Source of the DNA: Candidatus Poribacteria bacterium | GTDB lineage: Bacteria > Poribacteria > WGA-4E > PCPOR2b | Assembly: GCA_965222435.1 (NCBI GenBank) | Contig: OZ244950.1 | Span: 1,707,273-1,771,272 of the forward strand | Direction: 5' to 3' | Length of the DNA stretch: 64,000 bases | In this document: positions 1 to 64,000 of the stretch, piece by piece | Layout: each line of letters begins with the position of its first letter | How positions within the stretch are numbered: the stretch's first letter is position 1 | Translations under genes and position numbers: made by a program | The notes under the pieces: model-generated | Databases searched by the model: none | The model's input: the letters and a program-made list of their open reading frames with translations, nothing else | Told to the model about the DNA's origin: nothing

Positions 1-16
1 AAATGTAGACCCTGAA

Positions 17-1603
17 ATGCTGATGAATATAGAGGGATCCGTCGCCAAGATGGGTGAAGCGAGTGATGAACTCTTTGCCATCAAGCCGAAAGAGGCACTT
101 CCACATGAACAGGACGCTCTCGAACTCCTCACCAAAGCCATGATGGAGCTAGACAAGGTCTTGACGCAAATGCGAGCGGGTGGCAACCAAGCAGCCGCCG
201 ATAATATGGAGATGGACATGGAAGATCTCCAAGATGCCATTGAGCAGGATGAAAACGAGCTGGACGAGCAGATGCAAGAGCAAACGCAAGAACTACTGGA
301 TCAAGCAAGAGACATGCTCGCCCAACAGGAACAACTCACGGAACAAAGCCAGCAGATGGCACGGGAGGGTCAGCCTTCACAGCGAGAGATGCAGCAAAAT
401 AGCCAACAAGAGGGACAGTTGGCAGGACAAGCCCAGCAGATGGCAGAGCAAGCCCAACAGATGGGACAGTCGTCCGGGCAGGGTGCCGGACAAGACAATA
501 CAGGACAACGCATGGCTCAAGCGGGCGAAGCGTTGGAACAGGCATCTGAGAATATGCAGGCAGCATCAGAGAACATGGGAGCTAGACAGCCGCAGATGGG
601 AGCTGCGAAAGGGCAAAAAGCCGAAGAAAACCTTCAGCAGGCGATCGAGGAACTTGAGAAGGTCGCCGCACAGTATACCGATCAAGCCCTCGAAGAAGCA
701 ACCGAAGCAATTGACCAACTTATGGCTGAACAGTCAGAGATACGAGAACAGACAGAAACCCTTGAGGAAGAAACCCGACAGGACGGGGTAGGTGTTGAGG
801 ATCTGCGAAATGCCTCTCAGTTGGCAAACGAGCAGCGAACCCTACGCCGAGACCTTGAACAGCTGCAACGCAGCCTCTCGAATCTGAGGGAGACACTTAA
901 CGAAAACGAACCCCAAGCGGCGCGAAATGTTGCCGACGCAAACCGTCGCCTCATTGAGGAGCAGGCATCTGAAAATATGGAGGATGCACAACGGGCATTG
1001 CAGTGGCGGAACTTCCAATCCTCAGAGCGGGAGCAACAGGAGGTACTCGACACCCTCTTGGAGGCACGAGATGATCTACAACAAGCACGGACAAATCTAG
1101 CGGAGACAGAGGAGGAACGACTCGACGCGGCGTTGGATCAGATCGAAAGTTGGGAATCCCAGATGCAGGACATCCAGCGTGAACTTGAGGCAATGGACAA
1201 TCAGGAAACGCCGCTAACCCCTGAACAGGAGGCACGGCAGCAACAGTTATCTGAGCAGCAGGAGGAGATACAGCAACGCGCCCAAGAAGCAATGGAAGCG
1301 CAGGCACAGGGAGATGCTCAGGGGGATGAAGGGGCACAAGTGGGAGGCGCAGAATCGGATCGCGAAATCAGAGAACTCTGGCTTGACGCAATCCGTGCAA
1401 TGAACAATCGTCCCGGGACACGGAGGGCACCGTTTCCTGTCTACGACCTCTCCCTGCGCGAACTCAGGAAACTTGAACGAGCCATTGAGGAACGCCTCAC
1501 CACAATTCAGGAAAAGAAGCAACTCGCACAGGTGCTTAAAGAAGATGTGCCACCTGAGTACCGGAGCCTAGTCGACCGGTACTATGAGTCTCTCGCAAAG
1601 TGA
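17..1603 (+). CDS. hypothetical Gln/Glu-rich coiled-coil protein
   Basis: 528-aa ORF, in-frame TAG at 5..7 just upstream of the ATG; low-complexity Q/E-rich sequence, no recognisable catalytic motif. Confidence 0.4.
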   Translation: MLMNIEGSVAKMGEASDELFAIKPKEALPHEQDALELLTKAMMELDKVLTQMRAGGNQAAADNMEMDMEDLQDAIEQDENELDEQMQEQTQELLDQARDMLAQQEQLTEQSQQMAREGQPSQREMQQNSQQEGQLAGQAQQMAEQAQQMGQSSGQGAGQDNTGQRMAQAGEALEQASENMQAASENMGARQPQMGAAKGQKAEENLQQAIEELEKVAAQYTDQALEEATEAIDQLMAEQSEIREQTETLEEETRQDGVGVEDLRNASQLANEQRTLRRDLEQLQRSLSNLRETLNENEPQAARNVADANRRLIEEQASENMEDAQRALQWRNFQSSEREQQEVLDTLLEARDDLQQARTNLAETEEERLDAALDQIESWESQMQDIQRELEAMDNQETPLTPEQEARQQQLSEQQEEIQQRAQEAMEAQAQGDAQGDEGAQVGGAESDREIRELWLDAIRAMNNRPGTRRAPFPVYDLSLRELRKLERAIEERLTTIQEKKQLAQVLKEDVPPEYRSLVDRYYESLAK

Positions 1604-1657
1604 AATATGATGCCCGAATTCAAAAGTCAAAACGAACGCATTTGTGGAGGTAATGTT

Positions 1658-2011
1658 ATGTCACTTTTAATTGAGTCTGAACCAACCCCACTAGAGGTAG
1701 ATGCTAACGGTGTTGTTCTTGTTGGCGGGACCCGTATAACGCTCGATACAATTGTAGCTGCGTTTAGCCAAGGTGCAACCGCTGAAGAGATTACCCATCA
1801 GTATCCCTCTCTCCATCTAGCGGATGTGTACGCTGTGATTGGATATTATCTACGGCGACGTGAGGCGGTCGAATCTTATTTGCAACACGGGCAAAAGAGT
1901 GCGGACAGCATACGAAAGCAGAACGAGTCTCGATTTGACTCGAACGGTGTGCGTGACCGTCTTTTAGCTCGGCGCACTAAGCGAGAGACTGATGTTGCGG
2001 CTAGCTGCTGA
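1658..2011 (+). CDS. DUF433 domain protein (antitoxin-like)
   Basis: Core VVLVGGTRITLDTIVAAFSQGATAEEITHQYPSLHLADVYAVIGYY matches the DUF433 pattern; start moved to internal Met (MSLLIESEP) of ORF 1607..2011. Confidence 0.55.
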   Translation: MSLLIESEPTPLEVDANGVVLVGGTRITLDTIVAAFSQGATAEEITHQYPSLHLADVYAVIGYYLRRREAVESYLQHGQKSADSIRKQNESRFDSNGVRDRLLARRTKRETDVAASC

Positions 2012-2177
2012 CGAGAATTCCAGTAATAAGATTTCCCAACTCTACGATGATTTTATACAAGATAGGATTTACGCAGTTGAATGCCCAAAGCCTTGTTGTT
2101 CGATGATACATCAACACACAGCACGGCTCGTAACACCCGATGAATCGGACAACTACAGTAAATCCGTAGGTTTGTAA
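1992..2177 (+). CDS. DUF5615-like fragment, possibly degraded partner of DUF433
   Basis: 61-aa ORF overlapping the DUF433 stop; N-terminus MLRLAADENSS resembles the DUF5615 LxDENLS start, rest atypical. Confidence 0.2.
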   Translation: MLRLAADENSSNKISQLYDDFIQDRIYAVECPKPCCSMIHQHTARLVTPDESDNYSKSVGL

Positions 2178-2265
2178 TGGGGCGATTTATCGCCTGTGGT
2201 AATGCGCAATGAATTGCGCTACTGCAAACTGAAGTGCGTAACTCCTACAAGAAAAGGATCTATAT

Positions 2266-3084
2266 ATGAAAGATACCGAAGCCGTTACCCTTACCCCCGC
2301 ACAACGGCTGCATTTCGACATCTACGGTTTTGTACTATTGGAAAACGTCTTGACCCCCGATGAAGTGGCTCGCATGAAGGACGCGCTCCATCGAATGAAA
2401 GCCGATCCGGACCTCGAGTCCAAGCGGGTCTACACCCATCAGCGTGGTGAACACCATGTCCTGCTGGGCAATCTGGTGGAGTATGACCCTGCCCTGCTGG
2501 AATATGCCGCCCATCCCAAACTGGTGCCGCTCGTTGAGGAGGTAGTCGGTGGCAAGGTGCGCCTTGAGGAGACTGAGGCGATTATCAACCGCAGAGATCC
2601 GGAAGCGGATATCGAGGAACTTCACAAACGACGCTATAACCCCACCGGATTGCATCGTGGGACACAGCACGGCTGGGGAACTTACATCGAACAGAGCAAA
2701 TTTCACTGTATCTTCGTTAAGACGCTGACCTATCTCACTGATGTGGGACCCGACGACGGGGGCACCTGCTTTATCCCCGGCAGCCACCGGCTCACTTGGG
2801 ATAGGGAAGAGATGATCGAAGCCGCCCTCTCTGATGACAACCTGATCTATCAGGTAGAGGCAACCGCTGGCTCGACCTTGCTCTTTCCGGAGTCACTCAT
2901 CCACAGCACGACCGCCATCCGCAGCGACAAGGAACGCACAATCCTAGTCGCTGGCTATACGCCGCCGATGGTGCGCGAATGGCCCGGAAACGAGATCAGC
3001 CCTGAGTTCGTCGAAACCCTACCCGAAGATATTAAGCCGCTTATCTCCGGAAGCGATAGCTGGCGTTGGGAAAGACGGTATTGA
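2266..3084 (+). CDS. phytanoyl-CoA dioxygenase (PhyH) family Fe(II)/2-oxoglutarate oxygenase
   Basis: 272 aa; LTDVGPDDGGTCFIPGSHRL and later HSTTA motifs typical of PhyH-like dioxygenases. Confidence 0.7.
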   Translation: MKDTEAVTLTPAQRLHFDIYGFVLLENVLTPDEVARMKDALHRMKADPDLESKRVYTHQRGEHHVLLGNLVEYDPALLEYAAHPKLVPLVEEVVGGKVRLEETEAIINRRDPEADIEELHKRRYNPTGLHRGTQHGWGTYIEQSKFHCIFVKTLTYLTDVGPDDGGTCFIPGSHRLTWDREEMIEAALSDDNLIYQVEATAGSTLLFPESLIHSTTAIRSDKERTILVAGYTPPMVREWPGNEISPEFVETLPEDIKPLISGSDSWRWERRY

Positions 3085-3125
3085 TAATCACTTAATCCGA
3101 AATGATACAAGAGAGGACTGAATAA

Positions 3126-3434
3126 ATGCCAAACGTTAAAATGTATACAACTGGTTTTTGCCCATACTGTTACAAGGCAAAAGATATCCTTGACAGTAAG
3201 GGAATCGAATTTGAAGAAATCAACATTCAGGGAAAGCCCGGGATGCGCGATGAAATCGAAAAGCTAACGGGGCGCCGCGATGTACCGCAAATCTTTATTG
3301 ACGACCAACACATCGGCGATGATGATGATTTAGCCGAACTCGCAGAATCGGGGAAACTGAATGAAATTTTCAACATAGAAGGAGAAACAGATGGCAGAGA
3401 TAAAAAACGGAAGCGATGGTTTGGAAGAGCGTAA
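3126..3434 (+). CDS. glutaredoxin
   Basis: 102 aa; CPYC active site near N-terminus (YTTGFCPYCYKAKDIL), RDVPQIFIDDQHIGD motif. Confidence 0.75.
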   Translation: MPNVKMYTTGFCPYCYKAKDILDSKGIEFEEINIQGKPGMRDEIEKLTGRRDVPQIFIDDQHIGDDDDLAELAESGKLNEIFNIEGETDGRDKKRKRWFGRA

Positions 3435-4359
3435 TATCGTCATTATCGGTGGCGGCACGGCGGGTTTCGCCGCAGGGGTCTACACCTCACGGGCAATGCT
3501 GGAGCCGCTGCTCATCACCGGAGACGCACTCGGTGGGCAACTCTCACTGACGCTTGATCTTGAGAATTATCCGGGCTTCTTCGGGACCGAGGCCGCAGAA
3601 TTTATCACAGGGATGCAGAAACAAGCCGAGCGTTTTGGGACAGAGGTAAAGTTTGACATGGTAACGGAAGTGGACTTCAATCGCCACCCGTTCTACCTGA
3701 AGACCTATGACCAAGAGTACCTCGCCAAATCGGTTATTATTTGTACCGGTGCCTCCCCACGGACACTCAATATCCCCGGCGAGGAAGGGTACGGCGGACG
3801 TGGCGTCTCCTACTGCGCTACCTGCGATGGATTCTTTTTCCAGAACCAACGCCTCATCGTTGTCGGTGGCGGCGACGCCGCCCTTGAGGAGGGGATATTT
3901 CTGACAAAGTATGCGTCGGAGGTCTATGTCGTTCACCGCCGAGATCAGCTTCGCGCCAGCCAAATTATGCAGGAACGTGCCTTCAAGAACGATAAAATCA
4001 AGTTCATCTGGGATACGGTTGTCGAAGAGATCCAAGGGGACGACGAAAAGGTTACCGGTGCGCTGCTCAGAAACGTGAAGACCGACGAAAAGCAGGTGTT
4101 TCCGATTGATGGTGTATTTATCTTTATCGGACATATCCCGAACACCGATCTATTCAAAGGTGTGATCGACATGGATGAACAGGAGTACATCGTGGTGGAC
4201 AAACTCCAACGCACCAATATCGACGGTGTTTTTGCAGCAGGTGATGTACATGACCATATCTTCCGTCAAGCGATCACAGCGGCGGGTGCCGGTGCCGCGG
4301 CGGCTATCTCATCGGAGAAGTTCATCGCTGAATTGGAGAACCGCGCCTATCCGGGATAG
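3391..4359 (+). CDS. trxB: thioredoxin-disulfide reductase
   Basis: IVIIGGGTAGFAAG FAD-binding motif and CATCDGFFF redox-active disulfide motif; start uncertain (overlaps glutaredoxin 3' end, a TTG at about 3421 is an alternative). Confidence 0.8.
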   Translation: MAEIKNGSDGLEERNIVIIGGGTAGFAAGVYTSRAMLEPLLITGDALGGQLSLTLDLENYPGFFGTEAAEFITGMQKQAERFGTEVKFDMVTEVDFNRHPFYLKTYDQEYLAKSVIICTGASPRTLNIPGEEGYGGRGVSYCATCDGFFFQNQRLIVVGGGDAALEEGIFLTKYASEVYVVHRRDQLRASQIMQERAFKNDKIKFIWDTVVEEIQGDDEKVTGALLRNVKTDEKQVFPIDGVFIFIGHIPNTDLFKGVIDMDEQEYIVVDKLQRTNIDGVFAAGDVHDHIFRQAITAAGAGAAAAISSEKFIAELENRAYPG

Positions 4360-4413
4360 TAGGCATTTTAACACAAATCGCCAAAAAGGCGTACTTTAGT
4401 TAAGGAAAAGATT

Positions 4414-5979
4414 ATGAAGGGAAAGAAAAAATCGTTACGGTTGGGGCGTGTCTTGTGCACTCTCCTTATGGCGTCGTTGATTCTCCTACTCTGCGGAATA
4501 CCGGTGGCAAATGCACAAACGTCCCAGCAAATCGCCAAAAAAGCACTAGCAGCGACGGTGCTCTTAGTCATGGAAGACGCTAATAGCCGGCCGCTTTCAA
4601 TCGGTAGTGGATTCTTCGTGCAACCCAACCAGATTGTAACCAACTTTGACGTTATCGAAGGTGCCGTTAAGGGCTACGCAAAACGCGTGGGTGAAAAAAC
4701 GAAACGCGACATTGAAGGTGTCACCGGATTTGACGAGCAAGGGACTCTGGTTATACTAAAGGTGTCGGGCTCTGATGTTCAGCCGCTTCCCCTAGGCGAT
4801 AGTAACAAGGTTGGGATTGGTGAGACCGTTTATGTCGCGAGCAATCCAAAAGGAGATTTGGAAGGCACATTCTCGAAGGGCCTTATTAGTGGACTTCAAG
4901 GGGATTCAACCAACAAACAACTCCAGATGACGGTTCTGATTTATCCAGCGAGTAGTGGAGGTCCCGTGCTAAACGGAATGGGTGAAGTGATAGGTGTTTC
5001 GGTGGCAACCTTCCGCAGAGGGCAGAATCTTAGTTTTGCCATTCCTTCAAACGATCTCACAGCACTCGCCGCTACAGTTGGCCCCGCGATACCGTTGTCG
5101 AAATGGCAACAACTTATGTCTTCCGCTATAGGCAATTTGAAGGGGATTTTTAGCGATTATAAGGGTGCTATCGCTGACTTGGACACTGCTATCCGACTTG
5201 ACCCTGATAATTTCTTTGCTTACTTTAACCGGGGAGTTGCCAAGGGTGAGTTGGGTGATTATAAGGGTGCCATCGTTGATTTTGATACCGCTATCCGACT
5301 CAAACCCGATTATGCCGCTGCCTACTTTAATCGGGGAACTATCAAAGTAAAATTAGGACAACACTTCGCCGCTATCGCCGACTATGATACTGCTATCCGA
5401 CTTAAACCCGATTATGCCAAAGCCTACGATAGTCGGGGGACTGCCAAGGCAGCATTAGGACAACATTTCGCCGCTATCACCGACTATGATACTGCTATCC
5501 GACTCAAACCCGATGGTGTCATTGCCTACTTTAATCGGGGAACTACCAAGGCAGAATTAGGACAACACTTCGCCGCCATCGCCGACTATGATACTGCCAT
5601 CCGACTCAAATCCGATTATGCCGCTGCCTACGGTAATCGGGGGATTGTCAAGGCAGAATTAGGACAACACTTCGCCGCTATCACCGACTATGATATTGCC
5701 ATCCGGCTTAAACCTGATAATGTCATTAACTACCTTAATCGAGGAAATGCGAAGGCAGAATTAGGACAATATTCCGATGCTATCACTGACTACGATACCG
5801 TCATCCGACTCAAATCCGATTTTGCCAAAGCCTATTATAATCGGGGATTGGCAAAGTACGGCTTGAGTCGGTCCATGGAGGCAAAGCAAGATTTTCAAAC
5901 GGCATTGAAACATGCGGATCAGGCTGGCGATGCGCTTCTCAAAACCCAAATTGAGTCGGCGATTCGAGACCTCCACTAG
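4414..5979 (+). CDS. secreted trypsin-like serine protease with C-terminal TPR repeats
   Basis: N-terminal signal peptide; S1-like motifs (GSGFFV, PASSGGPVLN); about seven consecutive 34-aa TPR units (AIADYDTAIRLKPDYAAAYFNRG...). Confidence 0.65.
   Translation: MKGKKKSLRLGRVLCTLLMASLILLLCGIPVANAQTSQQIAKKALAATVLLVMEDANSRPLSIGSGFFVQPNQIVTNFDVIEGAVKGYAKRVGEKTKRDIEGVTGFDEQGTLVILKVSGSDVQPLPLGDSNKVGIGETVYVASNPKGDLEGTFSKGLISGLQGDSTNKQLQMTVLIYPASSGGPVLNGMGEVIGVSVATFRRGQNLSFAIPSNDLTALAATVGPAIPLSKWQQLMSSAIGNLKGIFSDYKGAIADLDTAIRLDPDNFFAYFNRGVAKGELGDYKGAIVDFDTAIRLKPDYAAAYFNRGTIKVKLGQHFAAIADYDTAIRLKPDYAKAYDSRGTAKAALGQHFAAITDYDTAIRLKPDGVIAYFNRGTTKAELGQHFAAIADYDTAIRLKSDYAAAYGNRGIVKAELGQHFAAITDYDIAIRLKPDNVINYLNRGNAKAELGQYSDAITDYDTVIRLKSDFAKAYYNRGLAKYGLSRSMEAKQDFQTALKHADQAGDALLKTQIESAIRDLH
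5150..5870 (+). repeat. tandem ~102-bp repeats encoding TPR units
   Basis: Near-identical 102-nt units visible at nucleotide level (gctatccgactcaaacccgat... recurring), in-frame within the protease gene. Confidence 0.6.
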
Positions 5980-6084
5980 CGAGGCAGTAATACCACACAA
6001 AAGGGGAACTTGGAATTCTTGACTTTGAGATAGTGGAATGATGTTGTCTAACAAGCCATTGGAAAGTGAAACAACGATGGAACA

Positions 6085-6963
6085 GTGTTTGATGAAGGGA
6101 GCGCGTTGATTGTGATTTTCTATAAATACGTTACCGCAGAACGAATTGATATTCTTCAAAATCGCCTAATCCGGTTCACGCAACCTGACGCGTTGAATGA
6201 TCCCTTTGAAGCTAAACCGCATTTCCACGCATTCGCAACAAAGGCGGGGCTTGCAAGTGCCTTTGCAGATATGATTAGGCAGGCTCCTACTGTTGTATGG
6301 GAAGACTTCCGGAGAGTAACACAAACCAACTTAGATCGACGAGCGTTCGCTGATAAACTTGAGGGAGATCCCGATTATGCTGATTGGCTATATAAGAATG
6401 TTGGTTTGCCGGACCCCCTTCCTAAGGAACGGAAAAAAGTGAGGAAATGGTTTAAGGTTGTAGGCATCCTATCCCTTTCCGAAACATGGGATAATCTGCT
6501 CATGTGGGCACACTATGCCGAAGAACACACCGGTTTTGTTCTTATGCTTGACGGTTCCCATGATTTCTTCAAAGGAGATAATTCTTTACTTGGGTTTGCA
6601 AAACCTGAACGTGTTGAATACAAATCGGAGCGTCCGAGTACAACAATTGAAGAGGTAACCGTGCCAGAGATCTTCCTGACTAAAGGTTTCGATTGGAAAT
6701 ATGAGAAAGAGTGGCGGTATTTGAAGTACCTCAACGGTGCGGACGAGCGACGCGAGGAACCCAATACTTATCCTGTGGAGCTCTTCAGGTTGCCCCTCAA
6801 GTGCATAAGGGGTGTAATCCTTGGGTGTCGCAGATCTAAAGAATTAGAAAATAACATCGTTGCCTTACGACGCGATGATCCGGAGTTTGGGCACTTGCAA
6901 ATCCTACAAGCACGTGCATCTACAAGGCGTTACCGGCTAGGGATAGAGGAAATAAAAACCTAA
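6085..6963 (+). CDS. DUF2971 family protein
   Basis: N-terminal FYKY...LNDPFE motif followed by LSLSETWDNLLMWAHYAEEHTGFVLMLD, characteristic of DUF2971. Confidence 0.5.
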   Translation: MFDEGSALIVIFYKYVTAERIDILQNRLIRFTQPDALNDPFEAKPHFHAFATKAGLASAFADMIRQAPTVVWEDFRRVTQTNLDRRAFADKLEGDPDYADWLYKNVGLPDPLPKERKKVRKWFKVVGILSLSETWDNLLMWAHYAEEHTGFVLMLDGSHDFFKGDNSLLGFAKPERVEYKSERPSTTIEEVTVPEIFLTKGFDWKYEKEWRYLKYLNGADERREEPNTYPVELFRLPLKCIRGVILGCRRSKELENNIVALRRDDPEFGHLQILQARASTRRYRLGIEEIKT

Positions 6964-7112
6964 CCTGCCCTTGCACCTCCCTGCTTTAATACTTTATCAC
7001 GATAGAAGGAGATCAAAACGATGATAGATTATATGGTTCCAATCCTTCGCATCGCTCAGTCTGAGGATGAAGATCCAATCTTTTTCAAGCATACCAGACA
7101 AGGAAAAAAAAG

Positions 7113-8246
7113 ATGTTAAAAATTATTGACAACGGCATCATTTCCCACCAGAAAGAGCGGGGAGCGTACATGCCCGTGATCACCCCCCTCACAGACGGTA
7201 GTTTCATCGCCTGTCAGCATGTCGGGCAGGGGCTAGGCACACCGGACAATCATATCGAGATACTTCGTTCAATGGATGGGGGCGCAACATGGGTCAATGA
7301 AGGGAGCATCCATCCCGGCGGCACGCCTATTGCTTTGAATCCCGATGAAATCGGGGCGGACGGATGGTCTTATCGGGGTCCAAAGATTAGCGAGGTTCCA
7401 GACGGTCGCTTGGTGATGAACGCTACCCGTTTCGAGAACGAGGGCGGCACGCTCTTTGACACGGAATCGGAAGCCTTGCAGCGTCCGGAGATTCTGCTGT
7501 TCTGGTCAGAAGATCAAGGCAAAACGTGGTCAGAACCGCAGGTCGTGCCGGTAGACCTACCGCCCGAAAAATACACATGGAACGGGGCTGGACCTCTCTT
7601 GCAACTCGTGCCGGATCGGTGGATGTACCCCCTCGAAACGTGGAAGCCCGAAGGCTATGAAGGTCCTCCCGATCAGAAGGCAGCGGCTGTATTCTCCGCA
7701 GATCAGGGAGAAACGTGGGGAGAGTTCACCGTCGTCGCAGATGACCTCACAGGCGCGTTGCTCTGGTGGGATCAGATGTGCGCCTTGTTACCGGATGGAC
7801 GCATCTATACCCTAATCTGGACGCACCAGTACGGAACCTCCGAGGACTTGACGAACCACTGGGTGATCTCTGAAGACGGTGGACGTACTTGGTCCGAACC
7901 CCGACCGACAAATCTGCGCGGTCAGGTCTGCACCCCCATCCCGCTGCCCGACGGTCGCGTGGCGGCAATCTACAATTTCCGACACGAACCCCAAGGCATC
8001 CATGTGGCACTGACCGAAGACCTTGAGAATTTCGACGTAGAGAACGAGGTCGTGGTCTTTGATGCAGGAAAAGAGGCAACCCTCGGCGAACCTGAGAACG
8101 AGAACTTCCTCGCTGAACACATGCAGATCGCTTTTGGCAAGCCCGGTGGGACAACCCTGCCGGACGGGGATGTGATGACCTATTTCTGGTGTACTGTGGC
8201 GGGAGTCACCCATACGCGCTGGGTGAAATTGCGATTGGAAGGCTAA
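7113..8246 (+). CDS. BNR/Asp-box repeat protein (sialidase-like glycosidase)
   Basis: Four Asp-box motifs S/D-x-D-x-G-x-T-W (MDGGATW, DQGKTWSEP, DQGETWGEF, DGGRTWSEP). Confidence 0.65.
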   Translation: MLKIIDNGIISHQKERGAYMPVITPLTDGSFIACQHVGQGLGTPDNHIEILRSMDGGATWVNEGSIHPGGTPIALNPDEIGADGWSYRGPKISEVPDGRLVMNATRFENEGGTLFDTESEALQRPEILLFWSEDQGKTWSEPQVVPVDLPPEKYTWNGAGPLLQLVPDRWMYPLETWKPEGYEGPPDQKAAAVFSADQGETWGEFTVVADDLTGALLWWDQMCALLPDGRIYTLIWTHQYGTSEDLTNHWVISEDGGRTWSEPRPTNLRGQVCTPIPLPDGRVAAIYNFRHEPQGIHVALTEDLENFDVENEVVVFDAGKEATLGEPENENFLAEHMQIAFGKPGGTTLPDGDVMTYFWCTVAGVTHTRWVKLRLEG

Positions 8247-8253
8247 TAAAAGG

Positions 8254-8309
8254 GAAACCGAGTTTTTTCCCCGGTCACGGGATCCTCTCGGACTTGAAAA
8301 CTCGGTTTC
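8254..8309. terminator. palindromic hairpin (gaaaccgagtttt...aaaactcggtttc) followed by T-rich run
   Basis: 13-bp inverted repeat with extended loop, 8 nt after the BNR gene stop, then tttctttctt; member of a recurrent hairpin family (see 12439, 33510). Confidence 0.4.
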
Positions 8310-8381
8310 TTTCTTCCGCTATCGGTTTTTGTTGTATGCTTTCTTAACACGAGCTAGCAATGATAGAAAGGAACAGTTCAG

Positions 8382-9143
8382 ATGGATTGGCAAAAGGATT
8401 CACAACAACTCAAAGATGCCTTTGACCGAGATGGATTTGTGGTCATTCCCGGTTTCTACACCCCGGAAGAGACAGCGGCGTTAAACGCTCATATTGATCG
8501 GTTCATTGCGGAGACGTTGCCCGGATTGCCGTCGGACGCAGCCTTTTACGAAGCCAAGGGGCAGACCGAAAGCATTATGCGGTTACAGGGCATGGCGTCT
8601 TACGACAGCCATTTCAAGGAACTTACCGAGAGCGATCGGTTTGCCAAGCTGGCGGAATTGCTGCTAGACGATGGGGTTATAAGTAAAAATATGGAGTGGT
8701 TCACGAAACCCGCCCGCAGCGGTGCAGAGACGCCACCCCATCAAGATGGGTTCTACTTCATGCTCGAACCAAACGAGGCACTGACGTTGTGGCTGGCATT
8801 GGATACGGTGAATGATGAGAACGGCTGTATCCACTATGCACGGGGTTCTCACCGCCGAGGCATGAGACCCCACCGACAGACAGCCGTGTTCGGGTTCTCC
8901 CTAGGAGTTACGGACTACGACGAAGCGGATTATCAAGAGGAAGCAGCCATCCATGCCGCGCCGGGCGATATGATCGTGCATCACTGCATGACGATTCATC
9001 GCGCAGGTTCCAACCCCACCACGAACCCGCGCCGGGCACTGGGGCTTGTCTATTATGCTCAACGTGCTAAGGCGGATGCAGAACGTCAGGCGGCGTACAA
9101 GAAAGAGCTAATGGAACTATGGGAAAAAGAGGGGAAACTTTAG
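8382..9143 (+). CDS. phytanoyl-CoA dioxygenase family protein
   Basis: 253 aa; PhyH-like pattern (FVVIPGFYTPEE, HQDGFYF, IHYARGSHR, HHCMTIHRAGSN). Confidence 0.7.
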   Translation: MDWQKDSQQLKDAFDRDGFVVIPGFYTPEETAALNAHIDRFIAETLPGLPSDAAFYEAKGQTESIMRLQGMASYDSHFKELTESDRFAKLAELLLDDGVISKNMEWFTKPARSGAETPPHQDGFYFMLEPNEALTLWLALDTVNDENGCIHYARGSHRRGMRPHRQTAVFGFSLGVTDYDEADYQEEAAIHAAPGDMIVHHCMTIHRAGSNPTTNPRRALGLVYYAQRAKADAERQAAYKKELMELWEKEGKL

Positions 9144-9199
9144 AGGTTAGGGCTTGTGCATTTCAGTTCCAAAAGTGAGGTCGGACGCAGACTTCGCTG

Positions 9200-9343
9200 A
9201 TTTTCGCAGATTGCTTTGAACCCCGATCTCATCGGGGAAAAACAGAAAGGCTCATATAAAAAGAAAGTGCAAAATGCGAAGCGAAATTGTAGGGGCGGGG
9301 TCTCCCCGCCCGTAGTACGGGTTGGGGGACCCAACCCCTACAA
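9200..9343. repeat. composite intergenic repeat block (hairpin repeat + GTAG-flanked palindromes, REP/BIME-like)
   Basis: ttgctttgaaccccgatctcatcgggg at 9200..9226; gtagg-ggcgggg...ccccgcc-cgtag followed by gggttggg-gga-cccaaccc-ctac; homologous copies elsewhere in window. Confidence 0.5.
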
Positions 9344-9401
9344 AAACTCGGTTTCTGTTGCACGATTTCTTAACACGAGCGACCATTAATAGGAGTGAGC
9401 G

Positions 9402-10178
9402 ATGCTGACCGATGCACAACTCTACCATTTCGCTGTTCACGGTTGGGTACTCCAAGAGGACGTATTCAGTCCTGAAGAGGTCGATGCCTTCAAGTGCGGA
9501 CTTGATCAACTCTATGAAAGAAAAGTCTCGACAATGAAGGACTCCGAAGACATCAAGAACATCAACAACATGGTGAACTACGACCCAATCTATCGGGATT
9601 GGATGATGTCGCCGAAAATCCTCCCCGTTCTGAAGCAGCTCTTGGGAACACCACCCCGTTTTGAGTGCTGTCACGCGATGATAAAATCCCCACACCCCGA
9701 CCGGACGAAACGGCGCGATGAACTTCGGGATACGGAAAAGATGGGGTGGCATCGCGGCATTCGACCAAAATATGGTATCGTGCCGGCGAACAACCATCCC
9801 TACATCAACACAACCTTCCTCAACAACGCCACCTACCTGACGGACGTTGATCCTGAACATGGCGGCACAATGATCCTAGACGGCTCACACCGAATCGAGG
9901 CGAAGGATTGGAAAGAAATTTTCGATCCCGCGATGGTCGTTCAGATTGAAGCAAAGGCGGGATCGGTGATGCACTTCACGGAGGCGTTGGTTCATACCGG
10001 TGTCCCGATCCTCTCCGAGCAAACTCGCTATACGATGTTCTACGGTTTCACTCCGCCGTGGATGCAGTGTTGGCCCGGATGTAGCCCGACACAGGAAGTC
10101 ATTGACGCCAGCGAAGGGGAACTCAAGGAAATCCTCGGAGGACGCACGGGATATATGGGACAGTACGGACCTGAGTGA
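9402..10178 (+). CDS. phytanoyl-CoA dioxygenase family protein
   Basis: 258 aa; LTDVDPEHGGTMILDGSHR and FTEALVHTG motifs. Confidence 0.7.
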   Translation: MLTDAQLYHFAVHGWVLQEDVFSPEEVDAFKCGLDQLYERKVSTMKDSEDIKNINNMVNYDPIYRDWMMSPKILPVLKQLLGTPPRFECCHAMIKSPHPDRTKRRDELRDTEKMGWHRGIRPKYGIVPANNHPYINTTFLNNATYLTDVDPEHGGTMILDGSHRIEAKDWKEIFDPAMVVQIEAKAGSVMHFTEALVHTGVPILSEQTRYTMFYGFTPPWMQCWPGCSPTQEVIDASEGELKEILGGRTGYMGQYGPE

Positions 10179-10233
10179 GTAGAACCCTACGAACCCAAAA
10201 TCTGAATCCCTTGTGAGAAGGAGGGTATATTCA

Positions 10234-11040
10234 ATGCTATCCGATTTGGAAGTTGGACAATTTTGGACATTCGGGTTCACTGTCTTGAGAGGCTGCCTGA
10301 GCGAAAAAGAGGTAGACCGTCTACAGGAAACACACAATCGCGTCATTGCAGACGCACCGGTCTACAACTATTTCGCCGAGAACGGCACCCGGATGCTGAG
10401 CCCTTTCGTCCAAGCGGACGATGAATTCGCAGAGTTAATCGAGCATCCCGGTGTGATGGAAGCCATGCGCGATATCTGGGGGACAGAGTGTCTCTATATT
10501 GCCGGCAGCGATATGTGGGCGAACCGAGATGACACCCCTTGGCACACCGACGGTCAGCCGGGGCGACAGAACGTCACGCTCAAGACCGCCATATACCTCG
10601 ATGAGCAGTCCAAAGATCTGGGATCGTTGAACCTGATTCCCGGCAGCCACCATCCTGAATACTCTGCAGCACTCTTCCGATCCTGCGGTTACTGGGATAG
10701 GGGAAGACCCCGCCTGCGCCTCGATCCCCATGCAATTCCGGGAGTTCTCTCCGTCCAGACCTGTCCCGGAGATGTTGTGTTGTGGGACAATCGCCTGTGG
10801 CACTCCGCCTTCAAACGCAAGGACGGTCGTCCCCGGCGGACGATGTTTATCGGCTATATACCGGACCCCCAAGATGACCTGCTCGCGATCAAAGACCTTC
10901 GTACGACGATTGAAACTCAATCAACTGAGCAGCAGCCGTTCGTCTATAGCAAGGAGATGATGGAAAAGGGTTGTCCTAGGCGCGAGAAGATGGCGGTACG
11001 GCTAGAGGAATTGGGCGTGGAAAAGGTGAGAGAAACATAA
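10234..11040 (+). CDS. phytanoyl-CoA dioxygenase family protein
   Basis: PhyH-like (LNLIPGSHH, VVLWDNRLWHSAF); start set at internal ATG preceded by aggagg. Confidence 0.65.
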   Translation: MLSDLEVGQFWTFGFTVLRGCLSEKEVDRLQETHNRVIADAPVYNYFAENGTRMLSPFVQADDEFAELIEHPGVMEAMRDIWGTECLYIAGSDMWANRDDTPWHTDGQPGRQNVTLKTAIYLDEQSKDLGSLNLIPGSHHPEYSAALFRSCGYWDRGRPRLRLDPHAIPGVLSVQTCPGDVVLWDNRLWHSAFKRKDGRPRRTMFIGYIPDPQDDLLAIKDLRTTIETQSTEQQPFVYSKEMMEKGCPRREKMAVRLEELGVEKVRET

Positions 11041-11089
11041 CTCTCCGGCAAGAAAACCCACGGAAACATGCGAAAGAAGGAAAAAGACG

Positions 11090-12166
11090 ATGACGGATAG
11101 ATCTCATCCGCTGCGCGTCGGCGTTGTTGGTTGTGGTGGTTTTGGACGCAATGCCTATGTGAACAATGTCGTTGAAAACCCTGACGCCAGCTTGGTCGCA
11201 CTCTGCGACGTCGATCTGGCACAGGCGGAAGCCGCCGCACGTGAAGTCTTTGATGAGGGTGGCAGAGAACCGCGTCCGGCACTTTACGCAGACTATCAAG
11301 CGATGATCGACCAAGAATCTCTTGATGTCGTCATGGTTGGAACGATGGCAGGTGTCCGTCCGCGTGTGGCAATCTATGCGTTGAATGCCGGTGCGCACGT
11401 CCTCGCTGCCAAGCCGATGGCACCGTCCTTGGCAGAGGCGGAGGAGATGCTCCAGAAGGCAAAGGAAGCGGACAGGATTCTGATGGTCGGCTATAACTTC
11501 CGATTCCGCGATGATGCACAGGTCGTGCACCGCTTTATCCGTGACGGTGGCATCGGGACACCCCGCTTTGCCCGTGCTTGGTCATTTGCCCCTAGCGTAC
11601 CAATCCGCGGATCCCACTACAAAGCAAGGTCAGGGGGCGGCTCACTCGCCAGAACTGGGGTTCACGCGATGGACTTGGCAATCTGGTTCCTTGGCAATCC
11701 ACCGCTCATCTCCGTGCATGGCCGGGCGGTCTCACGCTTTGCCACCCTTCCTGCACTGCCCTCCGAATTGGAACCCCTCCGAGGTGACTACGACGATCCA
11801 GATCTGGTCAGCGGCTATGTCCACTTCGCCGATGGCGTCACGCTGTCCGTCGAGAGTATGTGGATGGCACCGCCGCAGATCGGCGATAACGGTGTCGAGG
11901 TGTGGGGAACGCAAGGCTACGTTTCGGTGACACCGTTACAATTGCTGACTTGGCAGGATGGCGATTACGCCGATGTGACCGAGCAGGTTGCTCCGGGCGT
12001 TGCCAATTCCTTCCATGACCACTCGAGCAACCGGCTATGCCGCGAGGTCTTTCATTTCATCGACTGCGTTCTCGGCAGAGCGACACCGCTTATAACGCCG
12101 CAAGAGATGTGGACGGATCAGGCAATCGTCGATGGAATCTACGCCGGCACGAAAGTAGTGAAATAA
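11090..12166 (+). CDS. Gfo/Idh/MocA family oxidoreductase
   Basis: N-terminal Rossmann motif LRVGVVGCGGFGRNAYV and family-typical length (358 aa). Confidence 0.75.
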   Translation: MTDRSHPLRVGVVGCGGFGRNAYVNNVVENPDASLVALCDVDLAQAEAAAREVFDEGGREPRPALYADYQAMIDQESLDVVMVGTMAGVRPRVAIYALNAGAHVLAAKPMAPSLAEAEEMLQKAKEADRILMVGYNFRFRDDAQVVHRFIRDGGIGTPRFARAWSFAPSVPIRGSHYKARSGGGSLARTGVHAMDLAIWFLGNPPLISVHGRAVSRFATLPALPSELEPLRGDYDDPDLVSGYVHFADGVTLSVESMWMAPPQIGDNGVEVWGTQGYVSVTPLQLLTWQDGDYADVTEQVAPGVANSFHDHSSNRLCREVFHFIDCVLGRATPLITPQEMWTDQAIVDGIYAGTKVVK

Positions 12167-12198
12167 GTTGCTAGTTCCGTTGAATCTGACAGCACGTA

Positions 12199-12423
12199 GG
12201 TTGGGTTGAACGACATTCATAAAACATACTTAAATCGCTCCTCTTGGATTGCGGAAATCTATTCAACTTGAAATCTCACAAATTCTAGTGAAACCCAACT
12301 CTTGATACATGGATTAGATGTTGGGTTTCACTGTATCTATTTATAAAACAGTGTTATCGAAAGACTAAACCACGATCGTCATTGATAGCGATGCGCTTTG
12401 AACAGTTCAACCCAACCTACAGC
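12199..12423. repeat. MITE-like element with 16-bp terminal inverted repeats
   Basis: gtaggttgggttgaac at 12199..12214 and its reverse complement gttcaacccaacctac at 12408..12423 flank an AT-rich core with an inner inverted repeat (agtgaaacccaac / gttgggtttcact). Confidence 0.35.
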
Positions 12424-12438
12424 CAACACTGTGCGGAA

Positions 12439-12470
12439 GAAACCGAGTTTTGAAGAAAAAACTCGGTTTC
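12439..12470. terminator. palindromic hairpin gaaaccgagtttt-gaag-aaaaaactcggtttc between convergent genes
   Basis: Perfect 13-bp stem; lies between the 3' ends of the + strand oxidoreductase and the - strand redoxin gene; same family as 8254 and 33510. Confidence 0.45.
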
Positions 12471-12512
12471 AGGGCAAATAACTTTACCCAAAATGGCTTT
12501 TCAAACAGGTTC

Positions 12513-13070
12513 TTAGAGAAACGCTTTCTCTCTCGATTCCTCCGAGACATCCCACGCACGGTCATATTCATAGTCGTCCCGACGCGCTAACAGTGCCCGC
12601 AGATCGTGTCGCAGTTCCTCCACGGTGGGTCTTCCAACAAACCACCAACCGTTGTAAATCTTGTAGATCTCCCGGTCCGCGTTAAGGACGAAAGTATAGG
12701 GGATAGGAATCGGCGAGTGGCGGGCGTCCGTGTTGTCTACAATGTCCAATTCATTGATCAATGCCCGGTCAAGGTCAATCAGGAAGGGCCACGTCGCGCC
12801 GATACGTTCACGAAGCGCCCTCGTTGTTTCCTGATCATCAACTGAGACAGCAATTAGCCTACAGTAGTTGACTTCTAGTTCGGGCTGCAAATCTTTTGCG
12901 TAATTCTCCAACTGGAGAACATCCTTCGGTCAATATGCCCCACGCCAGAAGACCAAGACCGTGGGCCAACCACGCATCAAATCCTCCAGCGTTCTGACCA
13001 TGCCATCTTGATCGGGACGTTCAAAGTTCGGGAATATGTTGCCCGGTATCAAATCTTCACGGATCTTCAT
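12513..13070 (-). CDS. thioredoxin-fold redoxin (peroxiredoxin-like) with in-frame TGA: candidate selenoprotein
   Basis: ATG at 13070..13068 preceded by aggagg (5-nt spacer); reading frame is continuous with listed ORF 12513..12911 except for one TGA at 12932..12930; translation ...TVLVFWRGAY-U-PKDVLQLENYAKDLQ... places TGA at the expected redox-Cys position. Confidence 0.6.
12904..12919 (-). promoter_or_regulatory. candidate bacterial SECIS hairpin
   Basis: uucucc-AGUU-ggagaa hairpin beginning 14 nt after the in-frame UGA, apical loop contains GU. Confidence 0.4.
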
Positions 13071-13146
13071 TGTAACCTCCTGCCTTACGAAACCACATGT
13101 ATAGGACTTATCAGTTCACCCAACCAATGAACTCATAATGAACTTC

Positions 13147-13170
13147 TCACGCATTACGTATCACGTTTTA
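13147..13170 (-). repeat. 7-nt-periodic stop-codon motif at gene end (TAA-TGA-TAA-TGA)
   Basis: Minus-strand stops at 13170, 13163, 13156, 13149, covering all three frames. Confidence 0.4.
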
Positions 13171-14346
13171 CGAGGCTTGTACCTCTTCCCATCGCTCCGT
13201 CTCCCATGAGCGTTCAATCGCGCCCAACACCTTAGCCACAGCCAACGCCTCACGAAAAGCAGGCTCACCTTGGTGTCCATCTCGGATCGACTTCAAGAAT
13301 TGATAGGCTTCGATCATCTTCAAATCTTCGTAGCCTAAACCGACACCGGGGCCGGGATTGAAATGTGCATGAAACGGGTGTTCGGGACCACTCACGATGC
13401 GAGTGTAACCATTAGGCGCACCATCGTTGTCAGAAAGAAACAGATGGAGTTCATTCATACGCTCAAAGTCCCAGTGTACCGCGCCGCGCGTACCGTGCAC
13501 CTCAAACGCCATCTGACACTCGGGACCATTTATGACACGGCACCCTTCCAGTGTGCCATGCGCCCCATTAGAAAATTGCACCAATGCACCGACATAATCT
13601 TCGTTGGTGACTTCGCCTATTGGACCATCTGTGCGGACAGAAAAATGCGTACCTTCGCCGGGGGTAGCAAGCGGACGTTCTGAGAAGAAAGTCTCGCGGT
13701 TGCCCACCAAACGGTTGATCGGACCGGCTATCATCTGCGCCATATCAACGACATGCGACATCAGATCGCCCAAAGTACCTAGACCCGCCACCTCACGCTG
13801 AAAACGCCACGACAGCACAGCGTGCGGATTGCTAGCGTAACCCGCAAAGAAACGCCCTCGATAGTGTGTGAGCCTGCCGAGACACCCTTCCTCAATCAGC
13901 TGCCGGGCGTACTGCACAAGCGGTGTCCATCGGTAATTATAGCCCACACAGGTCAAAACGCCAGCCCGTCGAGCGGCATCTTCGATCGCAGCGGTCTCTT
14001 GTGGATTTCGACCAACAGGTTTCTCACAGAAGATATGCTTCCCCGCTTCGGCAGCCGCTCTCGCAATTTCGAGGTGCATATTGTTTGGCGCGGTGATGTT
14101 GACGAGCTCCACCTCCGGATCAGCAATAACCTGTCTCCAATCCGTAGCGTATCTTTCAAAGCCTAAAAACGTCTGTGCTTCACGGGCACGGGCTTCCACC
14201 TCATCGGCGCAGATGACCAAGCGCGGCTGAATGTCACAGTCCTGAAAGCGGATCGGAATCTGTCGGTAGGAGCGGCTGTGCACAGTTCCCATCCACCCCA
14301 TACCGATAACACCGATGCCTATCGTTCGTGCCATAGCTGACCTCAA
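13168..14346 (-). CDS. Gfo/Idh/MocA family oxidoreductase
   Basis: N-terminal [16 protein letters not shown] Rossmann motif; 392 aa. Confidence 0.75.
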
Positions 14347-14362
14347 AGTTTAGGGGCTTCCG

Positions 14363-14986
14363 CTAAGTGCGTTCTAATGCGATCTTGCATATCGTCTTTT
14401 CTGCGTCATCGCCGTACCAGAGATGGGTGCCATCCCACGTCAACCCATGTGGTTCGCCGGGACACTCAAAGGAATCGAGCACCTCCCCGGAATTCGGGTC
14501 AATTTGGGAGATAATGTGCGTGTCGGTGTCTGCGCTCCACAGCGTCGCTCCATCCCAAGCAATCCCGTGAGGCCGTGTGCCGGGTGAAGGAAATTCTGCT
14601 AGTATCTCCCCTGTTTCAGGAGACACCTTATAGTGCCGATCTGACTGCACATCAGCGCTCCACAGAGATTCGCCATCCCAAGCGAGACCGTGCGGACTTG
14701 GTCCCGGTGGTGGAAATGAGGTGACAACTTTCAAATCCGACACAGTTAATTTGTATAGGATCTTTTCCCTGATATCAGTATACCAGAAATAGGTGCCGTC
14801 ACATTCGAGCCCGCTGGACCCGGCTGTAGGCGGGTTTACGGTAAGGATAACCTCACCGGTCTGCGGATTAATTTTATGTAACGTCCCGCCACCTTCGACA
14901 CTCCAAATGGCTCCGCCTTGCCAAGCCAGCCCGTTGGTGCCAGGTCCCGGACAGTTAAAGCTAGTTGCGATTGATGCTTTTAACAT
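14363..14986 (-). CDS. beta-propeller-like repeat protein (glutaminyl-cyclase-like blades)
   Basis: Four repeats of P-x-G-x-x-PHGLAWDG-x-x-LW; start set at internal ATG 14986 preceded by aggaga. Confidence 0.45.
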   Translation of the reverse strand: MLKASIATSFNCPGPGTNGLAWQGGAIWSVEGGGTLHKINPQTGEVILTVNPPTAGSSGLECDGTYFWYTDIREKILYKLTVSDLKVVTSFPPPGPSPHGLAWDGESLWSADVQSDRHYKVSPETGEILAEFPSPGTRPHGIAWDGATLWSADTDTHIISQIDPNSGEVLDSFECPGEPHGLTWDGTHLWYGDDAEKTICKIALERT

Positions 14987-15184
14987 TGTTAATCTCCTTC
15001 CCATGATTGAGGGACTAAATTTTACCCTCAGTCCTGATTTATGGTAGATTTTAGAATTACTTAGATTCTCCCAATGCACAGCCAACCCCCTAAATCCCCC
15101 TTATCAGGGGGACTTTGGAAACTTCCTGAAGGTCGGAGTTATTGTAGATGCCTACTTATTTCTCTAATTCACCATAGTTGTTGA

Positions 15185-16402
15185 TTACGGTCGTACCACC
15201 GATCCATCTGCCTTCCGATCTTCGGCGGCGTAATTGGGTCTTTTGGCTTGTTCCGCGTTCAGCATTTGCGCCGCCTTCGCCTCGTCAATGTCAATCCCCA
15301 GTCCCGGTTGGTCATTGGCGTAAAGGTATCCGCCTTCAAGAATCGCGTGACCGGGGAAGATGTCGAGTTCCTCTTGACCGAAGTGATTCTCCTCCTGAAT
15401 ACCGAAACTCCAACTCGCCAGATCTAAGTGCATCGCCGCCACTTGATTTACGGGGTCATTGTCTCCCCCCTCCTGCCATGCGGTATTGACCCCGAACCAT
15501 TCACAGAGGGTGGCAATCTTACGACACGGGGTGATGCCGCCGGCCTTTGATACCCGGACCCGGACGAAGTCAATCAGCCGCTCGGTGATGAGGGCTGTCC
15601 ATTCATGAGGATTGATAAATAGTTCGCCCATCGCCTGCGGAGTGGTGCACTGCTGCCGAATGAGACGAAACCAATCAATCTGCTCAGGTGAGAGGACATC
15701 CTCAAGAAAGTAGAGCCGGTAAGGCTCTAGGAGCTTCGACAACGTCACCGCGCATTGAGGGCGGAGGTGCTCGTGGACATCGTGCGTGAGTTTCGGTCCG
15801 AACCCCAACTTCGATCGCAGATATTCAAACATTTTCGGGATGCTTTCAAGGTATGCTTCATCATCGAAGGCAGGCGCATTGGACCAAGCATTCCTCGGCT
15901 GCCCGGCTTTATCAGCTTCAATGAATCCACCGCCCCCATACCCACCAAGCTGACATCGAATGACCGAGTACCCCTCTTCCATGTAGCGACGGATATCGTC
16001 CTCAAGTTCGACGAAATCGCCGCCACCGGCATGGGCATAGCACGGCACGGCAGAACGACAGGGACCACCGAGAAGTTGATAGACCGGCATCCCCGCCTCT
16101 TTCCCCTTGATGTCCCAAAGTGCCATGTCAATGCCGCCCAATGCAGTGTTCGAGATTGCCCCATTCCGCCAGTAACCACTGGTAAGGGTGGACTGCCAGA
16201 TATCTTCAATATGCCCAACCTCCCGACCAATCAGGCGGGGGGCGATGCACTCCTCAATCGCTGTGACGACGGTTTGTGCATGGTAATGGTCGCTGGCAGA
16301 ACCGATGCCGTAGAGCCCCGGCTGGTCGGTGGTGATTTTCACAATAACCCAAGTTCCATTTACCCGTGTACGAATACATCGAATTTCTTTGATTTTTGCC
16401 AT
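15185..16402 (-). CDS. enolase-superfamily dehydratase (mandelate racemase / muconate lactonizing enzyme family)
   Basis: 405 aa; N-terminal capping domain pattern (IKEIRCIRTRV...WVIVKITTDQPGLYGIGSAS) and barrel-domain acidic residues typical of sugar-acid dehydratases. Confidence 0.65.
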   Translation of the reverse strand: MAKIKEIRCIRTRVNGTWVIVKITTDQPGLYGIGSASDHYHAQTVVTAIEECIAPRLIGREVGHIEDIWQSTLTSGYWRNGAISNTALGGIDMALWDIKGKEAGMPVYQLLGGPCRSAVPCYAHAGGGDFVELEDDIRRYMEEGYSVIRCQLGGYGGGGFIEADKAGQPRNAWSNAPAFDDEAYLESIPKMFEYLRSKLGFGPKLTHDVHEHLRPQCAVTLSKLLEPYRLYFLEDVLSPEQIDWFRLIRQQCTTPQAMGELFINPHEWTALITERLIDFVRVRVSKAGGITPCRKIATLCEWFGVNTAWQEGGDNDPVNQVAAMHLDLASWSFGIQEENHFGQEELDIFPGHAILEGGYLYANDQPGLGIDIDEAKAAQMLNAEQAKRPNYAAEDRKADGSVVRP

Positions 16403-16761
16403 AGAAAGTTTCTCTTTTTGTCGTACCCATAATTCTCTTGAAAAAGTGCTGCGCTCTCCACGTCCCCCGATGAAGCATCGGGACTAAGAAGTCCGCGGTT
16501 GATTCTAATCTATAAGTTCTCATCTACTTATTTTGATTGTTGACCGATACATAAACCATCACAATTTTCTCTAACATAACCCACTTGGAGTGCGTTGTCA
16601 ACAAGAAATTGCTCTTATGCTTACAAAACCATCCCGCATTTTTTTCTTGATTATTTTCTCAGAATCGCCTATCATTTCCTTGTTTTACCCCTGTTTTTAC
16701 GAGGGCAAACTCGGGCAGACCTGAAGATCCAACAACCAAACACAAAAGGAGACACAAGCAA

Positions 16762-17193
16762 ATGATCTTGACATTTTTGGATAAACATCGACACATCGGT
16801 TTATTAATCCTTCGGATCGGACTTGGGTGTATGTTCCTCTTTCACGGGTTCCCGAAACTGTTTGGCGGTCCCGAGAAATGGGAAAAGGTCGGTGGAGCGA
16901 TGGCAGCCTTCGGTATTACGTTCATACCGGCGTTTTGGGGATTCATGGCTGCGATTTCGGAGTCTTTAGGAGGTATCTGTCTCATCCTCGGTCTCTTTCT
17001 TAGACCCGCCTGTATCCTTATGACAATAACGATGTTGGTCGCTACCGTTTCCCATCTAAGTCGCGGGGATGGGTTGGGGGGTGCCTCGCATGCGATCGAA
17101 GTTGGCATCGTTTTTCTGAGCTTGATTCTGATTGGACCCGGTAAGTACAGCCTTGATGAAAAATTAAACTCGGCTCGCGGCGATGACACATAA
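16762..17193 (+). CDS. DoxX family membrane protein
   Basis: 143 aa, four predicted TM helices, LLILRIGLGCMFLFHGFPKLFGG motif. Confidence 0.65.
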   Translation: MILTFLDKHRHIGLLILRIGLGCMFLFHGFPKLFGGPEKWEKVGGAMAAFGITFIPAFWGFMAAISESLGGICLILGLFLRPACILMTITMLVATVSHLSRGDGLGGASHAIEVGIVFLSLILIGPGKYSLDEKLNSARGDDT

Positions 17194-17220
17194 TACCGTT
17201 TGACACACAGGGAAAATTAA

Positions 17221-18087
17221 ATGGCAGAAAGAGATTACTACGAAGTCCTTGGAGTCAATCGAAACGCATCTCCAGAGGAGATTAAACGCGCTTACCGCAA
17301 GGTCGCGCTGAAGCATCATCCCGATAAAAATCCGGGAGATAAGACGGCGGAAGAGAAATTCAAAGAAGCCTCAAATGCTTACGACGTGCTATCGGATCCC
17401 GAGAAGCGGAAGATCTACGACATACGCGGACATGCGGGAGTCCATAACGCTGGATTTCAGGGATACACAAACTTTGAGGATATTTTCACCAATTTTGGAG
17501 ACATCTTTGGGCGTGAGGTCTTTGGGAATTTCGGTGATGTATTCGGAGATGTATTCAGTAGGGAAAATCCCACCGGCTTCGGACCACAACGCCGCGGCAA
17601 TTTGCGAACAAGACTGACAATCCCATTTGGGGAATCTATATTGGGTGCCGAAAAGCGGATTCAGGTGAACGACAGAACCCTTACCATTAAGATTCCGCCG
17701 GGCATTAAAGACGGTCAATCATTACGGCTTGCCGGTCAAGGAGACCTGAATGCGAGTGGACAGCGCGGTTCACTGATTGTGAAAATCGCTGTTCAACCGC
17801 ACCCAAATTTTAAGCGGGAGAATATAGATCTCGTGACCCAAACTACGGTGCCTTTCACGACCGCAGCTTTAGGCGGGAAAGTGCGTGTGCCAACCCTGAA
17901 GGGACATATTGATCTGAAGATTCCTGCGGGGACGCAGCCGGAGCAACAGTTGAGGGTTCGTGGGGGTGGTGTTGTCGATTCGTCGAAGCGCAAAGGCGAT
18001 TTGCGCGTCCAGATCAAGATTGAAATTCCACGTTCCTTGACAAGAAAACAGAAGGAATTACTAAAAGAGCTGGAAAAAACCTTATAA
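17221..18087 (+). CDS. DnaJ-domain protein (CbpA-like co-chaperone)
   Basis: J domain with HPD motif (DYYEVLGV...[17 protein letters not shown]); no Cys-rich zinc finger. Confidence 0.7.
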
Positions 18088-18166
18088 TCCAGTAACTGAT
18101 GAGCGGTAGCACCGTGCAAGGTGTGTCTGTGCCACTTATTACACATTACGACAAATAGGCGGTTAA

Positions 18167-18631
18167 ATGAACCCAGAGAAAACCTTAGTTTTGATTAAAC
18201 CGGACGGCGTTCAACGCGGACTAATTGGCGAAATCATCGCCCGCTTTGAGCGAAAAGGACTCAAAATAGTAGGACTGAAATTACTCAACCTCCCAAAAGA
18301 TCGAGCAGATCAACTTTACGTGCCACATCAGGGGAAGTTTTTTTACGACTACCTCATCCAATTTATGACCTCAACGCCGATCGTAGCGATCGCCCTTGAG
18401 GGTCAAAATGCCATTGAACTGGTACGTCTAGTAAACGGGGCAACAAGGCCCAACGAATCCCAACCCGGCAGTATTCGTGGAGATTTCTCGATTGACATCA
18501 CTCACAACGTTGTCCACGCTTCAGATTCTCCTGAGAACGCGGAACGTGAGTTAAACATTCTATTTGATCCAAGCGAACTTGTTGACTATCCACGAATTGA
18601 TGATGTGATTCTCTATAGCCCGGAACTGTAG
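18167..18631 (+). CDS. ndk: nucleoside-diphosphate kinase
   Basis: TLVLIKPDGVQRGLIGEIIARFERKGLKIVGLK and NVVHASDSPENAERE active-site His region. Confidence 0.85.
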   Translation: MNPEKTLVLIKPDGVQRGLIGEIIARFERKGLKIVGLKLLNLPKDRADQLYVPHQGKFFYDYLIQFMTSTPIVAIALEGQNAIELVRLVNGATRPNESQPGSIRGDFSIDITHNVVHASDSPENAERELNILFDPSELVDYPRIDDVILYSPEL

Positions 18632-18688
18632 TCCACCGTACAACAAGTTGCGTCAAGTGTAACGAAGCAGCATCGCAGAGGGAAAATC

Positions 18689-19705
18689 GTGGCTCAAAAC
18701 AACGACCTACTTTTCAGTACTGACGATTGGGTTGAAATCTGCCGCACAACAGATGAGTGGGAATCAAACCTAATTCAGACGATGCTCGGCAATAAACAGA
18801 TTCGTTGCCGCCCTGAATACATACGAAACGCTGATAGGCAACGTCAGATTATCCTTTTCGTTGACCCCGAGGACCTAGTTGATGCTTTAGAAGTTGTTAG
18901 TCAAACCGGTCTAGCAATAACGAATGAGGAATATGAAAATCAGCATACGGATGGTGAAAGCGACCCCGATCTGGAACGCGATTCAAGGACTTCGGAAAGC
19001 GATCTTCCACAACCAACGCCGACAGCGGGACCGGCAACCATAATCGCGGCACGTGAGGGGATCGGCAAAATCGCCCATCACGTCGGACGGGGATATGAAT
19101 TGCAAGTTGGACCAGCACCCTATTATATGGTTGAAGAAGCCCGATGGGAAGAGTTTACCGATTTTAGTGCCCAACGCCAAGAGTTCTCAATTCTCATCAG
19201 GCACGAGTATCCGAACCTGTCCCAATGGCTTAGACAAGAGAAGTTATTCGCAGAATTTACCCATTTAGTCGAAGCCACCTACCGTGATGTGCCGCCCACC
19301 CGTCCGGACAACCGGCAACAAACCGAATCTGCGTCTGATAATGCCGGCGCAGCGGAGGTTCAAGTCAACCGTCTTGCCAAGTTCGGTCTGTGGGTATCGT
19401 TGGTTTCTCTCCTAGGCGTGATTGTCCAACTACCCTGGTATGCCTGTCTGATTCTCGCCCTACTTGCTGCCGTCACCGGCTGCATTGCAAAATATCAGAT
19501 TGATCGCAGCAATGGAACACTCAAAGGAAATCTAATCGCTTTTCTAGCAATTATTATCGCTTGCATTGTGATTGCCATAGCTTGGACACAACGCCAGCCG
19601 AGTCTACCAGAATCATCGGATTTGCAATCCGCCTTCCTTCCCCATCAAGCAGACACCCGTTACCATACGCAACTGGGGGTCAAAATATGGATGCTTGTGT
19701 CATAG
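18689..19705 (+). CDS. hypothetical membrane protein (DUF2007-like N-terminus)
   Basis: 338 aa; C-terminal TM helices; GTG start. Confidence 0.35.
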   Translation: MAQNNDLLFSTDDWVEICRTTDEWESNLIQTMLGNKQIRCRPEYIRNADRQRQIILFVDPEDLVDALEVVSQTGLAITNEEYENQHTDGESDPDLERDSRTSESDLPQPTPTAGPATIIAAREGIGKIAHHVGRGYELQVGPAPYYMVEEARWEEFTDFSAQRQEFSILIRHEYPNLSQWLRQEKLFAEFTHLVEATYRDVPPTRPDNRQQTESASDNAGAAEVQVNRLAKFGLWVSLVSLLGVIVQLPWYACLILALLAAVTGCIAKYQIDRSNGTLKGNLIAFLAIIIACIVIAIAWTQRQPSLPESSDLQSAFLPHQADTRYHTQLGVKIWMLVS

Positions 19706-20373
19706 TCTTTGTCAAAAATCCTGTTCCCGGTCAAGTTAAAACCCGCCTCATACCTTATCTTTCGCCAGAGCAGGCTGCGTCACTATATCAGGCGTTCCTC
19801 GTCGATTGGTGCAATGCCCTTTCCACAATCTCTACAGTTCACCGCATAATTGCCTATACACCGCCCGAAGGCTTAAACGCCTTGCAAACCCTAATCGGTG
19901 AAGATCCGGTTTATATCCCTCAAGTGGGTGCATCGCTTGGGGAACGCTTAATTGCTGCTGCGCGGTGGGCGCACGATCAGGGGTATACCAAATTCCTATT
20001 CGTGGGATCAGATAGCCCAACACTACCAACTCAGTATGTCGAACGCGCGTCCGATTTACTAGAATCACGTGATGTCGTCATCGGTCCCAGTGTGGACGGC
20101 GGCTACTACCTGATCGGCTTTTCAAAACACGGGGCATCTTTGTCGATTCCCACCGTCTTTGAGGAAATCACATGGAGCACCGACGTTGTCTTCCGCCAGA
20201 CACTTGGAAAAATTCAGGCGATTAACGCGCGATTGGGATTGCTGCCGCCATGGTACGATGTGGATACCCCCGCAGGATTGCAGCTATTACGGGATCACCT
20301 GTTTGGGATGGATCTTGCGGGGGAAAGCAGCCTTGCACCTCAAACATATAACAAGCTGACAGAGTGGTTCTGA
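19687..20373 (+). CDS. DUF2064 family glycosyltransferase-like protein
   Basis: N-terminal VIVFVKNPVPGQVKTRL motif characteristic of DUF2064; start set to internal ATG 19687. Confidence 0.5.
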   Translation: MDACVIVFVKNPVPGQVKTRLIPYLSPEQAASLYQAFLVDWCNALSTISTVHRIIAYTPPEGLNALQTLIGEDPVYIPQVGASLGERLIAAARWAHDQGYTKFLFVGSDSPTLPTQYVERASDLLESRDVVIGPSVDGGYYLIGFSKHGASLSIPTVFEEITWSTDVVFRQTLGKIQAINARLGLLPPWYDVDTPAGLQLLRDHLFGMDLAGESSLAPQTYNKLTEWF

Positions 20374-20546
20374 ATCATTGAAACAAAGAAGTTTTGATAG
20401 TAACTTTATACCCTAACTATCGTTCTACATACTACGATTAGCATTTTGGTGGTGCGGACTGCAGCGATTAGAATTGGTCGCTTATGTGGGCTTAATTTAT
20501 GCCGAATACATCTTGCCTTGCAAGGTTTATCGCACCATTTTTCGGC

Positions 20547-20575
20547 TTGACGAAGGTTGAGAGATCGGGTATCAT
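20547..20575 (+). promoter_or_regulatory. sigma-70-like promoter upstream of yqeY-like gene
   Basis: TTGACG - 17 nt - TATCAT. Confidence 0.35.
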
Positions 20576-20621
20576 TTCATCCTACCTACAACGGATTATG
20601 TAGCAAAATAAAGGATTTTTT

Positions 20622-21065
20622 ATGGGACTCAAAGAACAGTTAAATGAAGATATGAAGCAGGCGATGAGGGCAAAAGACAAAAATCGTCTGTCTGCGATTC
20701 GCATGGTGCGTGGTGCCGTTCGGGATAAGGAAATCAATAGTCGGATTGAGTTAGATGATGACGGCGTTTTAGAGGTAATCGCCAGCCAGATTAAGAAACG
20801 GAAGGATGCACTGGAGCAGTTGCGTAAATCCAATCGCGATGACCTCGTTGAAGCCGAAATGGAACAGATTAATATATTGCAAGAATTTCTTCCTGCCCAA
20901 CTTTCGATGGTAGAAATCGAAGCCGCCATCGCGGGTGCGATTGAGGAATTAGGCGCGACATCAATGCGAGATATGGGCAAAGTTATGGGTAAACTCGTTC
21001 CACAGTTGAGAGGCAAAGCAGACAATTCGGTTGTTAGCCAAATTGTCAGGCAGAAACTGGGCTAG
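20622..21065 (+). CDS. GatB/YqeY domain protein
   Basis: 147 aa; LKEQLNEDMKQAMRAKDK...RLSAIRMV pattern. Confidence 0.7.
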   Translation: MGLKEQLNEDMKQAMRAKDKNRLSAIRMVRGAVRDKEINSRIELDDDGVLEVIASQIKKRKDALEQLRKSNRDDLVEAEMEQINILQEFLPAQLSMVEIEAAIAGAIEELGATSMRDMGKVMGKLVPQLRGKADNSVVSQIVRQKLG

Positions 21066-21069
21066 CGCG

Positions 21070-22497
21070 ATGAACGACCAAACCACTATCCTCGTTGTTG
21101 ATCCGGACCAACGACAGCGTGAAACGATTTGTCTCACACTTGAGCGCGAAGGGCTGCGTGTGCTTGCGACTCGCACGATGTATGAGGCGTTAGACCGCAT
21201 CGAACGCTTGGATATTGATGTGTTGATAGCCCCACTTATAGGGGAGCGCGTTGATGGACTCAAACTCCTTGAAGCATCCTACGATCGGAACCCCAATGTC
21301 GGCGTGATCTTCATCACAGCACCAAACGTTCTAGAAACCGATGTTGGTATCAAAGCCACAATTCATACGGGGGCAAGCTATTTTCTGCCTAAACCCCTCA
21401 AACCAGCCCAACTGAAAGCCCTCCTTCACAAGATACTCGAAAATCAACGGCTCACCCTAGAAAATCGGCAATTACAGTCCCAAATTGATGAGCGGGTCGG
21501 ACTCATCCAATTAACAGGACATTCACCGAAAATTCAAGAGATTCGAGATCTCATTGCACAGATTGCCCCGACAAAAGCCACTGTCATGATCCGTGGGGAA
21601 CGCGGCACCGGAAAAGAACTGGTCGCCCGCGCTATGCACCACCGAAGCTTACGGCGAGGTCCGCTCGTTATATTCAACTGTGCAGCCCTGAACGAAGGCC
21701 TTGCAGAATCCGAACTCTTCGGACATGAACGAGGTGCGTTTACAGGCGCGTATCAGACGCGGAAAGGGCGATTTGAAGCGGCGCATGGGGGAACGTTATT
21801 TCTCGATGAAGTGGGACAATTAAGTTTGTCAAACCAAGCAAGGCTCTTGCGAGTGGTTGCCGAGAGGGAGTTTGAGCGCGTCGGTGGGAATGAATCAATA
21901 CCGGTGGATGTTCGCGTTATTTGTGCAACGAATCGCAATCTTGAAAAGGCGGTAGAGCAGGAAAAGTTTCTACCGGATCTCTACGATCGCCTGAACGTGA
22001 TCCGGATCTCCCTACCACCGCTTCGTGAGCGAAGGGAGGATATCCCACTCCTAGTCAAAGCCTTTACAGAAGAATTTTGCCGGGAAAACCGGATGATGAC
22101 CAAAGGCATGACTTCCCGCGCAATGCGAGTGTTGATGCAGTATGATTGGCAGGGAAATGTGCGAGAACTGAGAAACTGTATTGAAGGTATGGTTATCATG
22201 TCGAATCAGCCAGATCTCGACATTGATGATATTCCGGAGCATATTCTCAAATCCGCCGGAGTCAGTTCTCCCGTTATCCTCTCCGCTCCCACCGTTATAG
22301 ATACCGGTGCAGCAGCCTTGCCTTCATCGGGACTACACGTTGAAGTGGGGATGTCAATGGCAGAAATTGAGAAGGAAGCTATTCAATCAACACTCCAATA
22401 TGCTGGCAATAACAGAGCGAAAGCTGCAAAAATCTTAGGAGTCTCAAAACGAACAATCTTCAGGAAAATCAAGGAACATGATTTGTGCGACGAATAA
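21070..22497 (+). CDS. sigma-54-dependent Fis-family transcriptional regulator
   Basis: Receiver-like N-terminus, AAA+ sigma-54 interaction domain ([21 protein letters not shown]), C-terminal Fis-type HTH. Confidence 0.8.
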
Positions 22498-23270
22498 TTA
22501 ATTCAACCTCTATTTTAATTTGTGTCCAATTTGCTCTGGGTGCTACCCACCTCTTTGCAGCGAGTAACGATCCCAATAGCAATAGTGGAAATCCGGGCAT
22601 TTTTGGCGCGATTCTTGGCGTTGTGGTCCCGGTACTGCTCGTCATTGCCATCGGAGGCGGTATCTATGTCTGGTTGCGCCGGAACAAACCCTCGTTGACT
22701 GACTTATTTCCACGGCGACGGACATTAAAAAACTGGGATATATCACCACCGACATATACATCATCTCCGCCATCTCCGATGTCTCCTCGTGGCACCGTTC
22801 ACCCCGACAGATCTGATCCATTGACAGAACCGGACAGGCAATTAGAACGCGATGCGTATACCCTTGAGTCTATGACACTTACAGAGCTAGACGAAGTGCT
22901 ATCTTTGCGCGAATCAAACCGTATCCACGAATACTACGAAGCAATTGCAATAATTATCAAGCAGTATGTGGGAGAAAAATACCAAATCAAGAGCCTAGAT
23001 GCTACCACGGGACAAATCCTATCCGCACTACCCAACAGTTTGACCGATAGCGTTACAGATCATGTTGGCGAGATTCTCCGATCCTGCGACATGATTCAAT
23101 TTTCTAAGCATCGCCCCTCCCGTTCGGACCAAGATCGAATCTATCAGACAGCACGGGAGTTTCTTGAAAGCCAAATTGTTGCGGCACCCATTGAAACGGA
23201 TGAATTTGAAGCGGATGACGAAGCGGATGAAAACGACGGGATCGACAAACATTACAGGAGGGGGAGTTAA
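22485..23270 (+). CDS. hypothetical membrane-anchored protein
   Basis: Signal peptide plus one TM helix, acidic C-terminus; immediately upstream of MoxR ATPase. Confidence 0.4.
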   Translation: MRRIINSTSILICVQFALGATHLFAASNDPNSNSGNPGIFGAILGVVVPVLLVIAIGGGIYVWLRRNKPSLTDLFPRRRTLKNWDISPPTYTSSPPSPMSPRGTVHPDRSDPLTEPDRQLERDAYTLESMTLTELDEVLSLRESNRIHEYYEAIAIIIKQYVGEKYQIKSLDATTGQILSALPNSLTDSVTDHVGEILRSCDMIQFSKHRPSRSDQDRIYQTAREFLESQIVAAPIETDEFEADDEADENDGIDKHYRRGS

Positions 23271-23373
23271 GGCTGAACCTCGGTGTTCGCCCTAATCGAG
23301 GAGTCAGTTCCGATTGCGTTGTCCCGATCTGATGGGGACTTGCACAATCGTGAATCCACGATGGAATAGGGAC

Positions 23374-24366
23374 ATGAAAGAATCTGATCTGACGGCGTTG
23401 AACGAAAAGATTCAGGAGGCAAGTGCCTTCGTTGAAGAAATCTTTGAAGAGATTCGGAAGGTTATCATCGGGCAGAAGTATATGATTGAGCGGATGATTA
23501 TCGGATTGCTCTGCAACGGTCATGTCCTGTTAGAGGGCGTTCCCGGTCTCGCCAAGACAACCGCTGTCCAAGCACTTTCCGGCACAATTGCCGTCTCTTT
23601 CAAACGCCTGCAATTTACCCCTGACCTTCTGCCTGCCGATCTAATCGGCACCCAGATTTATAACCAACGTTCGGGCGATTTTTATGTTAAAAAGGGTCCT
23701 ATTTTCGCGAACCTTGTTCTCGCCGACGAGATTAACCGTGCACCCGCCAAAGTTCAAAGCGCGCTCCTTGAAGCAATGCAAGAACGTCAGGTCACAATCG
23801 GTGATGAAACCTATCCCCTTGACCCACCATTCCTCGTCCTAGCAACCCAAAACCCAATCGAGCAAGAGGGAACTTACCCCCTGCCAGAAGCACAAGTAGA
23901 CCGGTTCATGCTCAAATTGCATGTAACCTATCCCTCGCGGACAGAAGAACTTTCGATTTTACGGCAACTCACACGCGAAGAACCTCAACCGATTCAACAG
24001 GTCATATCCCCTCAAGAAATTCTCCAACTCCGCACAACAGTCCGTGAAATCTACATGGACGAGAAGATCGAAAACTATATTGTCGATCTCGTCTACGCCA
24101 CACGTGAGCCAGCGAAGTACCAATTAGACCAACTTACAGACCTCATCGAATACGGCGCATCGCCGCGGGCGACGATCTTTCTCGCCATGGCTGCCAAAGC
24201 CCACGCCTTCCTCCGCCATCGCGGGTATGTCACGCCAGAAGATGTCTACGCAGTCGGTATGGATGTCCTCAGACACCGCGTTATCGTCAGCTACGAAGCG
24301 GAGGCGGAAGAGATCTCTTCCGAACAGATTATCAAACAGGTTTTTGAAGGGGTCGAAGTGCCTTAG
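23374..24366 (+). CDS. MoxR-family AAA+ ATPase
   Basis: Walker A GVPGLAKTT, Walker B LADEINRA, typical MoxR length. Confidence 0.8.
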   Translation: MKESDLTALNEKIQEASAFVEEIFEEIRKVIIGQKYMIERMIIGLLCNGHVLLEGVPGLAKTTAVQALSGTIAVSFKRLQFTPDLLPADLIGTQIYNQRSGDFYVKKGPIFANLVLADEINRAPAKVQSALLEAMQERQVTIGDETYPLDPPFLVLATQNPIEQEGTYPLPEAQVDRFMLKLHVTYPSRTEELSILRQLTREEPQPIQQVISPQEILQLRTTVREIYMDEKIENYIVDLVYATREPAKYQLDQLTDLIEYGASPRATIFLAMAAKAHAFLRHRGYVTPEDVYAVGMDVLRHRVIVSYEAEAEEISSEQIIKQVFEGVEVP

Positions 24367-24755
24367 CAGGAGGAGGACTAATACTTTAACGTGAGCTGCT
24401 AGACTCTATTGACATTTAACAGGAGTGTAAGTCGAAGATTCTCGGAACGGGGTTGAGTTGAACGGGAATCTGAAACCCAACACCATAACCGTAGGTCGAG
24501 CAGCTTGTCCGACTTAAAACCCCAGTTGCTTTGAATCCCGATCTTATTGGGGCGGGGCAGCAAGTGTATAGAAAATCAGACGCTGCATACCTAAAACTTC
24601 AGTTGGTTTGAAACTCGATCGCAGCATCGGGCCGAGGCAACATGTGTTTAGTCATTTCTAGCAGTTGTTGAGCATGGAAACTCAACCTCAGCAGGTCGTG
24701 GTGGAAATCATTTGACATGATGGCTCGACTTGGATTGACAAATCCACAGAGGAGG

Positions 24756-25087
24756 TTAATTATCTTCAGGACAATTATATACCCAGTAGTACAAAAAGGC
24801 GTCAGCGCCAATATCAGCCATCCAACCGTCAGTAAAACCACGTTGGTACTCAAGGGGTTCAGCCTGAATTTTCTTCTGCTCCTTGTCAGGCAGCTTTGAT
24901 GGCATGTAATAACTGTAACCAATCATCCCAGCAAAAATCCCTTGAGTAGAATTGGATGAAGCCCGTAGGCCATCTTTATATCCCAACTTGTAGTTTTCTT
25001 CGCGCCTTTAGGATACAATATTGCCGTGCATCCTGATAGGAACACAACGGTTAAAAGACAAAAGAGTACAACCCAATTTCTTTGCAT
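24756..25087 (-). pseudogene. small lipoprotein gene with apparent frameshift
   Basis: ATG at 25087 encodes lipoprotein signal MQRNWVVLFCLLTVVFLSGC (lipobox LSGC) in one frame; the listed 76-aa ORF 24756..24986 continues in a different frame. Confidence 0.25.
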
Positions 25088-25202
25088 TGTTGACCCCCTT
25101 TAATCTTGTGCACCACCTAGCTAATTTGCATGGTAAATCTATTTTAACCCCCGCCACCAAAACCGTGCCAAGTGGGTTTCACATCTTCGAGGTCATCTGA
25201 TA

Positions 25203-27143
25203 CTATTTTAGAATGACCATCTTGCGCATTGCATAAAAATGGTCTGCTTGTAACTGGTAAAAATAAACGCCACTTGCGACTGATTCCCCGCTTTCGTTGT
25301 GCCCATCCCAATACGCTGCGCTTGTCCTATCTGTGTAGTAGCCCGGCTGCTGATACCCAAAATCTAACTGACGCACCACTACGCCTTGAGGGTCGTAAAT
25401 GGTCAGCGTCACATCGGCAGCGTGGGCAAGGTGATAGGGAATCCATGTCTCTGGGTTGAATGGATTGGGATAGTTTGCAAGCAGTACAGTTTTGTGGGGT
25501 ATAAAGGGCAGAGAAACGTCCTGTAAGGCAGCGCGCAGTTGGTTGAGATTGGCAATACCTTGCCGGAAAGCGAACGAACCATCATCTGCGGCGTGCGCCA
25601 TATCAATCCACTTTTGAATCGTTGCGGGGTCAATCCCGAACGTTTGCCATGCAAGCCCGCCGGGAGCCAAGGGGGTCGTTGCGCCCCCCAAGTGTTGAGC
25701 AACGGTGATGAGGTCAAAAATATTAACTATTCCATCGTTGTTGACATCCGCTTGGGGGTGGGCTTGACCAAAGTTTTGGCCCACCAGAACCAGATCCAAG
25801 ATATTTACCAGCCCATCCCCATTGAGATCATAATCCGATTCAACGACAATCTCAAGGGCGTGAATCCCGATATCAATCTCCTGATCGAAAAGTGTACGGA
25901 AGTCGACGTTGTGGAGGCTTAACTCCCCTTTTCCAGCCGCCCTTGCTTGAAAGGTTACTGACAGCAGTACATCACTGATCTGGAAGCAGTCCGCACCCAA
26001 CTCCATATTAACGCCGGTGATTCTGCCTGCCGCGTTGTCAATAATGCCCTCTTGAAAGACAGATTGGCTGCATCCATTATCGAGAGAAATATAGGTGCCT
26101 TCATCGACTTGAAGCGCGACAAGTACGCCGGGTGTGAACGCAATATCAAGTTCCCAACCCTCTAAAAGCAGAAAACCATCCAGATGGAGATTGAGTTTAA
26201 ATATCTCCCCAACACGAACTTGATCGATCAAGGGAAAGAAAAGGTGTGTACTTCCCACCCGAACCCCTCGATCCGAAAGGGCTGGAATATGTGTGTTGAT
26301 GGAGATGTCGCTTAGCGGGTTATCATCTACAACAACCTTATCTCCACGATCAAGCCCCATGTTTGCTACCAAGGGTGACAGATCCGATATTCCGTTGTTT
26401 TCAAGCCATAGCTCTTTCAGATTGGTCAAGCCCACCAAAGTCGATATATCCGCGAGACCATTGTGATTAAGATTCAAATCTGTCAAGTTCGTTAAAGCTG
26501 CTAAAGGCGATATATCTGTGATCGCATTATAGCCAAGATATAGGTCTTTCAGATTGGTCAAGTCCGCTAAAGGTGATATATCCGTGATGGCGTTGAAGCC
26601 GAGACTCAGATTTGTCAGGTTTGTCAAGCCTGCCAATACCGATATGTCAGTGAGCGCATTGTCAATAAGATATAAGTATGTTAGGTTTGTCAAGCCCATC
26701 AACGCTGATATGTCTGCGATAGGGTTGGAGCCAAGCCATAGGTCTGTTAGATTGGTCAAGCCCGCCAAAGGCGATATATCTGTAATGGTGTTGGAACCAA
26801 GATGTAGATCTGTCAGGCTCGTTAAGGTTGCCAAAGGCGCGATGTCCGATATCGCATTATCAGAAAGAAACAGCGTGTCTAGGTTGGTTGCGGACTCAAG
26901 TCCGGTCAAATTGCGGATTTGAGAGTTAAACCCGAAGATATAGGTCAAACTCTCCATCTCCGCCACAGTAATTGTAGCACCGGATGCCTTGCCAAGTTCT
27001 TCCTCCACCAAAGCGCGGAGGTTGGGGTCGGGTATATCAACGATTTGGGCAGATACCAAGTCCACTCCTATTATTGTAACGGAACAGACTATTGATATTG
27101 CTATTATAATGATTCTCATTTGAAATTTTCTGATCCTATTCAC
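25203..27143 (-). CDS. secreted leucine-rich-repeat protein with dockerin-like repeats and T9SS-type C-terminal sorting domain
   Basis: Signal peptide; at least 8 LRR units of 22 aa (LxxLTNLTxLxLxxNxIxDISPLA); two dockerin-like DxNxDGxVN repeats; C-terminal YPNPFNPET...GVYFYQL...KMVILK tail. Confidence 0.65.
   Translation of the reverse strand: MNRIRKFQMRIIIIAISIVCSVTIIGVDLVSAQIVDIPDPNLRALVEEELGKASGATITVAEMESLTYIFGFNSQIRNLTGLESATNLDTLFLSDNAISDIAPLATLTSLTDLHLGSNTITDISPLAGLTNLTDLWLGSNPIADISALMGLTNLTYLYLIDNALTDISVLAGLTNLTNLSLGFNAITDISPLADLTNLKDLYLGYNAITDISPLAALTNLTDLNLNHNGLADISTLVGLTNLKELWLENNGISDLSPLVANMGLDRGDKVVVDDNPLSDISINTHIPALSDRGVRVGSTHLFFPLIDQVRVGEIFKLNLHLDGFLLLEGWELDIAFTPGVLVALQVDEGTYISLDNGCSQSVFQEGIIDNAAGRITGVNMELGADCFQISDVLLSVTFQARAAGKGELSLHNVDFRTLFDQEIDIGIHALEIVVESDYDLNGDGLVNILDLVLVGQNFGQAHPQADVNNDGIVNIFDLITVAQHLGGATTPLAPGGLAWQTFGIDPATIQKWIDMAHAADDGSFAFRQGIANLNQLRAALQDVSLPFIPHKTVLLANYPNPFNPETWIPYHLAHAADVTLTIYDPQGVVVRQLDFGYQQPGYYTDRTSAAYWDGHNESGESVASGVYFYQLQADHFYAMRKMVILK
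26380..26900 (-). repeat. tandem 66-bp LRR-coding repeats
   Basis: Repeated units visible at nucleotide level within the LRR gene. Confidence 0.5.
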
Positions 27144-27484
27144 TTTTGTCCCCCTTCATTTTTCATCAACTATAATGATGCAACATTTGTCAAGCCTATC
27201 ACAAGAAAAACGTGGTATTCCACAGGGTATGTTGACATTTTACTGTCGCTAATTCGGGAGATGCTAGAATCATCCCTCTATCTGTCAAAAACCGAGGCGG
27301 TTATCCGAAATTACCTCAAGTTGCTTTAAATCCCGATCTTATCGGGGGTGTATTAGGTCAAAGACTCTCGGAACGGAGATTGATTCAATCTGTCAAATGT
27401 CAATAGAACTGAGTAAAAAAATGAAATCACAGATACCACCAATCTGCCATCTTAATTAGTAAGCCAACCGATACAAGCAAAAAC

Positions 27485-28273
27485 TTAACTCCTGTTCTCC
27501 TCATCCAAAAGTTCTTCCAACTCCTCTAGGAAATCCACCGCATCGTCCTCATCTTCGTGGCTCCCTTGTTCTCCTTCTAGCCCCTCTTCCACCGACTCCA
27601 GATCTGATCGAAACTCAATCAGGTTACTCAAATAACGTTCACGGGTAACGTTTTCCGCATCGCCATAGTTCTCGCGCAAACACTCACCACAAAATTTCCC
27701 AATGCGCTGAATTCCTAAATTGACCTGACCCAATGCGCCTGGGTGGTCGTCCTCCATCAGGCAAAGTTCAGCATTCGCCATGCTGTTCATCATGAGCATA
27801 TAGCCTTTATATTGGTAACTCTCCCACGCAATGTCGGGAGGGGCATATTTCTTTGCCATATCCGTAGTAGCAAGGTTCATGTCGGTGTCTCGCTTGACAT
27901 CCGCCCACCGTTTAATCCCCGCGAACAGCAGATAACGGGTATATCTATCGTAAGACTCTCGGAATAAGACATGCCAATCCTCCGGTGTTAAACCAAACCC
28001 TTCATCGCTACCATGCTGCTGTTTATAATCCTCAAGTTGTTCGCAGAAGTACTCATGATAAGACTCTCGCCCATGAGGTCTTTTGCCATCGGGACGCCCG
28101 GACGTATAGATACGTGAAATCGTGAACTCATTTGATTGCACAACAACAACTTCTTTGCCTTCGGCTAACTTCAAGACCTTTATTGGGTGAGCAACATCAA
28201 ACGATAAACTGTCCAAAATCTCATCAAGTGCACGCACCAGACGCGTGTTTCTTTCGACCTGATTAGTTGCCAT
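27485..28273 (-). CDS. hypothetical protein with acidic C-terminal tail
   Basis: 262-aa ORF with aggaga SD; no recognisable domain. Confidence 0.4.
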   Translation of the reverse strand: MATNQVERNTRLVRALDEILDSLSFDVAHPIKVLKLAEGKEVVVVQSNEFTISRIYTSGRPDGKRPHGRESYHEYFCEQLEDYKQQHGSDEGFGLTPEDWHVLFRESYDRYTRYLLFAGIKRWADVKRDTDMNLATTDMAKKYAPPDIAWESYQYKGYMLMMNSMANAELCLMEDDHPGALGQVNLGIQRIGKFCGECLRENYGDAENVTRERYLSNLIEFRSDLESVEEGLEGEQGSHEDEDDAVDFLEELEELLDEENRS

Positions 28274-28308
28274 TTTTATCTCCTTTCCATAAATATAGGA
28301 CGCACTGT

Positions 28309-28348
28309 ATTATTTCGGTTAATTCAAAATTATTTCGGTTAATTCAAA
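28309..28348. promoter_or_regulatory. perfect 20-bp tandem direct repeat upstream of hypothetical gene
   Basis: tatttcggttaattcaaaRR x2, about 40 to 75 nt upstream of the minus-strand ATG at 28273. Confidence 0.3.
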
Positions 28349-28391
28349 GATGTGTTGAAAAATTTCCTAAGAATCATCTCCTCCCATTTCT

Positions 28392-28415
28392 TCACGTTTC
28401 ACGTTTTATATTTCA
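28392..28415 (-). repeat. 7-nt-periodic ACGTGAA heptamers at carB stop
   Basis: Minus-strand TGA at 28401 (stop) and 28394, with a third CGTGAA unit 14 nt upstream inside the coding region. Confidence 0.35.
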
Positions 28416-31400
28416 CGTAATAATCTTGTAACGGGGTCACAGTAATCTCGCCACGGCGGAGCGCATCAATGCCATTGATTGCCGCTGATGCACCGGCGAT
28501 CGTAGAAAATAGGGTAATTCCGTAATCAATTGCCATCTGCCGAATTAATTCCTCATTTGGACGATGCGCATACCCGGTAGGTGTATTGATAATCAGATCG
28601 ACGGCATTGTTTTTGACGTAATCGTGGATGGTCGGGCGCCCTTTGCCGATACTATGAACCAGCGTCACCTCCATGCCGTTACGACGAAGGACCTTCGCTG
28701 TACCGTGCGTGGCGATCAGTTGAAATCCCAGATCAACTAGCTTTTTGGCGATAAAGATAATTGCGCGCTTATCCTTATTTTTTACGCTGATGAACGCATG
28801 ACCACCGAGAGGTAGTCCATAACCGACCGCCTGTTGCGCCTTGGCAAAAGCGATACTCAGGTCAGCATCAATCCCCATCACCTCGCCTGTTGATTTCATC
28901 TCAGGACCGAGTTGGGAATTTGCCCCCGGGAAGCGATTGAACGGAAACACCGGTGCTTTCACCGAAAAATAATCCGGCTCAATCTGCCTCGTAAATCCAA
29001 GTTCTTCAAGAGTCCTTCCCGTCATGATGCGGGCGGCGAGTTTTGCCAACGGCACTCCTATCGTCTTGCTCACAAACGGCACGGTGCGCGACGCACGCGG
29101 GTTGACCTCCAACACATAAATCTCATCGTTCTTTATCGCATACTGTATATTCATCAACCCGCGCACGTTGAGTGCCTTTGCCAGCGCGTCAGTATACTCC
29201 TTGAGCGTATCGATCTGCTCCTCAACAAGCGTGTAAGGCGGCAGCACACAATCGCTATCTCCAGAGTGGATACCTGCCTCCTCGATATGTTCCATGATCC
29301 CGCCGACGACGGTGAGGTGCCCGTCGGAAATCGCATCAACATCAACTTCGATGGCATCCTCCAAATACTTGTCGATTAACACGGGATGTTCGGGTGAGGC
29401 TGCGACCGCCGAATCCATATATGCTTCCAGATCATCTTGGTCATAGACAATCCGCATTGCCCGTCCCCCCAAAACGTACGAAGGACGCACCATAACCGGG
29501 TATCCAAGTGCCGCGGCAATCGGCGTGGCTTCCTTGAGCGAAGTTGCCGTGCCATTTGGGGGCTGCATTAAGCCAAGTCCGTCGAGCAACTCTGTAAACT
29601 GCTTCCGATCCTCCGATCTTGCAATGTCCTCTGGGCTTGTCCCTATAATTGGAACACCCGCCTTCTGGAGTCCAAGCGCGAGATTCAAGGGTGTCTGTCC
29701 ACCAAGCTGCACGATAACCCCGTTCGGTTTCTCCCGATCAACGATGTTCAACACATTTTCGTGCGTGAGCGGTTCAAAGTAGAGCCGATCTGAGGTATCG
29801 TAATCCGTGCTCACAGTTTCGGGATTGCTATTGACCATAATGGTCTCATAGTTATCCTCTTTAAGTGCGAGTGCCGCGTGAACACAACAGTAATCGAACT
29901 CAATGCCTTGACCTATCCGATTCGGACCGCTACCTAAAATCAAGATTTTCCTCTTCTCGCTAGGTCTGACCTCATCCTCCATGCCGTAGGTAGAATAGTA
30001 GTAAGGCGTCTCCGCTTCAAACTCCGCAGCACAGGTATCCACCGTCTTAAACGTGGCTTCAATTCCGTGCTCCTTCCGCAGCGCTCGGATACTTGCCTCA
30101 GAAGCGTTCCAAAGTTCCCCTATCTGAGGGTCTGAGAAGCCATACTGCTTTGCTTTACGGAGCAGGGAAACAGACGAATCAGGCAGCTGAGAAATATCCA
30201 GCGTGTCTAGTTTACTTTCGTTTCCGACTTTCCGAATTTCTTCCTCAAAATCGACAATCTCCTTTATATTATACAGGAAAAATGGATCGATGTGTGTATA
30301 TCCGTGAATCTGATCTATATTCATTCCGCTTTGGAAAGCTTGTTTTATATAAAGGACGCGCTCCATATTGGGAATGGTCAACTTCTGTGGAAGTTCCGAG
30401 ACAGGCAATTTCTGGATGGAACGGCTGTCGAGTCCCATCCAACCGTTTTCTAAGGATCTCAACCCCTTCTGCAAGGATTCCTTGAACGTCCGTCCGATTG
30501 CCATCGCCTCACCCACGGACTTCATCATCGTCGTTAGCGTCTCATCGGTGCCGGCGAATTTCTCAAATGCCCAACGCGGAATCTTTGTCACAACGTAATC
30601 AATGGTCGGTTCAAACGACGCAGGGGTTTTGCGCGTAATATCATTGGGAAGCTCGTCGAGGGTGTATCCGACAGCTAGCTTCGCTGCGATCTTTGCTATC
30701 GGAAATCCTGTCGCTTTCGAGGCGAGTGCAGAACTCCGAGAGACCCGCGGGTTCATTTCAATCACAACCTGTTTCCCTGTATCGGGATCGACCGCAAACT
30801 GGATATTTGAACCGCCGGTGTCCACACCAATTTCACGAATAATCTTAATCGCTGCATCCCGCATCTGTTGATACTCTTTGTCCGTCAAGGTCTGGGCGGG
30901 CGCAACCGTAATACTGTCGCCGGTGTGAACCCCCATCGGATCGAAATTCTCAATGGAACAGATAATCACGACGTTATCTGTTCTATCCCGCATTACCTCA
31001 AGCTCAAATTCTTTCCAGCCAATCACCGACTCCTCAATTAGCACCTCGTTGACCGGACTCAACCCCAATCCGTACTCGACCATCTCCCGGAATTCTTCGA
31101 TATTGTAAGCAATGCCTCCGCCGGTGCCACCGAGTGTGAACGCGGGCCGAATAATCGCTGGATAACCGATCTCCTCAACGATAGCAATCGCATCGTCATA
31201 CGAATGGGCAATGCCGCTTTTTGGCACCGCCAAGCCAATCCGCTCCATCGCCTTCTTGAATAGGCCTCGATCCTCCGCTTTTTGGATAGCGGGAAGTTTC
31301 GCGCCAATCAACTCAACCTCGTACTTATCCAACACACCCGATTCAGCAAGCTCAACAGAGACATTCAACCCTGTCTGTCCACCCAAAGTTGGGAGTAGGG

Positions 31401-31653
31401 CTTGGGGACGTTCCTGAGCAATAATTCGTTCGGCGATATCCGCATTAATCGGTTCAACATAGGTGCGGTCTGCAAGCTCCGTGTCCGTCATAATTGTTGC
31501 CGGATTGCTGTTGACAAGGACAACCTCATACCCCTCCTCCTTCAAGGATTTACACGCCTGAGTGCCCGAATAGTCAAACTCGCAGGCTTGACCGATAATA
31601 ATCGGGCCGGAGCCGATAATTAGGATCTTTTTGATGTCAGTTCGCTTTGGCAT
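28399..31653 (-). CDS. carB: carbamoyl-phosphate synthase large subunit
   Basis: [36 protein letters not shown]-terminus, duplicated ATP-grasp halves, C-terminal MGS-like domain; start set to internal ATG 31653. Confidence 0.9.
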
Positions 31654-31770
31654 GGTAAATAACCTTATCGTATTGTTATCGGGACAGAATTTAACGCAAA
31701 GGCGCGAAGGTACAAGGATTTTTCTCTTCTTTTCCCTGCACCTCATTACGGCATTGCGTTGTTTTCTTTC

Positions 31771-31787
31771 TCACGTTTCACGCATCA
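31771..31787 (-). repeat. three tandem heptamers giving TGA in all three frames at carA stop
   Basis: Minus-strand acgtgat-gcgtgaa-acgtgag; TGA at 31787, 31780, 31773. Confidence 0.4.
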
Positions 31788-32963
31788 CGTCTTACTCATC
31801 AGATCCGTGAACCTCTTAAAAAGATACCTTGCGTCATGGGGACCGGGAGACGCCTCCGGATGATACTGCACAGCAAAGATCGGATATTCTCTGTGCTCCA
31901 TCCCTTCAAGGGTTTGATCGTTCAAGTTGATATGCGTCACCTTTACATTGTTTGGCAGTGAGTCAATGTCCACGCAGAAACCGTGATTTTGTGAGGTAAT
32001 TTCGACCTGATCTGTGTCGAATCGTTTAACAGGCTGATTTGCGCCGCGATGCCCGAATTTGAGTTTGAAAGTCTTTCCGCCAAATGCAAGTCCCAACAGT
32101 TGATGCCCCAAACAGATACCAAAGATTGGCTTCACCCCAATCAACTGCTGAATCGTCTTGATGCCGTATTCAATCGGTTCCGGATCGCCGGGACCGTTGG
32201 ATAAGAAGATACCATCTGGGTTCGCGGCAAGAATATCTTCTGCAGAAGTGTGTGCTGGCACCACTTGAACCTGACAACCGTGTTGGGTAAGCTGGCGTAA
32301 GATATTATATTTAACCCCGAAATCCACTGCAATAACTCGGAACTGGGGAGTTGACGGTGCCTCAATCCCTGTTGTGTCAAAGTCGATCGTGAGTTGGGAA
32401 TCTTTAGCATCGGCGGTGGGGCTCAACTCAGAGAGAGCGTCTGATTCGGGGTCGCGTGTCTCCCATAAGTACGGATTCGGGCATGTCACGTACTGAACCA
32501 TATCTACACCAACCAACCCGTGCCACGCCTGCGCTTTGGCAACCAAGCTTTGGGGGTCAAGATCTTCCGTCGAAAGTATTCCATTCATGACGCCATGTAC
32601 TCTGAGCCGTTTGGTCAATGCGCGTGTGTCAATACCGTGGATGCCGATCATCCCATTTTCTTCGAGGTAGCGGCTGAGATTGGACTGTGAACGCCAGTTG
32701 CTCTCGTATGCACTATATTCACGCACAACAAATCCTTCGGCTTGCGGTCGAATTGATTCGACATCGATTTCGTTGCAGCCGTAGTTTCCGATTAGCGGGT
32801 AGGTCATCGTGACGATCTGCCCCTTGTAGGATGGATCGGTGAGAATCTCTTGGTAGCCGGTCATACTGGTGTTGAAAACCACCTCACCGGAGGTTTCCCC
32901 GGTCGCGCCGAAATGTTCGCCTTCAAAGATTGTTCCATCCGCTAATGCGAGAATTGCTTTCAT
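31785..32963 (-). CDS. carA: carbamoyl-phosphate synthase small subunit
   Basis: MKAILALADGTIFEGEHFGA N-terminus and glutamine amidotransferase domain (GICLGHQLL, catalytic Cys). Confidence 0.9.
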   Translation of the reverse strand: MKAILALADGTIFEGEHFGATGETSGEVVFNTSMTGYQEILTDPSYKGQIVTMTYPLIGNYGCNEIDVESIRPQAEGFVVREYSAYESNWRSQSNLSRYLEENGMIGIHGIDTRALTKRLRVHGVMNGILSTEDLDPQSLVAKAQAWHGLVGVDMVQYVTCPNPYLWETRDPESDALSELSPTADAKDSQLTIDFDTTGIEAPSTPQFRVIAVDFGVKYNILRQLTQHGCQVQVVPAHTSAEDILAANPDGIFLSNGPGDPEPIEYGIKTIQQLIGVKPIFGICLGHQLLGLAFGGKTFKLKFGHRGANQPVKRFDTDQVEITSQNHGFCVDIDSLPNNVKVTHINLNDQTLEGMEHREYPIFAVQYHPEASPGPHDARYLFKRFTDLMSKT

Positions 32964-33133
32964 TGGGCTAGTTGTCCTTATTCTCAACAGGTTTGAATAT
33001 TATTCGTCTCTCGCTCTGCCTGAACTCGAAGTCAAACGTGATGGGTAAATGGTCAGGGGTTCATTGGTGCATTGGCTCACTAGTACATTAATGAACTTAT
33101 GAACTCAATATCCTCACCAACTCGCACCAAAGA

Positions 33134-33424
33134 TTATACAGGTTCCCACAGATCTTCTCTGAGGCTTCGTAGACGTAACGTGCGAATACGCACCTGCTTG
33201 ACCTGCCGAGGAACAAGAAAAAGCGTCATCTTTCCGTCATGAGTTGATGGAGAGGAAGCAGCTAGCTCTTCTCGTTTACGCTTCGCCGCTGTAAAGTCTT
33301 CTGCTACGCCTACAATCTGGGTATCGTTCAAAATGATAACTACCTTGCCCTCATACCGCTTGGGACGCTTATAGATTTTTTGGAGCCATTGTTGTGTTTG
33401 CCGTTTTTTCATGTGTCGCATCAC
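33134..33424 (-). CDS. hypothetical small protein
   Basis: 96-aa basic ORF downstream of the methyltransferase gene. Confidence 0.3.
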   Translation of the reverse strand: MMRHMKKRQTQQWLQKIYKRPKRYEGKVVIILNDTQIVGVAEDFTAAKRKREELAASSPSTHDGKMTLFLVPRQVKQVRIRTLRLRSLREDLWEPV

Positions 33425-33490
33425 CCTCTCAAGGAATAAACGGTTTTGCTATATGGGATATATCTCTCGCCCTTAATCAAGTTGGCTAAT

Positions 33491-33541
33491 GTTAAGAAAT
33501 CGTGCAACAGAAACCGAGTTTTCAAGAAAAAACTCGGTTTC
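33491..33541 (-). terminator. palindromic hairpin plus conserved flanking motif
   Basis: gaaaccgagtttt-caag-aaaaaactcggtttc at 33510..33541 preceded by gttaagaaatcgtgcaacag, the reverse complement of the motif upstream of the PhyH gene at 9402. Confidence 0.4.
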
Positions 33542-33564
33542 TTTTATAGATAGCAACTAGGTCA

Positions 33565-35187
33565 TCATGCCTCTATTTCAAGTTGCTGGCTTTGGGGGGC
33601 TGCCCGTTCTGCCCTGCGGAATGTGACATCAATAGGCGTCTGTGGATATTCAATACCGTGTCCCGCAAGCAGTTCCTCAATCGTCCGAATCTGAATCTTT
33701 GGATATGTCGTGTGAGTGACGTGAAGCCATTGAAAACGCCCTGCTGTCGCTGCTTCCTTGAGCATCGGTTGGGTCGGCGGATTCAGCGTGATAAAGACAC
33801 CAATCACAGCGTCTTGGGTTTCAACAACCGATTTCAGTTCCCGTATGTCCCTAACAGAAACCTTCCCACTTTTAACCTGAACGACAATCTTCCGGGTCAG
33901 CGTCTTTTTCGGCTTATCTGGATCAACATCCTGATAATAGATCATCCCGTCCACACCCTCGTCTGCCCCCTTCTTTTTCCCCTGATACGGTCTCGCCCGA
34001 ATCAGGCTTAACGCCCACCACTGGAATTGATACCGATCTTGAACCGCTAAAGCCTTCGCGCTCTCTGCATCTTTCGGCTCACCGATAACTTCGTATTTCA
34101 CACCGTCACCAAAGGCATCGGCAAGGCGGTACTTCAATAAAGCGATGGCAAGATGTGTGATGTCAACCCCAATCCACCGGCGGTTAAACTGTTGAGCAAC
34201 AGCGACAGCCGTCCCACAACCACAAAACGCGTCCAATACAACATCGCCTTCGTTACTACTCGCTTTGATAATCCGCTCAAGCAATGCTTCAGGCTTTTGG
34301 GTGGGATATCTGAGACGCTCTTTCGCTTGAGAGTTTATAGGTGGTATATCAACCCAAACATCCTGCATAGGAACACCGGGCATCTCATCTAAAAATTGTT
34401 TCAATCTAGGTGTACCATAGCGAGTATAGTATAGTTTGCCGGATTCATGGTATTCCTGCATAGTGCTATACGGACAGCGCCAAATCTTAGTTATTCCATT
34501 CCACTCATACTCATATCCTCCTCCACTCAAAGAGCCTGCCGTTAAATCCCTGTCTAAAAATCTTCTGCCATTTTCATCAGTATGTTTATAATACTTCTCA
34601 ATGTACCCATCAGAATATGGTAGATACTGTTCATTATGAGTGAAAGAATTACTTATTGAATAGTAAAGTATAATGTCATGTACGTTCCCATATACGGCAG
34701 AATCATTATGGGCTGCGGTTCGTCTCCAAGTAATCTCATTCCTGAAATTTTTAACGCCAAAAATCTGATCCAAGATAATCTTCAGATAATGCGACGCCGT
34801 CGGATCACAATGGAGATAAAAGCTCCCTGTCGGTTTCAGGACACGGTGGAGTTCCACCAATCGCAACCCCATCATCACGAGGTACGCCATCAGATTGTTT
34901 TCACCGAGGATTCCGCGAAAACTCTTGATTGTCTCAACCAGAAGGGGTGGCGCGGTCTCGACCAGCTCATAATATGCCTGCTCAGTGGTTTCGACCCAAT
35001 GCCATGTATCCTCAAAGGCTTGGATCTGTGCCTGCGACGATGAGCCATCCCTTTCGCTGAAAATCACGTTGTACGCTTGATTCGAGTTAAATGGCGGATC
35101 GATGTAAATGAGATCGACGCTTTCGTCGGGGATGTGGGCCCGCAAAATGTCTAGATTGTCACCATAGTAGAGTTGATTCATATCCAT
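33565..35187 (-). CDS. DNA methyltransferase (N6-adenine/N4-cytosine type) fused to a C-terminal Mrr-like PD-(D/E)xK nuclease domain
   Basis: Motif IV DPPF (LIYIDPPFNS) before motif I (VVLDAFCGCGTAVAVA), i.e. beta-class order; C-terminal GADEGVDGMIYY...VVQVKSGK...GVFITL resembles the Mrr catalytic domain. Confidence 0.6.
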   Translation of the reverse strand: MDMNQLYYGDNLDILRAHIPDESVDLIYIDPPFNSNQAYNVIFSERDGSSSQAQIQAFEDTWHWVETTEQAYYELVETAPPLLVETIKSFRGILGENNLMAYLVMMGLRLVELHRVLKPTGSFYLHCDPTASHYLKIILDQIFGVKNFRNEITWRRTAAHNDSAVYGNVHDIILYYSISNSFTHNEQYLPYSDGYIEKYYKHTDENGRRFLDRDLTAGSLSGGGYEYEWNGITKIWRCPYSTMQEYHESGKLYYTRYGTPRLKQFLDEMPGVPMQDVWVDIPPINSQAKERLRYPTQKPEALLERIIKASSNEGDVVLDAFCGCGTAVAVAQQFNRRWIGVDITHLAIALLKYRLADAFGDGVKYEVIGEPKDAESAKALAVQDRYQFQWWALSLIRARPYQGKKKGADEGVDGMIYYQDVDPDKPKKTLTRKIVVQVKSGKVSVRDIRELKSVVETQDAVIGVFITLNPPTQPMLKEAATAGRFQWLHVTHTTYPKIQIRTIEELLAGHGIEYPQTPIDVTFRRAERAAPQSQQLEIEA

Positions 35188-35190
35188 CGG

Positions 35191-35751
35191 CTATCTCTTT
35201 ATCTGTTGCGATTCGGACTTCAGAACCGAGTACAACTTCATATCGTGAAACTGCCCTCTAACGTAGACATACTTCCGCAAGACACCCTCAAGACTCATGC
35301 CAGCTTTCTCCATCACGCGGGCGGAGGCACAGTTCTCAACCATGCAGGTTCCCTCAATTCGATTAAGCCGCCAACGTTCAAAGCCGAATTGGATGATTGC
35401 TTGAGCGGTCTCAGTCGCATATCCTCTCCCCCAATACTTCCGACCAATATTGAAAGCGATCTCCGCCCTTTTGTGTTCAAAGTTCACATTGTGCAAGAAG
35501 CAGTTTCCGATGACCTTACCGTTCTCGGTCAGGACAACTCCCCAACACGCGAAATCATCGGTTGTTACCCATGAAATAAAGTCTCTGCTGTCCTCTATCG
35601 ATTGGTGTGCCCGCCAAAACAGGTACATTGTCACCTGTGGGTCTGAAACCCACTCAAATATATCTTCTGCATCCGCCATCTCTAATGGTCTTAAAAGCAG
35701 CTTTTCAGTCTCTATCACAGGCAAATCGCTGAAGCGTTCGTCCTTAGCCAT
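35191..35751 (-). CDS. GNAT family N-acetyltransferase
   Basis: 186 aa, RimJ/RimL-like pattern (LLLRPLEMADAEDIFEWVSDPQV, acetyl-CoA-binding-like GRKYWGRGYATE). Confidence 0.7.
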   Translation of the reverse strand: MAKDERFSDLPVIETEKLLLRPLEMADAEDIFEWVSDPQVTMYLFWRAHQSIEDSRDFISWVTTDDFACWGVVLTENGKVIGNCFLHNVNFEHKRAEIAFNIGRKYWGRGYATETAQAIIQFGFERWRLNRIEGTCMVENCASARVMEKAGMSLEGVLRKYVYVRGQFHDMKLYSVLKSESQQIKR

Positions 35752-36029
35752 CCCCTACCCCATTTGCAAAATTAGTAGGTCGTGATTTTATTTTTTTATA
35801 GGACTTACACAGTTGAACACTGAGGTTTTGTAGTTCGATGCTTCAGTGCCAACGCGGGGCAAGTCCGAGAGGATTTCCGAAGAATCGAGAGCAGGCCCGT
35901 GACCGGGGAGGCCCCGCCTACGATGGGTATGGATTCTGACCATACCCCGAAACGCCCGATGAATCGGGCAACTACAAGCCGATGAATCGGGGAACTACGA
36001 TATGAGGTGCGTAAGTCCTGTTTTATTTA

Positions 36030-36046
36030 TCACGTTTCACGCTTCA
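36030..36046 (-). repeat. three tandem heptamers giving TGA in all three frames at pyrC stop
   Basis: Minus-strand acgtgaa-gcgtgaa-acgtgat; TGA at 36046, 36039, 36032. Confidence 0.4.
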
Positions 36047-37318
36047 CGTTCGGGTAACAACACCGTCCCGGATAGTCATCACAGACCATCCCTTCAATTC
36101 CCAACCGTCAAAGGGGGTATTACGGCTTTTGGAGGGAGACTGCGTCACATCCACCGTCGCAACCTTCTCCGGATCTATCAACGTCACGTCAGCAGCTGCA
36201 CCGATTGAGAGTGTTCCGCGATCAATTTGCAGAATCTTAGCAGGGACACAAGTCATTTTCGCTATCGCCTCCGATAACGTGAACTGACCCGTGTGGATAA
36301 GTCGATCAAATACAAGCGGTACGCAGGTCTCTGATCCGATGATGCCCGGCGGGGCGTCAAGCAGACCCTGCGCCTTTTCAAACGGGGCATGTGGCGCGTG
36401 GTCTGTCGCAATCGCATCGAGCGTACCGTCTTTGATCCCTTCGATGACGGCATCAACGTCAGCCTGTGTACGCAAGGGCGGATGCATCTTGGCATTCGTA
36501 CCCTGTTCTTCGACCGCTTTATCGGTGAGCGTAAAGTGGTGTGGCATCGCTTCGGCGGTCACATTGACACCCCTGCGTTTGCCCCAACGGACAAGATCAA
36601 CGGATCCCGCGGTACTAACATGGAGGACATGGAGGTGCCCGCCGGTCAGTTCAGCGAGCATGATGTCGCGGGCAACGATAATATCTTCCGCAGCGTTGGG
36701 GCTTCCTATCAGGTTCAACCGCCGCGATGTTTCGCCGAGGTTCATGACCGCTCCCACGTCAAGGTTATGTTCTTGGCAATGAACCATAACGGGAAAAGCG
36801 TGTTTCGCACTCAACGCCAGCACATCGCGCATCAACCCCGCATCCATGACCGTTTTGCCATCGTCTGATAGTCCGACAGCACCGGCTGCTATCAACGCTG
36901 GCACATCCGTCAATACTTCGCCATCAAGATTTTTCGTGATGCTGCCGATTGGAAACACATTTGTTGCACCATTTTTCCGCGCTTGTGACTGTATCAATTC
37001 GATAACATCGGGTGAATCTGCCACCGGATTGGTATTCGCCATGCACACAACAGAAGTAAATCCGCCAGCCGCTGCCGCCCGGGTGCCTGATGCGATTGTC
37101 TCCTTGTGCTCAAATCCGGGTTCGCGGAGATGAACGTGCATATCAATCAAGCCCGGCGTAACGATTAGCCCTGTCGCATCAACGGTTTGAGACGCCTCAA
37201 TTTCAATTCGGTCATCAATTCGATCGATTTTCCCATCACGAATCAGGAGATCTCCGGTGGTGTCAGTCTCGTTGGCAGGGTCAATAATCCGACCGTTTCG
37301 GATGAGTATCCGACTCAT
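36044..37318 (-). CDS. pyrC: dihydroorotase
   Basis: DMHVHLREPG metal-binding motif, amidohydrolase-superfamily fold, 424 aa; adjacent to pyrR. Confidence 0.85.
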   Translation of the reverse strand: MSRILIRNGRIIDPANETDTTGDLLIRDGKIDRIDDRIEIEASQTVDATGLIVTPGLIDMHVHLREPGFEHKETIASGTRAAAAGGFTSVVCMANTNPVADSPDVIELIQSQARKNGATNVFPIGSITKNLDGEVLTDVPALIAAGAVGLSDDGKTVMDAGLMRDVLALSAKHAFPVMVHCQEHNLDVGAVMNLGETSRRLNLIGSPNAAEDIIVARDIMLAELTGGHLHVLHVSTAGSVDLVRWGKRRGVNVTAEAMPHHFTLTDKAVEEQGTNAKMHPPLRTQADVDAVIEGIKDGTLDAIATDHAPHAPFEKAQGLLDAPPGIIGSETCVPLVFDRLIHTGQFTLSEAIAKMTCVPAKILQIDRGTLSIGAAADVTLIDPEKVATVDVTQSPSKSRNTPFDGWELKGWSVMTIRDGVVTRT

Positions 37319-37869
37319 GGATTGTCCTCCTCGTAAATCACCGCCCGGTCAACCCCATCCTCCTCGACCAACTGAACGCGAACAATCTCCTTACGCGAAG
37401 TCGGAATATTCTTTCCGATGTAATCCGCCGCAATCGGGAGTTCACGATGACCTCGATCAATGAGAACCGCCAATTGAATTGCTGCAGGTCGTCCAAAATC
37501 CATGACTGCGTCCATGGCAGCACGAACAGTGCGTCCGGTGTAAAGCACCTCATCAACCAAGATGACACGCTTTCCTGTTGGATCAAACGGGATCTCTGTG
37601 CGATTCACTTTAATCGTCTCATCATACAGGTTCACGTCATCTCGATAGAGCCGCACATCAACGACGCCGACGGGAACTTTAATCCCCTCAGTCCGCTCCA
37701 GATTTTCAGCGATTCGACGTGCCAAGTGATCCCCCCGGCTTTTAACCCCAATGATTGCCAGATCCGCAATTTCTTGGTGGCTTCGCTCCAAAATCTCATG
37801 TGATATTCGGACCACCGCCCGCCGAATGTCCTCCGCTGTCATCACTTGTGTCTTTTCACGCATTTGCAT
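37315..37869 (-). CDS. pyrR: bifunctional pyrimidine operon regulator / uracil phosphoribosyltransferase PyrR
   Basis: Strong similarity to PyrR pattern (VILVDEVLYTGRTVRAAMDA, ADYIGKNIPTS); start among several in-frame Met, approximate. Confidence 0.8.
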   Translation of the reverse strand: MQMREKTQVMTAEDIRRAVVRISHEILERSHQEIADLAIIGVKSRGDHLARRIAENLERTEGIKVPVGVVDVRLYRDDVNLYDETIKVNRTEIPFDPTGKRVILVDEVLYTGRTVRAAMDAVMDFGRPAAIQLAVLIDRGHRELPIAADYIGKNIPTSRKEIVRVQLVEEDGVDRAVIYEEDNP

Positions 37870-37893
37870 AATCTTTCCTCGCACCAACACTCC

Positions 37894-38472
37894 TCAAGTT
37901 AAATCTTCCCGCCTCTGATACAAAAGGTCCATAATCTCCTGTAACAGGGGAGAATCGTCAAAACTTCGATAATTCCAAGGATTTGTCCAAAATTCGTCCA
38001 GCGATCGATAGCCAATCTTTTCGTATTCCAAGACCTGAATCATCAGTTCAAGTTTATCGGCAGCCCGTACCAATTTCCCTTCAACAGATGTACCTTCCTC
38101 AAACTCAGCCCAAAGTTGGATATATTTTTGTTGGAGTGGTCCAAAGCGTTCAAACATTGATTCAACAGCAGCCTGTTCCCCCGCTGCCTTGACTTCTTCG
38201 GGGATATATTTGAGGGTTGGAAAGGGCAGATCTCCAATCCGTGCTTCAGCGACCTCGTGCAACAATGCGAGGCGCATCACTTTTTCCACGTCCAGCGGAA
38301 CGCCCTGCTCCGTCAACACATCCGCCAGAATCATCGACAAAAGTGACACTCGATAGCAATGATCTGCGATACTCTCAGCATCTTTGATACCGCGAAAACG
38401 CCAGCCGGTGCGCGGCAGGTTCTTGAGAACGCCAATTTCTTCAATGAAATCTAATACAGCTTGTGCATTCAT
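37894..38472 (-). CDS. HD-domain phosphohydrolase (YfbR-like)
   Basis: HD motif region (DHCYRVSLL...HEVAEARIGD); first gene of the HD-pyrR-pyrC cluster. Confidence 0.6.
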   Translation of the reverse strand: MNAQAVLDFIEEIGVLKNLPRTGWRFRGIKDAESIADHCYRVSLLSMILADVLTEQGVPLDVEKVMRLALLHEVAEARIGDLPFPTLKYIPEEVKAAGEQAAVESMFERFGPLQQKYIQLWAEFEEGTSVEGKLVRAADKLELMIQVLEYEKIGYRSLDEFWTNPWNYRSFDDSPLLQEIMDLLYQRREDLT

Positions 38473-38492
38473 CAGTCACCAAATCAGGGCAT

Positions 38493-38524
38493 AAAAAAAG
38501 CCTCCCCTACAGAAAGAGGGAGGC
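38493..38524 (-). terminator. intrinsic-terminator-like hairpin plus U7 in the leader of the HD-pyrR-pyrC cluster
   Basis: Minus-strand gcctccc-loop-gggaggc followed by ttttttt, about 20 nt upstream of the HD-gene ATG. Confidence 0.4.
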
Positions 38525-38756
38525 ACTTAACCATTCAATAGTTTTTGAGATATGGGAGTAACCGTAAATCATGTGTGATACCCTTTCCTAACCTCGCGGG
38601 ATCAGATTAAAAGGGAAAATTCTTCCATGTACGCCGCTGCCATTAAAACCGTTTTAAGTGTAGCACAATTGATCTATTTTTGCAAGAGAAATGTTGACCA
38701 TTGACATCGTGCGAAAATTCTGCTAAACTTAATCCCATCATTAAAATCAGGACTTA

Positions 38757-38810
38757 CGCAGCGTGTAGGGGCGAGGTCACCTCGCCCGTAGGGAACAACG
38801 ATCGTTGTTC
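38757..38810. repeat. GTAG-flanked double palindrome (REP/BIME-like)
   Basis: gtagg-ggcgagg-tca-cctcgcc-cgtag then ggaacaacga/tcgttgttcc-ctac; same architecture as 9288..9343 with compensatory stem changes. Confidence 0.45.
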
Positions 38811-38894
38811 CCTACCGAAGTGTGTAACCCCTAAAATTGTTAGTCAGCCAGAAAGTACCATTCCAAATTTATTTAGATTGACGGGAGAACATCT

Positions 38895-48711: not shown

Positions 48712-50391
48712 ATGAGAAACGCACTCAAACGTCAAAGCTACGCGATTACTGATGGTCCGGATCGAGCAGCAGCACGCGCGATGTTGATGTTCGGCGACGA
48801 TGGACTTAAACCTGAAGATCTGGATAAGCCAATCGTAGGGGTTGCCAATACATGGATCGAGATTGGTCCCTGCAACTACCACCTCCGCAGCCTTGCTGCA
48901 AAAGTGAAGGAAGGTATCCGGGCAGCAGGCGGTACACCTCTCGAATTTAATACAGTCAGTATTTCAGATGGAATCACAATGGGCACCGAGGGAATGAAGG
49001 CATCGCTCATCAGTCGGGAAGTAATTGCGGATTCCATTGAACTCGTTTGTCGCGGCAATATGTTTGATGCAGTTATCACGCTTTGTGGCTGCGACAAAAC
49101 TGTGCCCGGAACAGTGATGGCACTTGCCCGTCTAGACATACCCTCACTGACGCTTTACGGCGGATCAATTATGCCCGGCCGTTTTCAGGAGGAAGATGTA
49201 ACAATCATGGAGGTTTTCGAGGCGGTGGGGGTGCACGCTGCAGGCAAAATCACTATCGAAGAACTTGATGACCTTATTAGCAAAGGCTGCCCCGGTCCGG
49301 GGGCTTGCGGCGGGCAATACACCGCCAACACAATGGCAACCGCTGTCGAGATTCTTGGGATGGCACCGATGGGTAGTGGCAGCGTCCCAGCAGTGGATAA
49401 AAATAAAGATGATGTCGCATTTGAAGCAGGTCAGTTGGTTATGGAGATGCTAGCCGCCGACCGGCGCCCCAGCCAAATCATCACCCAACGTTCACTCGAA
49501 AATGCGATATCCTCGGTGGCAACAACCGGCGGTTCAACGAATGGTGTCCTTCATCTGCTTGCAATCGCACACGAAGCCAACATCCCACTGACAATCGACG
49601 ACTTTGAAGAGATTCGATCAAAGACACCAATCTTTGTGGACCTCAGACCCGGTGGACGTTTTGTCGCCGCAGATCTGCATGAAGCGGGCGGCATTCAGCT
49701 TGTCGCCAAACGCCTCATGGAAGCCGGACGCCTTCATGCCGACGAACTCACCGTAACGGGACAGACCATCGGCGAGGCAGCTGCTAACGCTGTCGAAGCA
49801 GAAGGCCAGGAAGTGGTCCTCCCTGCGTCGAAGCCGATCAAACCGACCGGTGGGTTCGCAATACTCAAAGGTAACCTCGCTCCCGACGGCTGTGTCATTA
49901 AGCTAGCCGGTCACGATAGAACCCTCCATAGAGGTCCGGCGCGCATCTTTGAACGCGAGGAAGATACCTTTGCAGCGATTAAGGACGGAACTATTCAGCC
50001 GGGTGATGTGGTCGTCATCCGCTACGAAGGTCCCGCCGGTGGTCCGGGGATGCGAGAAATGCTCGGTGTTACCGCCGCAATTGTTGGGGCTGGATTGGGT
50101 GAAGATGTTGCCCTCATGACAGATGGCAGGTTCTCTGGCGCGACGCACGGCTTCATGGTTTGCCACATTGCGCCGGAAGCGGCACACGGTGGACCAATTG
50201 CAATATTACGTGATGGTGATACCGTTGTGATTGACGCCGAAACACTTCGGATCGACGTTGAACTTTCGGACGAAGAGATTCAAGCACGACTCGACGAATG
50301 GACGCCTCCAGCACCACGCTACACCCGCGGCGTAATGGCGAAATATGCACGCCTTGTATCCTCAGCGTCTGAAGGAGCCGTCACTGGATAG
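48712..50391 (+). CDS. ilvD: dihydroxy-acid dehydratase family protein (IlvD/EDD)
   Basis: IlvD/EDD signature region (CNYHLRSLA..., [19 protein letters not shown]); start either 48676 or 48712. Confidence 0.75.
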
Positions 50392-50399
50392 GGGTTATC

Positions 50400-50777
50400 A
50401 TGGGCAGGATTAGAAAAGATATAGACGTAGAAGGTCGTCATTGTTGGGCTTTATTTGATAGTGGCGCGAGAAATACTTACATTGTCAGAGATATAGCCGT
50501 TAATCTACCGATGTTTGAGTTAAGAAATCCTCAGTTGGTCAATTTAGGCGGTAGGTCCCATAATGTCCTGAATGATTGCAGACTTGAGTGCGTCATAGAA
50601 GAATTCAACATCTTAACCCATGCAAGGGTACTTGATGAAATAGGGACAAACGAGGCTAGAAATAGAATTGAAGTTTTAATAGGTGCATTGACGATGCAGG
50701 AATGGGGAATTCGACTCAATATGGAAGAAGAGCAATTAGATATGAGTCATTATCCGATGGAGTTTATTGAGTTTTAA
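50400..50777 (+). CDS. retropepsin-like (clan AA) aspartic protease
   Basis: 125 aa single domain with ALFDSGA catalytic motif; visibly AT-richer than neighbours. Confidence 0.5.
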   Translation: MGRIRKDIDVEGRHCWALFDSGARNTYIVRDIAVNLPMFELRNPQLVNLGGRSHNVLNDCRLECVIEEFNILTHARVLDEIGTNEARNRIEVLIGALTMQEWGIRLNMEEEQLDMSHYPMEFIEF

Positions 50778-50871
50778 TGCAGAGGTAACGCCTATTCATT
50801 GGATTGATGCACGATAAATCGAGAAAAATACTGATCCTCGTACAGCAACCCTGAGAATAGGAGACAAGCAG

Positions 50872-51099
50872 ATGCTGTGTGATATTTGCGGTAGAGAAGG
50901 AGCACGAACCCGCAGGGTTACAGAAACTTACGGCAAGGGAGAAAATTTGATAGTCATTGAAAATATCCCTATGATGAGTTGCTCTCATTGTGGAGAGAGC
51001 TACTTTACAGCGGATACACTTCATGAAATCGAGCGGATTAAACTCCACCAAAAGAGTTTTGCTGTTGAACGTCCGGTGCCGGTAGCCAAGTTTGCATAG
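50872..51099 (+). CDS. YgiT-type zinc-finger protein (MqsA N-terminal-like)
   Basis: 75 aa with CDIC...CSHC four-Cys arrangement. Confidence 0.5.
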   Translation: MLCDICGREGARTRRVTETYGKGENLIVIENIPMMSCSHCGESYFTADTLHEIERIKLHQKSFAVERPVPVAKFA

Positions 51100-51120
51100 G
51101 GAATTTTCGCGTGAAAAGAT

Positions 51121-51891
51121 ATGCAAGATAAAATTGTCGGTCGAAATTCAGTGCTGGAACTCCTACGCCGCGGCAACCGTGAAATTGAACGGATTCTAAT
51201 CGCACAAGGCAACAACCACCCGCGTCTCCGGCAAATTCGTGCTATCGCTGAGAAAAACGGTATCCGCTGTGATTCCACACCACGTCGGGAATTGGATCCC
51301 ATGGAAGCGGATGTTCCACATCAAGGGGTTATCGCCCTTGTCAGTCCTGCCAGTTATATCGACCTTCCAAGCCTCATCACAAACATACCAAACTCGAACC
51401 AACCGCCCTTATTCATCATGCTCGATCAGGTCCAGGATCCCCGGAATCTCGGCGCAATTATCCGCACAGTGGATGCCGTCAATGCTGATGGACTAATCCT
51501 GCCTAAGGATAGAGCCGCCGGTATCACAACCGCTGCGCACAAAGCCTCGGCGGGCAGCTCCGAATATGTACCAATCGCTCAAGTGACCAACCTTTCCCGA
51601 ACAATCGAGACCCTCAAGGACGCTGGCATCTGGGTAATCGGTGCGGATCAGACAGCACCAACCCCCTACACGCAGGCGGATTTGACGGGGCAGATTTGTC
51701 TTGTCCTCGGTAATGAAGCGGAGGGACTCCGTCGTCTCGTTAAGGAAAAATGTGATCTGCTGATCCATCTTCCGATGTTCGGTCATGTTCCATCGCTTAA
51801 TGTTTCAGTCGCCGCGGGCATTCTGCTGTACGAAGTCATCCGTCAGAGAGGGAATACCGATTCAGTATCAGAGGGTACGAAAACGGGTTAA
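51121..51891 (+). CDS. SpoU/TrmH-family RNA 2'-O-methyltransferase (RlmB-like)
   Basis: LDQVQDPRNLGAIIRT motif and family length. Confidence 0.7.
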   Translation: MQDKIVGRNSVLELLRRGNREIERILIAQGNNHPRLRQIRAIAEKNGIRCDSTPRRELDPMEADVPHQGVIALVSPASYIDLPSLITNIPNSNQPPLFIMLDQVQDPRNLGAIIRTVDAVNADGLILPKDRAAGITTAAHKASAGSSEYVPIAQVTNLSRTIETLKDAGIWVIGADQTAPTPYTQADLTGQICLVLGNEAEGLRRLVKEKCDLLIHLPMFGHVPSLNVSVAAGILLYEVIRQRGNTDSVSEGTKTG

Positions 51892-51938
51892 ACTTTTCAT
51901 CGGACTGCCCACACGTTCCTATAGGACACAAAATCATT

Positions 51939-53315
51939 ATGCAGATCAACGACTCAATTACCGTTGAACAACTCAGACCGAAACTTGACCATCTGTTTGA
52001 GCTTTCGGGAAAGAAAATTCTGGCAATCGAAGACACATGGCTCCCCTCAAAAGGAACGCCGGTGTTCACTGTCGCCGGTCAGTATACCACGCGAGGTTGG
52101 ACAGAATGGACGCAGGGATTCCAATTCGGCTCCGCACTGCTGCAATTCGATGCAACAGATGACGAGCAGTTCCTCGAAATCGGACGGAAGAACACGGTCC
52201 AAAAGATGGCACCCCATCTGACACATATCGGCGTACACGACCACGGATTCAACAATGTCTCAACCTATGGCAATTTACGGCGCATGATCCTTGAAGGGCG
52301 CATCTCACACAACGATTGGGAACTCCATTTCTACGAACTTGCGTTGAAGGTGTCGGCGGCGGTGCAGGCGAGTCGCTGGTCAAAGATCAAAGATGGAAAA
52401 GGCTACATCCCCTCTTTCAATGGACCTCACTCGCTTTTCGCCGATACCATCCGCTCACTCCGGGCGTTGGCGTTGGGACATAGCTTAGGGCATGTGCTGA
52501 TGGGCGAAAATGACCAGCCAATCGCTTTACTGGAGCGGTTGTTACACCACTCCGAGACGACCGCAGCTTATAATGTCTACTACGGCGAAGGACGTGATGC
52601 GTTCGACGTACGTGGGCGCGTTGCACACGAATCGATCTTTAACATGAATGATGGCAATTACCGCTGTCCAAGCACACAGCAGGGGTACTCACCGCTTACG
52701 ACATGGACGCGGGGACTCGCATGGCTTATCACCGGCTATGCCGAGCAGCTTGAGTTTTTTGAGACACTGGCAGACGACGATCTCACCCCTTATGGCGGGA
52801 AGGCAGGGGCAACCGCGCATATACTAAAAGCCGCCGAAGCAACCTGCGATTTTTATGTTGAGAACACAGCCACAGACGGTATCCCGTATTGGGACACCGG
52901 GGCACCGGGGCTGCCTCGGCTTGGATCGTATCTCCAACAACCCGCAGACCCATTCAACGAGGTTGAACCTGTTGATAGCTCCGCAGCCGCCATCGCCGCG
53001 CAAGGGTTAATCCGATTGGGAAATCATCTTAAAAAACAGGGGGAGCAGGCAACTGGGAAACGCTACTATCAGGCGGGATTAACGGTCGCTGCCACGCTCT
53101 TTTCCGAATCGTATCTTTCAGAATCTGACGAACATCAGGGCTTAATCCTGCATTCAATCTACCATCGTCCAAACGGTTGGGATTATATCCCCGAAGGCAG
53201 CGCGATCCCTTGTGGTGAATCGTCAATGTGGGGCGACTACCACGCACGAGAACTTGGACTGCTCTTGCTACGGGAATTGGAAGGTCAACCGTATCTGACT
53301 TTTTGGGGAAACTAG
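51939..53315 (+). CDS. hypothetical protein (possibly alpha/alpha-barrel glycoside-hydrolase-like)
   Basis: 458-aa ORF; function not recognisable with confidence. Confidence 0.35.
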   Translation: MQINDSITVEQLRPKLDHLFELSGKKILAIEDTWLPSKGTPVFTVAGQYTTRGWTEWTQGFQFGSALLQFDATDDEQFLEIGRKNTVQKMAPHLTHIGVHDHGFNNVSTYGNLRRMILEGRISHNDWELHFYELALKVSAAVQASRWSKIKDGKGYIPSFNGPHSLFADTIRSLRALALGHSLGHVLMGENDQPIALLERLLHHSETTAAYNVYYGEGRDAFDVRGRVAHESIFNMNDGNYRCPSTQQGYSPLTTWTRGLAWLITGYAEQLEFFETLADDDLTPYGGKAGATAHILKAAEATCDFYVENTATDGIPYWDTGAPGLPRLGSYLQQPADPFNEVEPVDSSAAAIAAQGLIRLGNHLKKQGEQATGKRYYQAGLTVAATLFSESYLSESDEHQGLILHSIYHRPNGWDYIPEGSAIPCGESSMWGDYHARELGLLLLRELEGQPYLTFWGN

Positions 53316-53363
53316 CAGAGGACAAAAATCTTCATCCCACAAAAGAATAGGGGGAATCTATCA

Positions 53364-54104
53364 ATGCAATTAACAGACAAACAGGTGCAACAGTTTCACG
53401 AAGAAGGCTACTTGATTTTTGAAAATCTAATCCACGGCGAAAAACTCAAAGCCTATCAGGATTTCTTTGATGAACTGGTTGAGCGCAGCCGCACCCTCCC
53501 AGTTAACCTTCCACACTGGACATTTGAATTTAGTGAAGACCACGAACCAATTCCGGGGTTTTTACACAAAATTCAAGGCGTGTGCGTCGTTGAGCCGAAG
53601 GTATTGGATCTCGCCCAAGAGGCGGAAATCCTTGACCGAGTCCAAGCACTCGTCGGTCCCGACATTGACGTATTCGGCACCAAGTTCTTTCCCAAGCTGC
53701 CGAATGGCGGCACCTCGGTAGACTGGCATCAGGACAACTTCTACTTCGGCACAAACACAAACCGAATTGTCAGTTGCGGTATTTACCTTCAAGACGCTGA
53801 TCGTGATAACGGCTGCCTGAGAATTGTTCCGAAAAGTCACCTGTCCCAAGCGATTGTAGAACATCATCGGAGGCAGGGGGCACACGGGAGTTGGACAGAG
53901 GTAGACGAATCGAAAGCCGTCGATGTGGAGGTGCCCGGTGGCACGGTAGTTTTTTTCTCATCGAACCTCCTTCACGGAACGTATGAAAATCGTAGTAATC
54001 GCCCTCGCTACAGCACTGCTTGGCACTATATCCCCGGCGATCTGTCCCTAGAACGGTTCCCACGTGACGGTTACGAGGATCGGCACATTGTTCGGGGGGA
54101 TTAA
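53364..54104 (+). CDS. phytanoyl-CoA dioxygenase family protein
   Basis: VDWHQDNFYF, IVPKSHL, LLHGT motifs. Confidence 0.7.
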   Translation: MQLTDKQVQQFHEEGYLIFENLIHGEKLKAYQDFFDELVERSRTLPVNLPHWTFEFSEDHEPIPGFLHKIQGVCVVEPKVLDLAQEAEILDRVQALVGPDIDVFGTKFFPKLPNGGTSVDWHQDNFYFGTNTNRIVSCGIYLQDADRDNGCLRIVPKSHLSQAIVEHHRRQGAHGSWTEVDESKAVDVEVPGGTVVFFSSNLLHGTYENRSNRPRYSTAWHYIPGDLSLERFPRDGYEDRHIVRGD

Positions 54105-54123
54105 CATACCAAAAGAGGACAAT

Positions 54124-54915
54124 ATGCTCAGTCACTCTGAAATAGAATCATTCCTTCAAGACGGCTATGTCATCCGTAGAGGTGTATTATCCCAAACGGA
54201 CATTGAGACATATCGCGCCGCTGTCGATTCCATCCTACACAAATGCCGCATCGAAAAGGTGCATCAATATTTGCGCTACGTTGATGGCGAACAAGATGAC
54301 ATCTGGGGCGTAAATAACGTCTTTCATCCAAGCATCAGAGAAGCAGCCCTCGTCGAATCGCTTGGGCATCCCCAGATTTTGGATGTCATCGAAAGCCTAA
54401 TCGGGACGCGGTTGCGCTATCATCTGTGCACACTGTTGGTCAGCCCAGAACGCAAGCCGTATCACATCAACTGGCATCGCGATTCAACAAGAGATGGCGA
54501 GGTGCCACGCGAACAACTGATAGCAAAACTCAGGAGCAGCGCTCAACTGAACGGCGCGTTATACGACGATGAAACCCTCTTCATCGTCCCCGGCAGTCAC
54601 CGACGGGAGATCACCGACACCGAGCGGCACATCCTACAAAATTCGCCCAAAGCCGACATGCCCAACCAGATGGCTGTCCAACTAAAGGCGGGCGATATTG
54701 TTTTCTACAATTCCAGCCTGCTCCACAAAGGGTATAACCGGTCTAGCGTGATCCGCCAAACACTACATTACGCGCTTGTGGTTGCACCCCCCGAAGGGGA
54801 ACCGCCAAACCCGGATAGCCCCACCGGTCAGGAGTGGCTGAACGATTCATCATTCCTTGAAAGTCTCAACCCGCGAATCAAACCGCTTTTCGATAATTGG
54901 TTAAAATACGGATAA
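54124..54915 (+). CDS. phytanoyl-CoA dioxygenase family protein
   Basis: INWHRDS, IVPGSHRRE, LLHKGYN motifs; start at internal ATG 54124. Confidence 0.65.
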   Translation: MLSHSEIESFLQDGYVIRRGVLSQTDIETYRAAVDSILHKCRIEKVHQYLRYVDGEQDDIWGVNNVFHPSIREAALVESLGHPQILDVIESLIGTRLRYHLCTLLVSPERKPYHINWHRDSTRDGEVPREQLIAKLRSSAQLNGALYDDETLFIVPGSHRREITDTERHILQNSPKADMPNQMAVQLKAGDIVFYNSSLLHKGYNRSSVIRQTLHYALVVAPPEGEPPNPDSPTGQEWLNDSSFLESLNPRIKPLFDNWLKYG

Positions 54916-54929
54916 CAGAGGAGGGATTT

Positions 54930-55865
54930 ATGGCAACACATCACTTTGAACCTAATATTTATTACACCGCAATCGGGACACACGAACCGGTGCTCCACAT
55001 CGACAGCGGTGATACCGTCGTGACAACAACCGTTGATGCCGGTGGCGTTGATGCTGCCGGAGAGGCAGTCACTGAAGGGGGAAACCCGCAGACCGGACCG
55101 TTTTATATCAACAATGCAGTGCCGGGCGATACACTTGTCGTTCACTTTGATCGCCTAGTCCCTAATCGCAAGATGGGTAGAACCTCAACGGTAATCGCTC
55201 CACACGTCCTAGACGCAGAATATGTAGCATCCAATCTGCCGGAGAACGGTCGCGGAGACTGGGAAATCGATCTGGACAAGTGGACAGCGACCCTCGTTTC
55301 GCCGGAAACGAGCCTCGGTAGGCTCACACTGCCGCTGGAACCGATGGCGGGATGTTTTGGTGTTGCCCCACCACGTGGGCAGGCAATCTCCACGGCGACC
55401 TCCTCAACGCACGGCGGGAACATGGACTACCGCGGTTTTTGTGAAGGAGCTACTGTTTATCTTCCCGTTTTTGTGGACGGTGCCCTGTTTCATATCGGGG
55501 ATGGACACGCTGTACAAGGCGACGGTGAGATTGTCGGAACCGGGATTGAGATCTCGTTTGACGTGCAGTTTACGGTCAACGTAATCAAAGGCAAAGAGAT
55601 CGGTTGGCCCCGAGCGGAAAACGACGACTATATCCTAACGGCTGGAAATGCACGTCCCTTGGATCAGTGTGTGCAGCACGCGACAACGGAAATGGTTCGT
55701 TGGCTTAACGAACTCGGCTTGGACGGGAACGCCCCCCACATCCTGCTCGGTCAGTGTGTGGAGTACGATATGGGCAATGTGTATGATCCGGCGTATACGA
55801 TGGTCTGCAAGGTGAAAAAGAGTATCTTGCGGGATATTGGTTTAACGCTGAATCCACTAATCTGA
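54930..55865 (+). CDS. acetamidase/formamidase family protein
   Basis: FmdA/AmdA-like pattern (HFEPNIYYTAIGTHEPVLHIDSGD, GDGHAVQGDGE). Confidence 0.7.
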   Translation: MATHHFEPNIYYTAIGTHEPVLHIDSGDTVVTTTVDAGGVDAAGEAVTEGGNPQTGPFYINNAVPGDTLVVHFDRLVPNRKMGRTSTVIAPHVLDAEYVASNLPENGRGDWEIDLDKWTATLVSPETSLGRLTLPLEPMAGCFGVAPPRGQAISTATSSTHGGNMDYRGFCEGATVYLPVFVDGALFHIGDGHAVQGDGEIVGTGIEISFDVQFTVNVIKGKEIGWPRAENDDYILTAGNARPLDQCVQHATTEMVRWLNELGLDGNAPHILLGQCVEYDMGNVYDPAYTMVCKVKKSILRDIGLTLNPLI

Positions 55866-55899
55866 AAACAGAAGTTGTGAAACGGAGTTACAATTTCTT

Positions 55900-56085
55900 T
55901 TACGGTACGGGAATACCCAGTTGCCGACAGATTTGCCTTGCTGTGTAATCAGGAATCTCTCTATGACGCGGTACAGAGGTTCGACGATTTGTAGTCGGGT
56001 TTCCCCAAATTGAATGGTCGCCACCTTCACGTACAAACTGGCAGTCATGCCGACGCAGATGGTTGAGAAGGTCTCTTCGTTTCAT
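55900..56085 (-). CDS. hicA: HicA-family mRNA interferase toxin
   Basis: 61 aa; FVREGGDHSIW...VPRHREI pattern. Confidence 0.7.
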   Translation of the reverse strand: MKRRDLLNHLRRHDCQFVREGGDHSIWGNPTTNRRTSVPRHREIPDYTARQICRQLGIPVP

Positions 56086-56366
56086 GGAACAGCATCCTGC
56101 GGAATCAAGGTCACACGAGATGTAGACTGAAGCAAGAGGTAAATTGGTTCTTCTAAATCCGCCTCTGGATCTGTACAGGTTGGATTAGGTTGTGGAAGGG
56201 ACTCGCCATGTAGTAAGTTCGTCTCTGCCATATCAACCAAGGCACTTGCTAACAGTCGTCGTGCTTCTTCTATATCTTTACCACAGGTGATGACACCCGG
56301 AAAATCAAGCACTTCCGCATGAACGCCTTCATCTAATAATTTGTACATCGCTTTATAAGTCAACAT
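56082..56366 (-). CDS. hicB: HicB-family antitoxin
   Basis: 94 aa, overlaps hicA start by 4 nt; UPF0150-like N-terminal fold pattern. Confidence 0.65.
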   Translation of the reverse strand: MLTYKAMYKLLDEGVHAEVLDFPGVITCGKDIEEARRLLASALVDMAETNLLHGESLPQPNPTCTDPEADLEEPIYLLLQSTSRVTLIPQDAVP

Positions 56367-56412
56367 AATCTATCTCTATTCATTAAATGGGATTGTTGAA
56401 TATTAGTCAAAT

Positions 56413-57051
56413 CTAGAATAGGGTCAACTTCGGGGAATCGGGGGCTTCTGATAGTTTACGCTTTGCCTCGGCGACATCATCAATTACGGCTTGCCGGGCA
56501 CGCGCATACGCTTCGCCTTCCTGTCTCAATACGAATGCCGGGTTATAGGTCGCCAAAACAAATGGGGCGTAAAGCGTATCTGTGAACCATTGACCTCGCT
56601 CCTCGGTCATGCGAAAACTTTTGTGGATGAGCGTATTGGCGGCAGGGCTTCCCATACAGACAATGACCGAGGGGCTAATCAACGTGAGTTCCCCGTCGAG
56701 CCATTTTGAGCACGCCCTAATCTCCCCGGCTTTCGGCGGGCGGTTTTTGACCACGCGTCCCACTCGGACAGCGGCACGACATCTGATAACGTTCGTTATC
56801 CAGATTTCATCACGGTCTAAGTCGTTCGCATGAAGTACTTCGTCGAGCAGCACTCCCGACGGACCCGAAAATGGAATCAACGTGTGTTCATCCGTCGCCG
56901 AGGGTCCTTCAGCGACAATAACGAGTTTGGAGGTGGGATCGCCGTTACCAAAAGCGACGTTCAACCGGGTTTCCGCCAAGCCGCAGTCGGTGCAGACGAT
57001 CGCTTGTGCTTTGAGTGCTTCCATTTTCTCAAAAACTTCGGTCATTTCCAT
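56413..57051 (-). CDS. uracil-DNA glycosylase, family 4
   Basis: VIVAEGPSATDE (family 4 GEGP-type motif) and N-terminal Cys cluster. Confidence 0.7.
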   Translation of the reverse strand: MEMTEVFEKMEALKAQAIVCTDCGLAETRLNVAFGNGDPTSKLVIVAEGPSATDEHTLIPFSGPSGVLLDEVLHANDLDRDEIWITNVIRCRAAVRVGRVVKNRPPKAGEIRACSKWLDGELTLISPSVIVCMGSPAANTLIHKSFRMTEERGQWFTDTLYAPFVLATYNPAFVLRQEGEAYARARQAVIDDVAEAKRKLSEAPDSPKLTLF

Positions 57052-58400
57052 CCCTCCTCAAGTCAGTTACCCCACCCTAAAGGGTGAGGGTTGTTGCCTT
57101 GTCCCTTGGGATTTATTGGGTTGCGCGCTTCCGTCCCTTTCGGGTGCTTCGGGGGTGTTAGTAACCACCGCACCTCCACGCAAGGCTACAGCAGCCTTTT
57201 TGATGTTTATAGCAGCGTTATGGTCTCTGTCTAAAATCAGACCACAATCGGTACAATCATGGACTCTTACAGAGAGCGCTTTCTTGACAATCGAACCGCA
57301 CCCGGCACATTTCTGGCTTGTATAGTGGGGGTTGACTTTCGTAAACTGCTTGCCGGCACTTTCAGCCTTGCTTTGCAGCTTCAATCGAAAGCGACCCCAC
57401 CCTGCGTCCGAGATGCTCTTAGCGAGGTAATGGTTCTTGACCATGTTCTTAATTTGGAGGGTCTCAACAGCTACTTCGTCGCACCGTTCAAGGATAGAAT
57501 GTGCCGCCTTAAACTGAAAGTCTTTCCGTTGGTTCGCAACGTGTTCGTGGCAACGGGCAACAGTATCACGTTGTTTCGATCTACGTTTGCTTCCTTTATT
57601 ACGTCGTGCGAGTATCTGTTGATGTCTAGCAAGTTTCTTTTCCGCTTTACGGAAATGGCGGGGGTTCGGGATTTGCTCGCCGTCCGAATCAACGACAAAG
57701 GCGTTAAGCCCCACATCAATGCCGAGTGTCGTTTGAACGGGGACTTCAATCGGGGCCGGAACCTCAACGACGATTGTGGCGTGCCAACCGGACGCCTTTT
57801 TGGAGAGGGTCAACGTCTTAATTTTACCATCGGGCAACGGGCGATGGTGTCGAATCTTCAGGTGGCCGACTTTCGGGACAACTATACGGGCAAACTTCCT
57901 ATGGACATTGCGAATCAAATTGTTAGACAGGTGACTAAAGGTCATCGACCTATACCGTCCTTCGCCTTTGAAGCGTGGGAACCCCGGTTCACCACCTGTT
58001 TTGATGCGGCGAAAGAATGCTTTGTATCCTTTATCCAAACGGCGAATCGTATCTTGGAGAACGTCGCTATGGAGACCGGCAAACGATGTCGATTCTTGTT
58101 TCAGGTCAGGCAAAGCGTTCGCTTGTGTCGTCCACTTTACCGACTCGCCGGTGTTTTTGTACGTCTCTATACGCCATGCAAGGGCTTGATTGTAAAGGTG
58201 TCTCAACAATGCCAACCAAACGGTAAAGGTGGTCCGTTGCTTGGTTGTAGGATACGCACGATATTCATAAGTCTTTTTCATTATTTTACCTGCAAAATCA
58301 ACCAAAAAAGGAACGCAGTTTCCTCCCCACGCTAAAGCATGGGGTTTCCACTGCGAAGATTTTGATGAATATAGGGCGAATGATAACACAGGGGATTAAA
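57052..58400 (-). mobile_element. IS200/IS605-family element remnant (tnpB only, no tnpA seen)
   Basis: Solo tnpB; ends not defined; tnpB stop lies 15 nt from the uracil-DNA glycosylase start. Confidence 0.4.
57067..58281 (-). CDS. tnpB: IS200/IS605-family TnpB (OrfB)
   Basis: RuvC-like core and C-terminal zinc finger CAGCG...CTDCG...NAAINI; start at internal ATG 58281. Confidence 0.75.
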   Translation of the reverse strand: MKKTYEYRAYPTTKQRTTFTVWLALLRHLYNQALAWRIETYKNTGESVKWTTQANALPDLKQESTSFAGLHSDVLQDTIRRLDKGYKAFFRRIKTGGEPGFPRFKGEGRYRSMTFSHLSNNLIRNVHRKFARIVVPKVGHLKIRHHRPLPDGKIKTLTLSKKASGWHATIVVEVPAPIEVPVQTTLGIDVGLNAFVVDSDGEQIPNPRHFRKAEKKLARHQQILARRNKGSKRRSKQRDTVARCHEHVANQRKDFQFKAAHSILERCDEVAVETLQIKNMVKNHYLAKSISDAGWGRFRLKLQSKAESAGKQFTKVNPHYTSQKCAGCGSIVKKALSVRVHDCTDCGLILDRDHNAAINIKKAAVALRGGAVVTNTPEAPERDGSAQPNKSQGTRQQPSPFRVG

Positions 58401-58493
58401 GGTTGTCAATTTCTATCCCCGGATGCGGTTGTGTATGGAAATTTACTTCCGTCGGAAAATAACTCAAACCACCAATCCGGCAAAACTTCCTAT

Positions 58494-58521
58494 TGACAAA
58501 AAGGCTCCAGATGTGTATCCT
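58494..58521 (+). promoter_or_regulatory. sigma-70-like promoter upstream of amidohydrolase gene
   Basis: TTGACA - 16 nt - TATCCT. Confidence 0.3.
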
Positions 58522-58555
58522 ATAAAAGACCCTACAATTGTATTAGGAGAAAACC

Positions 58556-64000: not shown

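What the first reader, a model, noticed from the sequence alone, without database searches (positions are those of the whole stretch)
24431..24640. Dispersed composite hairpin repeat (ttgctttgaa-YCCGAT-loop-ATCGGGG plus ctctcggaacgg module) in at least five copies
The 27-nt unit ttgctttgaatcccgat-NNN-atcgggg (6-bp stem, variable 3-nt loop) occurs at 7321, 9200, 24526, 27321 and, reverse-complemented, 46721. A second module, ctctcggaacggRG, lies within about 100 nt of three copies (24439, 27365, 46776) in varying order and orientation. A third shared segment (aaaggctcatRtMaaaagaaagtgcaaa) links 9247 and 46631. The shuffled modules resemble mosaic intergenic repeat elements.
Basis: seen in the sequence. 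Interest (0 to 1): 0.45.

Follow-up and report, generated by a model that had tools for sequence, protein, structure and literature searches.

The report
27-base mobile hairpin micro-element, Poribacteria
The repeat is a sharply bounded 27-base hairpin element that has inserted into intergenic DNA, other repeats and even genes (adding nine amino acids) in sponge-symbiont Poribacteria, which puts it among the smallest mobile DNA elements seen.

Summary
TTGCTTTGAAYCCCGAT-NNN-ATYGGGG occurs five times in the window, plus one degenerate copy. Modules 2 and 3 are also real.

The 27-mer is not one module of a composite element. It is an independent unit of exactly 27 nt, with a 10-nt tail, a 6-7 bp stem and a free 3-nt loop. 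A capped scan of 185,579 species genomes returned 105 blocks. All named records were Candidatus Poribacteria MAGs.

Three orthologous filled/empty comparisons show clean 27-nt indels without target duplication. One is in the window's sialidase-family gene, which gains IALNPDEIG.

Insertion follows C-[A/C]-N-[A/G] in 81% of sites, against 6% background. 38% of sites lie in loops of other hairpin repeats, against 18% in controls. About a quarter of copies are genic, and 22 of 27 of those read VALNPDxIG.

Shorter sibling elements nest inside the 27-mer. This parallels the small dispersed repeats (SDRs) of Nostoc.

Best explanation: a non-autonomous micro-transposon, probably moved in trans as single-stranded DNA by an HUH-type enzyme. 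Mobility is shown; the enzyme is inferred. No cognate transposase was found.

The finding region itself is a mosaic of at least five small repeat families.

The parts
7330..7356 (+). 27-mer copy (loop GAA) inserted in frame in a sialidase/BNR_2-family gene (ORF 7113-8246), adding IALNPDEIG
   Evidence: The 9 residues are absent from all 9 aligned homologues, including the 94%-identical P0001. The orthologous DNA L106 lacks exactly these 27 nt: CCCA^CGGACGG, no target duplication.
9211..9237 (+). 27-mer copy (C at position 11 gives a 7-bp stem; loop CTC) in the intergenic region between two PhyH genes, directly 5' of module 3
   Evidence: It lies within about 105 nt that the ortholog L106 lacks; this comparison is not clean.
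24526..24552 (+). 27-mer copy (loop CTT, stem C>T giving a G.T pair) nested in the loop of host hairpin repeat unit 1
   Evidence: Many uninterrupted copies of the host repeat GCCCCAG^CGGGGCGACATGTnTATAG exist in other loci.
24603..24631 (+). Degenerate 29-nt relative (TTGGTTTGAAACTCGAT-CGCAGC-ATCGGG, 6-nt loop) nested at the same position of host repeat unit 2
   Evidence: It folds weakly, z = 0.5.
27321..27347 (+). 27-mer copy (loop CTT), followed after 7 nt by module 2; antisense to the flanking minus-strand genes
   Evidence: The same composite arrangement occurs in L075.
46722..46747 (-). 26-nt subfamily variant (CCCGA-TTTA-TCGGG) between an ankyrin-repeat gene and a class II dehydroquinase gene
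   Evidence: It sits at TTTATCAGG^GGTTACTCTCCCCC. Paralogous copies of that host repeat in L015, L055 and L092 are uninterrupted at this point.
24520..24571 (+). Host hairpin repeat unit 1 (CCCCAG^CGGGGCAGCAAGTGTATAG) interrupted by the 27-mer
   Evidence: The family shows stem covariation across loci: GCCCC/GGGGC, GCTCC/GGAGC, GCACC/GGTGC.
24597..24651 (+). Host hairpin repeat unit 2 (CTTCAG^CCGAGGCAACATGTGTTTAG) interrupted by the degenerate copy
24429..24453 (+). Module 2, a separate small hairpin repeat; family consensus (G)TAGGTCGAAGA-CTCTC-GGAACG-GAGAG
   Evidence: (D16).
27355..27379 (+). Module 2 copy
46766..46790 (+). Module 2 copy
9246..9273 (+). Module 3 (AAAGGCTCATATAAAAAGAAAGTGCAAA), a separate repeat family
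   Evidence: (D18). Also seen in L012 and L044.
46630..46657 (+). Module 3 copy
24491..24513 (+). GTAG-tagged REP-like hairpin GTAGGTCGAGCAGCTTGTCCGAC, another member of the mosaic
   Evidence: The same family (GTAGGTCGGGCATCTTGCCCGAC) occurs in L003 and L024.
24450..24481 (+). GGGTTGAGTTGAACGGGAATCTGAAACCCAAC hairpin repeat, another member of the mosaic
   Evidence: The family GTAGGTTGGGTTGAAC..GTGAAACCCAAC occurs in L024, L040 and L061.
14352..14355 (.). Empty site: the orthologous position in Poribacteria MAG PCPOR2b (L049) carries a 27-mer
   Evidence: Flanks are 88% identical and the gap is exactly 27 nt. L106 is also empty at this site.
35948..35999 (-). Two tandem GTAG-tagged REPs (minus strand reads GTAGTTGCCCGATTCATCGGGCG) that share TTGC and the CCCGAT..ATCGGG hairpin with the 27-mer; a further copy is at 2129-2157
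   Evidence: (D15).

Best explanation
The unit is a non-autonomous mobile micro-element of exactly 27 nt: a 10-nt tail TTGCTTTGAA, then the hairpin (T/C)CCCGAT-NNN-ATCGGGG. It is specific to Candidatus Poribacteria.

Shown here:
- It is present or absent as a precise 27-nt block at orthologous sites, with no target-site duplication.
- It lands immediately 3' of C-[A/C]-N-[A/G], most often CAAG, CCAG or CAGG.
- It often lands in the loop of another hairpin repeat.
- It can sit inside genes, because 27 nt equals 9 codons.
- Genic survivors are almost all in the one frame that reads (V/I)ALNPDxIG.
- Shorter sibling elements with the same 3' hairpin insert into it by the same target rule.

Inferred:
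- It moves as single-stranded DNA.
- It is cut and joined in trans by an HUH-type endonuclease/transposase (IS200/IS605 TnpA, RAYT or IS91-like). That enzyme would read the conserved tail and stem, ignore the loop, and select the tetranucleotide next to one end.
- It may derive from the GTAG-tagged REPs of the same genomes (GTAG-TTGC-CCGAT..ATCGG), whose 5' tag and hairpin it mimics (CAAG-TTGC...CCCGAT..ATCGGG).
- Composite mosaics such as the finding region arise from repeated nested insertion into repeat-rich intergenic DNA.
For: Boundaries. Information content is 2 bits across the unit and drops to background immediately after G27. On the left only positions -4 to -1 retain a preference. 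L103 has two head-to-tail copies with a 27-nt period.

Mobility.
- Window 7330 is filled and L106 is empty. All protein homologues lack the 9 residues.
- L049 is filled; the window and L106 are empty.
- L102 and L045 are filled and L015 is empty, in a dockerin-like ORF.
- The syntenic 21-kb L106, at 87-90% identity, has no copy where the window has two.
- No comparison shows a target duplication.

Target. C[AC]N[AG] precedes 81% of 107 distinct sites against 6% background. CARG precedes 33% against 0.8%. The motif is already present in most of the empty sites (CCCA, CACG, CCAG; the window's own empty site reads TAGG), so it belongs to the target and not to the element. The preference persists in 21 sites with unrelated flanks.

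Hairpin-loop targeting. 38% of sites have flanks forming at least 5 bp, against 18% for shuffled flank pairs.

Nesting. A roughly 20-nt element CCTGTCCCGATnnATCGGGG sits after CCCG^ inside the 27-mer (L094, L023, L064) and inside GTAG REPs (L017). A roughly 24-nt element TTTCTTAATCCCGATTTATCGGGG sits inside a REP hairpin (L012, L044).

Orientation. There is no bias in co-directional intergenic regions (28 sense, 22 antisense). Inside genes the split is 22 sense to 5 antisense, and 22 of 27 genic copies are in one frame. Target phase predicts only about 69:31 between the two viable sense frames. This pattern fits orientation-free DNA insertion followed by purifying selection on the encoded peptide.

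Lineage. All named records among the 105 genome blocks returned were Poribacteria MAGs. There were none in viral contigs.

HUH analogy. IS91-family elements make no target duplication, have subterminal palindromes, and need a tetranucleotide (5'-CTTG, the complement of CAAG) next to one end (bioRxiv 10.1101/2025.01.24.634351). REPs are linked to IS200/IS605-like RAYTs, and REPs occur inside genes in several species (PMC3733652).
Against: No enzyme has been tied to the element.
- The only Y1 transposase in about 910 kb of held poribacterial DNA (L073) belongs to an IS605 lineage. Its ends, read from relatives, carry CCCAAT..ATTGGG hairpins and a TTGAA target, not the CCCGAT hairpin.
- 188 kb around 73 more distant relatives contains no CCGAT..ATCGG hairpin.
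- No RAYT was found with a YafM sequence recalled from memory. This is a weak test.

The element has one hairpin, whereas IS200/IS605 ends have two distinct ones. At 27 nt it is far below any element shown experimentally to be moved by an HUH enzyme.

A strand bias along the chromosome, expected for lagging-strand targeting, is not established. One chromosome shows a clean 6+/5- split (p about 0.03), but the pooled test gives p about 0.1.

Confidence: 0.6

Rival explanations
1. The element moves through an RNA intermediate. It is transcribed, then reverse-transcribed or reverse-spliced into new sites. As I recall the abstract, this is what was proposed for the Nostoc small dispersed repeats.
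For: The closest analogues (SDRs) were suggested to work through RNA intermediates (Elhai et al. 2008; from memory, paper not held). The hairpin is also stable as RNA. Stem changes to G.T(U) slightly outnumber A.C changes, 9 to 5.
Against: In co-directional intergenic regions the copies show no preference for the transcribed sense (28 to 22). The sense bias appears only inside genes, where peptide selection explains it. The 9:5 G.T/A.C asymmetry is not significant. No reverse transcriptase recurs among the ORF families near copies.
Confidence: 0.12
2. The 27-mer is a host-selected functional motif, such as a protein-binding site or RNA structure comparable to the roles proposed for REPs. Its dispersal reflects selection rather than selfish transposition.
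For: The tail and stem are invariant while the loop varies freely. Copies are roughly 15-fold enriched in intergenic DNA: 27% genic against 84-86% coding sequence. Some orthologous copies are retained between genomes whose flanks are 77-93% identical; this observation is ascertainment-biased.
Against: Copies are present or absent between close relatives at otherwise conserved sites. They occur in both orientations relative to transcription, inside coding sequences and inside other repeats. There is no terminator-like T-run and no Rfam family match. A function would in any case not explain how an identical 27-nt block gets inserted.
Confidence: 0.1
3. One reading: the 27-mer, module 2 and module 3 are modules of one composite mosaic element that moves as a block.
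For: All three module-2 copies in the window lie within 100 nt of a 27-mer. A composite of 27-mer + module 2 + CTGTCAAATGTCAA recurs in L075. A roughly 200-nt composite of REP + module 2 + host repeat + 27-mer recurs at least 4 times in OZ252032.1 (L017, L020, L061, L065).
Against: Most copies have unrelated flanks right up to the 27-nt boundary. Indels at orthologous sites are exactly 27 nt. Genic copies carry no other module. The order and orientation of the modules vary.
Confidence: 0.05
4. The repeat is fundamentally a protein-coding module, the peptide VALNPDxIG, spread because of a protein-level function.
For: 22 of 27 genic copies use this one frame. Differences among window copies fall at third codon positions in that frame.
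Against: About three quarters of copies are intergenic, in either orientation and nested in non-coding repeats. The host proteins are unrelated (sialidase-like, dockerin-like, LRR, secretin and others), and the peptide sits in variable linkers or just after signal peptides.
Confidence: 0.02

Closest known systems
Small dispersed repeats (SDR1-8) of Nostoc punctiforme and relatives (Elhai et al. 2008, Genome Res 18:1484)
   Same: Size class (21-27 nt). Hairpin-forming. Dispersed. Inserted inside other repeats and inside copies of themselves or siblings. Restricted to one lineage. Present or absent at otherwise conserved sites. No encoded protein. Details of the SDR paper are from memory because it is not held. 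PMC5861425 confirms that SDR5 inserts in HIP1 and that SDRs are confined to Nostocaceae.
   Different: The Poribacteria element shows a defined tetranucleotide target (C[AC]NR^) and a substantial set of in-frame genic insertions. I do not recall either feature being reported for SDRs.
REP / REPIN elements mobilised by RAYTs (PMC3116915; PMC3733652)
   Same: Short (20-40 nt) hairpin repeats, mostly extragenic and occasionally inside genes. A tetranucleotide lies next to the hairpin. They are thought to be moved as ssDNA by an HUH Y1 enzyme. The same genomes hold GTAG REPs that share TTGC and the CCCGAT hairpin with the 27-mer.
   Different: The element has no GTAG or CGTC tag. The adjacent tetranucleotide belongs to the target. 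Copies are overwhelmingly single rather than inverted pairs. No RAYT gene flanked by the element was found.
IS200/IS605 and IS91 families and their non-autonomous derivatives
   Same: Insertion without target duplication, next to a specific tetra- or pentanucleotide. Hairpins at the ends are the recognition signal. The IS91 target CTTG is the complement of the commonest flank, CAAG.
   Different: A single hairpin and 27 nt in total. The one IS200/IS605 TnpA lineage examined uses different hairpins and a different target.
Rickettsia palindromic elements (RPEs)
   Same: Palindromic selfish repeats found inserted in frame within functional genes, as cited in PMC3733652.
   Different: RPEs are about 100-150 nt and CGTC-tagged. 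Here the insert is 9 codons.

Membership tests
Nostoc-type small dispersed repeats (SDR) | Dispersed repeat of about 21-27 nt with a predicted hairpin | tested here: met
   27 nt with sharp boundaries. Hairpin of -2.1 to -7.3 kcal/mol.
Nostoc-type small dispersed repeats (SDR) | Nested insertion within other repeats and within copies of itself or siblings | tested here: met
   Nested in three host hairpin families. Sibling elements sit inside the 27-mer (L094, L023, L064, L071).
Nostoc-type small dispersed repeats (SDR) | Sequence homology to SDR1-8 and occurrence in Nostocaceae | tested here: not met
   All named records among the 105 genome blocks returned were Candidatus Poribacteria. It is therefore not a member; the resemblance is one of kind. 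The SDR sequences themselves could not be retrieved.
REP / REPIN (RAYT-associated) | GTAG (or CGTC) tetranucleotide tag at one end of the palindrome | tested here: not met
   The unit starts TTGC and ends GGGG. The adjacent C[AC]NR is target-derived.
REP / REPIN (RAYT-associated) | Copies predominantly arranged as inverted pairs (REPINs) | tested here: not met
   By fuzzy matching (up to 4 errors), 85 of 106 sources hold a single copy. By exact pattern, only 8 of 113 matches share a locus with another: one tandem pair (L103) and one inverted pair (L084).
REP / REPIN (RAYT-associated) | A RAYT gene flanked by the repeat | tested here: inconclusive
   No RAYT was found in about 910 kb of held DNA using a recalled YafM query. 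Whole genomes could not be searched.
IS200/IS605-derived non-autonomous element | No target duplication; insertion 3' of a specific tetra- or pentanucleotide | tested here: met
IS200/IS605-derived non-autonomous element | Distinct left-end and right-end subterminal hairpins matching those of a resident TnpA-encoding IS | tested here: not met
   The element has a single hairpin. The only resident TnpA lineage examined has CCCAAT..ATTGGG and CCCAAGCAT..ATGCTTGGG ends.
IS200/IS605-derived non-autonomous element | Strand bias relative to replication (lagging-strand template) | tested here: inconclusive
   OZ244587.1 shows a 6+/5- split (p about 0.03). Pooled over 8 chromosomes, p is about 0.1. The origin and terminus are unknown.
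Intrinsic terminator / known RNA family | G+C-rich stem followed by a T-run, or a match to an Rfam model | tested here: not met
   No terminator-like site in 24300-25250. No Rfam match at gathering or E<=1 apart from noise.
   The region is a mosaic and some composites recur. The 27-mer nevertheless behaves as an independent unit.

The most novel reading that the evidence does not exclude
A whole guild of 20-27-nt hairpin cassettes in Poribacteria (the 27-mer and its roughly 24-nt and 20-nt siblings) is written into DNA by a mechanism that is not any characterised transposase family. One possibility is a host or orphan enzyme that opens hairpin loops at C[AC]NR and ligates in a tiny ssDNA or RNA-templated cassette. 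These would then be the smallest mobile genetic units known. They would also be a systematic source of 9-residue (VALNPDxIG) insertions in symbiont proteins, including secreted eukaryote-like repeat proteins.
Probability: 0.2. Interest if true: 0.85.

Novelty: new variant of a known kind. Interest (0 to 1): 0.6.

Why it matters
Mobile elements this small have, to my knowledge, been argued for only in Nostocaceae, and their mechanism has stayed open since 2008.

The Poribacteria element offers a second, independent case with clearer handles:
- exact 27-nt boundaries
- clean filled and empty orthologous sites
- a defined target tetranucleotide
- self-nesting sibling elements
- in-frame insertions in real genes

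Many complete long-read Poribacteria chromosomes now exist. A whole-genome census, strand-bias test and enzyme-correlation search are therefore directly doable, so the question of what moves 20-30-nt elements becomes testable.

The element also matters for annotation. It creates 9-residue indels in proteins and short repeats that can confuse MAG assembly and orthology calls in an uncultivated sponge-symbiont phylum.

Tried and rejected
1. Link to the L073 IS200/IS605 TnpA. A CCCGAT hairpin and a module-2-like hairpin lie just after its stop codon. Relatives show that the true IS ends are CCCAAT-type hairpins with a TTGAA target, and that L073 has lost tnpB and the right end. Rejected.
2. 73 metagenome relatives of that TnpA: no CCGAT..ATCGG hairpin or module 2 in 188 kb.
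3. RAYT search with a recalled YafM sequence: no hit. This is a weak test.
4. Recurrent ORF families near copies: only ordinary metabolic and repeat proteins, no transposase.
5. Loop versus target covariation, testing for a guide-like pairing: none, p = 0.83.
6. Element strand versus local GC skew: none. Versus chromosome halves: pooled p about 0.1.
7. G.T versus A.C asymmetry in stem substitutions among non-seed copies: 9 to 5, not significant.
8. Rfam at gathering and E-value thresholds, tRNA scan, and terminator and promoter scans: nothing relevant.
9. Viral contigs: no copy.
10. Exact-protein look-ups for three window genes, to find same-species strains: none on record.
11. Orthologues of the MoxR gene next to the finding. 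The DNA downstream is a variable island with no alignable intergenic sequence, so no filled/empty test was possible for 24526 or 27321.
12. The Elhai 2008 paper could not be read.
13. Literature searches for Poribacteria combined with MITE, hairpin or repeat terms found no prior description.

Full report
**The observation**

The window holds TTGCTTTGAA(T/C)CCCGAT-NNN-ATCGGGG at 7330, 9211, 24526 and 27321 on the + strand. A 26-nt variant lies at 46722-46747 on the - strand. A degenerate relative with a 6-nt loop lies at 24603. That is 6 matches to the 17-nt left part, against 0.26 expected by chance.

Module 2 (three + strand copies; 0.05 expected) and module 3 (two copies; 0 expected) are also real. 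Each unit folds into the predicted 6-7 bp stem with a 3-nt loop.

**Origin**

Every named record was a Candidatus Poribacteria MAG, many with several hits per chromosome. Viral contigs gave none. The window itself is poribacterial:
- 8 kb is syntenic with MAG PCPOR2b at about 88% identity.
- 18 kb is syntenic with a metagenome scaffold at 87-90% identity.

**Anatomy**

I aligned 112 distinct copies. Conservation is complete over the unit except for the three loop bases, where CTT accounts for 38% and over 20 other triplets occur. It drops to background directly after the last G. To the left, only four positions keep a preference: C, A/C, N, G/A. L103 carries two head-to-tail copies with a period of exactly 27 nt. 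The unit is therefore 27 nt: a 10-nt tail plus a hairpin.

**Mobility**

Three orthologous comparisons show a clean 27-nt difference with no target duplication.

1. The window's sialidase/BNR_2 gene (7113-8246) has IALNPDEIG where nine homologues, including one 94% identical, have nothing. The orthologous DNA reads CCCA^CGGACGG.
2. PCPOR2b carries a copy where the window (about 14352) and the metagenome scaffold are empty.
3. Two MAGs carry VALNPD(L/R)IG in a dockerin-like protein where a third has CCAG^CG.

The 21-kb syntenic scaffold has no copy at all, while the window has two in the same stretch.

The tetranucleotide preference is a target preference, because the motif is already present in most of the empty sites (the window's own empty site, TAGG, departs from it). 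It precedes 81% of 107 distinct sites against 6% background. It persists among sites with unrelated flanks.

**Where it lands**

In 38% of sites the flanks form a stem of at least 5 bp, against 18% for shuffled flank pairs. These copies sit in loops of other hairpin repeats, mainly three families:
- GC(G/C)CTCCAG^(A/C)GGAGCGC..TATAG
- GGCATA^CTCCGTATGCC
- GGCAGGCACAAG^ACCTGCC

The window's 24526 and 24603 copies are of the first kind. The 46747 copy sits at TTTATCAGG^GGTTACTC, a site that is uninterrupted in paralogous repeats elsewhere.

About 27% of copies are genic, although about 84-86% of the DNA is coding. Of 27 genic copies, 22 use the one frame reading (V/I)ALNPDxIG, with the loop forming the variable codon. 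Target phase alone would give roughly 69:31 between the two stop-free sense frames.

Orientation is unbiased in co-directional intergenic regions (28:22) but 22:5 inside genes. This fits orientation-free insertion followed by selection on the encoded peptide. It argues against insertion into transcripts.

**Relatives**

The same genomes carry shorter elements with the same 3' hairpin:
- TTTCTTAATCCCGATTTATCGGGG, about 24 nt
- CCTGTCCCGATnnATCGGGG, about 20 nt

These are found inside the 27-mer and inside GTAG-tagged REPs, inserted after CCCG^. That follows the same target rule. The GTAG REP family GTAGTTGCCCGATTCATCGGGCG (window 2129, 35948, 35971) shares TTGC and the CCCGAT hairpin with the 27-mer. 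The left junction of an inserted 27-mer (CAAG-TTGC) therefore resembles the REP tag region (GTAG-TTGC).

**The finding region**

Positions 24405-24651 form a mosaic:
- a TTGACATTTAACAG motif
- module 2
- a GGGTTG..CCCAAC hairpin
- a GTAG-tagged hairpin
- two units of the CCCCAG^CGGGGC..TATAG repeat, each with a nested 27-mer-type insert

It lies in a variable island between a MoxR ATPase gene and a 262-residue ORF. Related genomes fill this island with TnpB, RHS or a DDE transposase instead. Some composites recur, such as 27-mer + module 2 in L075 and a roughly 200-nt composite in OZ252032.1.

**Mechanism**

The following features are shown: precise insertion without duplication, next to a tetranucleotide; a recognition hairpin with a free loop; and a preference for extruded loops. 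Among known systems these features are typical of HUH enzymes acting on single-stranded DNA. Examples are IS200/IS605, RAYT/REP and IS91; the IS91 target CTTG is the complement of CAAG.

That an HUH enzyme moves this element is inference. The one Y1 transposase in the held DNA (L073) looked promising because a CCCGAT hairpin follows its stop codon. Its relatives show different end hairpins and a TTGAA target, so I reject that link. No RAYT was found. The replication-strand bias test is inconclusive.

**Comparison and novelty**

The closest known phenomenon is the Nostoc small dispersed repeats: 21-27 nt, hairpin-forming, self-nesting and lineage-restricted. Their mechanism is unknown, and they were reported only in Nostocaceae (details from memory).

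The poribacterial element is not a member of that family, nor of GTAG/CGTC REPs. It works like them and adds a clear target rule and in-frame genic insertions, as seen for the much larger Rickettsia palindromic elements. I found no prior description for Poribacteria.

I rate it a new variant of a known kind, of moderate-to-high interest.

Noticed in passing
window 42180-43100 (+): One reading frame encodes two tandem BCP/AhpC-type peroxiredoxin domains. Each has an in-frame TGA exactly where the peroxidatic cysteine sits (FYPKDFTGG*TTELRSL; FYPKDFTDG*TAEVCSL). Each TGA is followed by a similar CTC(A/G)CTCCGGGATGAG segment. These are probably selenocysteine peroxiredoxins with a SECIS-like element (D10, 99, 100).
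   Followed up: partly
window 38491-38618 (-): Rfam PyrR binding site match, just at threshold (54.5 bits against gathering score 54). It lies upstream of minus-strand ORF 37894-38472.
   Followed up: no
window 9289-9341; L106 about 12030-12085: A GTAG-tagged inverted REP pair (REPIN): GTAGGGGCGGGGTCTCCCCGCCC ... GGGTTGGGGGACCCAACCCCTAC. In the ortholog L106 the two arms are exchanged, as if the whole doublet had been flipped.
   Followed up: no
window 44061-45239 and 45337-46536: A tandem duplication of about 1.3 kb carrying ankyrin-repeat genes, 81-96% identical in segments. A third copy of the 28-nt junction motif is at 46579 (D2-D7 and D13, 83).
   Followed up: no
window 24367-27484; L189-L193: The DNA between the MoxR ATPase gene and the 262-residue ORF next to carB is a variable island. 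It holds an LRR/dockerin/FlgD_ig gene here, TnpB plus a small ORF in L189 and L190, LRR plus RHS in L191, and a DDE transposase in L192 and L193.
   Followed up: partly
L094 1369-1400; L071 (minus-strand offsets about 6018-6172): Multi-level nesting: a roughly 20-nt CCTGTCCCGAT..ATCGGGG element inside a 27-mer inside a host hairpin repeat. In L071 there are several such elements nested within each other.
   Followed up: partly
L186 about 2088; L187 about 3122; L188 about 1658: IS605-type elements related to the L073 TnpA carry a TCCCGAT-AGA-ATCGGGA stem-loop at the 3' end of tnpB, just before the right-end hairpin. Sister copies (L180-L185) have a different stem at this position. The core hairpin is the same as in the 27-mer; significance unknown.
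   Followed up: no
L001 (+ strand ORF, from about nt 5803): A 27-mer inserted right after a predicted signal-peptide cleavage site of an LRR protein (..TNAFAQ-VALNPDPIG-VVDIPDPNL..). This shows that secreted eukaryote-like repeat proteins are among the hosts.
   Followed up: no
window 5167-5949 and 26393-26767: In-gene tandem repeats: a 102-nt (34-residue) periodic repeat, consistent with TPR-type repeats (not annotated here), in ORF 4414-5979, and 66-nt leucine-rich repeats in ORF 25203-27143.
   Followed up: no

Follow-up and report, generated by a model that had tools for sequence, protein, structure and literature searches.

Sponge symbionts are thought to handle their host by means of eukaryote-like repeat proteins, and how such proteins are delivered to the bacterial surface has been a question since 2014. 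A gene for a leucine-rich repeat (LRR) protein in a 64-kb stretch of Candidatus Poribacteria DNA (the window, i.e. the whole stretch analysed here) raises this question for a single protein: by which route would it leave the cell, and what would hold it at the surface? [quoted passage not shown] The strand was not given in this sequence-only reading; the open reading frame is on the minus strand.

The protein consists, in this order, of a signal peptide, an LRR solenoid, a predicted cohesin, a dockerin, a helical hairpin and a C-terminal domain (CTD) of the T9SS-type-A/FlgD-Ig-like kind (Table 1). Judging from its sequence we propose, with a probability of about 0.55, that it is a surface LRR binding protein of a sponge-associated Poribacterium, held in place by the CTD as its anchor and joined to its sister proteins via calcium-dependent cohesin-dockerin contacts.

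Table 1. Position of the gene, its putative expression signals and the domains of the encoded protein
Feature	Residues	Coordinates	Strand	Remarks
Sigma-70-like promoter match TTGACA-16-TAGCAT		27261..27288	minus	About 118 nt before the start codon; a consensus match alone, which says nothing of function
Shine-Dalgarno-like GAAGGGGGA		27149..27157	minus	5 nt upstream of the GTG
Complete coding sequence	1-646	25203..27143	minus	646 aa plus stop (25203-25205), GTG start; in the ORF list
Signal peptide	1-32	27048..27143	minus	Predicted cut between VSA and Q33; by inspection and hydrophobicity profile
Helical N-terminal LRR cap	33-66	26946..27047	minus	AF2 pLDDT ~88-97; aligns with the internalin cap region
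Nine 22-residue internalin-type LRRs	67-264	26352..26945	minus	Repeats in register; pLDDT above 95
C-terminal LRR capping repeat and helix	265-299	26247..26351	minus	AF2 strand 269-271, helix 279-291
Divergent cohesin-fold beta-sandwich (predicted)	300-435	25839..26246	minus	AF2, Foldseek, paralogue HMM
Dockerin	438-486	25686..25832	minus	Two Ca-binding loops, D439-D450 and D466-D477
Two-helix hairpin (WIDMAHAADDGS..FRQGIANL)	505-541	25521..25631	minus	AF2 pLDDT ~85; conserved
Beta-sandwich CTD (NYPNPFNPETWIPY...SGVYFYQL...RKMVILK)	556-646	25206..25478	minus	TIGR04183, PF13860

Gene, N-terminus and conservation

On inspection, the N-terminus (MNRIRKFQMR-IIIIAISIVCSVTIIGV-DLVSA followed by Q) is laid out like a Sec signal peptide, with a charged part, a hydrophobic part and an AXA-like site. 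The region is conserved among the orthologues and Q33 is invariant, in agreement with the signal peptide proposed earlier. A lipoprotein was considered as well and rejected for the orthologue group of the LRR protein, because the sequence context of Cys20 (S-I-V-C) is no canonical lipobox. The sequence L-V-G-C is present in some paralogues.

Orthologues of 646 aa with 74-96% identity are situated in syntenic loci of several 6-Mb genomes; the 74%-identical one lies on the Candidatus Poribacteria chromosome OZ242335.1. A look-up of the exact sequence of the window protein gave no match, and for reading the locus the 96%-identical relative P0121 stood in for it. Its neighbourhood, carB followed by a gene for a 262-aa protein, the LRR gene and MoxR, is kept on many contigs, among them a circular one of 6.31 Mb. 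The dN/dS ratio amounts to 0.19-0.23 for the whole gene, 0.077 for the CTD and 0.04-0.19 for the dockerin. The LRR gene is thus kept in sequence and in gene neighbourhood, and purifying selection acts on it.

The LRR domain

The full-length AF2 model, calculated from 33 sequences, reached a mean pLDDT of 70 with the tail below 50, and was good for the LRR part only. In this part the N-terminal cap forms helices at residues 40-50 and 60-64, and each repeat, with the consensus xxLxLxxNxIxDIxPLxxLTNL, contributes one strand. Nine repeats in register and a capping repeat were found, where at least eight had been counted before. The region matched Pfam LRR_4 with an E-value of 1e-40 and Listeria InlA in the PDB with an E-value of 1.6e-105. 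The protein is accordingly of the internalin type, a tandem solenoid of 22-residue repeats with a helical cap. The full-length internalin models were not matched: NCBIfam internalin_A gave an E-value of 1.9e-70 over the LRRs at a score far below the family cut-off (238 vs 1600 bits), and internalin_H reached 150 bits (cut-off 1050). Transfer of the gene from a eukaryote to a bacterium was rejected as an origin, since the repeats are those of bacterial internalins and the nearest relatives all come from bacteria.

Among the orthologues, the repeat positions 4, 6, 7, 9, and 11, which form the concave face, have the highest entropy. Down the solenoid position 4 is occupied by F, H, W, Y, S, Y, N, and W. 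The C-terminal cap is 91% identical among orthologues.

Cohesin, dockerin and hairpin

For the tail the full-length model was replaced by an AF2 model of the C-terminal part only (60 sequences, pLDDT 81.6), whose pTM of 0.52 leaves the relative placement of the domains uncertain. The sequence-only reading had overlooked two elements of this part, namely a cohesin directly before the dockerin (residues 300-435) and the hairpin (residues 505-541). With a cohesin adjoining the dockerin, the tail is more than a dockerin plus a sorting domain; it is a cohesin-dockerin-hairpin-CTD cassette.

Pfam cohesin PF00963 gave no match at E <= 1 on the LRR protein; paralogues of the protein do match this model. 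An HMM built from paralogue cohesins alone, with rows taken from outside the orthologue group of the LRR protein and nearly all having a PF00963 match, scored 103.8 bits on residues 300-435, and the family profile matched PDB cohesins with an E-value of 9e-13. The domain was modelled with a pLDDT of ~85-98. When the cassette model was compared with the PDB by Foldseek, the top 50 matches listed were all cohesin-containing entries (E 1.5e-9 to 1e-5), and the target-normalised TM-score of the cohesin matches was up to 0.79. According to these models, residues 300-435 are predicted to adopt the beta-sandwich (jelly-roll) fold of cohesins. As the Pfam model misses the LRR orthologue group and the cohesin is the least conserved part of the cassette, the cohesin of this protein may have lost the ability to bind dockerins.

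The two dockerin-like repeats noticed before proved to be a canonical two-loop dockerin, with a Pfam Dockerin_1 PF00404 score of 31.0 bits above the cut-off of 22.9 and a match to PDB 2y3n_B (E 8.9e-9). The loops are DLNGDGLVNILD (residues 439-450) and DVNNDGIVNIFD (residues 466-477). In 33 sequences D439, N441, D443, D450, D466, D470, G471, and D477 are invariant; loop positions 1, 3, 5, and 12 are invariant or nearly so (N468 in at least 90%). Each 12-residue loop, of the DxNxDGxxxxxD type, leads into a helix; the helices comprise residues 448-456 and 475-482 (153-161 and 180-187 in the numbering of the cassette model). Only 2-3 residues separate the dockerin from the cohesin in the LRR protein.

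The hairpin was matched by no Pfam or NCBIfam model. An HMM of the paralogue hairpins scored 68.5 bits, and the invariant residues include W512, I513, A516, S523, G529, L533, and L536.

A widespread C-terminal cassette

The final ~350 residues constitute a cassette that is reused on many unlike passenger domains. A match to the C-terminal 351 aa was found in 5,078 proteins of the database, and 6,783 cluster representatives match the cassette profile at E <= 1e-30, the best 150 of which are 248 to 2,295 aa long. LRR, Laminin_G_3, Ldl_recept_b, WD40, Big_1, and EF-hand domains were found as partners, and the cassette also stands alone. In sister proteins a GHL15 glycosyl-hydrolase-like domain lies between LRR and dockerin. 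With its C-terminal half so widely reused, the LRR protein is an ordinary representative of a large family; the gene adds one more member to a kind already known, and the cassette is a modest new variant.

The identity across cassettes is 71% for the CTD, 62% for the dockerin, 60% for the hairpin, and 35% for the cohesin. Within the CTD the 14 consecutive residues NYPNPFNPETWIPY are invariant in 60 proteins with differing passengers, which argues for a shared partner. The CTD forms the exact C-terminal end in 134 of the 138 representatives in which it was detected among the best 150. The gap between cohesin and dockerin measures 1-8 residues in 156 cassette proteins. Variation in the number of modules was also observed: 47 of 247 relatives have dockerin and CTD only, 11 of 247 have two cohesins, and some have three to five cohesins and may or may not possess a CTD. 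The multi-cohesin relative P0320 was found on short metagenome contigs only.

Eukaryote-like LRR, WD40 and other repeat proteins with signal peptide and Por-type CTD (TIGR04183) have been described from the same phylum in the single-cell study of Kamke et al. 2014 (PMC3909097), in whose text neither cohesin nor dockerin occurs. Compared with that study the four-part cassette, the size of the family (~6,800 clusters), and the multi-cohesin members are new. In the literature searched, nothing relevant was found on cohesins or dockerins in Poribacteria or sponge symbionts.

The C-terminal domain and type IX secretion

A domain search bore out the resemblance of the tail to a T9SS sorting domain. 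The CTD scored above cut-off with NCBIfam TIGR04183 (T9SS type A sorting domain, 26.3 bits vs 23; 28.1 bits with the C-terminal half alone) and with Pfam FlgD_ig PF13860 (36.4 vs 27). It remained below the cut-off of 27 for Pfam Por_Secre_tail PF18962 (20.0) and CHU_C (21.0). In the model the CTD is a beta-sandwich with a pLDDT of 81-93 which reaches the last residue. We considered which role such a domain could have in a member of the Poribacteria.

One explanation is that Poribacteria encode a divergent but complete T9SS (SprA/Sov translocon, PorV shuttle, PorU sortase, PorKLMN motor) and that the protein is a canonical cargo, whose CTD would be cleaved by PorU and which would be attached to anionic surface lipopolysaccharide as for Porphyromonas InlJ and Tannerella BspA. 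Besides the score above the curated cut-off, several observations speak for this explanation. TIGR04183 is matched by all 60 of 60 cassette members (best E 4e-10), the CTD regions of the models for PorU, PorZ, and a T9SS-dependent protease match likewise, and the motifs PNP, GxY, and a terminal K-x-x-x-x-K are seen in the domain. Furthermore, the CTD is strongly constrained, as its dN/dS indicates, and a homologue is named by NCBI 'T9SS type A sorting domain-containing protein [Candidatus Poribacteria bacterium]'.

The search for the machinery speaks against it. No T9SS gene was found among the ~40 ORFs of the window (Pfam scan or syntenic-locus annotation), no component in the ~20-kb neighbourhoods of the relatives, paralogue loci included, and no such gene in the ~300 kb of poribacterial DNA read altogether. 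The only published survey, made on incomplete poribacterial single-cell genomes, found the Por structural genes to be absent (PMC3909097), a 2022 review confines the T9SS to Bacteroidetes (PMC11611037), and no report of a T9SS in Poribacteria was found in the open literature searched. Canonical cargo is hence a possible reading, but one that we would put on the unlikely side. Of the earlier designation as T9SS-type, the domain homology stands, and no component accompanies it in the window or in the relatives' neighbourhoods. The designation was to be given up if components and a domain match were both lacking; because a domain match exists, this joint absence was not found.

A second explanation takes the CTD as a FlgD-like Ig spacer or stabiliser without any role in sorting, the protein being released or held in some other way, such as type II secretion or retention in the periplasm. 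FlgD_ig is indeed the best-scoring Pfam model on the CTD, the FlgD structures 3osv and 7eh9 are the only PDB sequence matches of the tail, and a T9SS is undocumented in the phylum (PMC3909097). Moreover, two large relatives contain the fold in 13-15 tandem copies, so that a purely structural role as an Ig module is possible for it too. The strictly terminal position of the CTD in nearly all relatives in which it was detected, its being the most conserved part across unrelated passengers, with 14 invariant residues in a row, and its low dN/dS form, in contrast, the pattern expected of a signal for shared machinery rather than of a spacer. We regard the spacer as improbable.

Proposed function of the LRR protein

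In the reading that we prefer, the CTD-anchored surface binding protein, the LRR protein would pass the inner membrane via the Sec pathway and the CTD would steer it through the outer membrane or onto it, either by T9SS-like machinery or by a yet-uncharacterised equivalent. Cohesin and dockerin would pair in trans, in the presence of calcium, with the matching dockerins and cohesins on sister proteins, the putative partners including the dockerin-only and the multi-cohesin relatives. Binding in trans is suggested by the gap of 1-8 residues, which is probably too short for a dockerin to fold back onto its own cohesin; the relatives with other numbers of modules and the Ca ligands kept in both loops agree with it. 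Through such contacts the displayed proteins would be joined in an assembly at the surface, in which the aromatic-rich and fastest-evolving concave face of the LRRs could bind a protein or matrix ligand, most likely one from the sponge host or its mesohyl.

This proposal can be extended to a hitherto undescribed, cellulosome-like surface lattice which would display the "eukaryote-like" proteins of the Poribacteria and their relatives and whose CTDs would be read by machinery other than the canonical T9SS of Bacteroidota. Thousands of proteins would share the anchor module, and single- and multi-cohesin members would serve as scaffolds at the outer membrane. We consider the lattice rather doubtful; if true, it would mean a new export or attachment route in a phylum reported to be without Por genes.

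That the LRR protein belongs to a true cellulosome-like complex for polysaccharide degradation, with the LRRs merely as scaffold, is highly improbable: cohesin and dockerin are hallmark cellulosome modules, multi-cohesin relatives exist and sister proteins have the GHL15 domain, but the protein itself has no catalytic or carbohydrate-binding module according to Pfam and NCBIfam, the passengers of the family are mostly protein-binding repeats (LRR, WD40, LDL-receptor propeller, laminin-G), and among the best structural matches are cohesins from outside cellulosomes, namely from toxin complexes of Clostridium perfringens and from Archaeoglobus.

The LRR gene indicates that poribacterial passengers share one C-terminal module, strongly conserved, in which a putative self-assembly pair is joined to a type-IX-like sorting domain. 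Should the T9SS machinery be absent, the cassette family points to a route for CTD proteins that is not yet known; should it exist, the T9SS extends well beyond the Bacteroidota.

Comparison with known systems

The class 1 internalins of Listeria monocytogenes (InlA, InlH, InlB) have 22-residue LRRs and a helical cap like the LRR protein. They are surface binding proteins with variable residues on the concave face, as is proposed here for the poribacterial protein. Unlike the internalins, the LRR protein lacks the Ig-like inter-repeat domain and has cohesin, dockerin, hairpin, and CTD instead, and its organism is diderm. A reading of the sequence revealed neither LPXTG nor GW nor any other anchor of the Gram-positive kind.

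Porphyromonas gingivalis InlJ and Tannerella forsythia BspA, presumed host adhesins, consist of a signal peptide, an LRR passenger, and a type A sorting domain. Both organisms have a proven T9SS, and neither protein is known to have a cohesin-dockerin pair. The LRR protein shares with them the order of signal peptide, LRRs, and C-terminal sorting domain, and presumably the part of a surface adhesin facing a host. It differs in possessing the cohesin-dockerin pair and in belonging to a phylum without documented T9SS (PMC3909097).

The best fold matches of the cassette were GH84/GH33 modules of Clostridium perfringens and the Archaeoglobus fulgidus cohesin 2xdh (2w1n, 2jh2, 2vo8, 2xdh). In these proteins cohesins and dockerins assemble non-cellulolytic extracellular proteins, and both modules can be located on one polypeptide. 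In the poribacterial cassette, by contrast, the pair is arranged back to back with a gap of 1-8 residues, it is followed by the hairpin and the T9SS-like CTD, and the passengers are protein-binding repeats.

The LRR gene had been seen as part of a set of eukaryote-like repeat proteins in the window, together with ankyrin and TPR proteins. Two ankyrin proteins (44061-45239 and 45337-46536) were confirmed, as was a TPR-containing peptidase of the trypsin-like kind (4414-5979), and the context is apt, as Poribacteria are known for such proteins (PMC3909097).

Domain architecture of the LRR protein

The LRR gene begins with GTG and codes for a protein of 646 aa (see the table for its signals). In the sequence-only reading this protein had been described as having a signal peptide, at least eight 22-aa leucine-rich repeats, two dockerin-like motifs and a tail resembling the T9SS sorting domain; this architecture was confirmed, far beyond chance. 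By inspection, the N-terminus (MNRIRKFQMR, IIIIAISIVCSVTIIGV, then DLVSA/Q with the cut before Q) is organised like a Sec signal peptide, which is predicted here. Nine 22-aa repeats in perfect register occupy residues 67-264 and are followed by a capping repeat (Pfam LRR_4, E 1e-40). The two dockerin-like motifs are the calcium loops (residues 439-450 and 466-477) of one dockerin (Pfam Dockerin_1, 31.0 bits versus a cut-off of 22.9). The T9SS-type tail comprises the last 90 residues, a beta-sandwich hereafter called CTD. It was matched by NCBIfam TIGR04183 ('T9SS type A sorting domain'; 26.3, cut-off 23) and Pfam FlgD_ig (36.4, cut-off 27), and Por_Secre_tail (20.0) and CHU_C (21.0) both stayed below their cut-off of 27. 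The results of the domain search are in keeping with this architecture.

A domain with the cohesin fold, overlooked in the sequence-only reading, occupies residues 300-435. The LRR protein gives no hit to the Pfam cohesin model, whereas many of its paralogues do, and an HMM built from the paralogue cohesin domains only scored 103.8 bits on it. A profile of 60 family members searched against the PDB found cohesins (E 9e-13), dockerins (1e-10) and FlgD Ig domains (3e-5). In an AlphaFold2 model of residues 296-646 (mean pLDDT 81.6), a two-helix dockerin and a two-helix hairpin follow one another between two beta-sandwiches. With this model the best 50 Foldseek matches in the PDB were all cohesin-containing entries (E down to 1.5e-9, target-normalised TM-score up to 0.79), among them non-cellulosomal cohesins of Clostridium perfringens and Archaeoglobus. 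The hairpin between dockerin and tail (residues 505-541) is strongly conserved and has no family match in Pfam or NCBIfam. The domain order is signal peptide, N-cap, nine LRRs, C-cap, cohesin, dockerin, hairpin and CTD.

The residue following the predicted cut, Q33, is invariant in 33 of 33 aligned homologues. It recalls the 'Q-rule' of Bacteroidetes, that is, pyroglutamate N-termini (PMC5837995); alternatively, Q33 may just belong to the conserved LRR cap motif AQVVDIPDPNLR.

Judged by sequence, the LRR domain is of the bacterial internalin type, with PDB matches to Listeria InlA (E 1.6e-105) and to the LRR of Chlorobium Roco (E 2e-80). Membership in the internalin family itself was ruled out, as the protein scores far below the NCBIfam cut-offs and, as read from its sequence, lacks both the inter-repeat Ig domain and the Gram-positive anchor. 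Among orthologues, repeat positions 4, 6, 7, 9 and 11, on the concave face and the loop after it, are the most variable; at position 4 the successive residues along the solenoid are F, H, W, Y, S, Y, N, W. Such variability is the signature expected of a ligand-binding surface.

A C-terminal cassette shared by unrelated proteins

The C-terminal part of about 350 aa (cohesin, dockerin, hairpin and CTD) is a conserved cassette that is reused as a module. Searching with residues 296-646 alone returned 5,078 proteins, in which the preceding passenger is LRR, Laminin_G_3, Ldl_recept_b, WD40, Big_1 or EF-hand, or is nearly absent. In an exhaustive profile search, 6,783 cluster representatives passed E <= 1e-30. 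The best 150 of these range from 248 to 2,295 aa; the CTD was detected in 138 of them and ends at the last residue of the protein in 134.

Within the protein sets examined, to which all architecture counts refer, cohesin-dockerin-hairpin-CTD is the majority architecture. Some relatives have dockerin and CTD without a cohesin, part of them with a GHL15-like domain in its place; others carry two cohesins before the dockerin, and a few carry three to five, with or without CTD. In 156 proteins only 1-8 residues separate the cohesin from the dockerin. Identity across cassettes falls from CTD (71%) through dockerin (62%) and hairpin (60%) to cohesin (35%), and an uninterrupted stretch of 14 residues, NYPNPFNPETWIPY, does not vary at all among 60 proteins that differ in their passengers. 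All 60 cassette members match TIGR04183 (best E 4e-10) and also the CTD portion of the models for PorU, PorZ and T9SS-dependent proteases.

Two tandem genes at a paralogue locus (L010, on Candidatus Poribacteria CBDCUX010000005.1) can be classed as cassette variants with an enzyme-like domain replacing the cohesin. In the very large relatives P0293 (2194 aa) and P0311 (2295 aa) a CTD-like Ig fold occurs in 13 and 15 tandem copies, respectively, so that the 'sorting domain' fold also serves as a repetitive structural module.

Proposed export and surface assembly

We consider it slightly favoured, with a probability of about 0.55, that the LRR protein would cross the inner membrane via the Sec pathway, that the CTD would mediate outer-membrane passage or attachment, that cohesin and dockerin would contact sister proteins in trans, and that the concave LRR face would bind a ligand, for which the sponge host or its matrix is the most plausible source. 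The CTD could be a signal read by a common machinery, since it is always terminal, common to unrelated passengers and the most constrained part. The calcium ligands of the dockerin are all invariant, and the very short cohesin-dockerin linker may argue against self-binding; the partners would be the dockerin-only and multi-cohesin relatives. InlJ and BspA are T9SS LRR adhesins, and the LRR protein may work like these, coupled to a cohesin-dockerin assembly module of the non-cellulosomal kind.

That the tail is homologous to type A sorting domains is well founded. Being a T9SS cargo requires the machinery too, and no T9SS genes were found in the window or in any orthologue or paralogue neighbourhood read. 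TIGR04183 was reported on many poribacterial eukaryote-like proteins in a single-cell study that found no Por structural genes (Kamke et al. 2014; PMC3909097), and a 2022 review (PMC11611037) restricts the T9SS to Bacteroidetes. The tail may alternatively have a non-sorting role: it resembles FlgD Ig domains equally well and two relatives use its fold as 13-15 tandem repeats, but the CTD conservation pattern argues against such a role. A cellulosome component was ruled out, the LRR protein having neither enzyme nor CBM.

Poribacterial repeat proteins with Por-type tails have been known as a general class since 2014 (PMC3909097). The accessible literature that was searched gave no account of the four-part cassette, of the very large family it forms or of multi-cohesin members. 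With the LRR gene and the cassette, the old question of how Poribacteria export CTD proteins becomes testable on closed genomes, as does the idea that their eukaryote-like proteins are joined into a surface assembly.

Orthologues and genomic context

The closest genome matches of the LRR gene are from Candidatus Poribacteria. An orthologue with 74% identity over all 646 residues lies on OZ242335.1 (6.8-Mb chromosome), and two more poribacterial records match. A 96%-identical protein is encoded on 15 contigs, one of them circular (6.31 Mb); in every case its neighbours are a MoxR ATPase on one flank and, on the opposite flank, carB together with a conserved 262-aa gene. Orthologues measure 596-668 aa and differ by whole repeats. 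The dN/dS ratio (Nei-Gojobori) is 0.19 against the 96% and 0.23 against the 74% orthologue, with the strongest constraint in CTD (0.077) and dockerin (0.04-0.19). On sequence evidence the LRR gene is a functional gene.

The 262-aa protein, encoded directly upstream on the same strand, occupies this position in six of six syntenic loci. It has a very acidic C-terminus, no signal peptide apparent on reading and no Pfam match. The window also holds a TnpB/IS605 OrfB-type gene; in related strains (orthologous loci L002-L005) copies of the same kind adjoin the LRR locus at variable sites, between the MoxR gene and a 261-aa gene, and in L003 a DDE transposase comes after the LRR gene.

Features of the window and of paralogue locus L010
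Feature	Position	Strand	Remark
LRR gene	27143 to 25203	minus	GTG start
Shine-Dalgarno, purine-rich GAAGGGGGA	5 nt upstream of GTG	minus	sequence
Sigma-70-like promoter match	~118 nt upstream of start	minus	consensus match only
Q33 codon	27045-27047	minus	after predicted VSA/Q cut
262-aa protein gene	27485-28273	minus
TnpB/IS605 OrfB-type gene	57067-58389	minus	HTH, OrfB_IS605, Cas12f-like TNB domains
Methyltransferase/Mrr fusion	33565-35187	minus	540 aa, intact
Dihydroorotase	36044-37318
PyrR-like phosphoribosyltransferase	37315-37890
PyrR-binding RNA element	38491-38618	minus	Rfam RF00515, 54.5 bits (gathering score 54)
PhyH genes	2266-3084, 8382-9143, 9402-10178, 10213-11040, 53364-54104, 54064-54915
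Ankyrin-repeat protein	44061-45239	plus	392 aa
Ankyrin-repeat protein	45337-46536	plus	399 aa
ORF	17-1603	plus	528 aa; no Pfam match at E <= 0.01
ORF	51939-53315	plus	458 aa; no Pfam match at E <= 1e-5
L010 tandem gene	7313-10165		LRR, GHL15 glycosyl-hydrolase-like domain, dockerin; ends after dockerin
L010 tandem gene	10304-12718		same domains, running on into hairpin and CTD
L010 short ORF	12835-13059		another dockerin, after the tandem genes

Other features of the window

The ankyrin and TPR proteins noticed earlier are present as two ankyrin proteins and one TPR-protease; together with six PhyH (phytanoyl-CoA dioxygenase) genes and housekeeping operons, this gene content fits the poribacterial assignment. 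The ankyrin proteins are tandem paralogues whose repeats are confined to the last 120 residues, and their N-terminal ~270 residues have no family match. Four of the PhyH genes lie inside a 9-kb stretch; phyH genes, including expansion of the family, were discussed as a poribacterial feature by Kamke et al. (2014; PMC3909097). The RF00515 element lies upstream of a pyrimidine operon made up of the PyrR-like phosphoribosyltransferase, the dihydroorotase and, further downstream, carA and carB. The fused N6/N4 DNA methyltransferase and Mrr-like endonuclease gene is broken into two or three ORFs in the orthologous loci L001 and L005 and thus appears to be decaying in some strains.

What the first reader, a model, noticed from the sequence alone, without database searches (positions are those of the whole stretch)
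31771..31790. 7-nt-periodic ACGTGAN heptamer triplets overlapping the stop codons of carA, carB, pyrC and a Gfo/Idh/MocA gene
At four minus-strand gene ends the stop codon is the first of two to four tandem heptamers (carA: acgtgat-gcgtgaa-acgtgag; pyrC: acgtgaa-gcgtgaa-acgtgat; Gfo: TAA-TGA-TAA-TGA at 7-nt spacing; carB: two copies plus one upstream). Because 7 is congruent to 1 mod 3, three copies put a stop in each reading frame. Three of the four genes are pyrimidine-biosynthesis genes, and the genome appears to decode some UGA as Sec. This could be a back-up stop cassette, a protein or RNA binding site, or a short tandem repeat family. Other loci: 13147..13170, 28392..28415, 36030..36046.
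Basis: seen in the sequence. Interest (0 to 1): 0.55.

Follow-up and report, generated by a model that had tools for sequence, protein, structure and literature searches.

The report
Heptamer simple-sequence repeats at gene ends
The stop-codon-overlapping ACGTGAN triplets are real, but they are short arrays of a 7-base tandem repeat, (CGTGAAA)n, found between genes in many bacterial phyla; they are not a signal specific to pyrimidine genes, and their function, if any, is unknown.

Summary
CGTGA/CGTAA copies at exact 7-nt spacing occur only at four minus-strand gene ends (pyrC, carA, carB, a Gfo/Idh/MocA gene): 5 exact adjacent pairs against 0.17 expected. Each array supplies the gene's stop codon.

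The window is from Candidatus Poribacteria. Relatives with 81-93% identical CarA keep the arrays at the same three pyr gene ends, but copy number and sequence differ. A 79% relative lacks them there and has family arrays at unrelated genes.

About 60% of the hits are Chloroflexota; others are Poribacteria, Verrucomicrobiota, Nitrospirota and more.

In the 1.04 Mb fetched, 7-nt tandem repeats outnumber every other period (363 against 40 or fewer). The arrays follow the positional rule published for other heptamer repeats: intergenic, close to the ORF on their 5' side, sense after gene ends and antisense before gene starts.

Best reading: a new family of the known heptanucleotide simple-sequence-repeat class. 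The three-frame stops are a by-product of a TGA-bearing unit of length 7. The pyrimidine link is not supported. A selected function (stop pad, protein site, mobile-element end) is not excluded.

The parts
36030..36050 (-). Heptamer array at the pyrC end: three CGTGA copies; the first TGA (36046-36044) is the pyrC stop
   Evidence: The orthologous arrays in L001 and L251 differ in copy number and sequence.
31771..31797 (-). Heptamer array at the carA end: AGTAA (inside the ORF) plus three CGTGA copies; the stop is 31787-31785
   Evidence: The alignment with L001 shows a one-unit indel inside an otherwise roughly 93% identical spacer. L251 has a MITE-like insertion inside this array.
28392..28418 (-). 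Heptamer array at the carB end: CGTGA, TATAA, CGTGA, CGTGA. The ORF reads through two copies (C-terminus VKYKT) and stops in the third (28401-28399)
   Evidence: L001 and L251 stop at the first copy (DYY*). L250 reads HYVKRGT* through the array.
13147..13172 (-). Heptamer array at the end of the Gfo/Idh/MocA oxidoreductase gene: CGTAA, CGTGA, CGTAA, CGTGA; the stop is the first TAA (13170-13168). It is followed by two GTTCATT copies
   Evidence: The same GTTCATT motif follows family arrays in other Poribacteria genomes.

Best explanation
The four sites are short arrays (3-4 units) of one heptanucleotide simple-sequence repeat, unit (A/G)CGTGA(A/T), here called the CGTGAAA family. It is one of many 7-nt tandem-repeat families that fill the non-coding DNA of Poribacteria, Chloroflexota and some other phyla.

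Shown:
- the arrays gain and lose whole units and decay by G/C-to-A/T changes between close relatives, while staying at the same gene junctions;
- they are intergenic;
- their 5' end, on the TGA strand, lies close to the neighbouring ORF;
- they are sense after gene ends and antisense before gene starts.

Inferred:
- They are made and maintained by replication slippage, which has been proposed to favour 7-nt units (Mrazek 2007, as cited in PMC4679880 and PMC4692102).
- The unit contains TGA and 7 = 1 mod 3, so any ORF that meets a sense array is closed within three units. A sense array can therefore abut or replace the stop codon but cannot spread further into the gene. That produces the 'stop = first copy, stops in all three frames' picture without selection for it.
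- The antisense unit TTTCACG has no start or stop codon in any frame. The sense unit carries GTG and TGA, giving the mini-ORF GTG AAA CGT GAA ACG TGA. This would explain why only the antisense orientation is tolerated just upstream of start codons.
- Three arrays falling in one pyr operon reflects local history in one Poribacteria clade, not a pyrimidine regulon.
For: 1. Family and taxonomy. The pattern CGTGAWRCGTGAAACGTGA is expected about 17 times by chance in 596 Gb, by my own calculation assuming uniform base composition. About 75 rows are Chloroflexota and 5 are Poribacteria; the rest are Verrucomicrobiota, Nitrospirota, Acidobacteriota, Desulfococcaceae and others.
2. Period. In the 1.04 Mb fetched, tandem repeats of 3 or more copies number 363 at period 7, against 40 (period 8), 30 (9), 23 (6) and 5 (5). 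More than 200 of the period-7 arrays are other units, often adjacent to the CGTGA arrays.
3. Repeat dynamics. Window, L251 (93% CarA identity), L001 (92%) and L250 (81%) keep arrays at the same pyrC, carA and carB ends. Units are added or lost, and variants CGTAA, TGTAA, CATGA and TATAA appear. The carA-carB spacer is otherwise about 93% identical to L001.
4. Not pyr-specific. L002 (79%) lacks them at the pyr genes and has them at PhyH (antisense, 5' UTR) and TPR (sense, 46 nt after the stop) genes. Other Poribacteria arrays sit at unrelated genes.
5. Positional rule in 195 arrays. The median gap is 20 nt to the 5'-side ORF and 86.5 nt to the 3'-side ORF, and 73 arrays are nearer the 5' side against 18 nearer the 3' side. 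83 are sense after a gene end; 33 plus at least 16 are antisense before a gene start. The same rule is published for GGGAATC/GGGGAYT heptamers in Xanthomonas and Nostoc, including overlap of stop codons (PMC4692102).
6. No general selection for stops. Other heptamer arrays at 3' ends carry a stop on the sense strand only in 13 cases, on the antisense strand only in 10, on both in 6 and on neither in 15.
7. Gene-end census. Among 179 Poribacteria gene ends, stops at both +7 and +14 occur 8 times, always in heptamer arrays. Other spacings give 0-2.
8. No alternative element. No Rfam family matches the arrays, no terminator follows them, and three of the four 3' flanks do not fold unusually well (z = +0.12, +0.55 and -1.99); the exception is the carA-carB spacer at z = -3.35.
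Against: - The same unit recurs at many loci and in distant phyla, which independent slippage of random seeds does not explain.
- Arrays of only 3-4 units have persisted at three junctions down to 81% CarA identity, while the rest of the spacers diverged. This hints at maintenance by selection, or by an unknown homogenising process.
- The gene's stop is the first in-phase stop more often than one in three: 27, 7 and 11 for first, second and third (p = 6e-4).
- In-phase offsets (-7, -14) are about four times commoner than neighbouring offsets.
- carA's stop is overlapped by four different stop-bearing heptamer families in separate Poribacteria lineages: CGTGAAA, CAGTTAA, GTATTAG and TGGTTAA.
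- Inverted pairs are always (CGTGAAA)n...(TTTCACG)n, 39 against 0. Slippage alone does not predict this.
Confidence: 0.6

Rival explanations
1. Selected three-frame stop pad. The arrays are kept because they terminate ribosomes that read through or frameshift at the end of the upstream gene, which insulates the next cistron or spacer RNA.
For: - Every copy, degenerate ones included, keeps T-R-A.
- Arrays are anchored in phase on the real stop: 27, 7 and 11 for first, second and third in-phase stop, p = 6e-4.
- A 1-nt indel at the carB end is absorbed by the array: window VKYKT* against L001/L251 DYY*.
- Four unrelated stop-bearing heptamer families overlap the carA stop in different lineages.
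- Stops at +7 and +14 occur at 8 of 179 gene ends, against 0-2 for other spacings.
Against: - About a quarter of family arrays are antisense upstream of gene starts, and others lie 20-230 nt beyond the stop.
- Arrays reach 40 units, far more than three frames need.
- Other heptamer arrays at gene ends show no excess of sense-strand stops.
- All observed unit changes are G/C to A/T, so TGA to TAA is what mutation bias alone would give.
- GGGAATC repeats obey the same positional rule and contain no stop.
- Only 4 of 59 gene ends in the window have an array.
Confidence: 0.12
2. Binding site for a protein that reads a 7-nt register. On RNA this would resemble HutP (UAG-N4 x3) or TRAP. On DNA it would resemble the factor postulated for Nostoc heptamer repeats. 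It would give a dispersed post-transcriptional or transcriptional network.
For: - One specific unit is shared across loci and phyla at far above chance.
- The register is a strict 7 nt.
- There is an orientation rule, and inverted pairs are of one type only, 39 against 0.
- Arrays lie immediately next to ribosome-binding sites in some cases, such as L002 PhyH.
- Regulatory effects of other heptamer repeats are reported in Nostoc (bioRxiv 10.1101/2022.06.06.494920) and proposed for TAACTGA (PMC4679880).
Against: - No candidate protein was found.
- The associated genes are unrelated.
- Copy number runs from 2 to 40.
- Arrays are lost at orthologous sites beyond about 80% CarA identity.
- Units decay freely.
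- The triplet is UGA/UAA, not HutP's UAG.
Confidence: 0.15
3. Ends or remnants of a small non-autonomous mobile element whose terminal inverted repeats are heptamer arrays. On this view solo arrays such as those in the window are decayed half-elements.
For: - Inverted pairs are always outward-facing, 39 against 0, with 3-358 nt between the arms.
- In some Chloroflexia the sequence next to the arrays is also conserved...CGTGA-TGCGGYT... in L128, L129 and L213.
- The L250 carA-carB spacer has arms ACGTAAAACGCAAAA / TTTTGCGTTTTACGT about 380 nt apart.
- The distribution is patchy across phyla and includes viral contigs.
- A GTTCATT motif travels with arrays in Poribacteria.
Against: - The window arrays have no inverted partner.
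- Changes between relatives are whole-unit indels typical of slippage.
- No transposase is associated.
- The arms are themselves tandem repeats of variable length, and many other heptamer units behave the same way.
- In L251 the array is the target of a different MITE, not its end.
Confidence: 0.1

Closest known systems
GGGAATC / GGGGA(C/T)T heptameric SSRs of Xanthomonas and Nostoc (Rehm et al. 2015, PMC4692102)
   Same: - Tandem 7-nt units with a mode of about 4 copies.
- About 90% intergenic.
- Closer to the 5'-neighbouring ORF (28 nt against 160 nt there; 20 against 86.5 nt here).
- On the coding strand downstream of ORFs, including overlap of stop codons, and on the non-coding strand upstream of ORFs.
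[quoted passage not shown]
- Inverted pairs occur.
- Associated genes are functionally unrelated and the function is unknown.
   Different: The unit is G-rich and forms G-quadruplexes, and it has no stop codon. CGTGAAA has no G-tract and carries TGA and GTG. The taxa differ.
TAACTGA direct repeats of marine Beggiatoaceae, Cyanobacteria and Bacteroidetes (MacGregor 2015, PMC4679880)
   Same: - An intergenic heptamer direct repeat of 2-6 copies, with long arrays in some taxa.
- The unit carries stop codons, so the forward orientation can overlap a gene end only briefly.
- Patchy cross-phylum distribution that suggests horizontal spread.
- No common function among neighbouring genes.
   Different: The unit sequence differs. 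In BOGUAY most arrays lie a few nucleotides upstream of start codons, in forward orientation. Here sense arrays mostly follow gene ends, and the arrays upstream of starts are antisense.
Cyanobacterial STRR heptanucleotide repeats (Calothrix PCC 7601; cited in PMC4692102) and the 'long simple sequence repeat' class in which heptamers dominate (Mrazek 2007, as cited in PMC4679880)
   Same: Tandemly amplified heptanucleotides, several families per genome, non-coding location, and heptamers as the dominant unit length.
   Different: Different units and phyla. The STRR sequences themselves were recalled from memory, not checked here.
HutP-binding site of the Bacillus hut mRNA (three UAG triplets spaced by 4 nt; from my own knowledge, not checked here)
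   Same: An RNA motif with a 7-nt register built on a stop-like triplet.
   Different: The triplet is UAG, not UGA/UAA. That site lies in a 5' leader terminator region and needs HutP. There is no evidence for either here.

Membership tests
Heptanucleotide simple sequence repeats (long SSR class) | Head-to-tail copies of a 7-nt unit, more copies than composition predicts | tested here: met
   exact 7-nt spacing, 5 pairs against 0.17 expected.
Heptanucleotide simple sequence repeats (long SSR class) | Many arrays of the same unit per genome, with heptamers the dominant period | tested here: met
   Period 7 gives 363 arrays against 40 or fewer for any other period in 1.04 Mb. Several arrays per MAG appear in the scan. 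Whole-genome counts were not possible.
Heptanucleotide simple sequence repeats (long SSR class) | Copy-number and sequence variation between close relatives at the same locus | tested here: met
   Window against L251, L001 and L250 at pyrC, carA and carB.
Heptanucleotide simple sequence repeats (long SSR class) | Non-coding location, close to the 5'-side ORF; coding strand after ORFs, non-coding strand before ORFs (Rehm 2015) | tested here: met
   using heuristic gene calls.
Heptanucleotide simple sequence repeats (long SSR class) | Generated by replication slippage | not testable with these tools
   Inferred from whole-unit indels. Testing it needs population or mutation-accumulation data.
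TAACTGA repeat family (MacGregor 2015) | Unit TAACTGA | tested here: not met
   The unit here is CGTGAAA.
TAACTGA repeat family (MacGregor 2015) | Arrays mostly within a few nt upstream of start codons | tested here: not met
   The window arrays start at stop codons and lie about 105-290 nt upstream of the next gene's start (carA array to the true carB start 31644; pyrC array to the GNAT ATG at about 35751).
HutP-type RNA site | Three UAG triplets separated by 4 nt | tested here: not met
   The triplets are UGA/UAA.
HutP-type RNA site | A HutP protein encoded in the genome | not tested
   The whole genome was not available.
PyrR attenuator (RF00515) | Match to the PyrR-binding stem-loop model | tested here: not met
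   The only PyrR site is the operon leader, 38491-38618. Nothing matched at the arrays even at E <= 1.
Intrinsic terminator | GC-rich hairpin followed by a T run just after the gene | tested here: not met

The most novel reading that the evidence does not exclude
(CGUGAAA)n is a functional, horizontally spread element. It could be a translation-insulating pad (stops and GUG mini-ORFs in all frames), or the target of an undiscovered protein that reads a 7-nt register. Its fixed outward-facing orientation (39 inverted pairs to 0; 5' end anchored on ORF boundaries) would then reflect function in gene-end and gene-start definition across Chloroflexota, Poribacteria and other phyla.
Probability: 0.12. 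Interest if true: 0.65.

Novelty: new member of a known kind. Interest (0 to 1): 0.3.

Why it matters
For this window, it removes a tempting false lead. There is no pyrimidine-specific stop cassette or regulator site, and the only pyrimidine RNA signal is the PyrR leader.

More broadly, it adds a widespread heptamer repeat family that the searched literature does not describe. No paper in the library contains the unit. The family obeys the same unexplained positional rule as the Xanthomonas and Nostoc repeats. This strengthens the case that bacterial heptamer repeats share a common origin or constraint that is still not understood.

The arrays also affect annotation. They create GTG-started false ORF extensions, variable C-termini (carB: [15 protein letters not shown]) and hot spots for MITE insertion.

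Tried and rejected
- Pyrimidine regulon or PyrR site: Rfam at gathering and E <= 1 thresholds finds only the operon leader. Arrays are absent from the pyr genes of the 79% relative and present elsewhere in it.
- Known RNA family, for example a Chloroflexi repeat motif: there were no Rfam hits on 18 array-bearing loci.
- Terminator or stable structure at the window arrays: none found.
- General 'three-frame stop after every gene' habit of the genome: rejected. Only heptamer arrays give stops at +7 and +14.
- General selection for sense-strand stops in heptamer repeats: not seen.
- A strong sense-over-antisense bias: it was first estimated at 83 against 33, then weakened. At least 16 of the 31 arrays 'inside antisense ORFs' are ORF-extension artefacts that belong to the antisense, upstream-of-start class.
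- Look-up of the window's own CarA to find strain variants: not on record.
- Literature search for the unit: no relevant result. One unrelated paper contains the reverse-complement string TCACGTTTCACG.
- Not tried: metagenome-contig scan, structure prediction, further protein homology searches. None of these bears on a non-coding repeat.

Full report
**1. Observation**

Reading the four loci on the minus strand confirms the description.

| Gene end | Sequence | Coordinates (-) | Stop codon |
|---|---|---|---|
| pyrC | ACGTGAaGCGTGAaACGTGA | 36049-36030 | first TGA, 36046-36044 |
| carA | (AGTAAg)ACGTGAtGCGTGAaACGTGA | 31796-31771 | 31787-31785 |
| carB | CGTGAaaTATAAaaCGTGAaaCGTGA | 28417-28392 | third copy, 28401-28399 |
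| Gfo/Idh/MocA | CGTAAaaCGTGAtaCGTAAtgCGTGA | 13172-13147 | first TAA, 13170-13168 |

- CGTGANNCGTGA occurs 5 times against 0.17 expected from shuffles. The three-copy pattern with up to 2 mismatches occurs 5 times against 0.08.
- On the minus strand the only CGTGA-to-CGTGA spacings up to 30 nt are 7, 14 and 21. On the plus strand none of these occurs.
- A position-by-position score finds no other array in the window.
- The last sense codon is ACG or TCG in all four, so the CG of the first unit is coding.

**2. Surroundings and organism**

- Pfam and orthologue annotation give this gene order on the minus strand: PyrR-binding leader (Rfam RF00515, 38491-38618), HD-domain gene, PRTase (PyrR-like), pyrC, an inserted GNAT plus N6/N4-methylase-Mrr block, carA, carB, and a 262-aa protein.
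- The fourth array is 15 kb away, on a Gfo/Idh/MocA oxidoreductase gene.
- CarA homologues of 72-93% identity are named Candidatus Poribacteria.

**3. Relatives**

- L251 (CarA 93%), L001 (92%) and L250 (81%) keep arrays at the same pyrC, carA and carB ends, but units are gained, lost or degraded.
  - L001 pyrC reads TGAagCGTGAaaCGTAAtgTGTAAgaTAA.
  - L001 carA has one more unit than the window, inside a spacer that is otherwise about 93% identical.
  - At carB a 1-nt difference moves the stop. L001 and L251 end DYY* at the first unit, the window ends VKYKT* at the third, and L250 reads HYVKRGT*.
- All unit changes seen are G/C to A/T (CGTAA, TGTAA, CATGA, TATAA).
- L002 (79%) and the 72-76% relatives lack family arrays at these genes. 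L002 has the family elsewhere:
  - antisense, 3 nt upstream of the PhyH ribosome-binding site;
  - sense, 46 nt after a TPR gene's stop.
- The carA stop is overlapped by different heptamer repeats in other lineages:
  - (CAGTTAA)n in L005;
  - (GTATTAG)n with an inverted (CCTAATA)4 in L002;
  - (TGGTTAA)n in L247 and L249.

**4. Distribution**

- In the 185,579-species genome collection, CGTGAWRCGTGAAACGTGA also stopped at 120 rows. About 17 chance matches are expected by my calculation, assuming uniform composition.
- About 75 rows are Chloroflexota and 5 are Poribacteria. The rest are Verrucomicrobiota, Desulfococcaceae, Nitrospirota, Acidobacteriota, Gemmatimonadota, Bacteroidota, Planctomycetota, Proteobacteria and others.
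- Tandem Repeats Finder on the 1.04 Mb fetched gives 363 arrays of 3 or more copies at period 7. Other periods give 40 (period 8), 30 (9), 23 (6) and 5 (5).
- More than 200 of the period-7 arrays are other units, often next to the CGTGA arrays. These are heptamer-repeat-rich genomes.

**5. Position rules**

I defined 195 family arrays and called genes with a greedy ORF heuristic.

- 164 arrays are intergenic. Of the 31 that appear 'inside' antisense ORFs, at least 16 lie 32-136 nt from the ORF start. These are ORF-extension artefacts, because the antisense unit has no stop codon.
- 83 arrays are sense, within 300 nt after a gene end. 33 plus at least 16 are antisense, upstream of a gene start.
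- The median gap is 20 nt to the 5'-side ORF and 86.5 nt to the 3'-side ORF. 73 arrays are nearer the 5' side and 18 nearer the 3' side.
- Where a gene ends in phase with an array, it uses the first, second or third in-phase stop in 27, 7 and 11 cases (p = 6e-4).
- Inverted pairs are always (CGTGAAA)n...(TTTCACG)n: 39 of this type and none of the opposite type.
- Other heptamer repeats next to gene ends show no preference for a stop on the sense strand: 13 sense only, 10 antisense only, 6 both, 15 neither.
- Among 179 Poribacteria gene ends, stops at both +7 and +14 occur 8 times, always in heptamer arrays. Other spacings give 0-2.

**6. Other tests**

- No Rfam family matches the arrays, either in the window or in 18 array-bearing loci.
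- No terminator-like site follows the window arrays.
- Three of the four 3' flanks do not fold unusually well; the carA-carB spacer does (z = -3.35).
- The window arrays have no inverted partner.

**7. Literature**

- Heptamers are reported as the commonest unit of long simple sequence repeats in prokaryotes. Slippage linked to the DNA segment held by the polymerase is the proposed cause (Mrazek 2007, as summarised in PMC4679880 and PMC4692102).
- Rehm et al. 2015 describe GGGAATC/GGGGAYT heptamers that match this family on these points:
  - 89-93% are intergenic;
  - they lie nearer the 5' ORF (28 nt against 160 nt);
  - they are on the coding strand after ORFs, including overlap of stop codons, and on the non-coding strand before ORFs;
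  - they are conserved in location but variable in length between close species;
  - their function is unknown.
- MacGregor 2015 describes TAACTGA repeats with a patchy cross-phylum distribution. She notes that stops in the forward orientation limit overlap with gene ends.
- A Nostoc preprint reports regulatory effects of other heptamer repeats.
- No paper in the library contains the CGTGAAA unit.

**8. Interpretation**

- The arrays are a new family of a known class. The shared positional rule with a stop-free family, and the lack of stop enrichment in other families, argue that the three-frame stops are a consequence of the unit (TGA, length 7), not the reason the arrays exist.
- A constraint argument fits the orientation rule. 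This argument is inference.
  - Sense arrays close any ORF within three units, so they may abut or supply a stop.
  - Just upstream of a start codon, sense arrays would add GTG...TGA mini-ORFs.
  - The antisense unit has neither start nor stop codons.
- Several things remain unexplained:
  - why one unit recurs across loci and phyla;
  - why 3-4-unit arrays persist down to 81% CarA identity;
  - why stops are preferentially the first unit;
  - why inverted pairs are of one type only.
- These observations keep three rivals alive: a selected stop pad (0.12), a protein-binding site (0.15) and mobile-element ends (0.10).

**9. Verdict**

Novelty is a new member of a known kind, with interest 0.3.

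Noticed in passing
window 38491-38618 (-), terminator-like hairpin 38519-38501 (-): An Rfam PyrR-binding leader (54.5 bits, gathering score 54), with a hairpin plus T-run, lies upstream of an HD-domain gene, a PRTase (PyrR-like) and pyrC. It is the only PyrR site in the cluster, and pyrB is not in this operon.
   Followed up: partly
window 12510-13043 (-): An AhpC/TSA-like ORF has an in-frame TGA at ...VFWRGAY*PKDV..., near where the catalytic Cys usually lies (my judgement, not checked against a reference). The L001 orthologue is called as two ORFs of 76 and 140 aa.
   Followed up: partly
window 35800-36019: A segment of about 220 nt just after the pyrC array is flanked by 12-nt inverted repeats (AGGACTTACRCA). 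It is absent from L001, where GNAT starts 57 nt after pyrC. It looks like a MITE and contains CCCGATTCATCGGG-type hairpin repeats.
   Followed up: partly
window 31645-31784 (-); L001 11180-11315; L250 1396-1818; L251 6180-6522: The carA-carB spacer is about 93% identical to L001 and folds better than its shuffles (z = -3.35), with a stem AACGCAA/TTGCGTT. In L250 the matching arms (ACGTAAAACGCAAAA / TTTTGCGTTTTACGT) enclose about 380 nt. In L251 an element of about 270 nt with GCTCATGT inverted ends sits inside the array. The true carB start is about 31644 (ATGCCAAAGCGAACT), not the first ATG of the ORF.
   Followed up: partly
L005 11203-11234; L002 11180-11258; L247 7160-7190; L249 7175-7210; L248 10516-10840: Other stop-bearing heptamer repeats overlap the carA stop in other Poribacteria: (CAGTTAA)n, (GTATTAG)n with an inverted (CCTAATA)4, and (TGGTTAA)n. 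Several heptamer families fill the spacer after carB in L248. The carA 3' end looks like a hot spot.
   Followed up: partly
L127-L246 (e.g. L144 5035-, L136 1813-, L141 4948/5035, L208, L231): Family arrays often occur as inverted pairs. All 39 are of the type (CGTGAAA)n-loop-(TTTCACG)n and none is of the opposite order, with 3-358 nt between the arms. This is unexplained.
   Followed up: partly
window 13105-13140 (-); L131 ~2150-2175; L155 ~2830-2850; L164 ~330-362; L198 ~3840-3880: A second short repeat (GTTCATT or its complement AATGAAC, period 7-9) accompanies CGTGA arrays in several Poribacteria genomes. This may be a composite element.
   Followed up: partly
L004 10580-10602; L005 10547-10649: Perfect heptamer and octamer tandem repeats, (AACCGAC)x3.3, (AGCCGAA)x3.1 and (AATCTTCC)x3.2, lie inside the carA coding region of two Poribacteria. 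They are apparently in frame as a variable insert.
   Followed up: no
window 33565-35751 (-): A GNAT acetyltransferase and an N6/N4 DNA methylase fused to an Mrr-like nuclease domain are inserted between pyrC and carA in the window, L001 and L251. They are absent in L004-L006 and L247-L249.
   Followed up: no
window 28309-28348: A perfect 20-nt tandem duplication (ATTATTTCGGTTAATTCAAA x2) lies between carB and the next gene.
   Followed up: no
L019, L029, L034, L060, L066, L086 (IMG/VR contigs): Viral contigs carry long CGTGANN-type heptamer arrays of 9-13 units, and also inverted array pairs (L066 11100-11151).
   Followed up: no
L245 5450-5700 (Desulfococcaceae bacterium HSG8): An array of about 40 units mixes ACGTGAA and ACGTGAT units. 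It is the longest array seen.
   Followed up: no

What the first reader, a model, noticed from the sequence alone, without database searches (positions are those of the whole stretch)
33565..35187. DNA methyltransferase fused to a C-terminal Mrr-like nuclease domain, with no separate restriction gene nearby
Motif IV (DPPF) precedes motif I (FCGCGT), the beta-class order of N6-adenine/N4-cytosine DNA methyltransferases. The last ~170 residues carry a D...D...QxK arrangement (GADEGVDG...VVQVKSGK...GVFITL) resembling the Mrr catalytic domain. No separate restriction endonuclease gene is adjacent (neighbours are a GNAT acetyltransferase and a small hypothetical protein). This could be a single-chain modification-restriction enzyme or a methylation-sensing nuclease.
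Basis: partly seen in the sequence, partly recalled or inferred. Interest (0 to 1): 0.45.

Follow-up and report, generated by a model that had tools for sequence, protein, structure and literature searches.

The report
Methyltransferase–Mrr nuclease fusion with swappable specificity
This gene from a sponge-symbiont bacterium joins a DNA-methylating enzyme to a DNA-cutting domain in one protein, most likely a self-contained restriction-modification enzyme from a large, uncharacterised family that changes its DNA target by swapping one internal cassette.

Summary
ORF 33565-35187 (-) encodes a 540-aa protein with a beta-class DNA methyltransferase (Pfam N6_N4_Mtase, E=2e-43; motif IV DPPF before motif I FCGCGT) and a C-terminal Mrr-type PD-(D/E)XK domain (Mrr_cat, E=3e-9). 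A confident AlphaFold model matches AF1548, AspBHI, LlaBIII and MspJI in that domain. The window comes from Candidatus Poribacteria.

The gene belongs to a very large family (>8000 database clusters) found in Poribacteria, Chloroflexota and other phyla, on plasmids, and in the lysogeny modules of temperate phages. No partner gene recurs across 81 loci. The residues shown to be essential in the Mrr-family nuclease LlaGI (two Asp, one Lys) are kept in 143 of 144 diverse representatives. Only the motif I Glu is replaced, by Gln.

One genome carries up to six paralogs. They are 80-100% identical in both enzymatic modules but only 9-33% identical in a sharply bounded target-recognition cassette. 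The closest nuclease-less relatives are Type III mod genes with an adjacent res gene.

The best reading is a motor-less single-chain restriction-modification enzyme (confidence about 0.55). Cleavage itself is untested. No published description of this fusion was found.

The parts
33565..35187 (-). Whole ORF, 540 aa: beta-class DNA MTase fused to a C-terminal Mrr-type nuclease domain
   Evidence: ORF list; Pfam N6_N4_Mtase plus Mrr_cat; AF2 model with pLDDT 83.7 and pTM 0.81
34726..35187 (-). MTase N-terminal catalytic sub-domain (res 1-154), including motif IV and ending at NFRNEITW
   Evidence: 80-96% identical between same-genome paralogs; left mosaic breakpoint at gene nt ~462-483
35089..35100 (-). 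MTase motif IV, D30-P-P-F33 (catalytic; the Asp form is typical of N6-adenine enzymes)
   Evidence: Invariant in 81/81 family members; translation verified
34348..34725 (-). Target-recognition domain (TRD) cassette, res ~155-280, the hypervariable and exchangeable segment
   Evidence: 9-33% identity between paralogs whose flanks are 80-100% identical; sharp boundaries; no DNA similarity between the conserved flanks; at least 17 cassette types
34102..34347 (-). MTase C-terminal sub-domain (res 281-362): PTQKP motif, AdoMet-binding motif I and the connecting helix DITHLAIALLKYRL
   Evidence: Pfam N6_N4_Mtase extends to res 345; PDB beta-class MTases align here; helix 345-362 in the model
34210..34227 (-). 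MTase motif I, F321-C-G-C-G-T326 (AdoMet binding)
   Evidence: F321, G323 and T326 invariant in 81/81, G325 in 79/81; verified
33658..34101 (-). [quoted passage not shown]
34012..34035 (-). Nuclease motif I helix, R385-Y-Q-F-Q-W-W-A392. F388-Q389 stands where Mrr has F-E, and this motif is the family signature
   Evidence: Invariant in 81 loci; Q121/E23 at position 389 among 144 representatives; the phage branch has FEFERW
33946..33969 (-). Nuclease motif II, G407-A-D409-E-G-V-D413-G414 (the two Asp are essential in LlaGI)
   Evidence: 81/81 invariant; 143/144 representatives; LlaGI mutagenesis in PMC2790908
33871..33879 (-). Nuclease motif III, Q437-V-K439
   Evidence: 81/81 invariant; K in 143/144, position 437 is Q or S
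33838..33849 (-). D447-I-R-E450 on the helix after motif III, the candidate relocated catalytic carboxylate(s)
   Evidence: Position 450 is acidic in 129/144 representatives; D447 aligns with Mrr E231; Cfr10I/NgoMIV/Mrr precedent as described in PMC2790908
33568..33657 (-). C-terminal tail (res 511-540), low-confidence and probably disordered
   Evidence: pLDDT falls to 35-69 over the last three 10-residue blocks; lower conservation
35191..35751 (-). Upstream GNAT acetyltransferase. Its stop codon is 3 nt from the MTase start, so it is probably co-transcribed. It is a syntenic neighbour, not a functional partner
   Evidence: Pfam Acetyltransf_3 E=7e-34; TAG-CCG-ATG junction; present at only 8 syntenic loci
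33134..33424 (-). Downstream 96-aa ORF, a truncated copy of a ~215-aa gene. Not part of the system
   Evidence: Orthologs of 212-228 aa in L001, L004, L008, L011 and L013 carry an extra C-terminal LIDSGAD segment

Best explanation
The gene most likely encodes a self-contained, single-polypeptide restriction-modification enzyme. Its N-terminal two thirds are a beta-class, probably N6-adenine, DNA methyltransferase of the Type III Mod lineage. The target-recognition domain (TRD, res ~155-280) is inserted between the catalytic sub-domain (motif IV DPPF) and the AdoMet-binding sub-domain (motif I FxGxG). A long helix connects this to a C-terminal Mrr-type PD-(D/E)XK nuclease domain that has no DNA-recognition module of its own.

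Inferred mechanism: the single TRD reads a short DNA motif. On host DNA the MTase methylates that motif. On unmethylated incoming DNA, the tethered non-specific nuclease cuts nearby. It has D409/D413 for metal binding, K439, Q437, and a helix-borne D447/E450 as the relocated carboxylate. Cutting probably follows pairing of two nuclease domains, as in other single-site Mrr-type and FokI-like enzymes.

Because one TRD sets both activities, replacing the TRD cassette by recombination changes restriction and protection together without killing the host. That explains the many paralogs with near-identical enzymatic modules and unrelated TRDs, and the gene's ability to spread as a single gene into operons, plasmids and prophage lysogeny modules.

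Shown here: the domain architecture, fold, residue conservation, lack of a partner gene, cassette mosaicism and distribution. Inferred: that the nuclease is active, that it targets unmethylated sites, and the cleavage geometry.

For: (2) The catalytic set is retained under strong constraint. D409, D413 and K439 are invariant in 81 loci spanning 51-100% identity and present in 143/144 representatives clustered at 50% identity. Their LlaGI equivalents D74, D78 and K94 are each essential for cleavage, whereas the motif I Glu and motif III Gln mutants keep partial activity (PMC2790908). Position 450 on the following helix is acidic in 90% of representatives.

(3) There is no partner. ORF clustering across 81 loci found no shared neighbour other than local synteny, and the neighbours are housekeeping genes.

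(4) Specificity diversifies on a constant scaffold. Same-genome paralogs are 80-96% identical in the MTase core and 88-100% in the Mrr domain, but 9-33% in the TRD. Boundaries are sharp at the protein and DNA levels. There are at least 17 cassette types, and some are shared across phyla while scaffolds diverge. A lineage-conserved regulatory orphan MTase would be expected to keep its TRD.

(5) R-M ancestry. The closest MTase relatives lacking the nuclease domain are followed directly by a ResIII-helicase plus endonuclease gene, i.e. Type III mod-res.

(6) Mobile-element locations typical of defence cargo. Solitary copies occur on plasmids and beside the repressor or integrase of temperate phages Amgine, Werner and MPV1.

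(7) Three of 86 copies are inactivated by disruption of the whole ORF (split near res 61-83), with no selective loss of one domain.
Against: No cleavage or methylation has been measured for any family member that I could find, so the function rests on sequence inference. In this branch the motif I Glu of Mrr-family nucleases is an invariant Gln, and the equivalent LlaGI E38A mutant is more than 10-fold slower. The domain scores equally well or better against Pfam NA-iREase1, a family its curators label 'inactive'. Many copies are wedged inside housekeeping operons (pyrC/carA, proB/proA) and are syntenic across species, which also fits a resident housekeeping methylase. Database names are almost all 'DNA methyltransferase'. 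PADLOC reports only MTase models. All characterised single-chain R-M enzymes that I know of or found in the literature searched here have the opposite layout (N-terminal nuclease, gamma-class MTase), so there is no direct precedent.
Confidence: 0.55

Rival explanations
1. Solitary (orphan) DNA methyltransferase. The Mrr-like domain would be a catalytically dead or very weak module reused for DNA binding, oligomerisation or regulation. The protein would only methylate, giving epigenetic marking or protection from other nucleases, and in phages and plasmids would serve as anti-restriction self-protection.
For: Motif I Glu is replaced by Gln in this branch. The match to the 'inactive REase' Pfam family NA-iREase1 is equal or better. 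Genes are embedded in housekeeping operons with conserved synteny. Annotations read 'DNA methyltransferase'. Phage- and plasmid-borne orphan MTases are common (review PMC12707154).
Against: Two aspartates and a lysine with no obvious DNA-binding rationale are kept in 143/144 divergent representatives, whereas inactivated nuclease domains normally lose them. The motif I Glu is dispensable for residual activity in LlaGI. TRD turnover among paralogs and orthologs is not expected of a lineage-conserved regulatory methylase. The phage copies lie in lysogeny modules and not in early or replication modules.
Confidence: 0.27
2. Methylation-dependent (Type IV-like) nuclease fused to an MTase. The Mrr domain would sense and cut methylated DNA, as E. 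coli Mrr does, with the MTase creating or priming the signal.
For: The domain is homologous to the catalytic domain of the Type IV enzymes Mrr, MspJI and AspBHI.
Against: Only the catalytic module is shared. In EcoKMrr and MspJI, modified-base recognition resides in separate N-terminal winged-helix or SRA domains (PMC12707154), and these are absent here: Pfam finds only the MTase and Mrr_cat, and the model shows no extra domain. Cutting one's own methylation product would be self-destructive.
Confidence: 0.04
3. The nuclease acts in trans or in a different process. It could work as a site-directed nickase, or as an initiator of the recombination that exchanges TRD cassettes among paralogs. It could also act as a toxin-like addiction or abortive-infection effector that is held in check by the MTase.
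For: A catalytic-looking nuclease domain. Unusually homogeneous scaffolds among paralogs, which suggests frequent gene conversion (98% DNA identity over nt 1-462 in the L009 tandem pair). Single-gene mobility.
Against: No specific evidence. Gene conversion needs no dedicated nuclease. Nothing distinguishes these ideas from ordinary restriction with the data available.
Confidence: 0.1

Closest known systems
Type IIG / IIL single-chain restriction-modification enzymes (MmeI, BpuSI, Eco57I families)
   Same: One polypeptide carries the nuclease, the MTase and a single TRD, and no separate R or S gene is needed. Specificity can change by altering one TRD. The nuclease is a PD-(D/E)XK domain with no specificity of its own.
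   Different: Those enzymes have an N-terminal PD-ExK nuclease, then a gamma-class MTase, then a C-terminal TRD (PMC4752239; PMC3185434 abstract). Here the order is reversed: a beta-class MTase with an internal TRD, then a C-terminal Mrr-type (D-x-G-x-D ... QxK) nuclease. There is no detectable homology beyond the shared folds.
Type III R-M systems (EcoP15I Mod/Res; H. pylori Mod 6k0w)
   Same: The MTase is closest in sequence and structure to Type III Mod subunits, with the same beta-class layout and central TRD. TRD exchange between mod alleles is a known feature (Furuta/Kobayashi 'domain movement' papers). The nearest nuclease-less relatives sit beside a res gene.
   Different: There is no Res subunit and no helicase or ATPase motor anywhere in 81 loci. 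The nuclease is fused directly to Mod and belongs to the Mrr family, unlike the Res C-terminal endonuclease.
Type ISP enzymes LlaGI / LlaBIII
   Different: Type ISP enzymes are ~1500 aa with an N-terminal nuclease, an SF2 translocase, a gamma-class MTase and a C-terminal TRD. The protein here is 540 aa with no motor, and its motif I has Gln instead of Glu.
E. coli Mrr and MspJI/AspBHI (Type IV, modification-dependent)
   Same: The catalytic domain is homologous. GDGGIDG, VQAKR and GVFITT of Mrr align with GADEGVDG, VQVKS and GVFITL, and there are structural hits to AspBHI and MspJI.
   Different: Those proteins have an N-terminal methyl-DNA reader (wH or SRA) and no MTase. This protein has an MTase and no reader.
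Mycobacteriophage Panchino gp28 (prophage-encoded single-subunit restriction system)
   Same: It is a single-gene R-M carried in a temperate phage's lysogeny region and protects the lysogen. Family members Amgine gp37 and Dori gp42 occupy a comparable niche.
   Different: Panchino gp28 combines Type I-like R, M and S domains, so it belongs to a different protein family. No defence phenotype has been reported for the family studied here.

Membership tests
Beta-class N6-adenine/N4-cytosine DNA methyltransferases (Pfam N6_N4_Mtase, PF01555) | Profile match above the curated threshold | tested here: met
   E=2.1e-43, 149 bits against a gathering score of 26.7, res 24-345
Beta-class N6-adenine/N4-cytosine DNA methyltransferases (Pfam N6_N4_Mtase, PF01555) | Circular-permutation order: catalytic motif IV (D/S-P-P-F/Y) N-terminal, TRD in the middle, AdoMet motif I (FxGxG) C-terminal | tested here: met
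   DPPF at 30-33, variable TRD ~155-280, FCGCGT at 321-326
Beta-class N6-adenine/N4-cytosine DNA methyltransferases (Pfam N6_N4_Mtase, PF01555) | Fold of solved beta-class MTases | tested here: met
Beta-class N6-adenine/N4-cytosine DNA methyltransferases (Pfam N6_N4_Mtase, PF01555) | AdoMet-dependent methylation of a specific DNA motif, and identity of the modified base (m6A or m4C) | not testable with these tools
   The Asp in DPPF and the best matches to adenine MTases favour m6A. This is inference only.
Mrr-family PD-(D/E)XK nucleases (Pfam Mrr_cat, PF04471) | Profile match above the curated threshold | tested here: met
   37.6 bits against a gathering score of 21, E=2.8e-9; 22/22 diverse family members match
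Mrr-family PD-(D/E)XK nucleases (Pfam Mrr_cat, PF04471) | Motif II D-x-G-x-D, the family-specific pair of aspartates (both essential in LlaGI) | tested here: met
   D409-E-G-V-D413: 81/81 loci and 143/144 representatives
Mrr-family PD-(D/E)XK nucleases (Pfam Mrr_cat, PF04471) | Motif III Q-x-K | tested here: met
   Q437-V-K439 in 81/81 loci. Across the wider family position 437 is Q or S, and K is present in 143/144.
Mrr-family PD-(D/E)XK nucleases (Pfam Mrr_cat, PF04471) | Motif I F-E on the first helix | tested here: not met
   F388-Q389. Gln is present in 121/144 representatives and Glu only in a minority, including the phage branch. The placement is by motif pattern, because hhalign did not extend over this helix.
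Mrr-family PD-(D/E)XK nucleases (Pfam Mrr_cat, PF04471) | [quoted passage not shown] | tested here: met
Mrr-family PD-(D/E)XK nucleases (Pfam Mrr_cat, PF04471) | Mg2+-dependent DNA cleavage | not testable with these tools
   Needs biochemistry
Type IV modification-dependent restriction enzymes (EcoKMrr, MspJI) | A dedicated modified-DNA reader domain (winged helix or SRA) N-terminal to the nuclease | tested here: not met
   Pfam finds only the MTase N-terminal to Mrr_cat; the model has no additional domain
Type IIG/IIL single-chain R-M (MmeI-like) | Nuclease, MTase and a single TRD in one polypeptide, with no separate R or S gene | tested here: met
   Domain content; no conserved neighbour in 81 loci
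Type IIG/IIL single-chain R-M (MmeI-like) | N-terminal PD-ExK nuclease, gamma-class MTase, C-terminal TRD; homology to MmeI/BpuSI | tested here: not met
   The order is reversed and the MTase is beta-class. No MmeI or BpuSI hit appears in PDB sequence or fold searches.
Type III R-M (Mod + Res) | Mod-like beta-class MTase | tested here: met
Type III R-M (Mod + Res) | Adjacent res gene encoding an SF2 helicase-endonuclease | tested here: not met
   Absent from the window and from all 81 related loci. It is present only next to nuclease-less relatives.
NACHT-associated inactive REase 1 (Pfam NA-iREase1, PF22722) | Profile match above threshold | tested here: met
   34.4 bits against a gathering score of 27; 22/22 members, best E=7.6e-14
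NACHT-associated inactive REase 1 (Pfam NA-iREase1, PF22722) | Association with a NACHT NTPase, and loss of catalytic residues (as the name implies) | tested here: not met
   There is no NACHT domain, and the catalytic D, D and K are retained. I could not find the family's defining paper, so the basis of the 'inactive' label was not checked.
Lineage-conserved orphan MTases (Dam/CcrM type) | No cognate restriction gene | tested here: met
Lineage-conserved orphan MTases (Dam/CcrM type) | Conserved specificity (TRD) across the lineage | tested here: not met
   Syntenic orthologs at the same GNAT/carA locus have TRDs only 25-33% identical, while their flanks are 73-97% identical

The most novel reading that the evidence does not exclude
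This family is a previously unrecognised class of motor-less restriction-modification enzymes derived from Type III Mod subunits. In it, the Res helicase-nuclease has been replaced by a directly fused Mrr-type nuclease. The enzymes persist as multi-copy chromosomal gene families, with at least six per Poribacteria genome. They re-programme their targets by recombinational exchange of a discrete TRD cassette between paralogs, and temperate phages and plasmids also use them as single-gene defence cargo.
Probability: 0.45. Interest if true: 0.6.

Novelty: new variant of a known kind. Interest (0 to 1): 0.48.

Why it matters
If the nuclease is active, this would add a compact (~540 aa) single-chain restriction-modification architecture that mirrors the known Type IIG/IIL layout. 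It would also link Type III Mod subunits to motor-less enzymes, much as MmeI relates to Type I systems. The family is abundant: more than 8000 sequence clusters across several phyla, plasmids and temperate phages. It is currently annotated only as 'DNA methyltransferase', so defence-system inventories, including those for sponge symbionts, would be under-counting it.

The natural library of at least 17 TRD cassettes on a near-constant scaffold, with defined recombination boundaries, would be an attractive platform for engineering cutters and methylases with new specificities. It would also help link methylation motifs to genes in long-read metagenomes. If the nuclease proves inactive, the family would instead be a clear case of a catalytic-looking nuclease domain reused by solitary methylases.

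Tried and rejected
(1) PDB sequence searches with the C-terminal domain alone, as a single sequence and as a 22-sequence profile, gave only chance-level hits. Fold comparison was needed.

(2) The first AlphaFold run used a 47-sequence alignment at 71-91% identity to the query. It gave pLDDT 45.7 and was discarded. A 97-sequence alignment that added members at 52-60% identity gave pLDDT 83.7.

(3) Haloferax HVO_A0006, a 'methyltransferase-related PD-(D/E)XK protein', is a fragment of a canonical N-terminal-nuclease Type IIG enzyme and is unrelated.

(4) Panchino gp28 is a Type I-like R+M+S fusion from a different family.

(5) I looked for the paper defining NA-iREase1 in two eLife papers and one NAR paper from the Aravind group and did not find it. 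The basis of the 'inactive' label therefore remains unchecked.

(6) The literature searches used the terms Mrr_cat, PF04471/PF01555, Type IIG plus Mrr-like plus beta-class, and Poribacteria R-M. I also read into the 2014 Type II review, the 2025 EcoSal review and the 230-genome methylome survey. None of these describes a beta-class MTase with a C-terminal Mrr domain. REBASE could not be queried.

(7) An exact-sequence contig look-up for the window protein returned nothing.

(8) I had suspected co-variation between motif I (E/Q) and motif III (Q/S). The wider sample did not bear this out: Q-Q-S is the commonest combination.

(9) No second copy of the gene exists in the window.

(10) Promoter and terminator scans around the gene were at chance level.
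Full report
OBSERVATION. The window has one uninterrupted 540-codon ORF at 33565..35187 on the minus strand. DPPF lies at residues 30-33, FCGCGT at 321-326, GADEGVDG at 407-414, QVK at 437-439 and GVFITL at 463-468. Pfam places N6_N4_Mtase on residues 24-345 (E=2.1e-43) and Mrr_cat on 385-481 (E=2.8e-9, 37.6 bits against a gathering score of 21). A sister family, NA-iREase1, matches 404-507 at E=2.3e-8. The neighbours are a GNAT acetyltransferase and a 96-aa ORF, and beyond them pyrC/pyrR and carA/carB. The GNAT stop and the MTase start are 3 nt apart.

ORIGIN AND FAMILY SIZE. The protein is 100% identical to a database entry from a 6.96-Mb contig. More than 8000 database clusters match it, which is the cap of the search, and the best 120 all carry the same three Pfam domains at 70-100% identity. 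A scan of one genome per species found 454 encoding stretches. The closest, at 64-91% identity, are almost all Candidatus Poribacteria, which are sponge symbionts. Members at 51-59% identity occur in Chloroflexota (Dehalococcoidia, Anaerolineae, Ktedonobacteria, Nitrolancea), Acidobacteriota, Leptospiraceae, a Desulfobacca MAG, a Clostridiales bacterium and an archaeon. Full-length relatives at 42-46% identity lie on plasmids of cultured Mesorhizobium japonicum MAFF 303099, Microbacterium amylolyticum and others. An exhaustive search with the C-terminal domain alone found 2437 representative clusters. In the best 150 the domain is nearly always C-terminal. Most of the short hits are fragments that start inside the MTase's last helix, so this version of the domain is essentially specific to MTase fusions. 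Source names are automatic: 'DNA methyltransferase', 'site-specific DNA-methyltransferase (adenine-specific)' and occasionally 'restriction endonuclease'.

The mutagenesis study of the Mrr-family nuclease of LlaGI gives a functional yardstick. Both motif II aspartates and the motif III lysine are essential. The motif I Glu and motif III Gln mutants keep partial activity. In enzymes whose motif III lacks the acidic residue, the missing carboxylate can be supplied from the helix after motif III, as in Cfr10I and NgoMIV and as proposed for Mrr E231 (PMC2790908).

Here D409, D413, Q437 and K439 are invariant in 81 loci. Among 144 representatives clustered at 50% identity, D409, D413 and K439 are each present in 143. 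Position 437 is S or Q, and position 450 on the following helix is acidic in 129. D447 aligns with Mrr E231. The one departure is motif I: F388-Q389 stands where Mrr has F-E, inside an invariant RYQFQWWA signature. Glu survives in a minority of members, including the actinophage branch (FEFERW). The site therefore looks complete apart from a Glu-to-Gln change at a position that is non-essential in LlaGI. The 'inactive' label of NA-iREase1 could not be traced to its source, and it does not fit the residue pattern seen here.

NO PARTNER GENE. I called ORFs in ±8 kb around 81 loci and clustered them. No family other than the MTase itself occurs in more than 12 loci, and those that recur reflect local synteny. 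By their sequences, the recurrent neighbours are housekeeping genes. They include GNAT and carA at the window's own locus in about ten Poribacteria. In Dehalococcoidia they are glutamate 5-kinase and gamma-glutamyl-phosphate reductase (proB/proA), with a 4-bp overlap. Others are uvrA, an ABC transporter, nuo subunits and a TPR-histidine kinase. PADLOC reports only MTase models. Plasmid and phage copies are likewise solitary.

CASSETTE EXCHANGE. This is the most informative new result. Single Poribacteria chromosomes carry several paralogs: six from OZ240244.1 among the 80 loci fetched, three from OY764061.1, and tandem pairs in L009 and L025. Same-genome paralogs are 80-96% identical in residues 1-160 and mostly 88-100% identical in the Mrr domain. 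In residues 161-265 they are only 9-48% identical, and mostly below 33%. Even syntenic orthologs at the window's locus have 25-33% identity there, against 73-97% in the flanks. The boundaries are sharp. In the L009 pair, residues 1-154 match at 153 of 154 positions. The segment between NFRNEIxW and KERLGYPTQKP is unrelated and of different length (two length classes, ~545 and ~494 aa). The remainder is nearly identical. At the DNA level the flanks are 86-98% identical, with breakpoints at gene nt ~462-483 and ~830-880, and there is no detectable similarity in between.

Among 197 parsed members there are at least 17 cassette types. The window's type recurs in a Leptospiraceae member with 66% TRD identity but only 57% scaffold identity, so cassettes and scaffolds have separate histories. 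This interval is where beta-class MTases carry their TRD. The behaviour parallels the 'domain movement' described for H. pylori Type I S and Type III mod genes (papers listed).

RELATIVES WITHOUT THE NUCLEASE, AND PHAGE COPIES. The closest MTases that lack the C-terminal domain are Spirosoma linguale Slin_6680 and a Tunicatimonas protein, 36-43% identical over residues 3-355. Each is followed directly by an ~880-aa protein with a ResIII helicase domain and a C-terminal TnsA-like endonuclease, which is a Type III mod-res pair. Twenty-eight phage records hold near-full-length copies. In Mycobacterium phage Amgine, Streptomyces phage Werner and Marinitoga phage MPV1 the gene lies beside the integrase and/or immunity repressor. 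That is the region where prophage defence genes such as Panchino gp28 are found, although gp28 itself belongs to a different, Type I-like family.

INTERPRETATION. The best-supported reading (confidence about 0.55) is a motor-less, single-polypeptide restriction-modification enzyme. A Type III Mod-like MTase uses its internal TRD to direct both methylation of host DNA and cleavage of unmethylated DNA by the tethered, non-specific Mrr-type nuclease. This accounts for five observations:
- the conserved catalytic residues;
- the absence of any partner gene;
- the free exchange of TRD cassettes, which is safe only when one TRD governs both activities;
- the multi-copy families;
- the single-gene spread into operons, plasmids and prophages.

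Cleavage, its dependence on methylation state and its geometry are all inferred.

The main rival (about 0.27) is a solitary methylase whose Mrr-like domain is non-catalytic. It is supported by the Glu-to-Gln change, the NA-iREase1 match and the housekeeping contexts. It is weakened by the near-absolute retention of two aspartates and a lysine, and by TRD turnover. A methylation-sensing (Type IV-like) role is unlikely (about 0.04), because the reader domains of Mrr and MspJI are absent. Other nuclease roles, such as a nickase, a recombination initiator or an addiction effector, cannot be excluded (about 0.1).

NOVELTY. I found no description of a beta-class MTase with a C-terminal Mrr nuclease in the reviews, the 230-genome methylome survey or the full-text searches. 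REBASE could not be consulted, and its curators may already list these proteins as putative enzymes. The concept of single-chain R-M is well known, but the architecture mirrors the characterised Type IIG/IIL/ISP enzymes. I therefore rate it a new variant of a known kind, of moderate interest. The cassette-swapping multi-copy family is the most noteworthy part.

Noticed in passing
window 33134..33424 (-): The 96-aa ORF downstream of the MTase is a truncated copy of a ~215-aa gene. Orthologs in L001, L004, L008, L011 and L013 (212-228 aa) continue into a C-terminal segment with a retropepsin-like LIDSGAD motif. The window copy, like those in L006 and L009, stops after '...DLWEPV', and only 146 nt remain before carA. 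The N-terminal part hits DUF5678 weakly (E=0.008).
   Followed up: partly
window ~28399..38472 (-); L032, L036, L053: The MTase fusion sits inside a run of same-strand pyrimidine genes: HD-domain protein, pyrR, pyrC, GNAT, MTase, orf96, carA, carB. In Dehalococcoidia a family member is wedged between the glutamate 5-kinase and gamma-glutamyl-phosphate reductase genes (proB/proA), with a 4-bp overlap. In L003 and L007 it overlaps carA by 4 bp. Insertion of a single gene into housekeeping operons in unrelated phyla is unexplained.
   Followed up: partly
L009 6338-7822 and 8001-9638; L025 7995-9632 and 9658-11157: These are tandem paralog pairs, one ~545 aa and one ~494-499 aa. Their N-terminal parts are 98% (L009) and 86% (L025) identical at the DNA level, their C-terminal parts 91% and 97%, and their TRD cassettes are unrelated and of different length. 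This suggests duplication followed by cassette replacement, or ongoing gene conversion of the flanks.
   Followed up: yes
L026 7800-9448; L027 1299-2951; L058 2551-4232: Three family copies are split into two ORFs near residue 61-83, so they are probably pseudogenes or frameshifts. Inactivation hits the whole gene and does not selectively remove the nuclease or MTase domain.
   Followed up: no
L084 3501-5132 (Mycobacterium phage Amgine gp37); L085 3477-5120 (Streptomyces phage Werner gp48); L086 2716-4272 (Marinitoga phage MPV1_55): Temperate phages carry full-length members of the family in their lysogeny modules, beside the integrase and/or CI-like or immunity repressor. These copies keep the canonical Mrr motif I Glu (FEFERW), paired with SVK at motif III, except MPV1, which has EFQ and QVK.
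   Followed up: partly
L087 5758-8403; L089 5766-8408: The Res-like partners of the nearest nuclease-less MTase relatives combine a ResIII helicase with a C-terminal TnsA-like endonuclease domain (Pfam Tn7_TnsA-like_N, above its gathering score). The helicase-plus-C-terminal-endonuclease layout is that of a Type III Res, with the TnsA-like family as the nuclease module.
   Followed up: no
L082 (Microbacterium amylolyticum plasmid) 4702-8725: On this plasmid the family member is flanked by a zeta-toxin gene and a Fic/VbhA toxin-antitoxin pair, so it lies in a cluster of addiction and defence-type modules.
   Followed up: no
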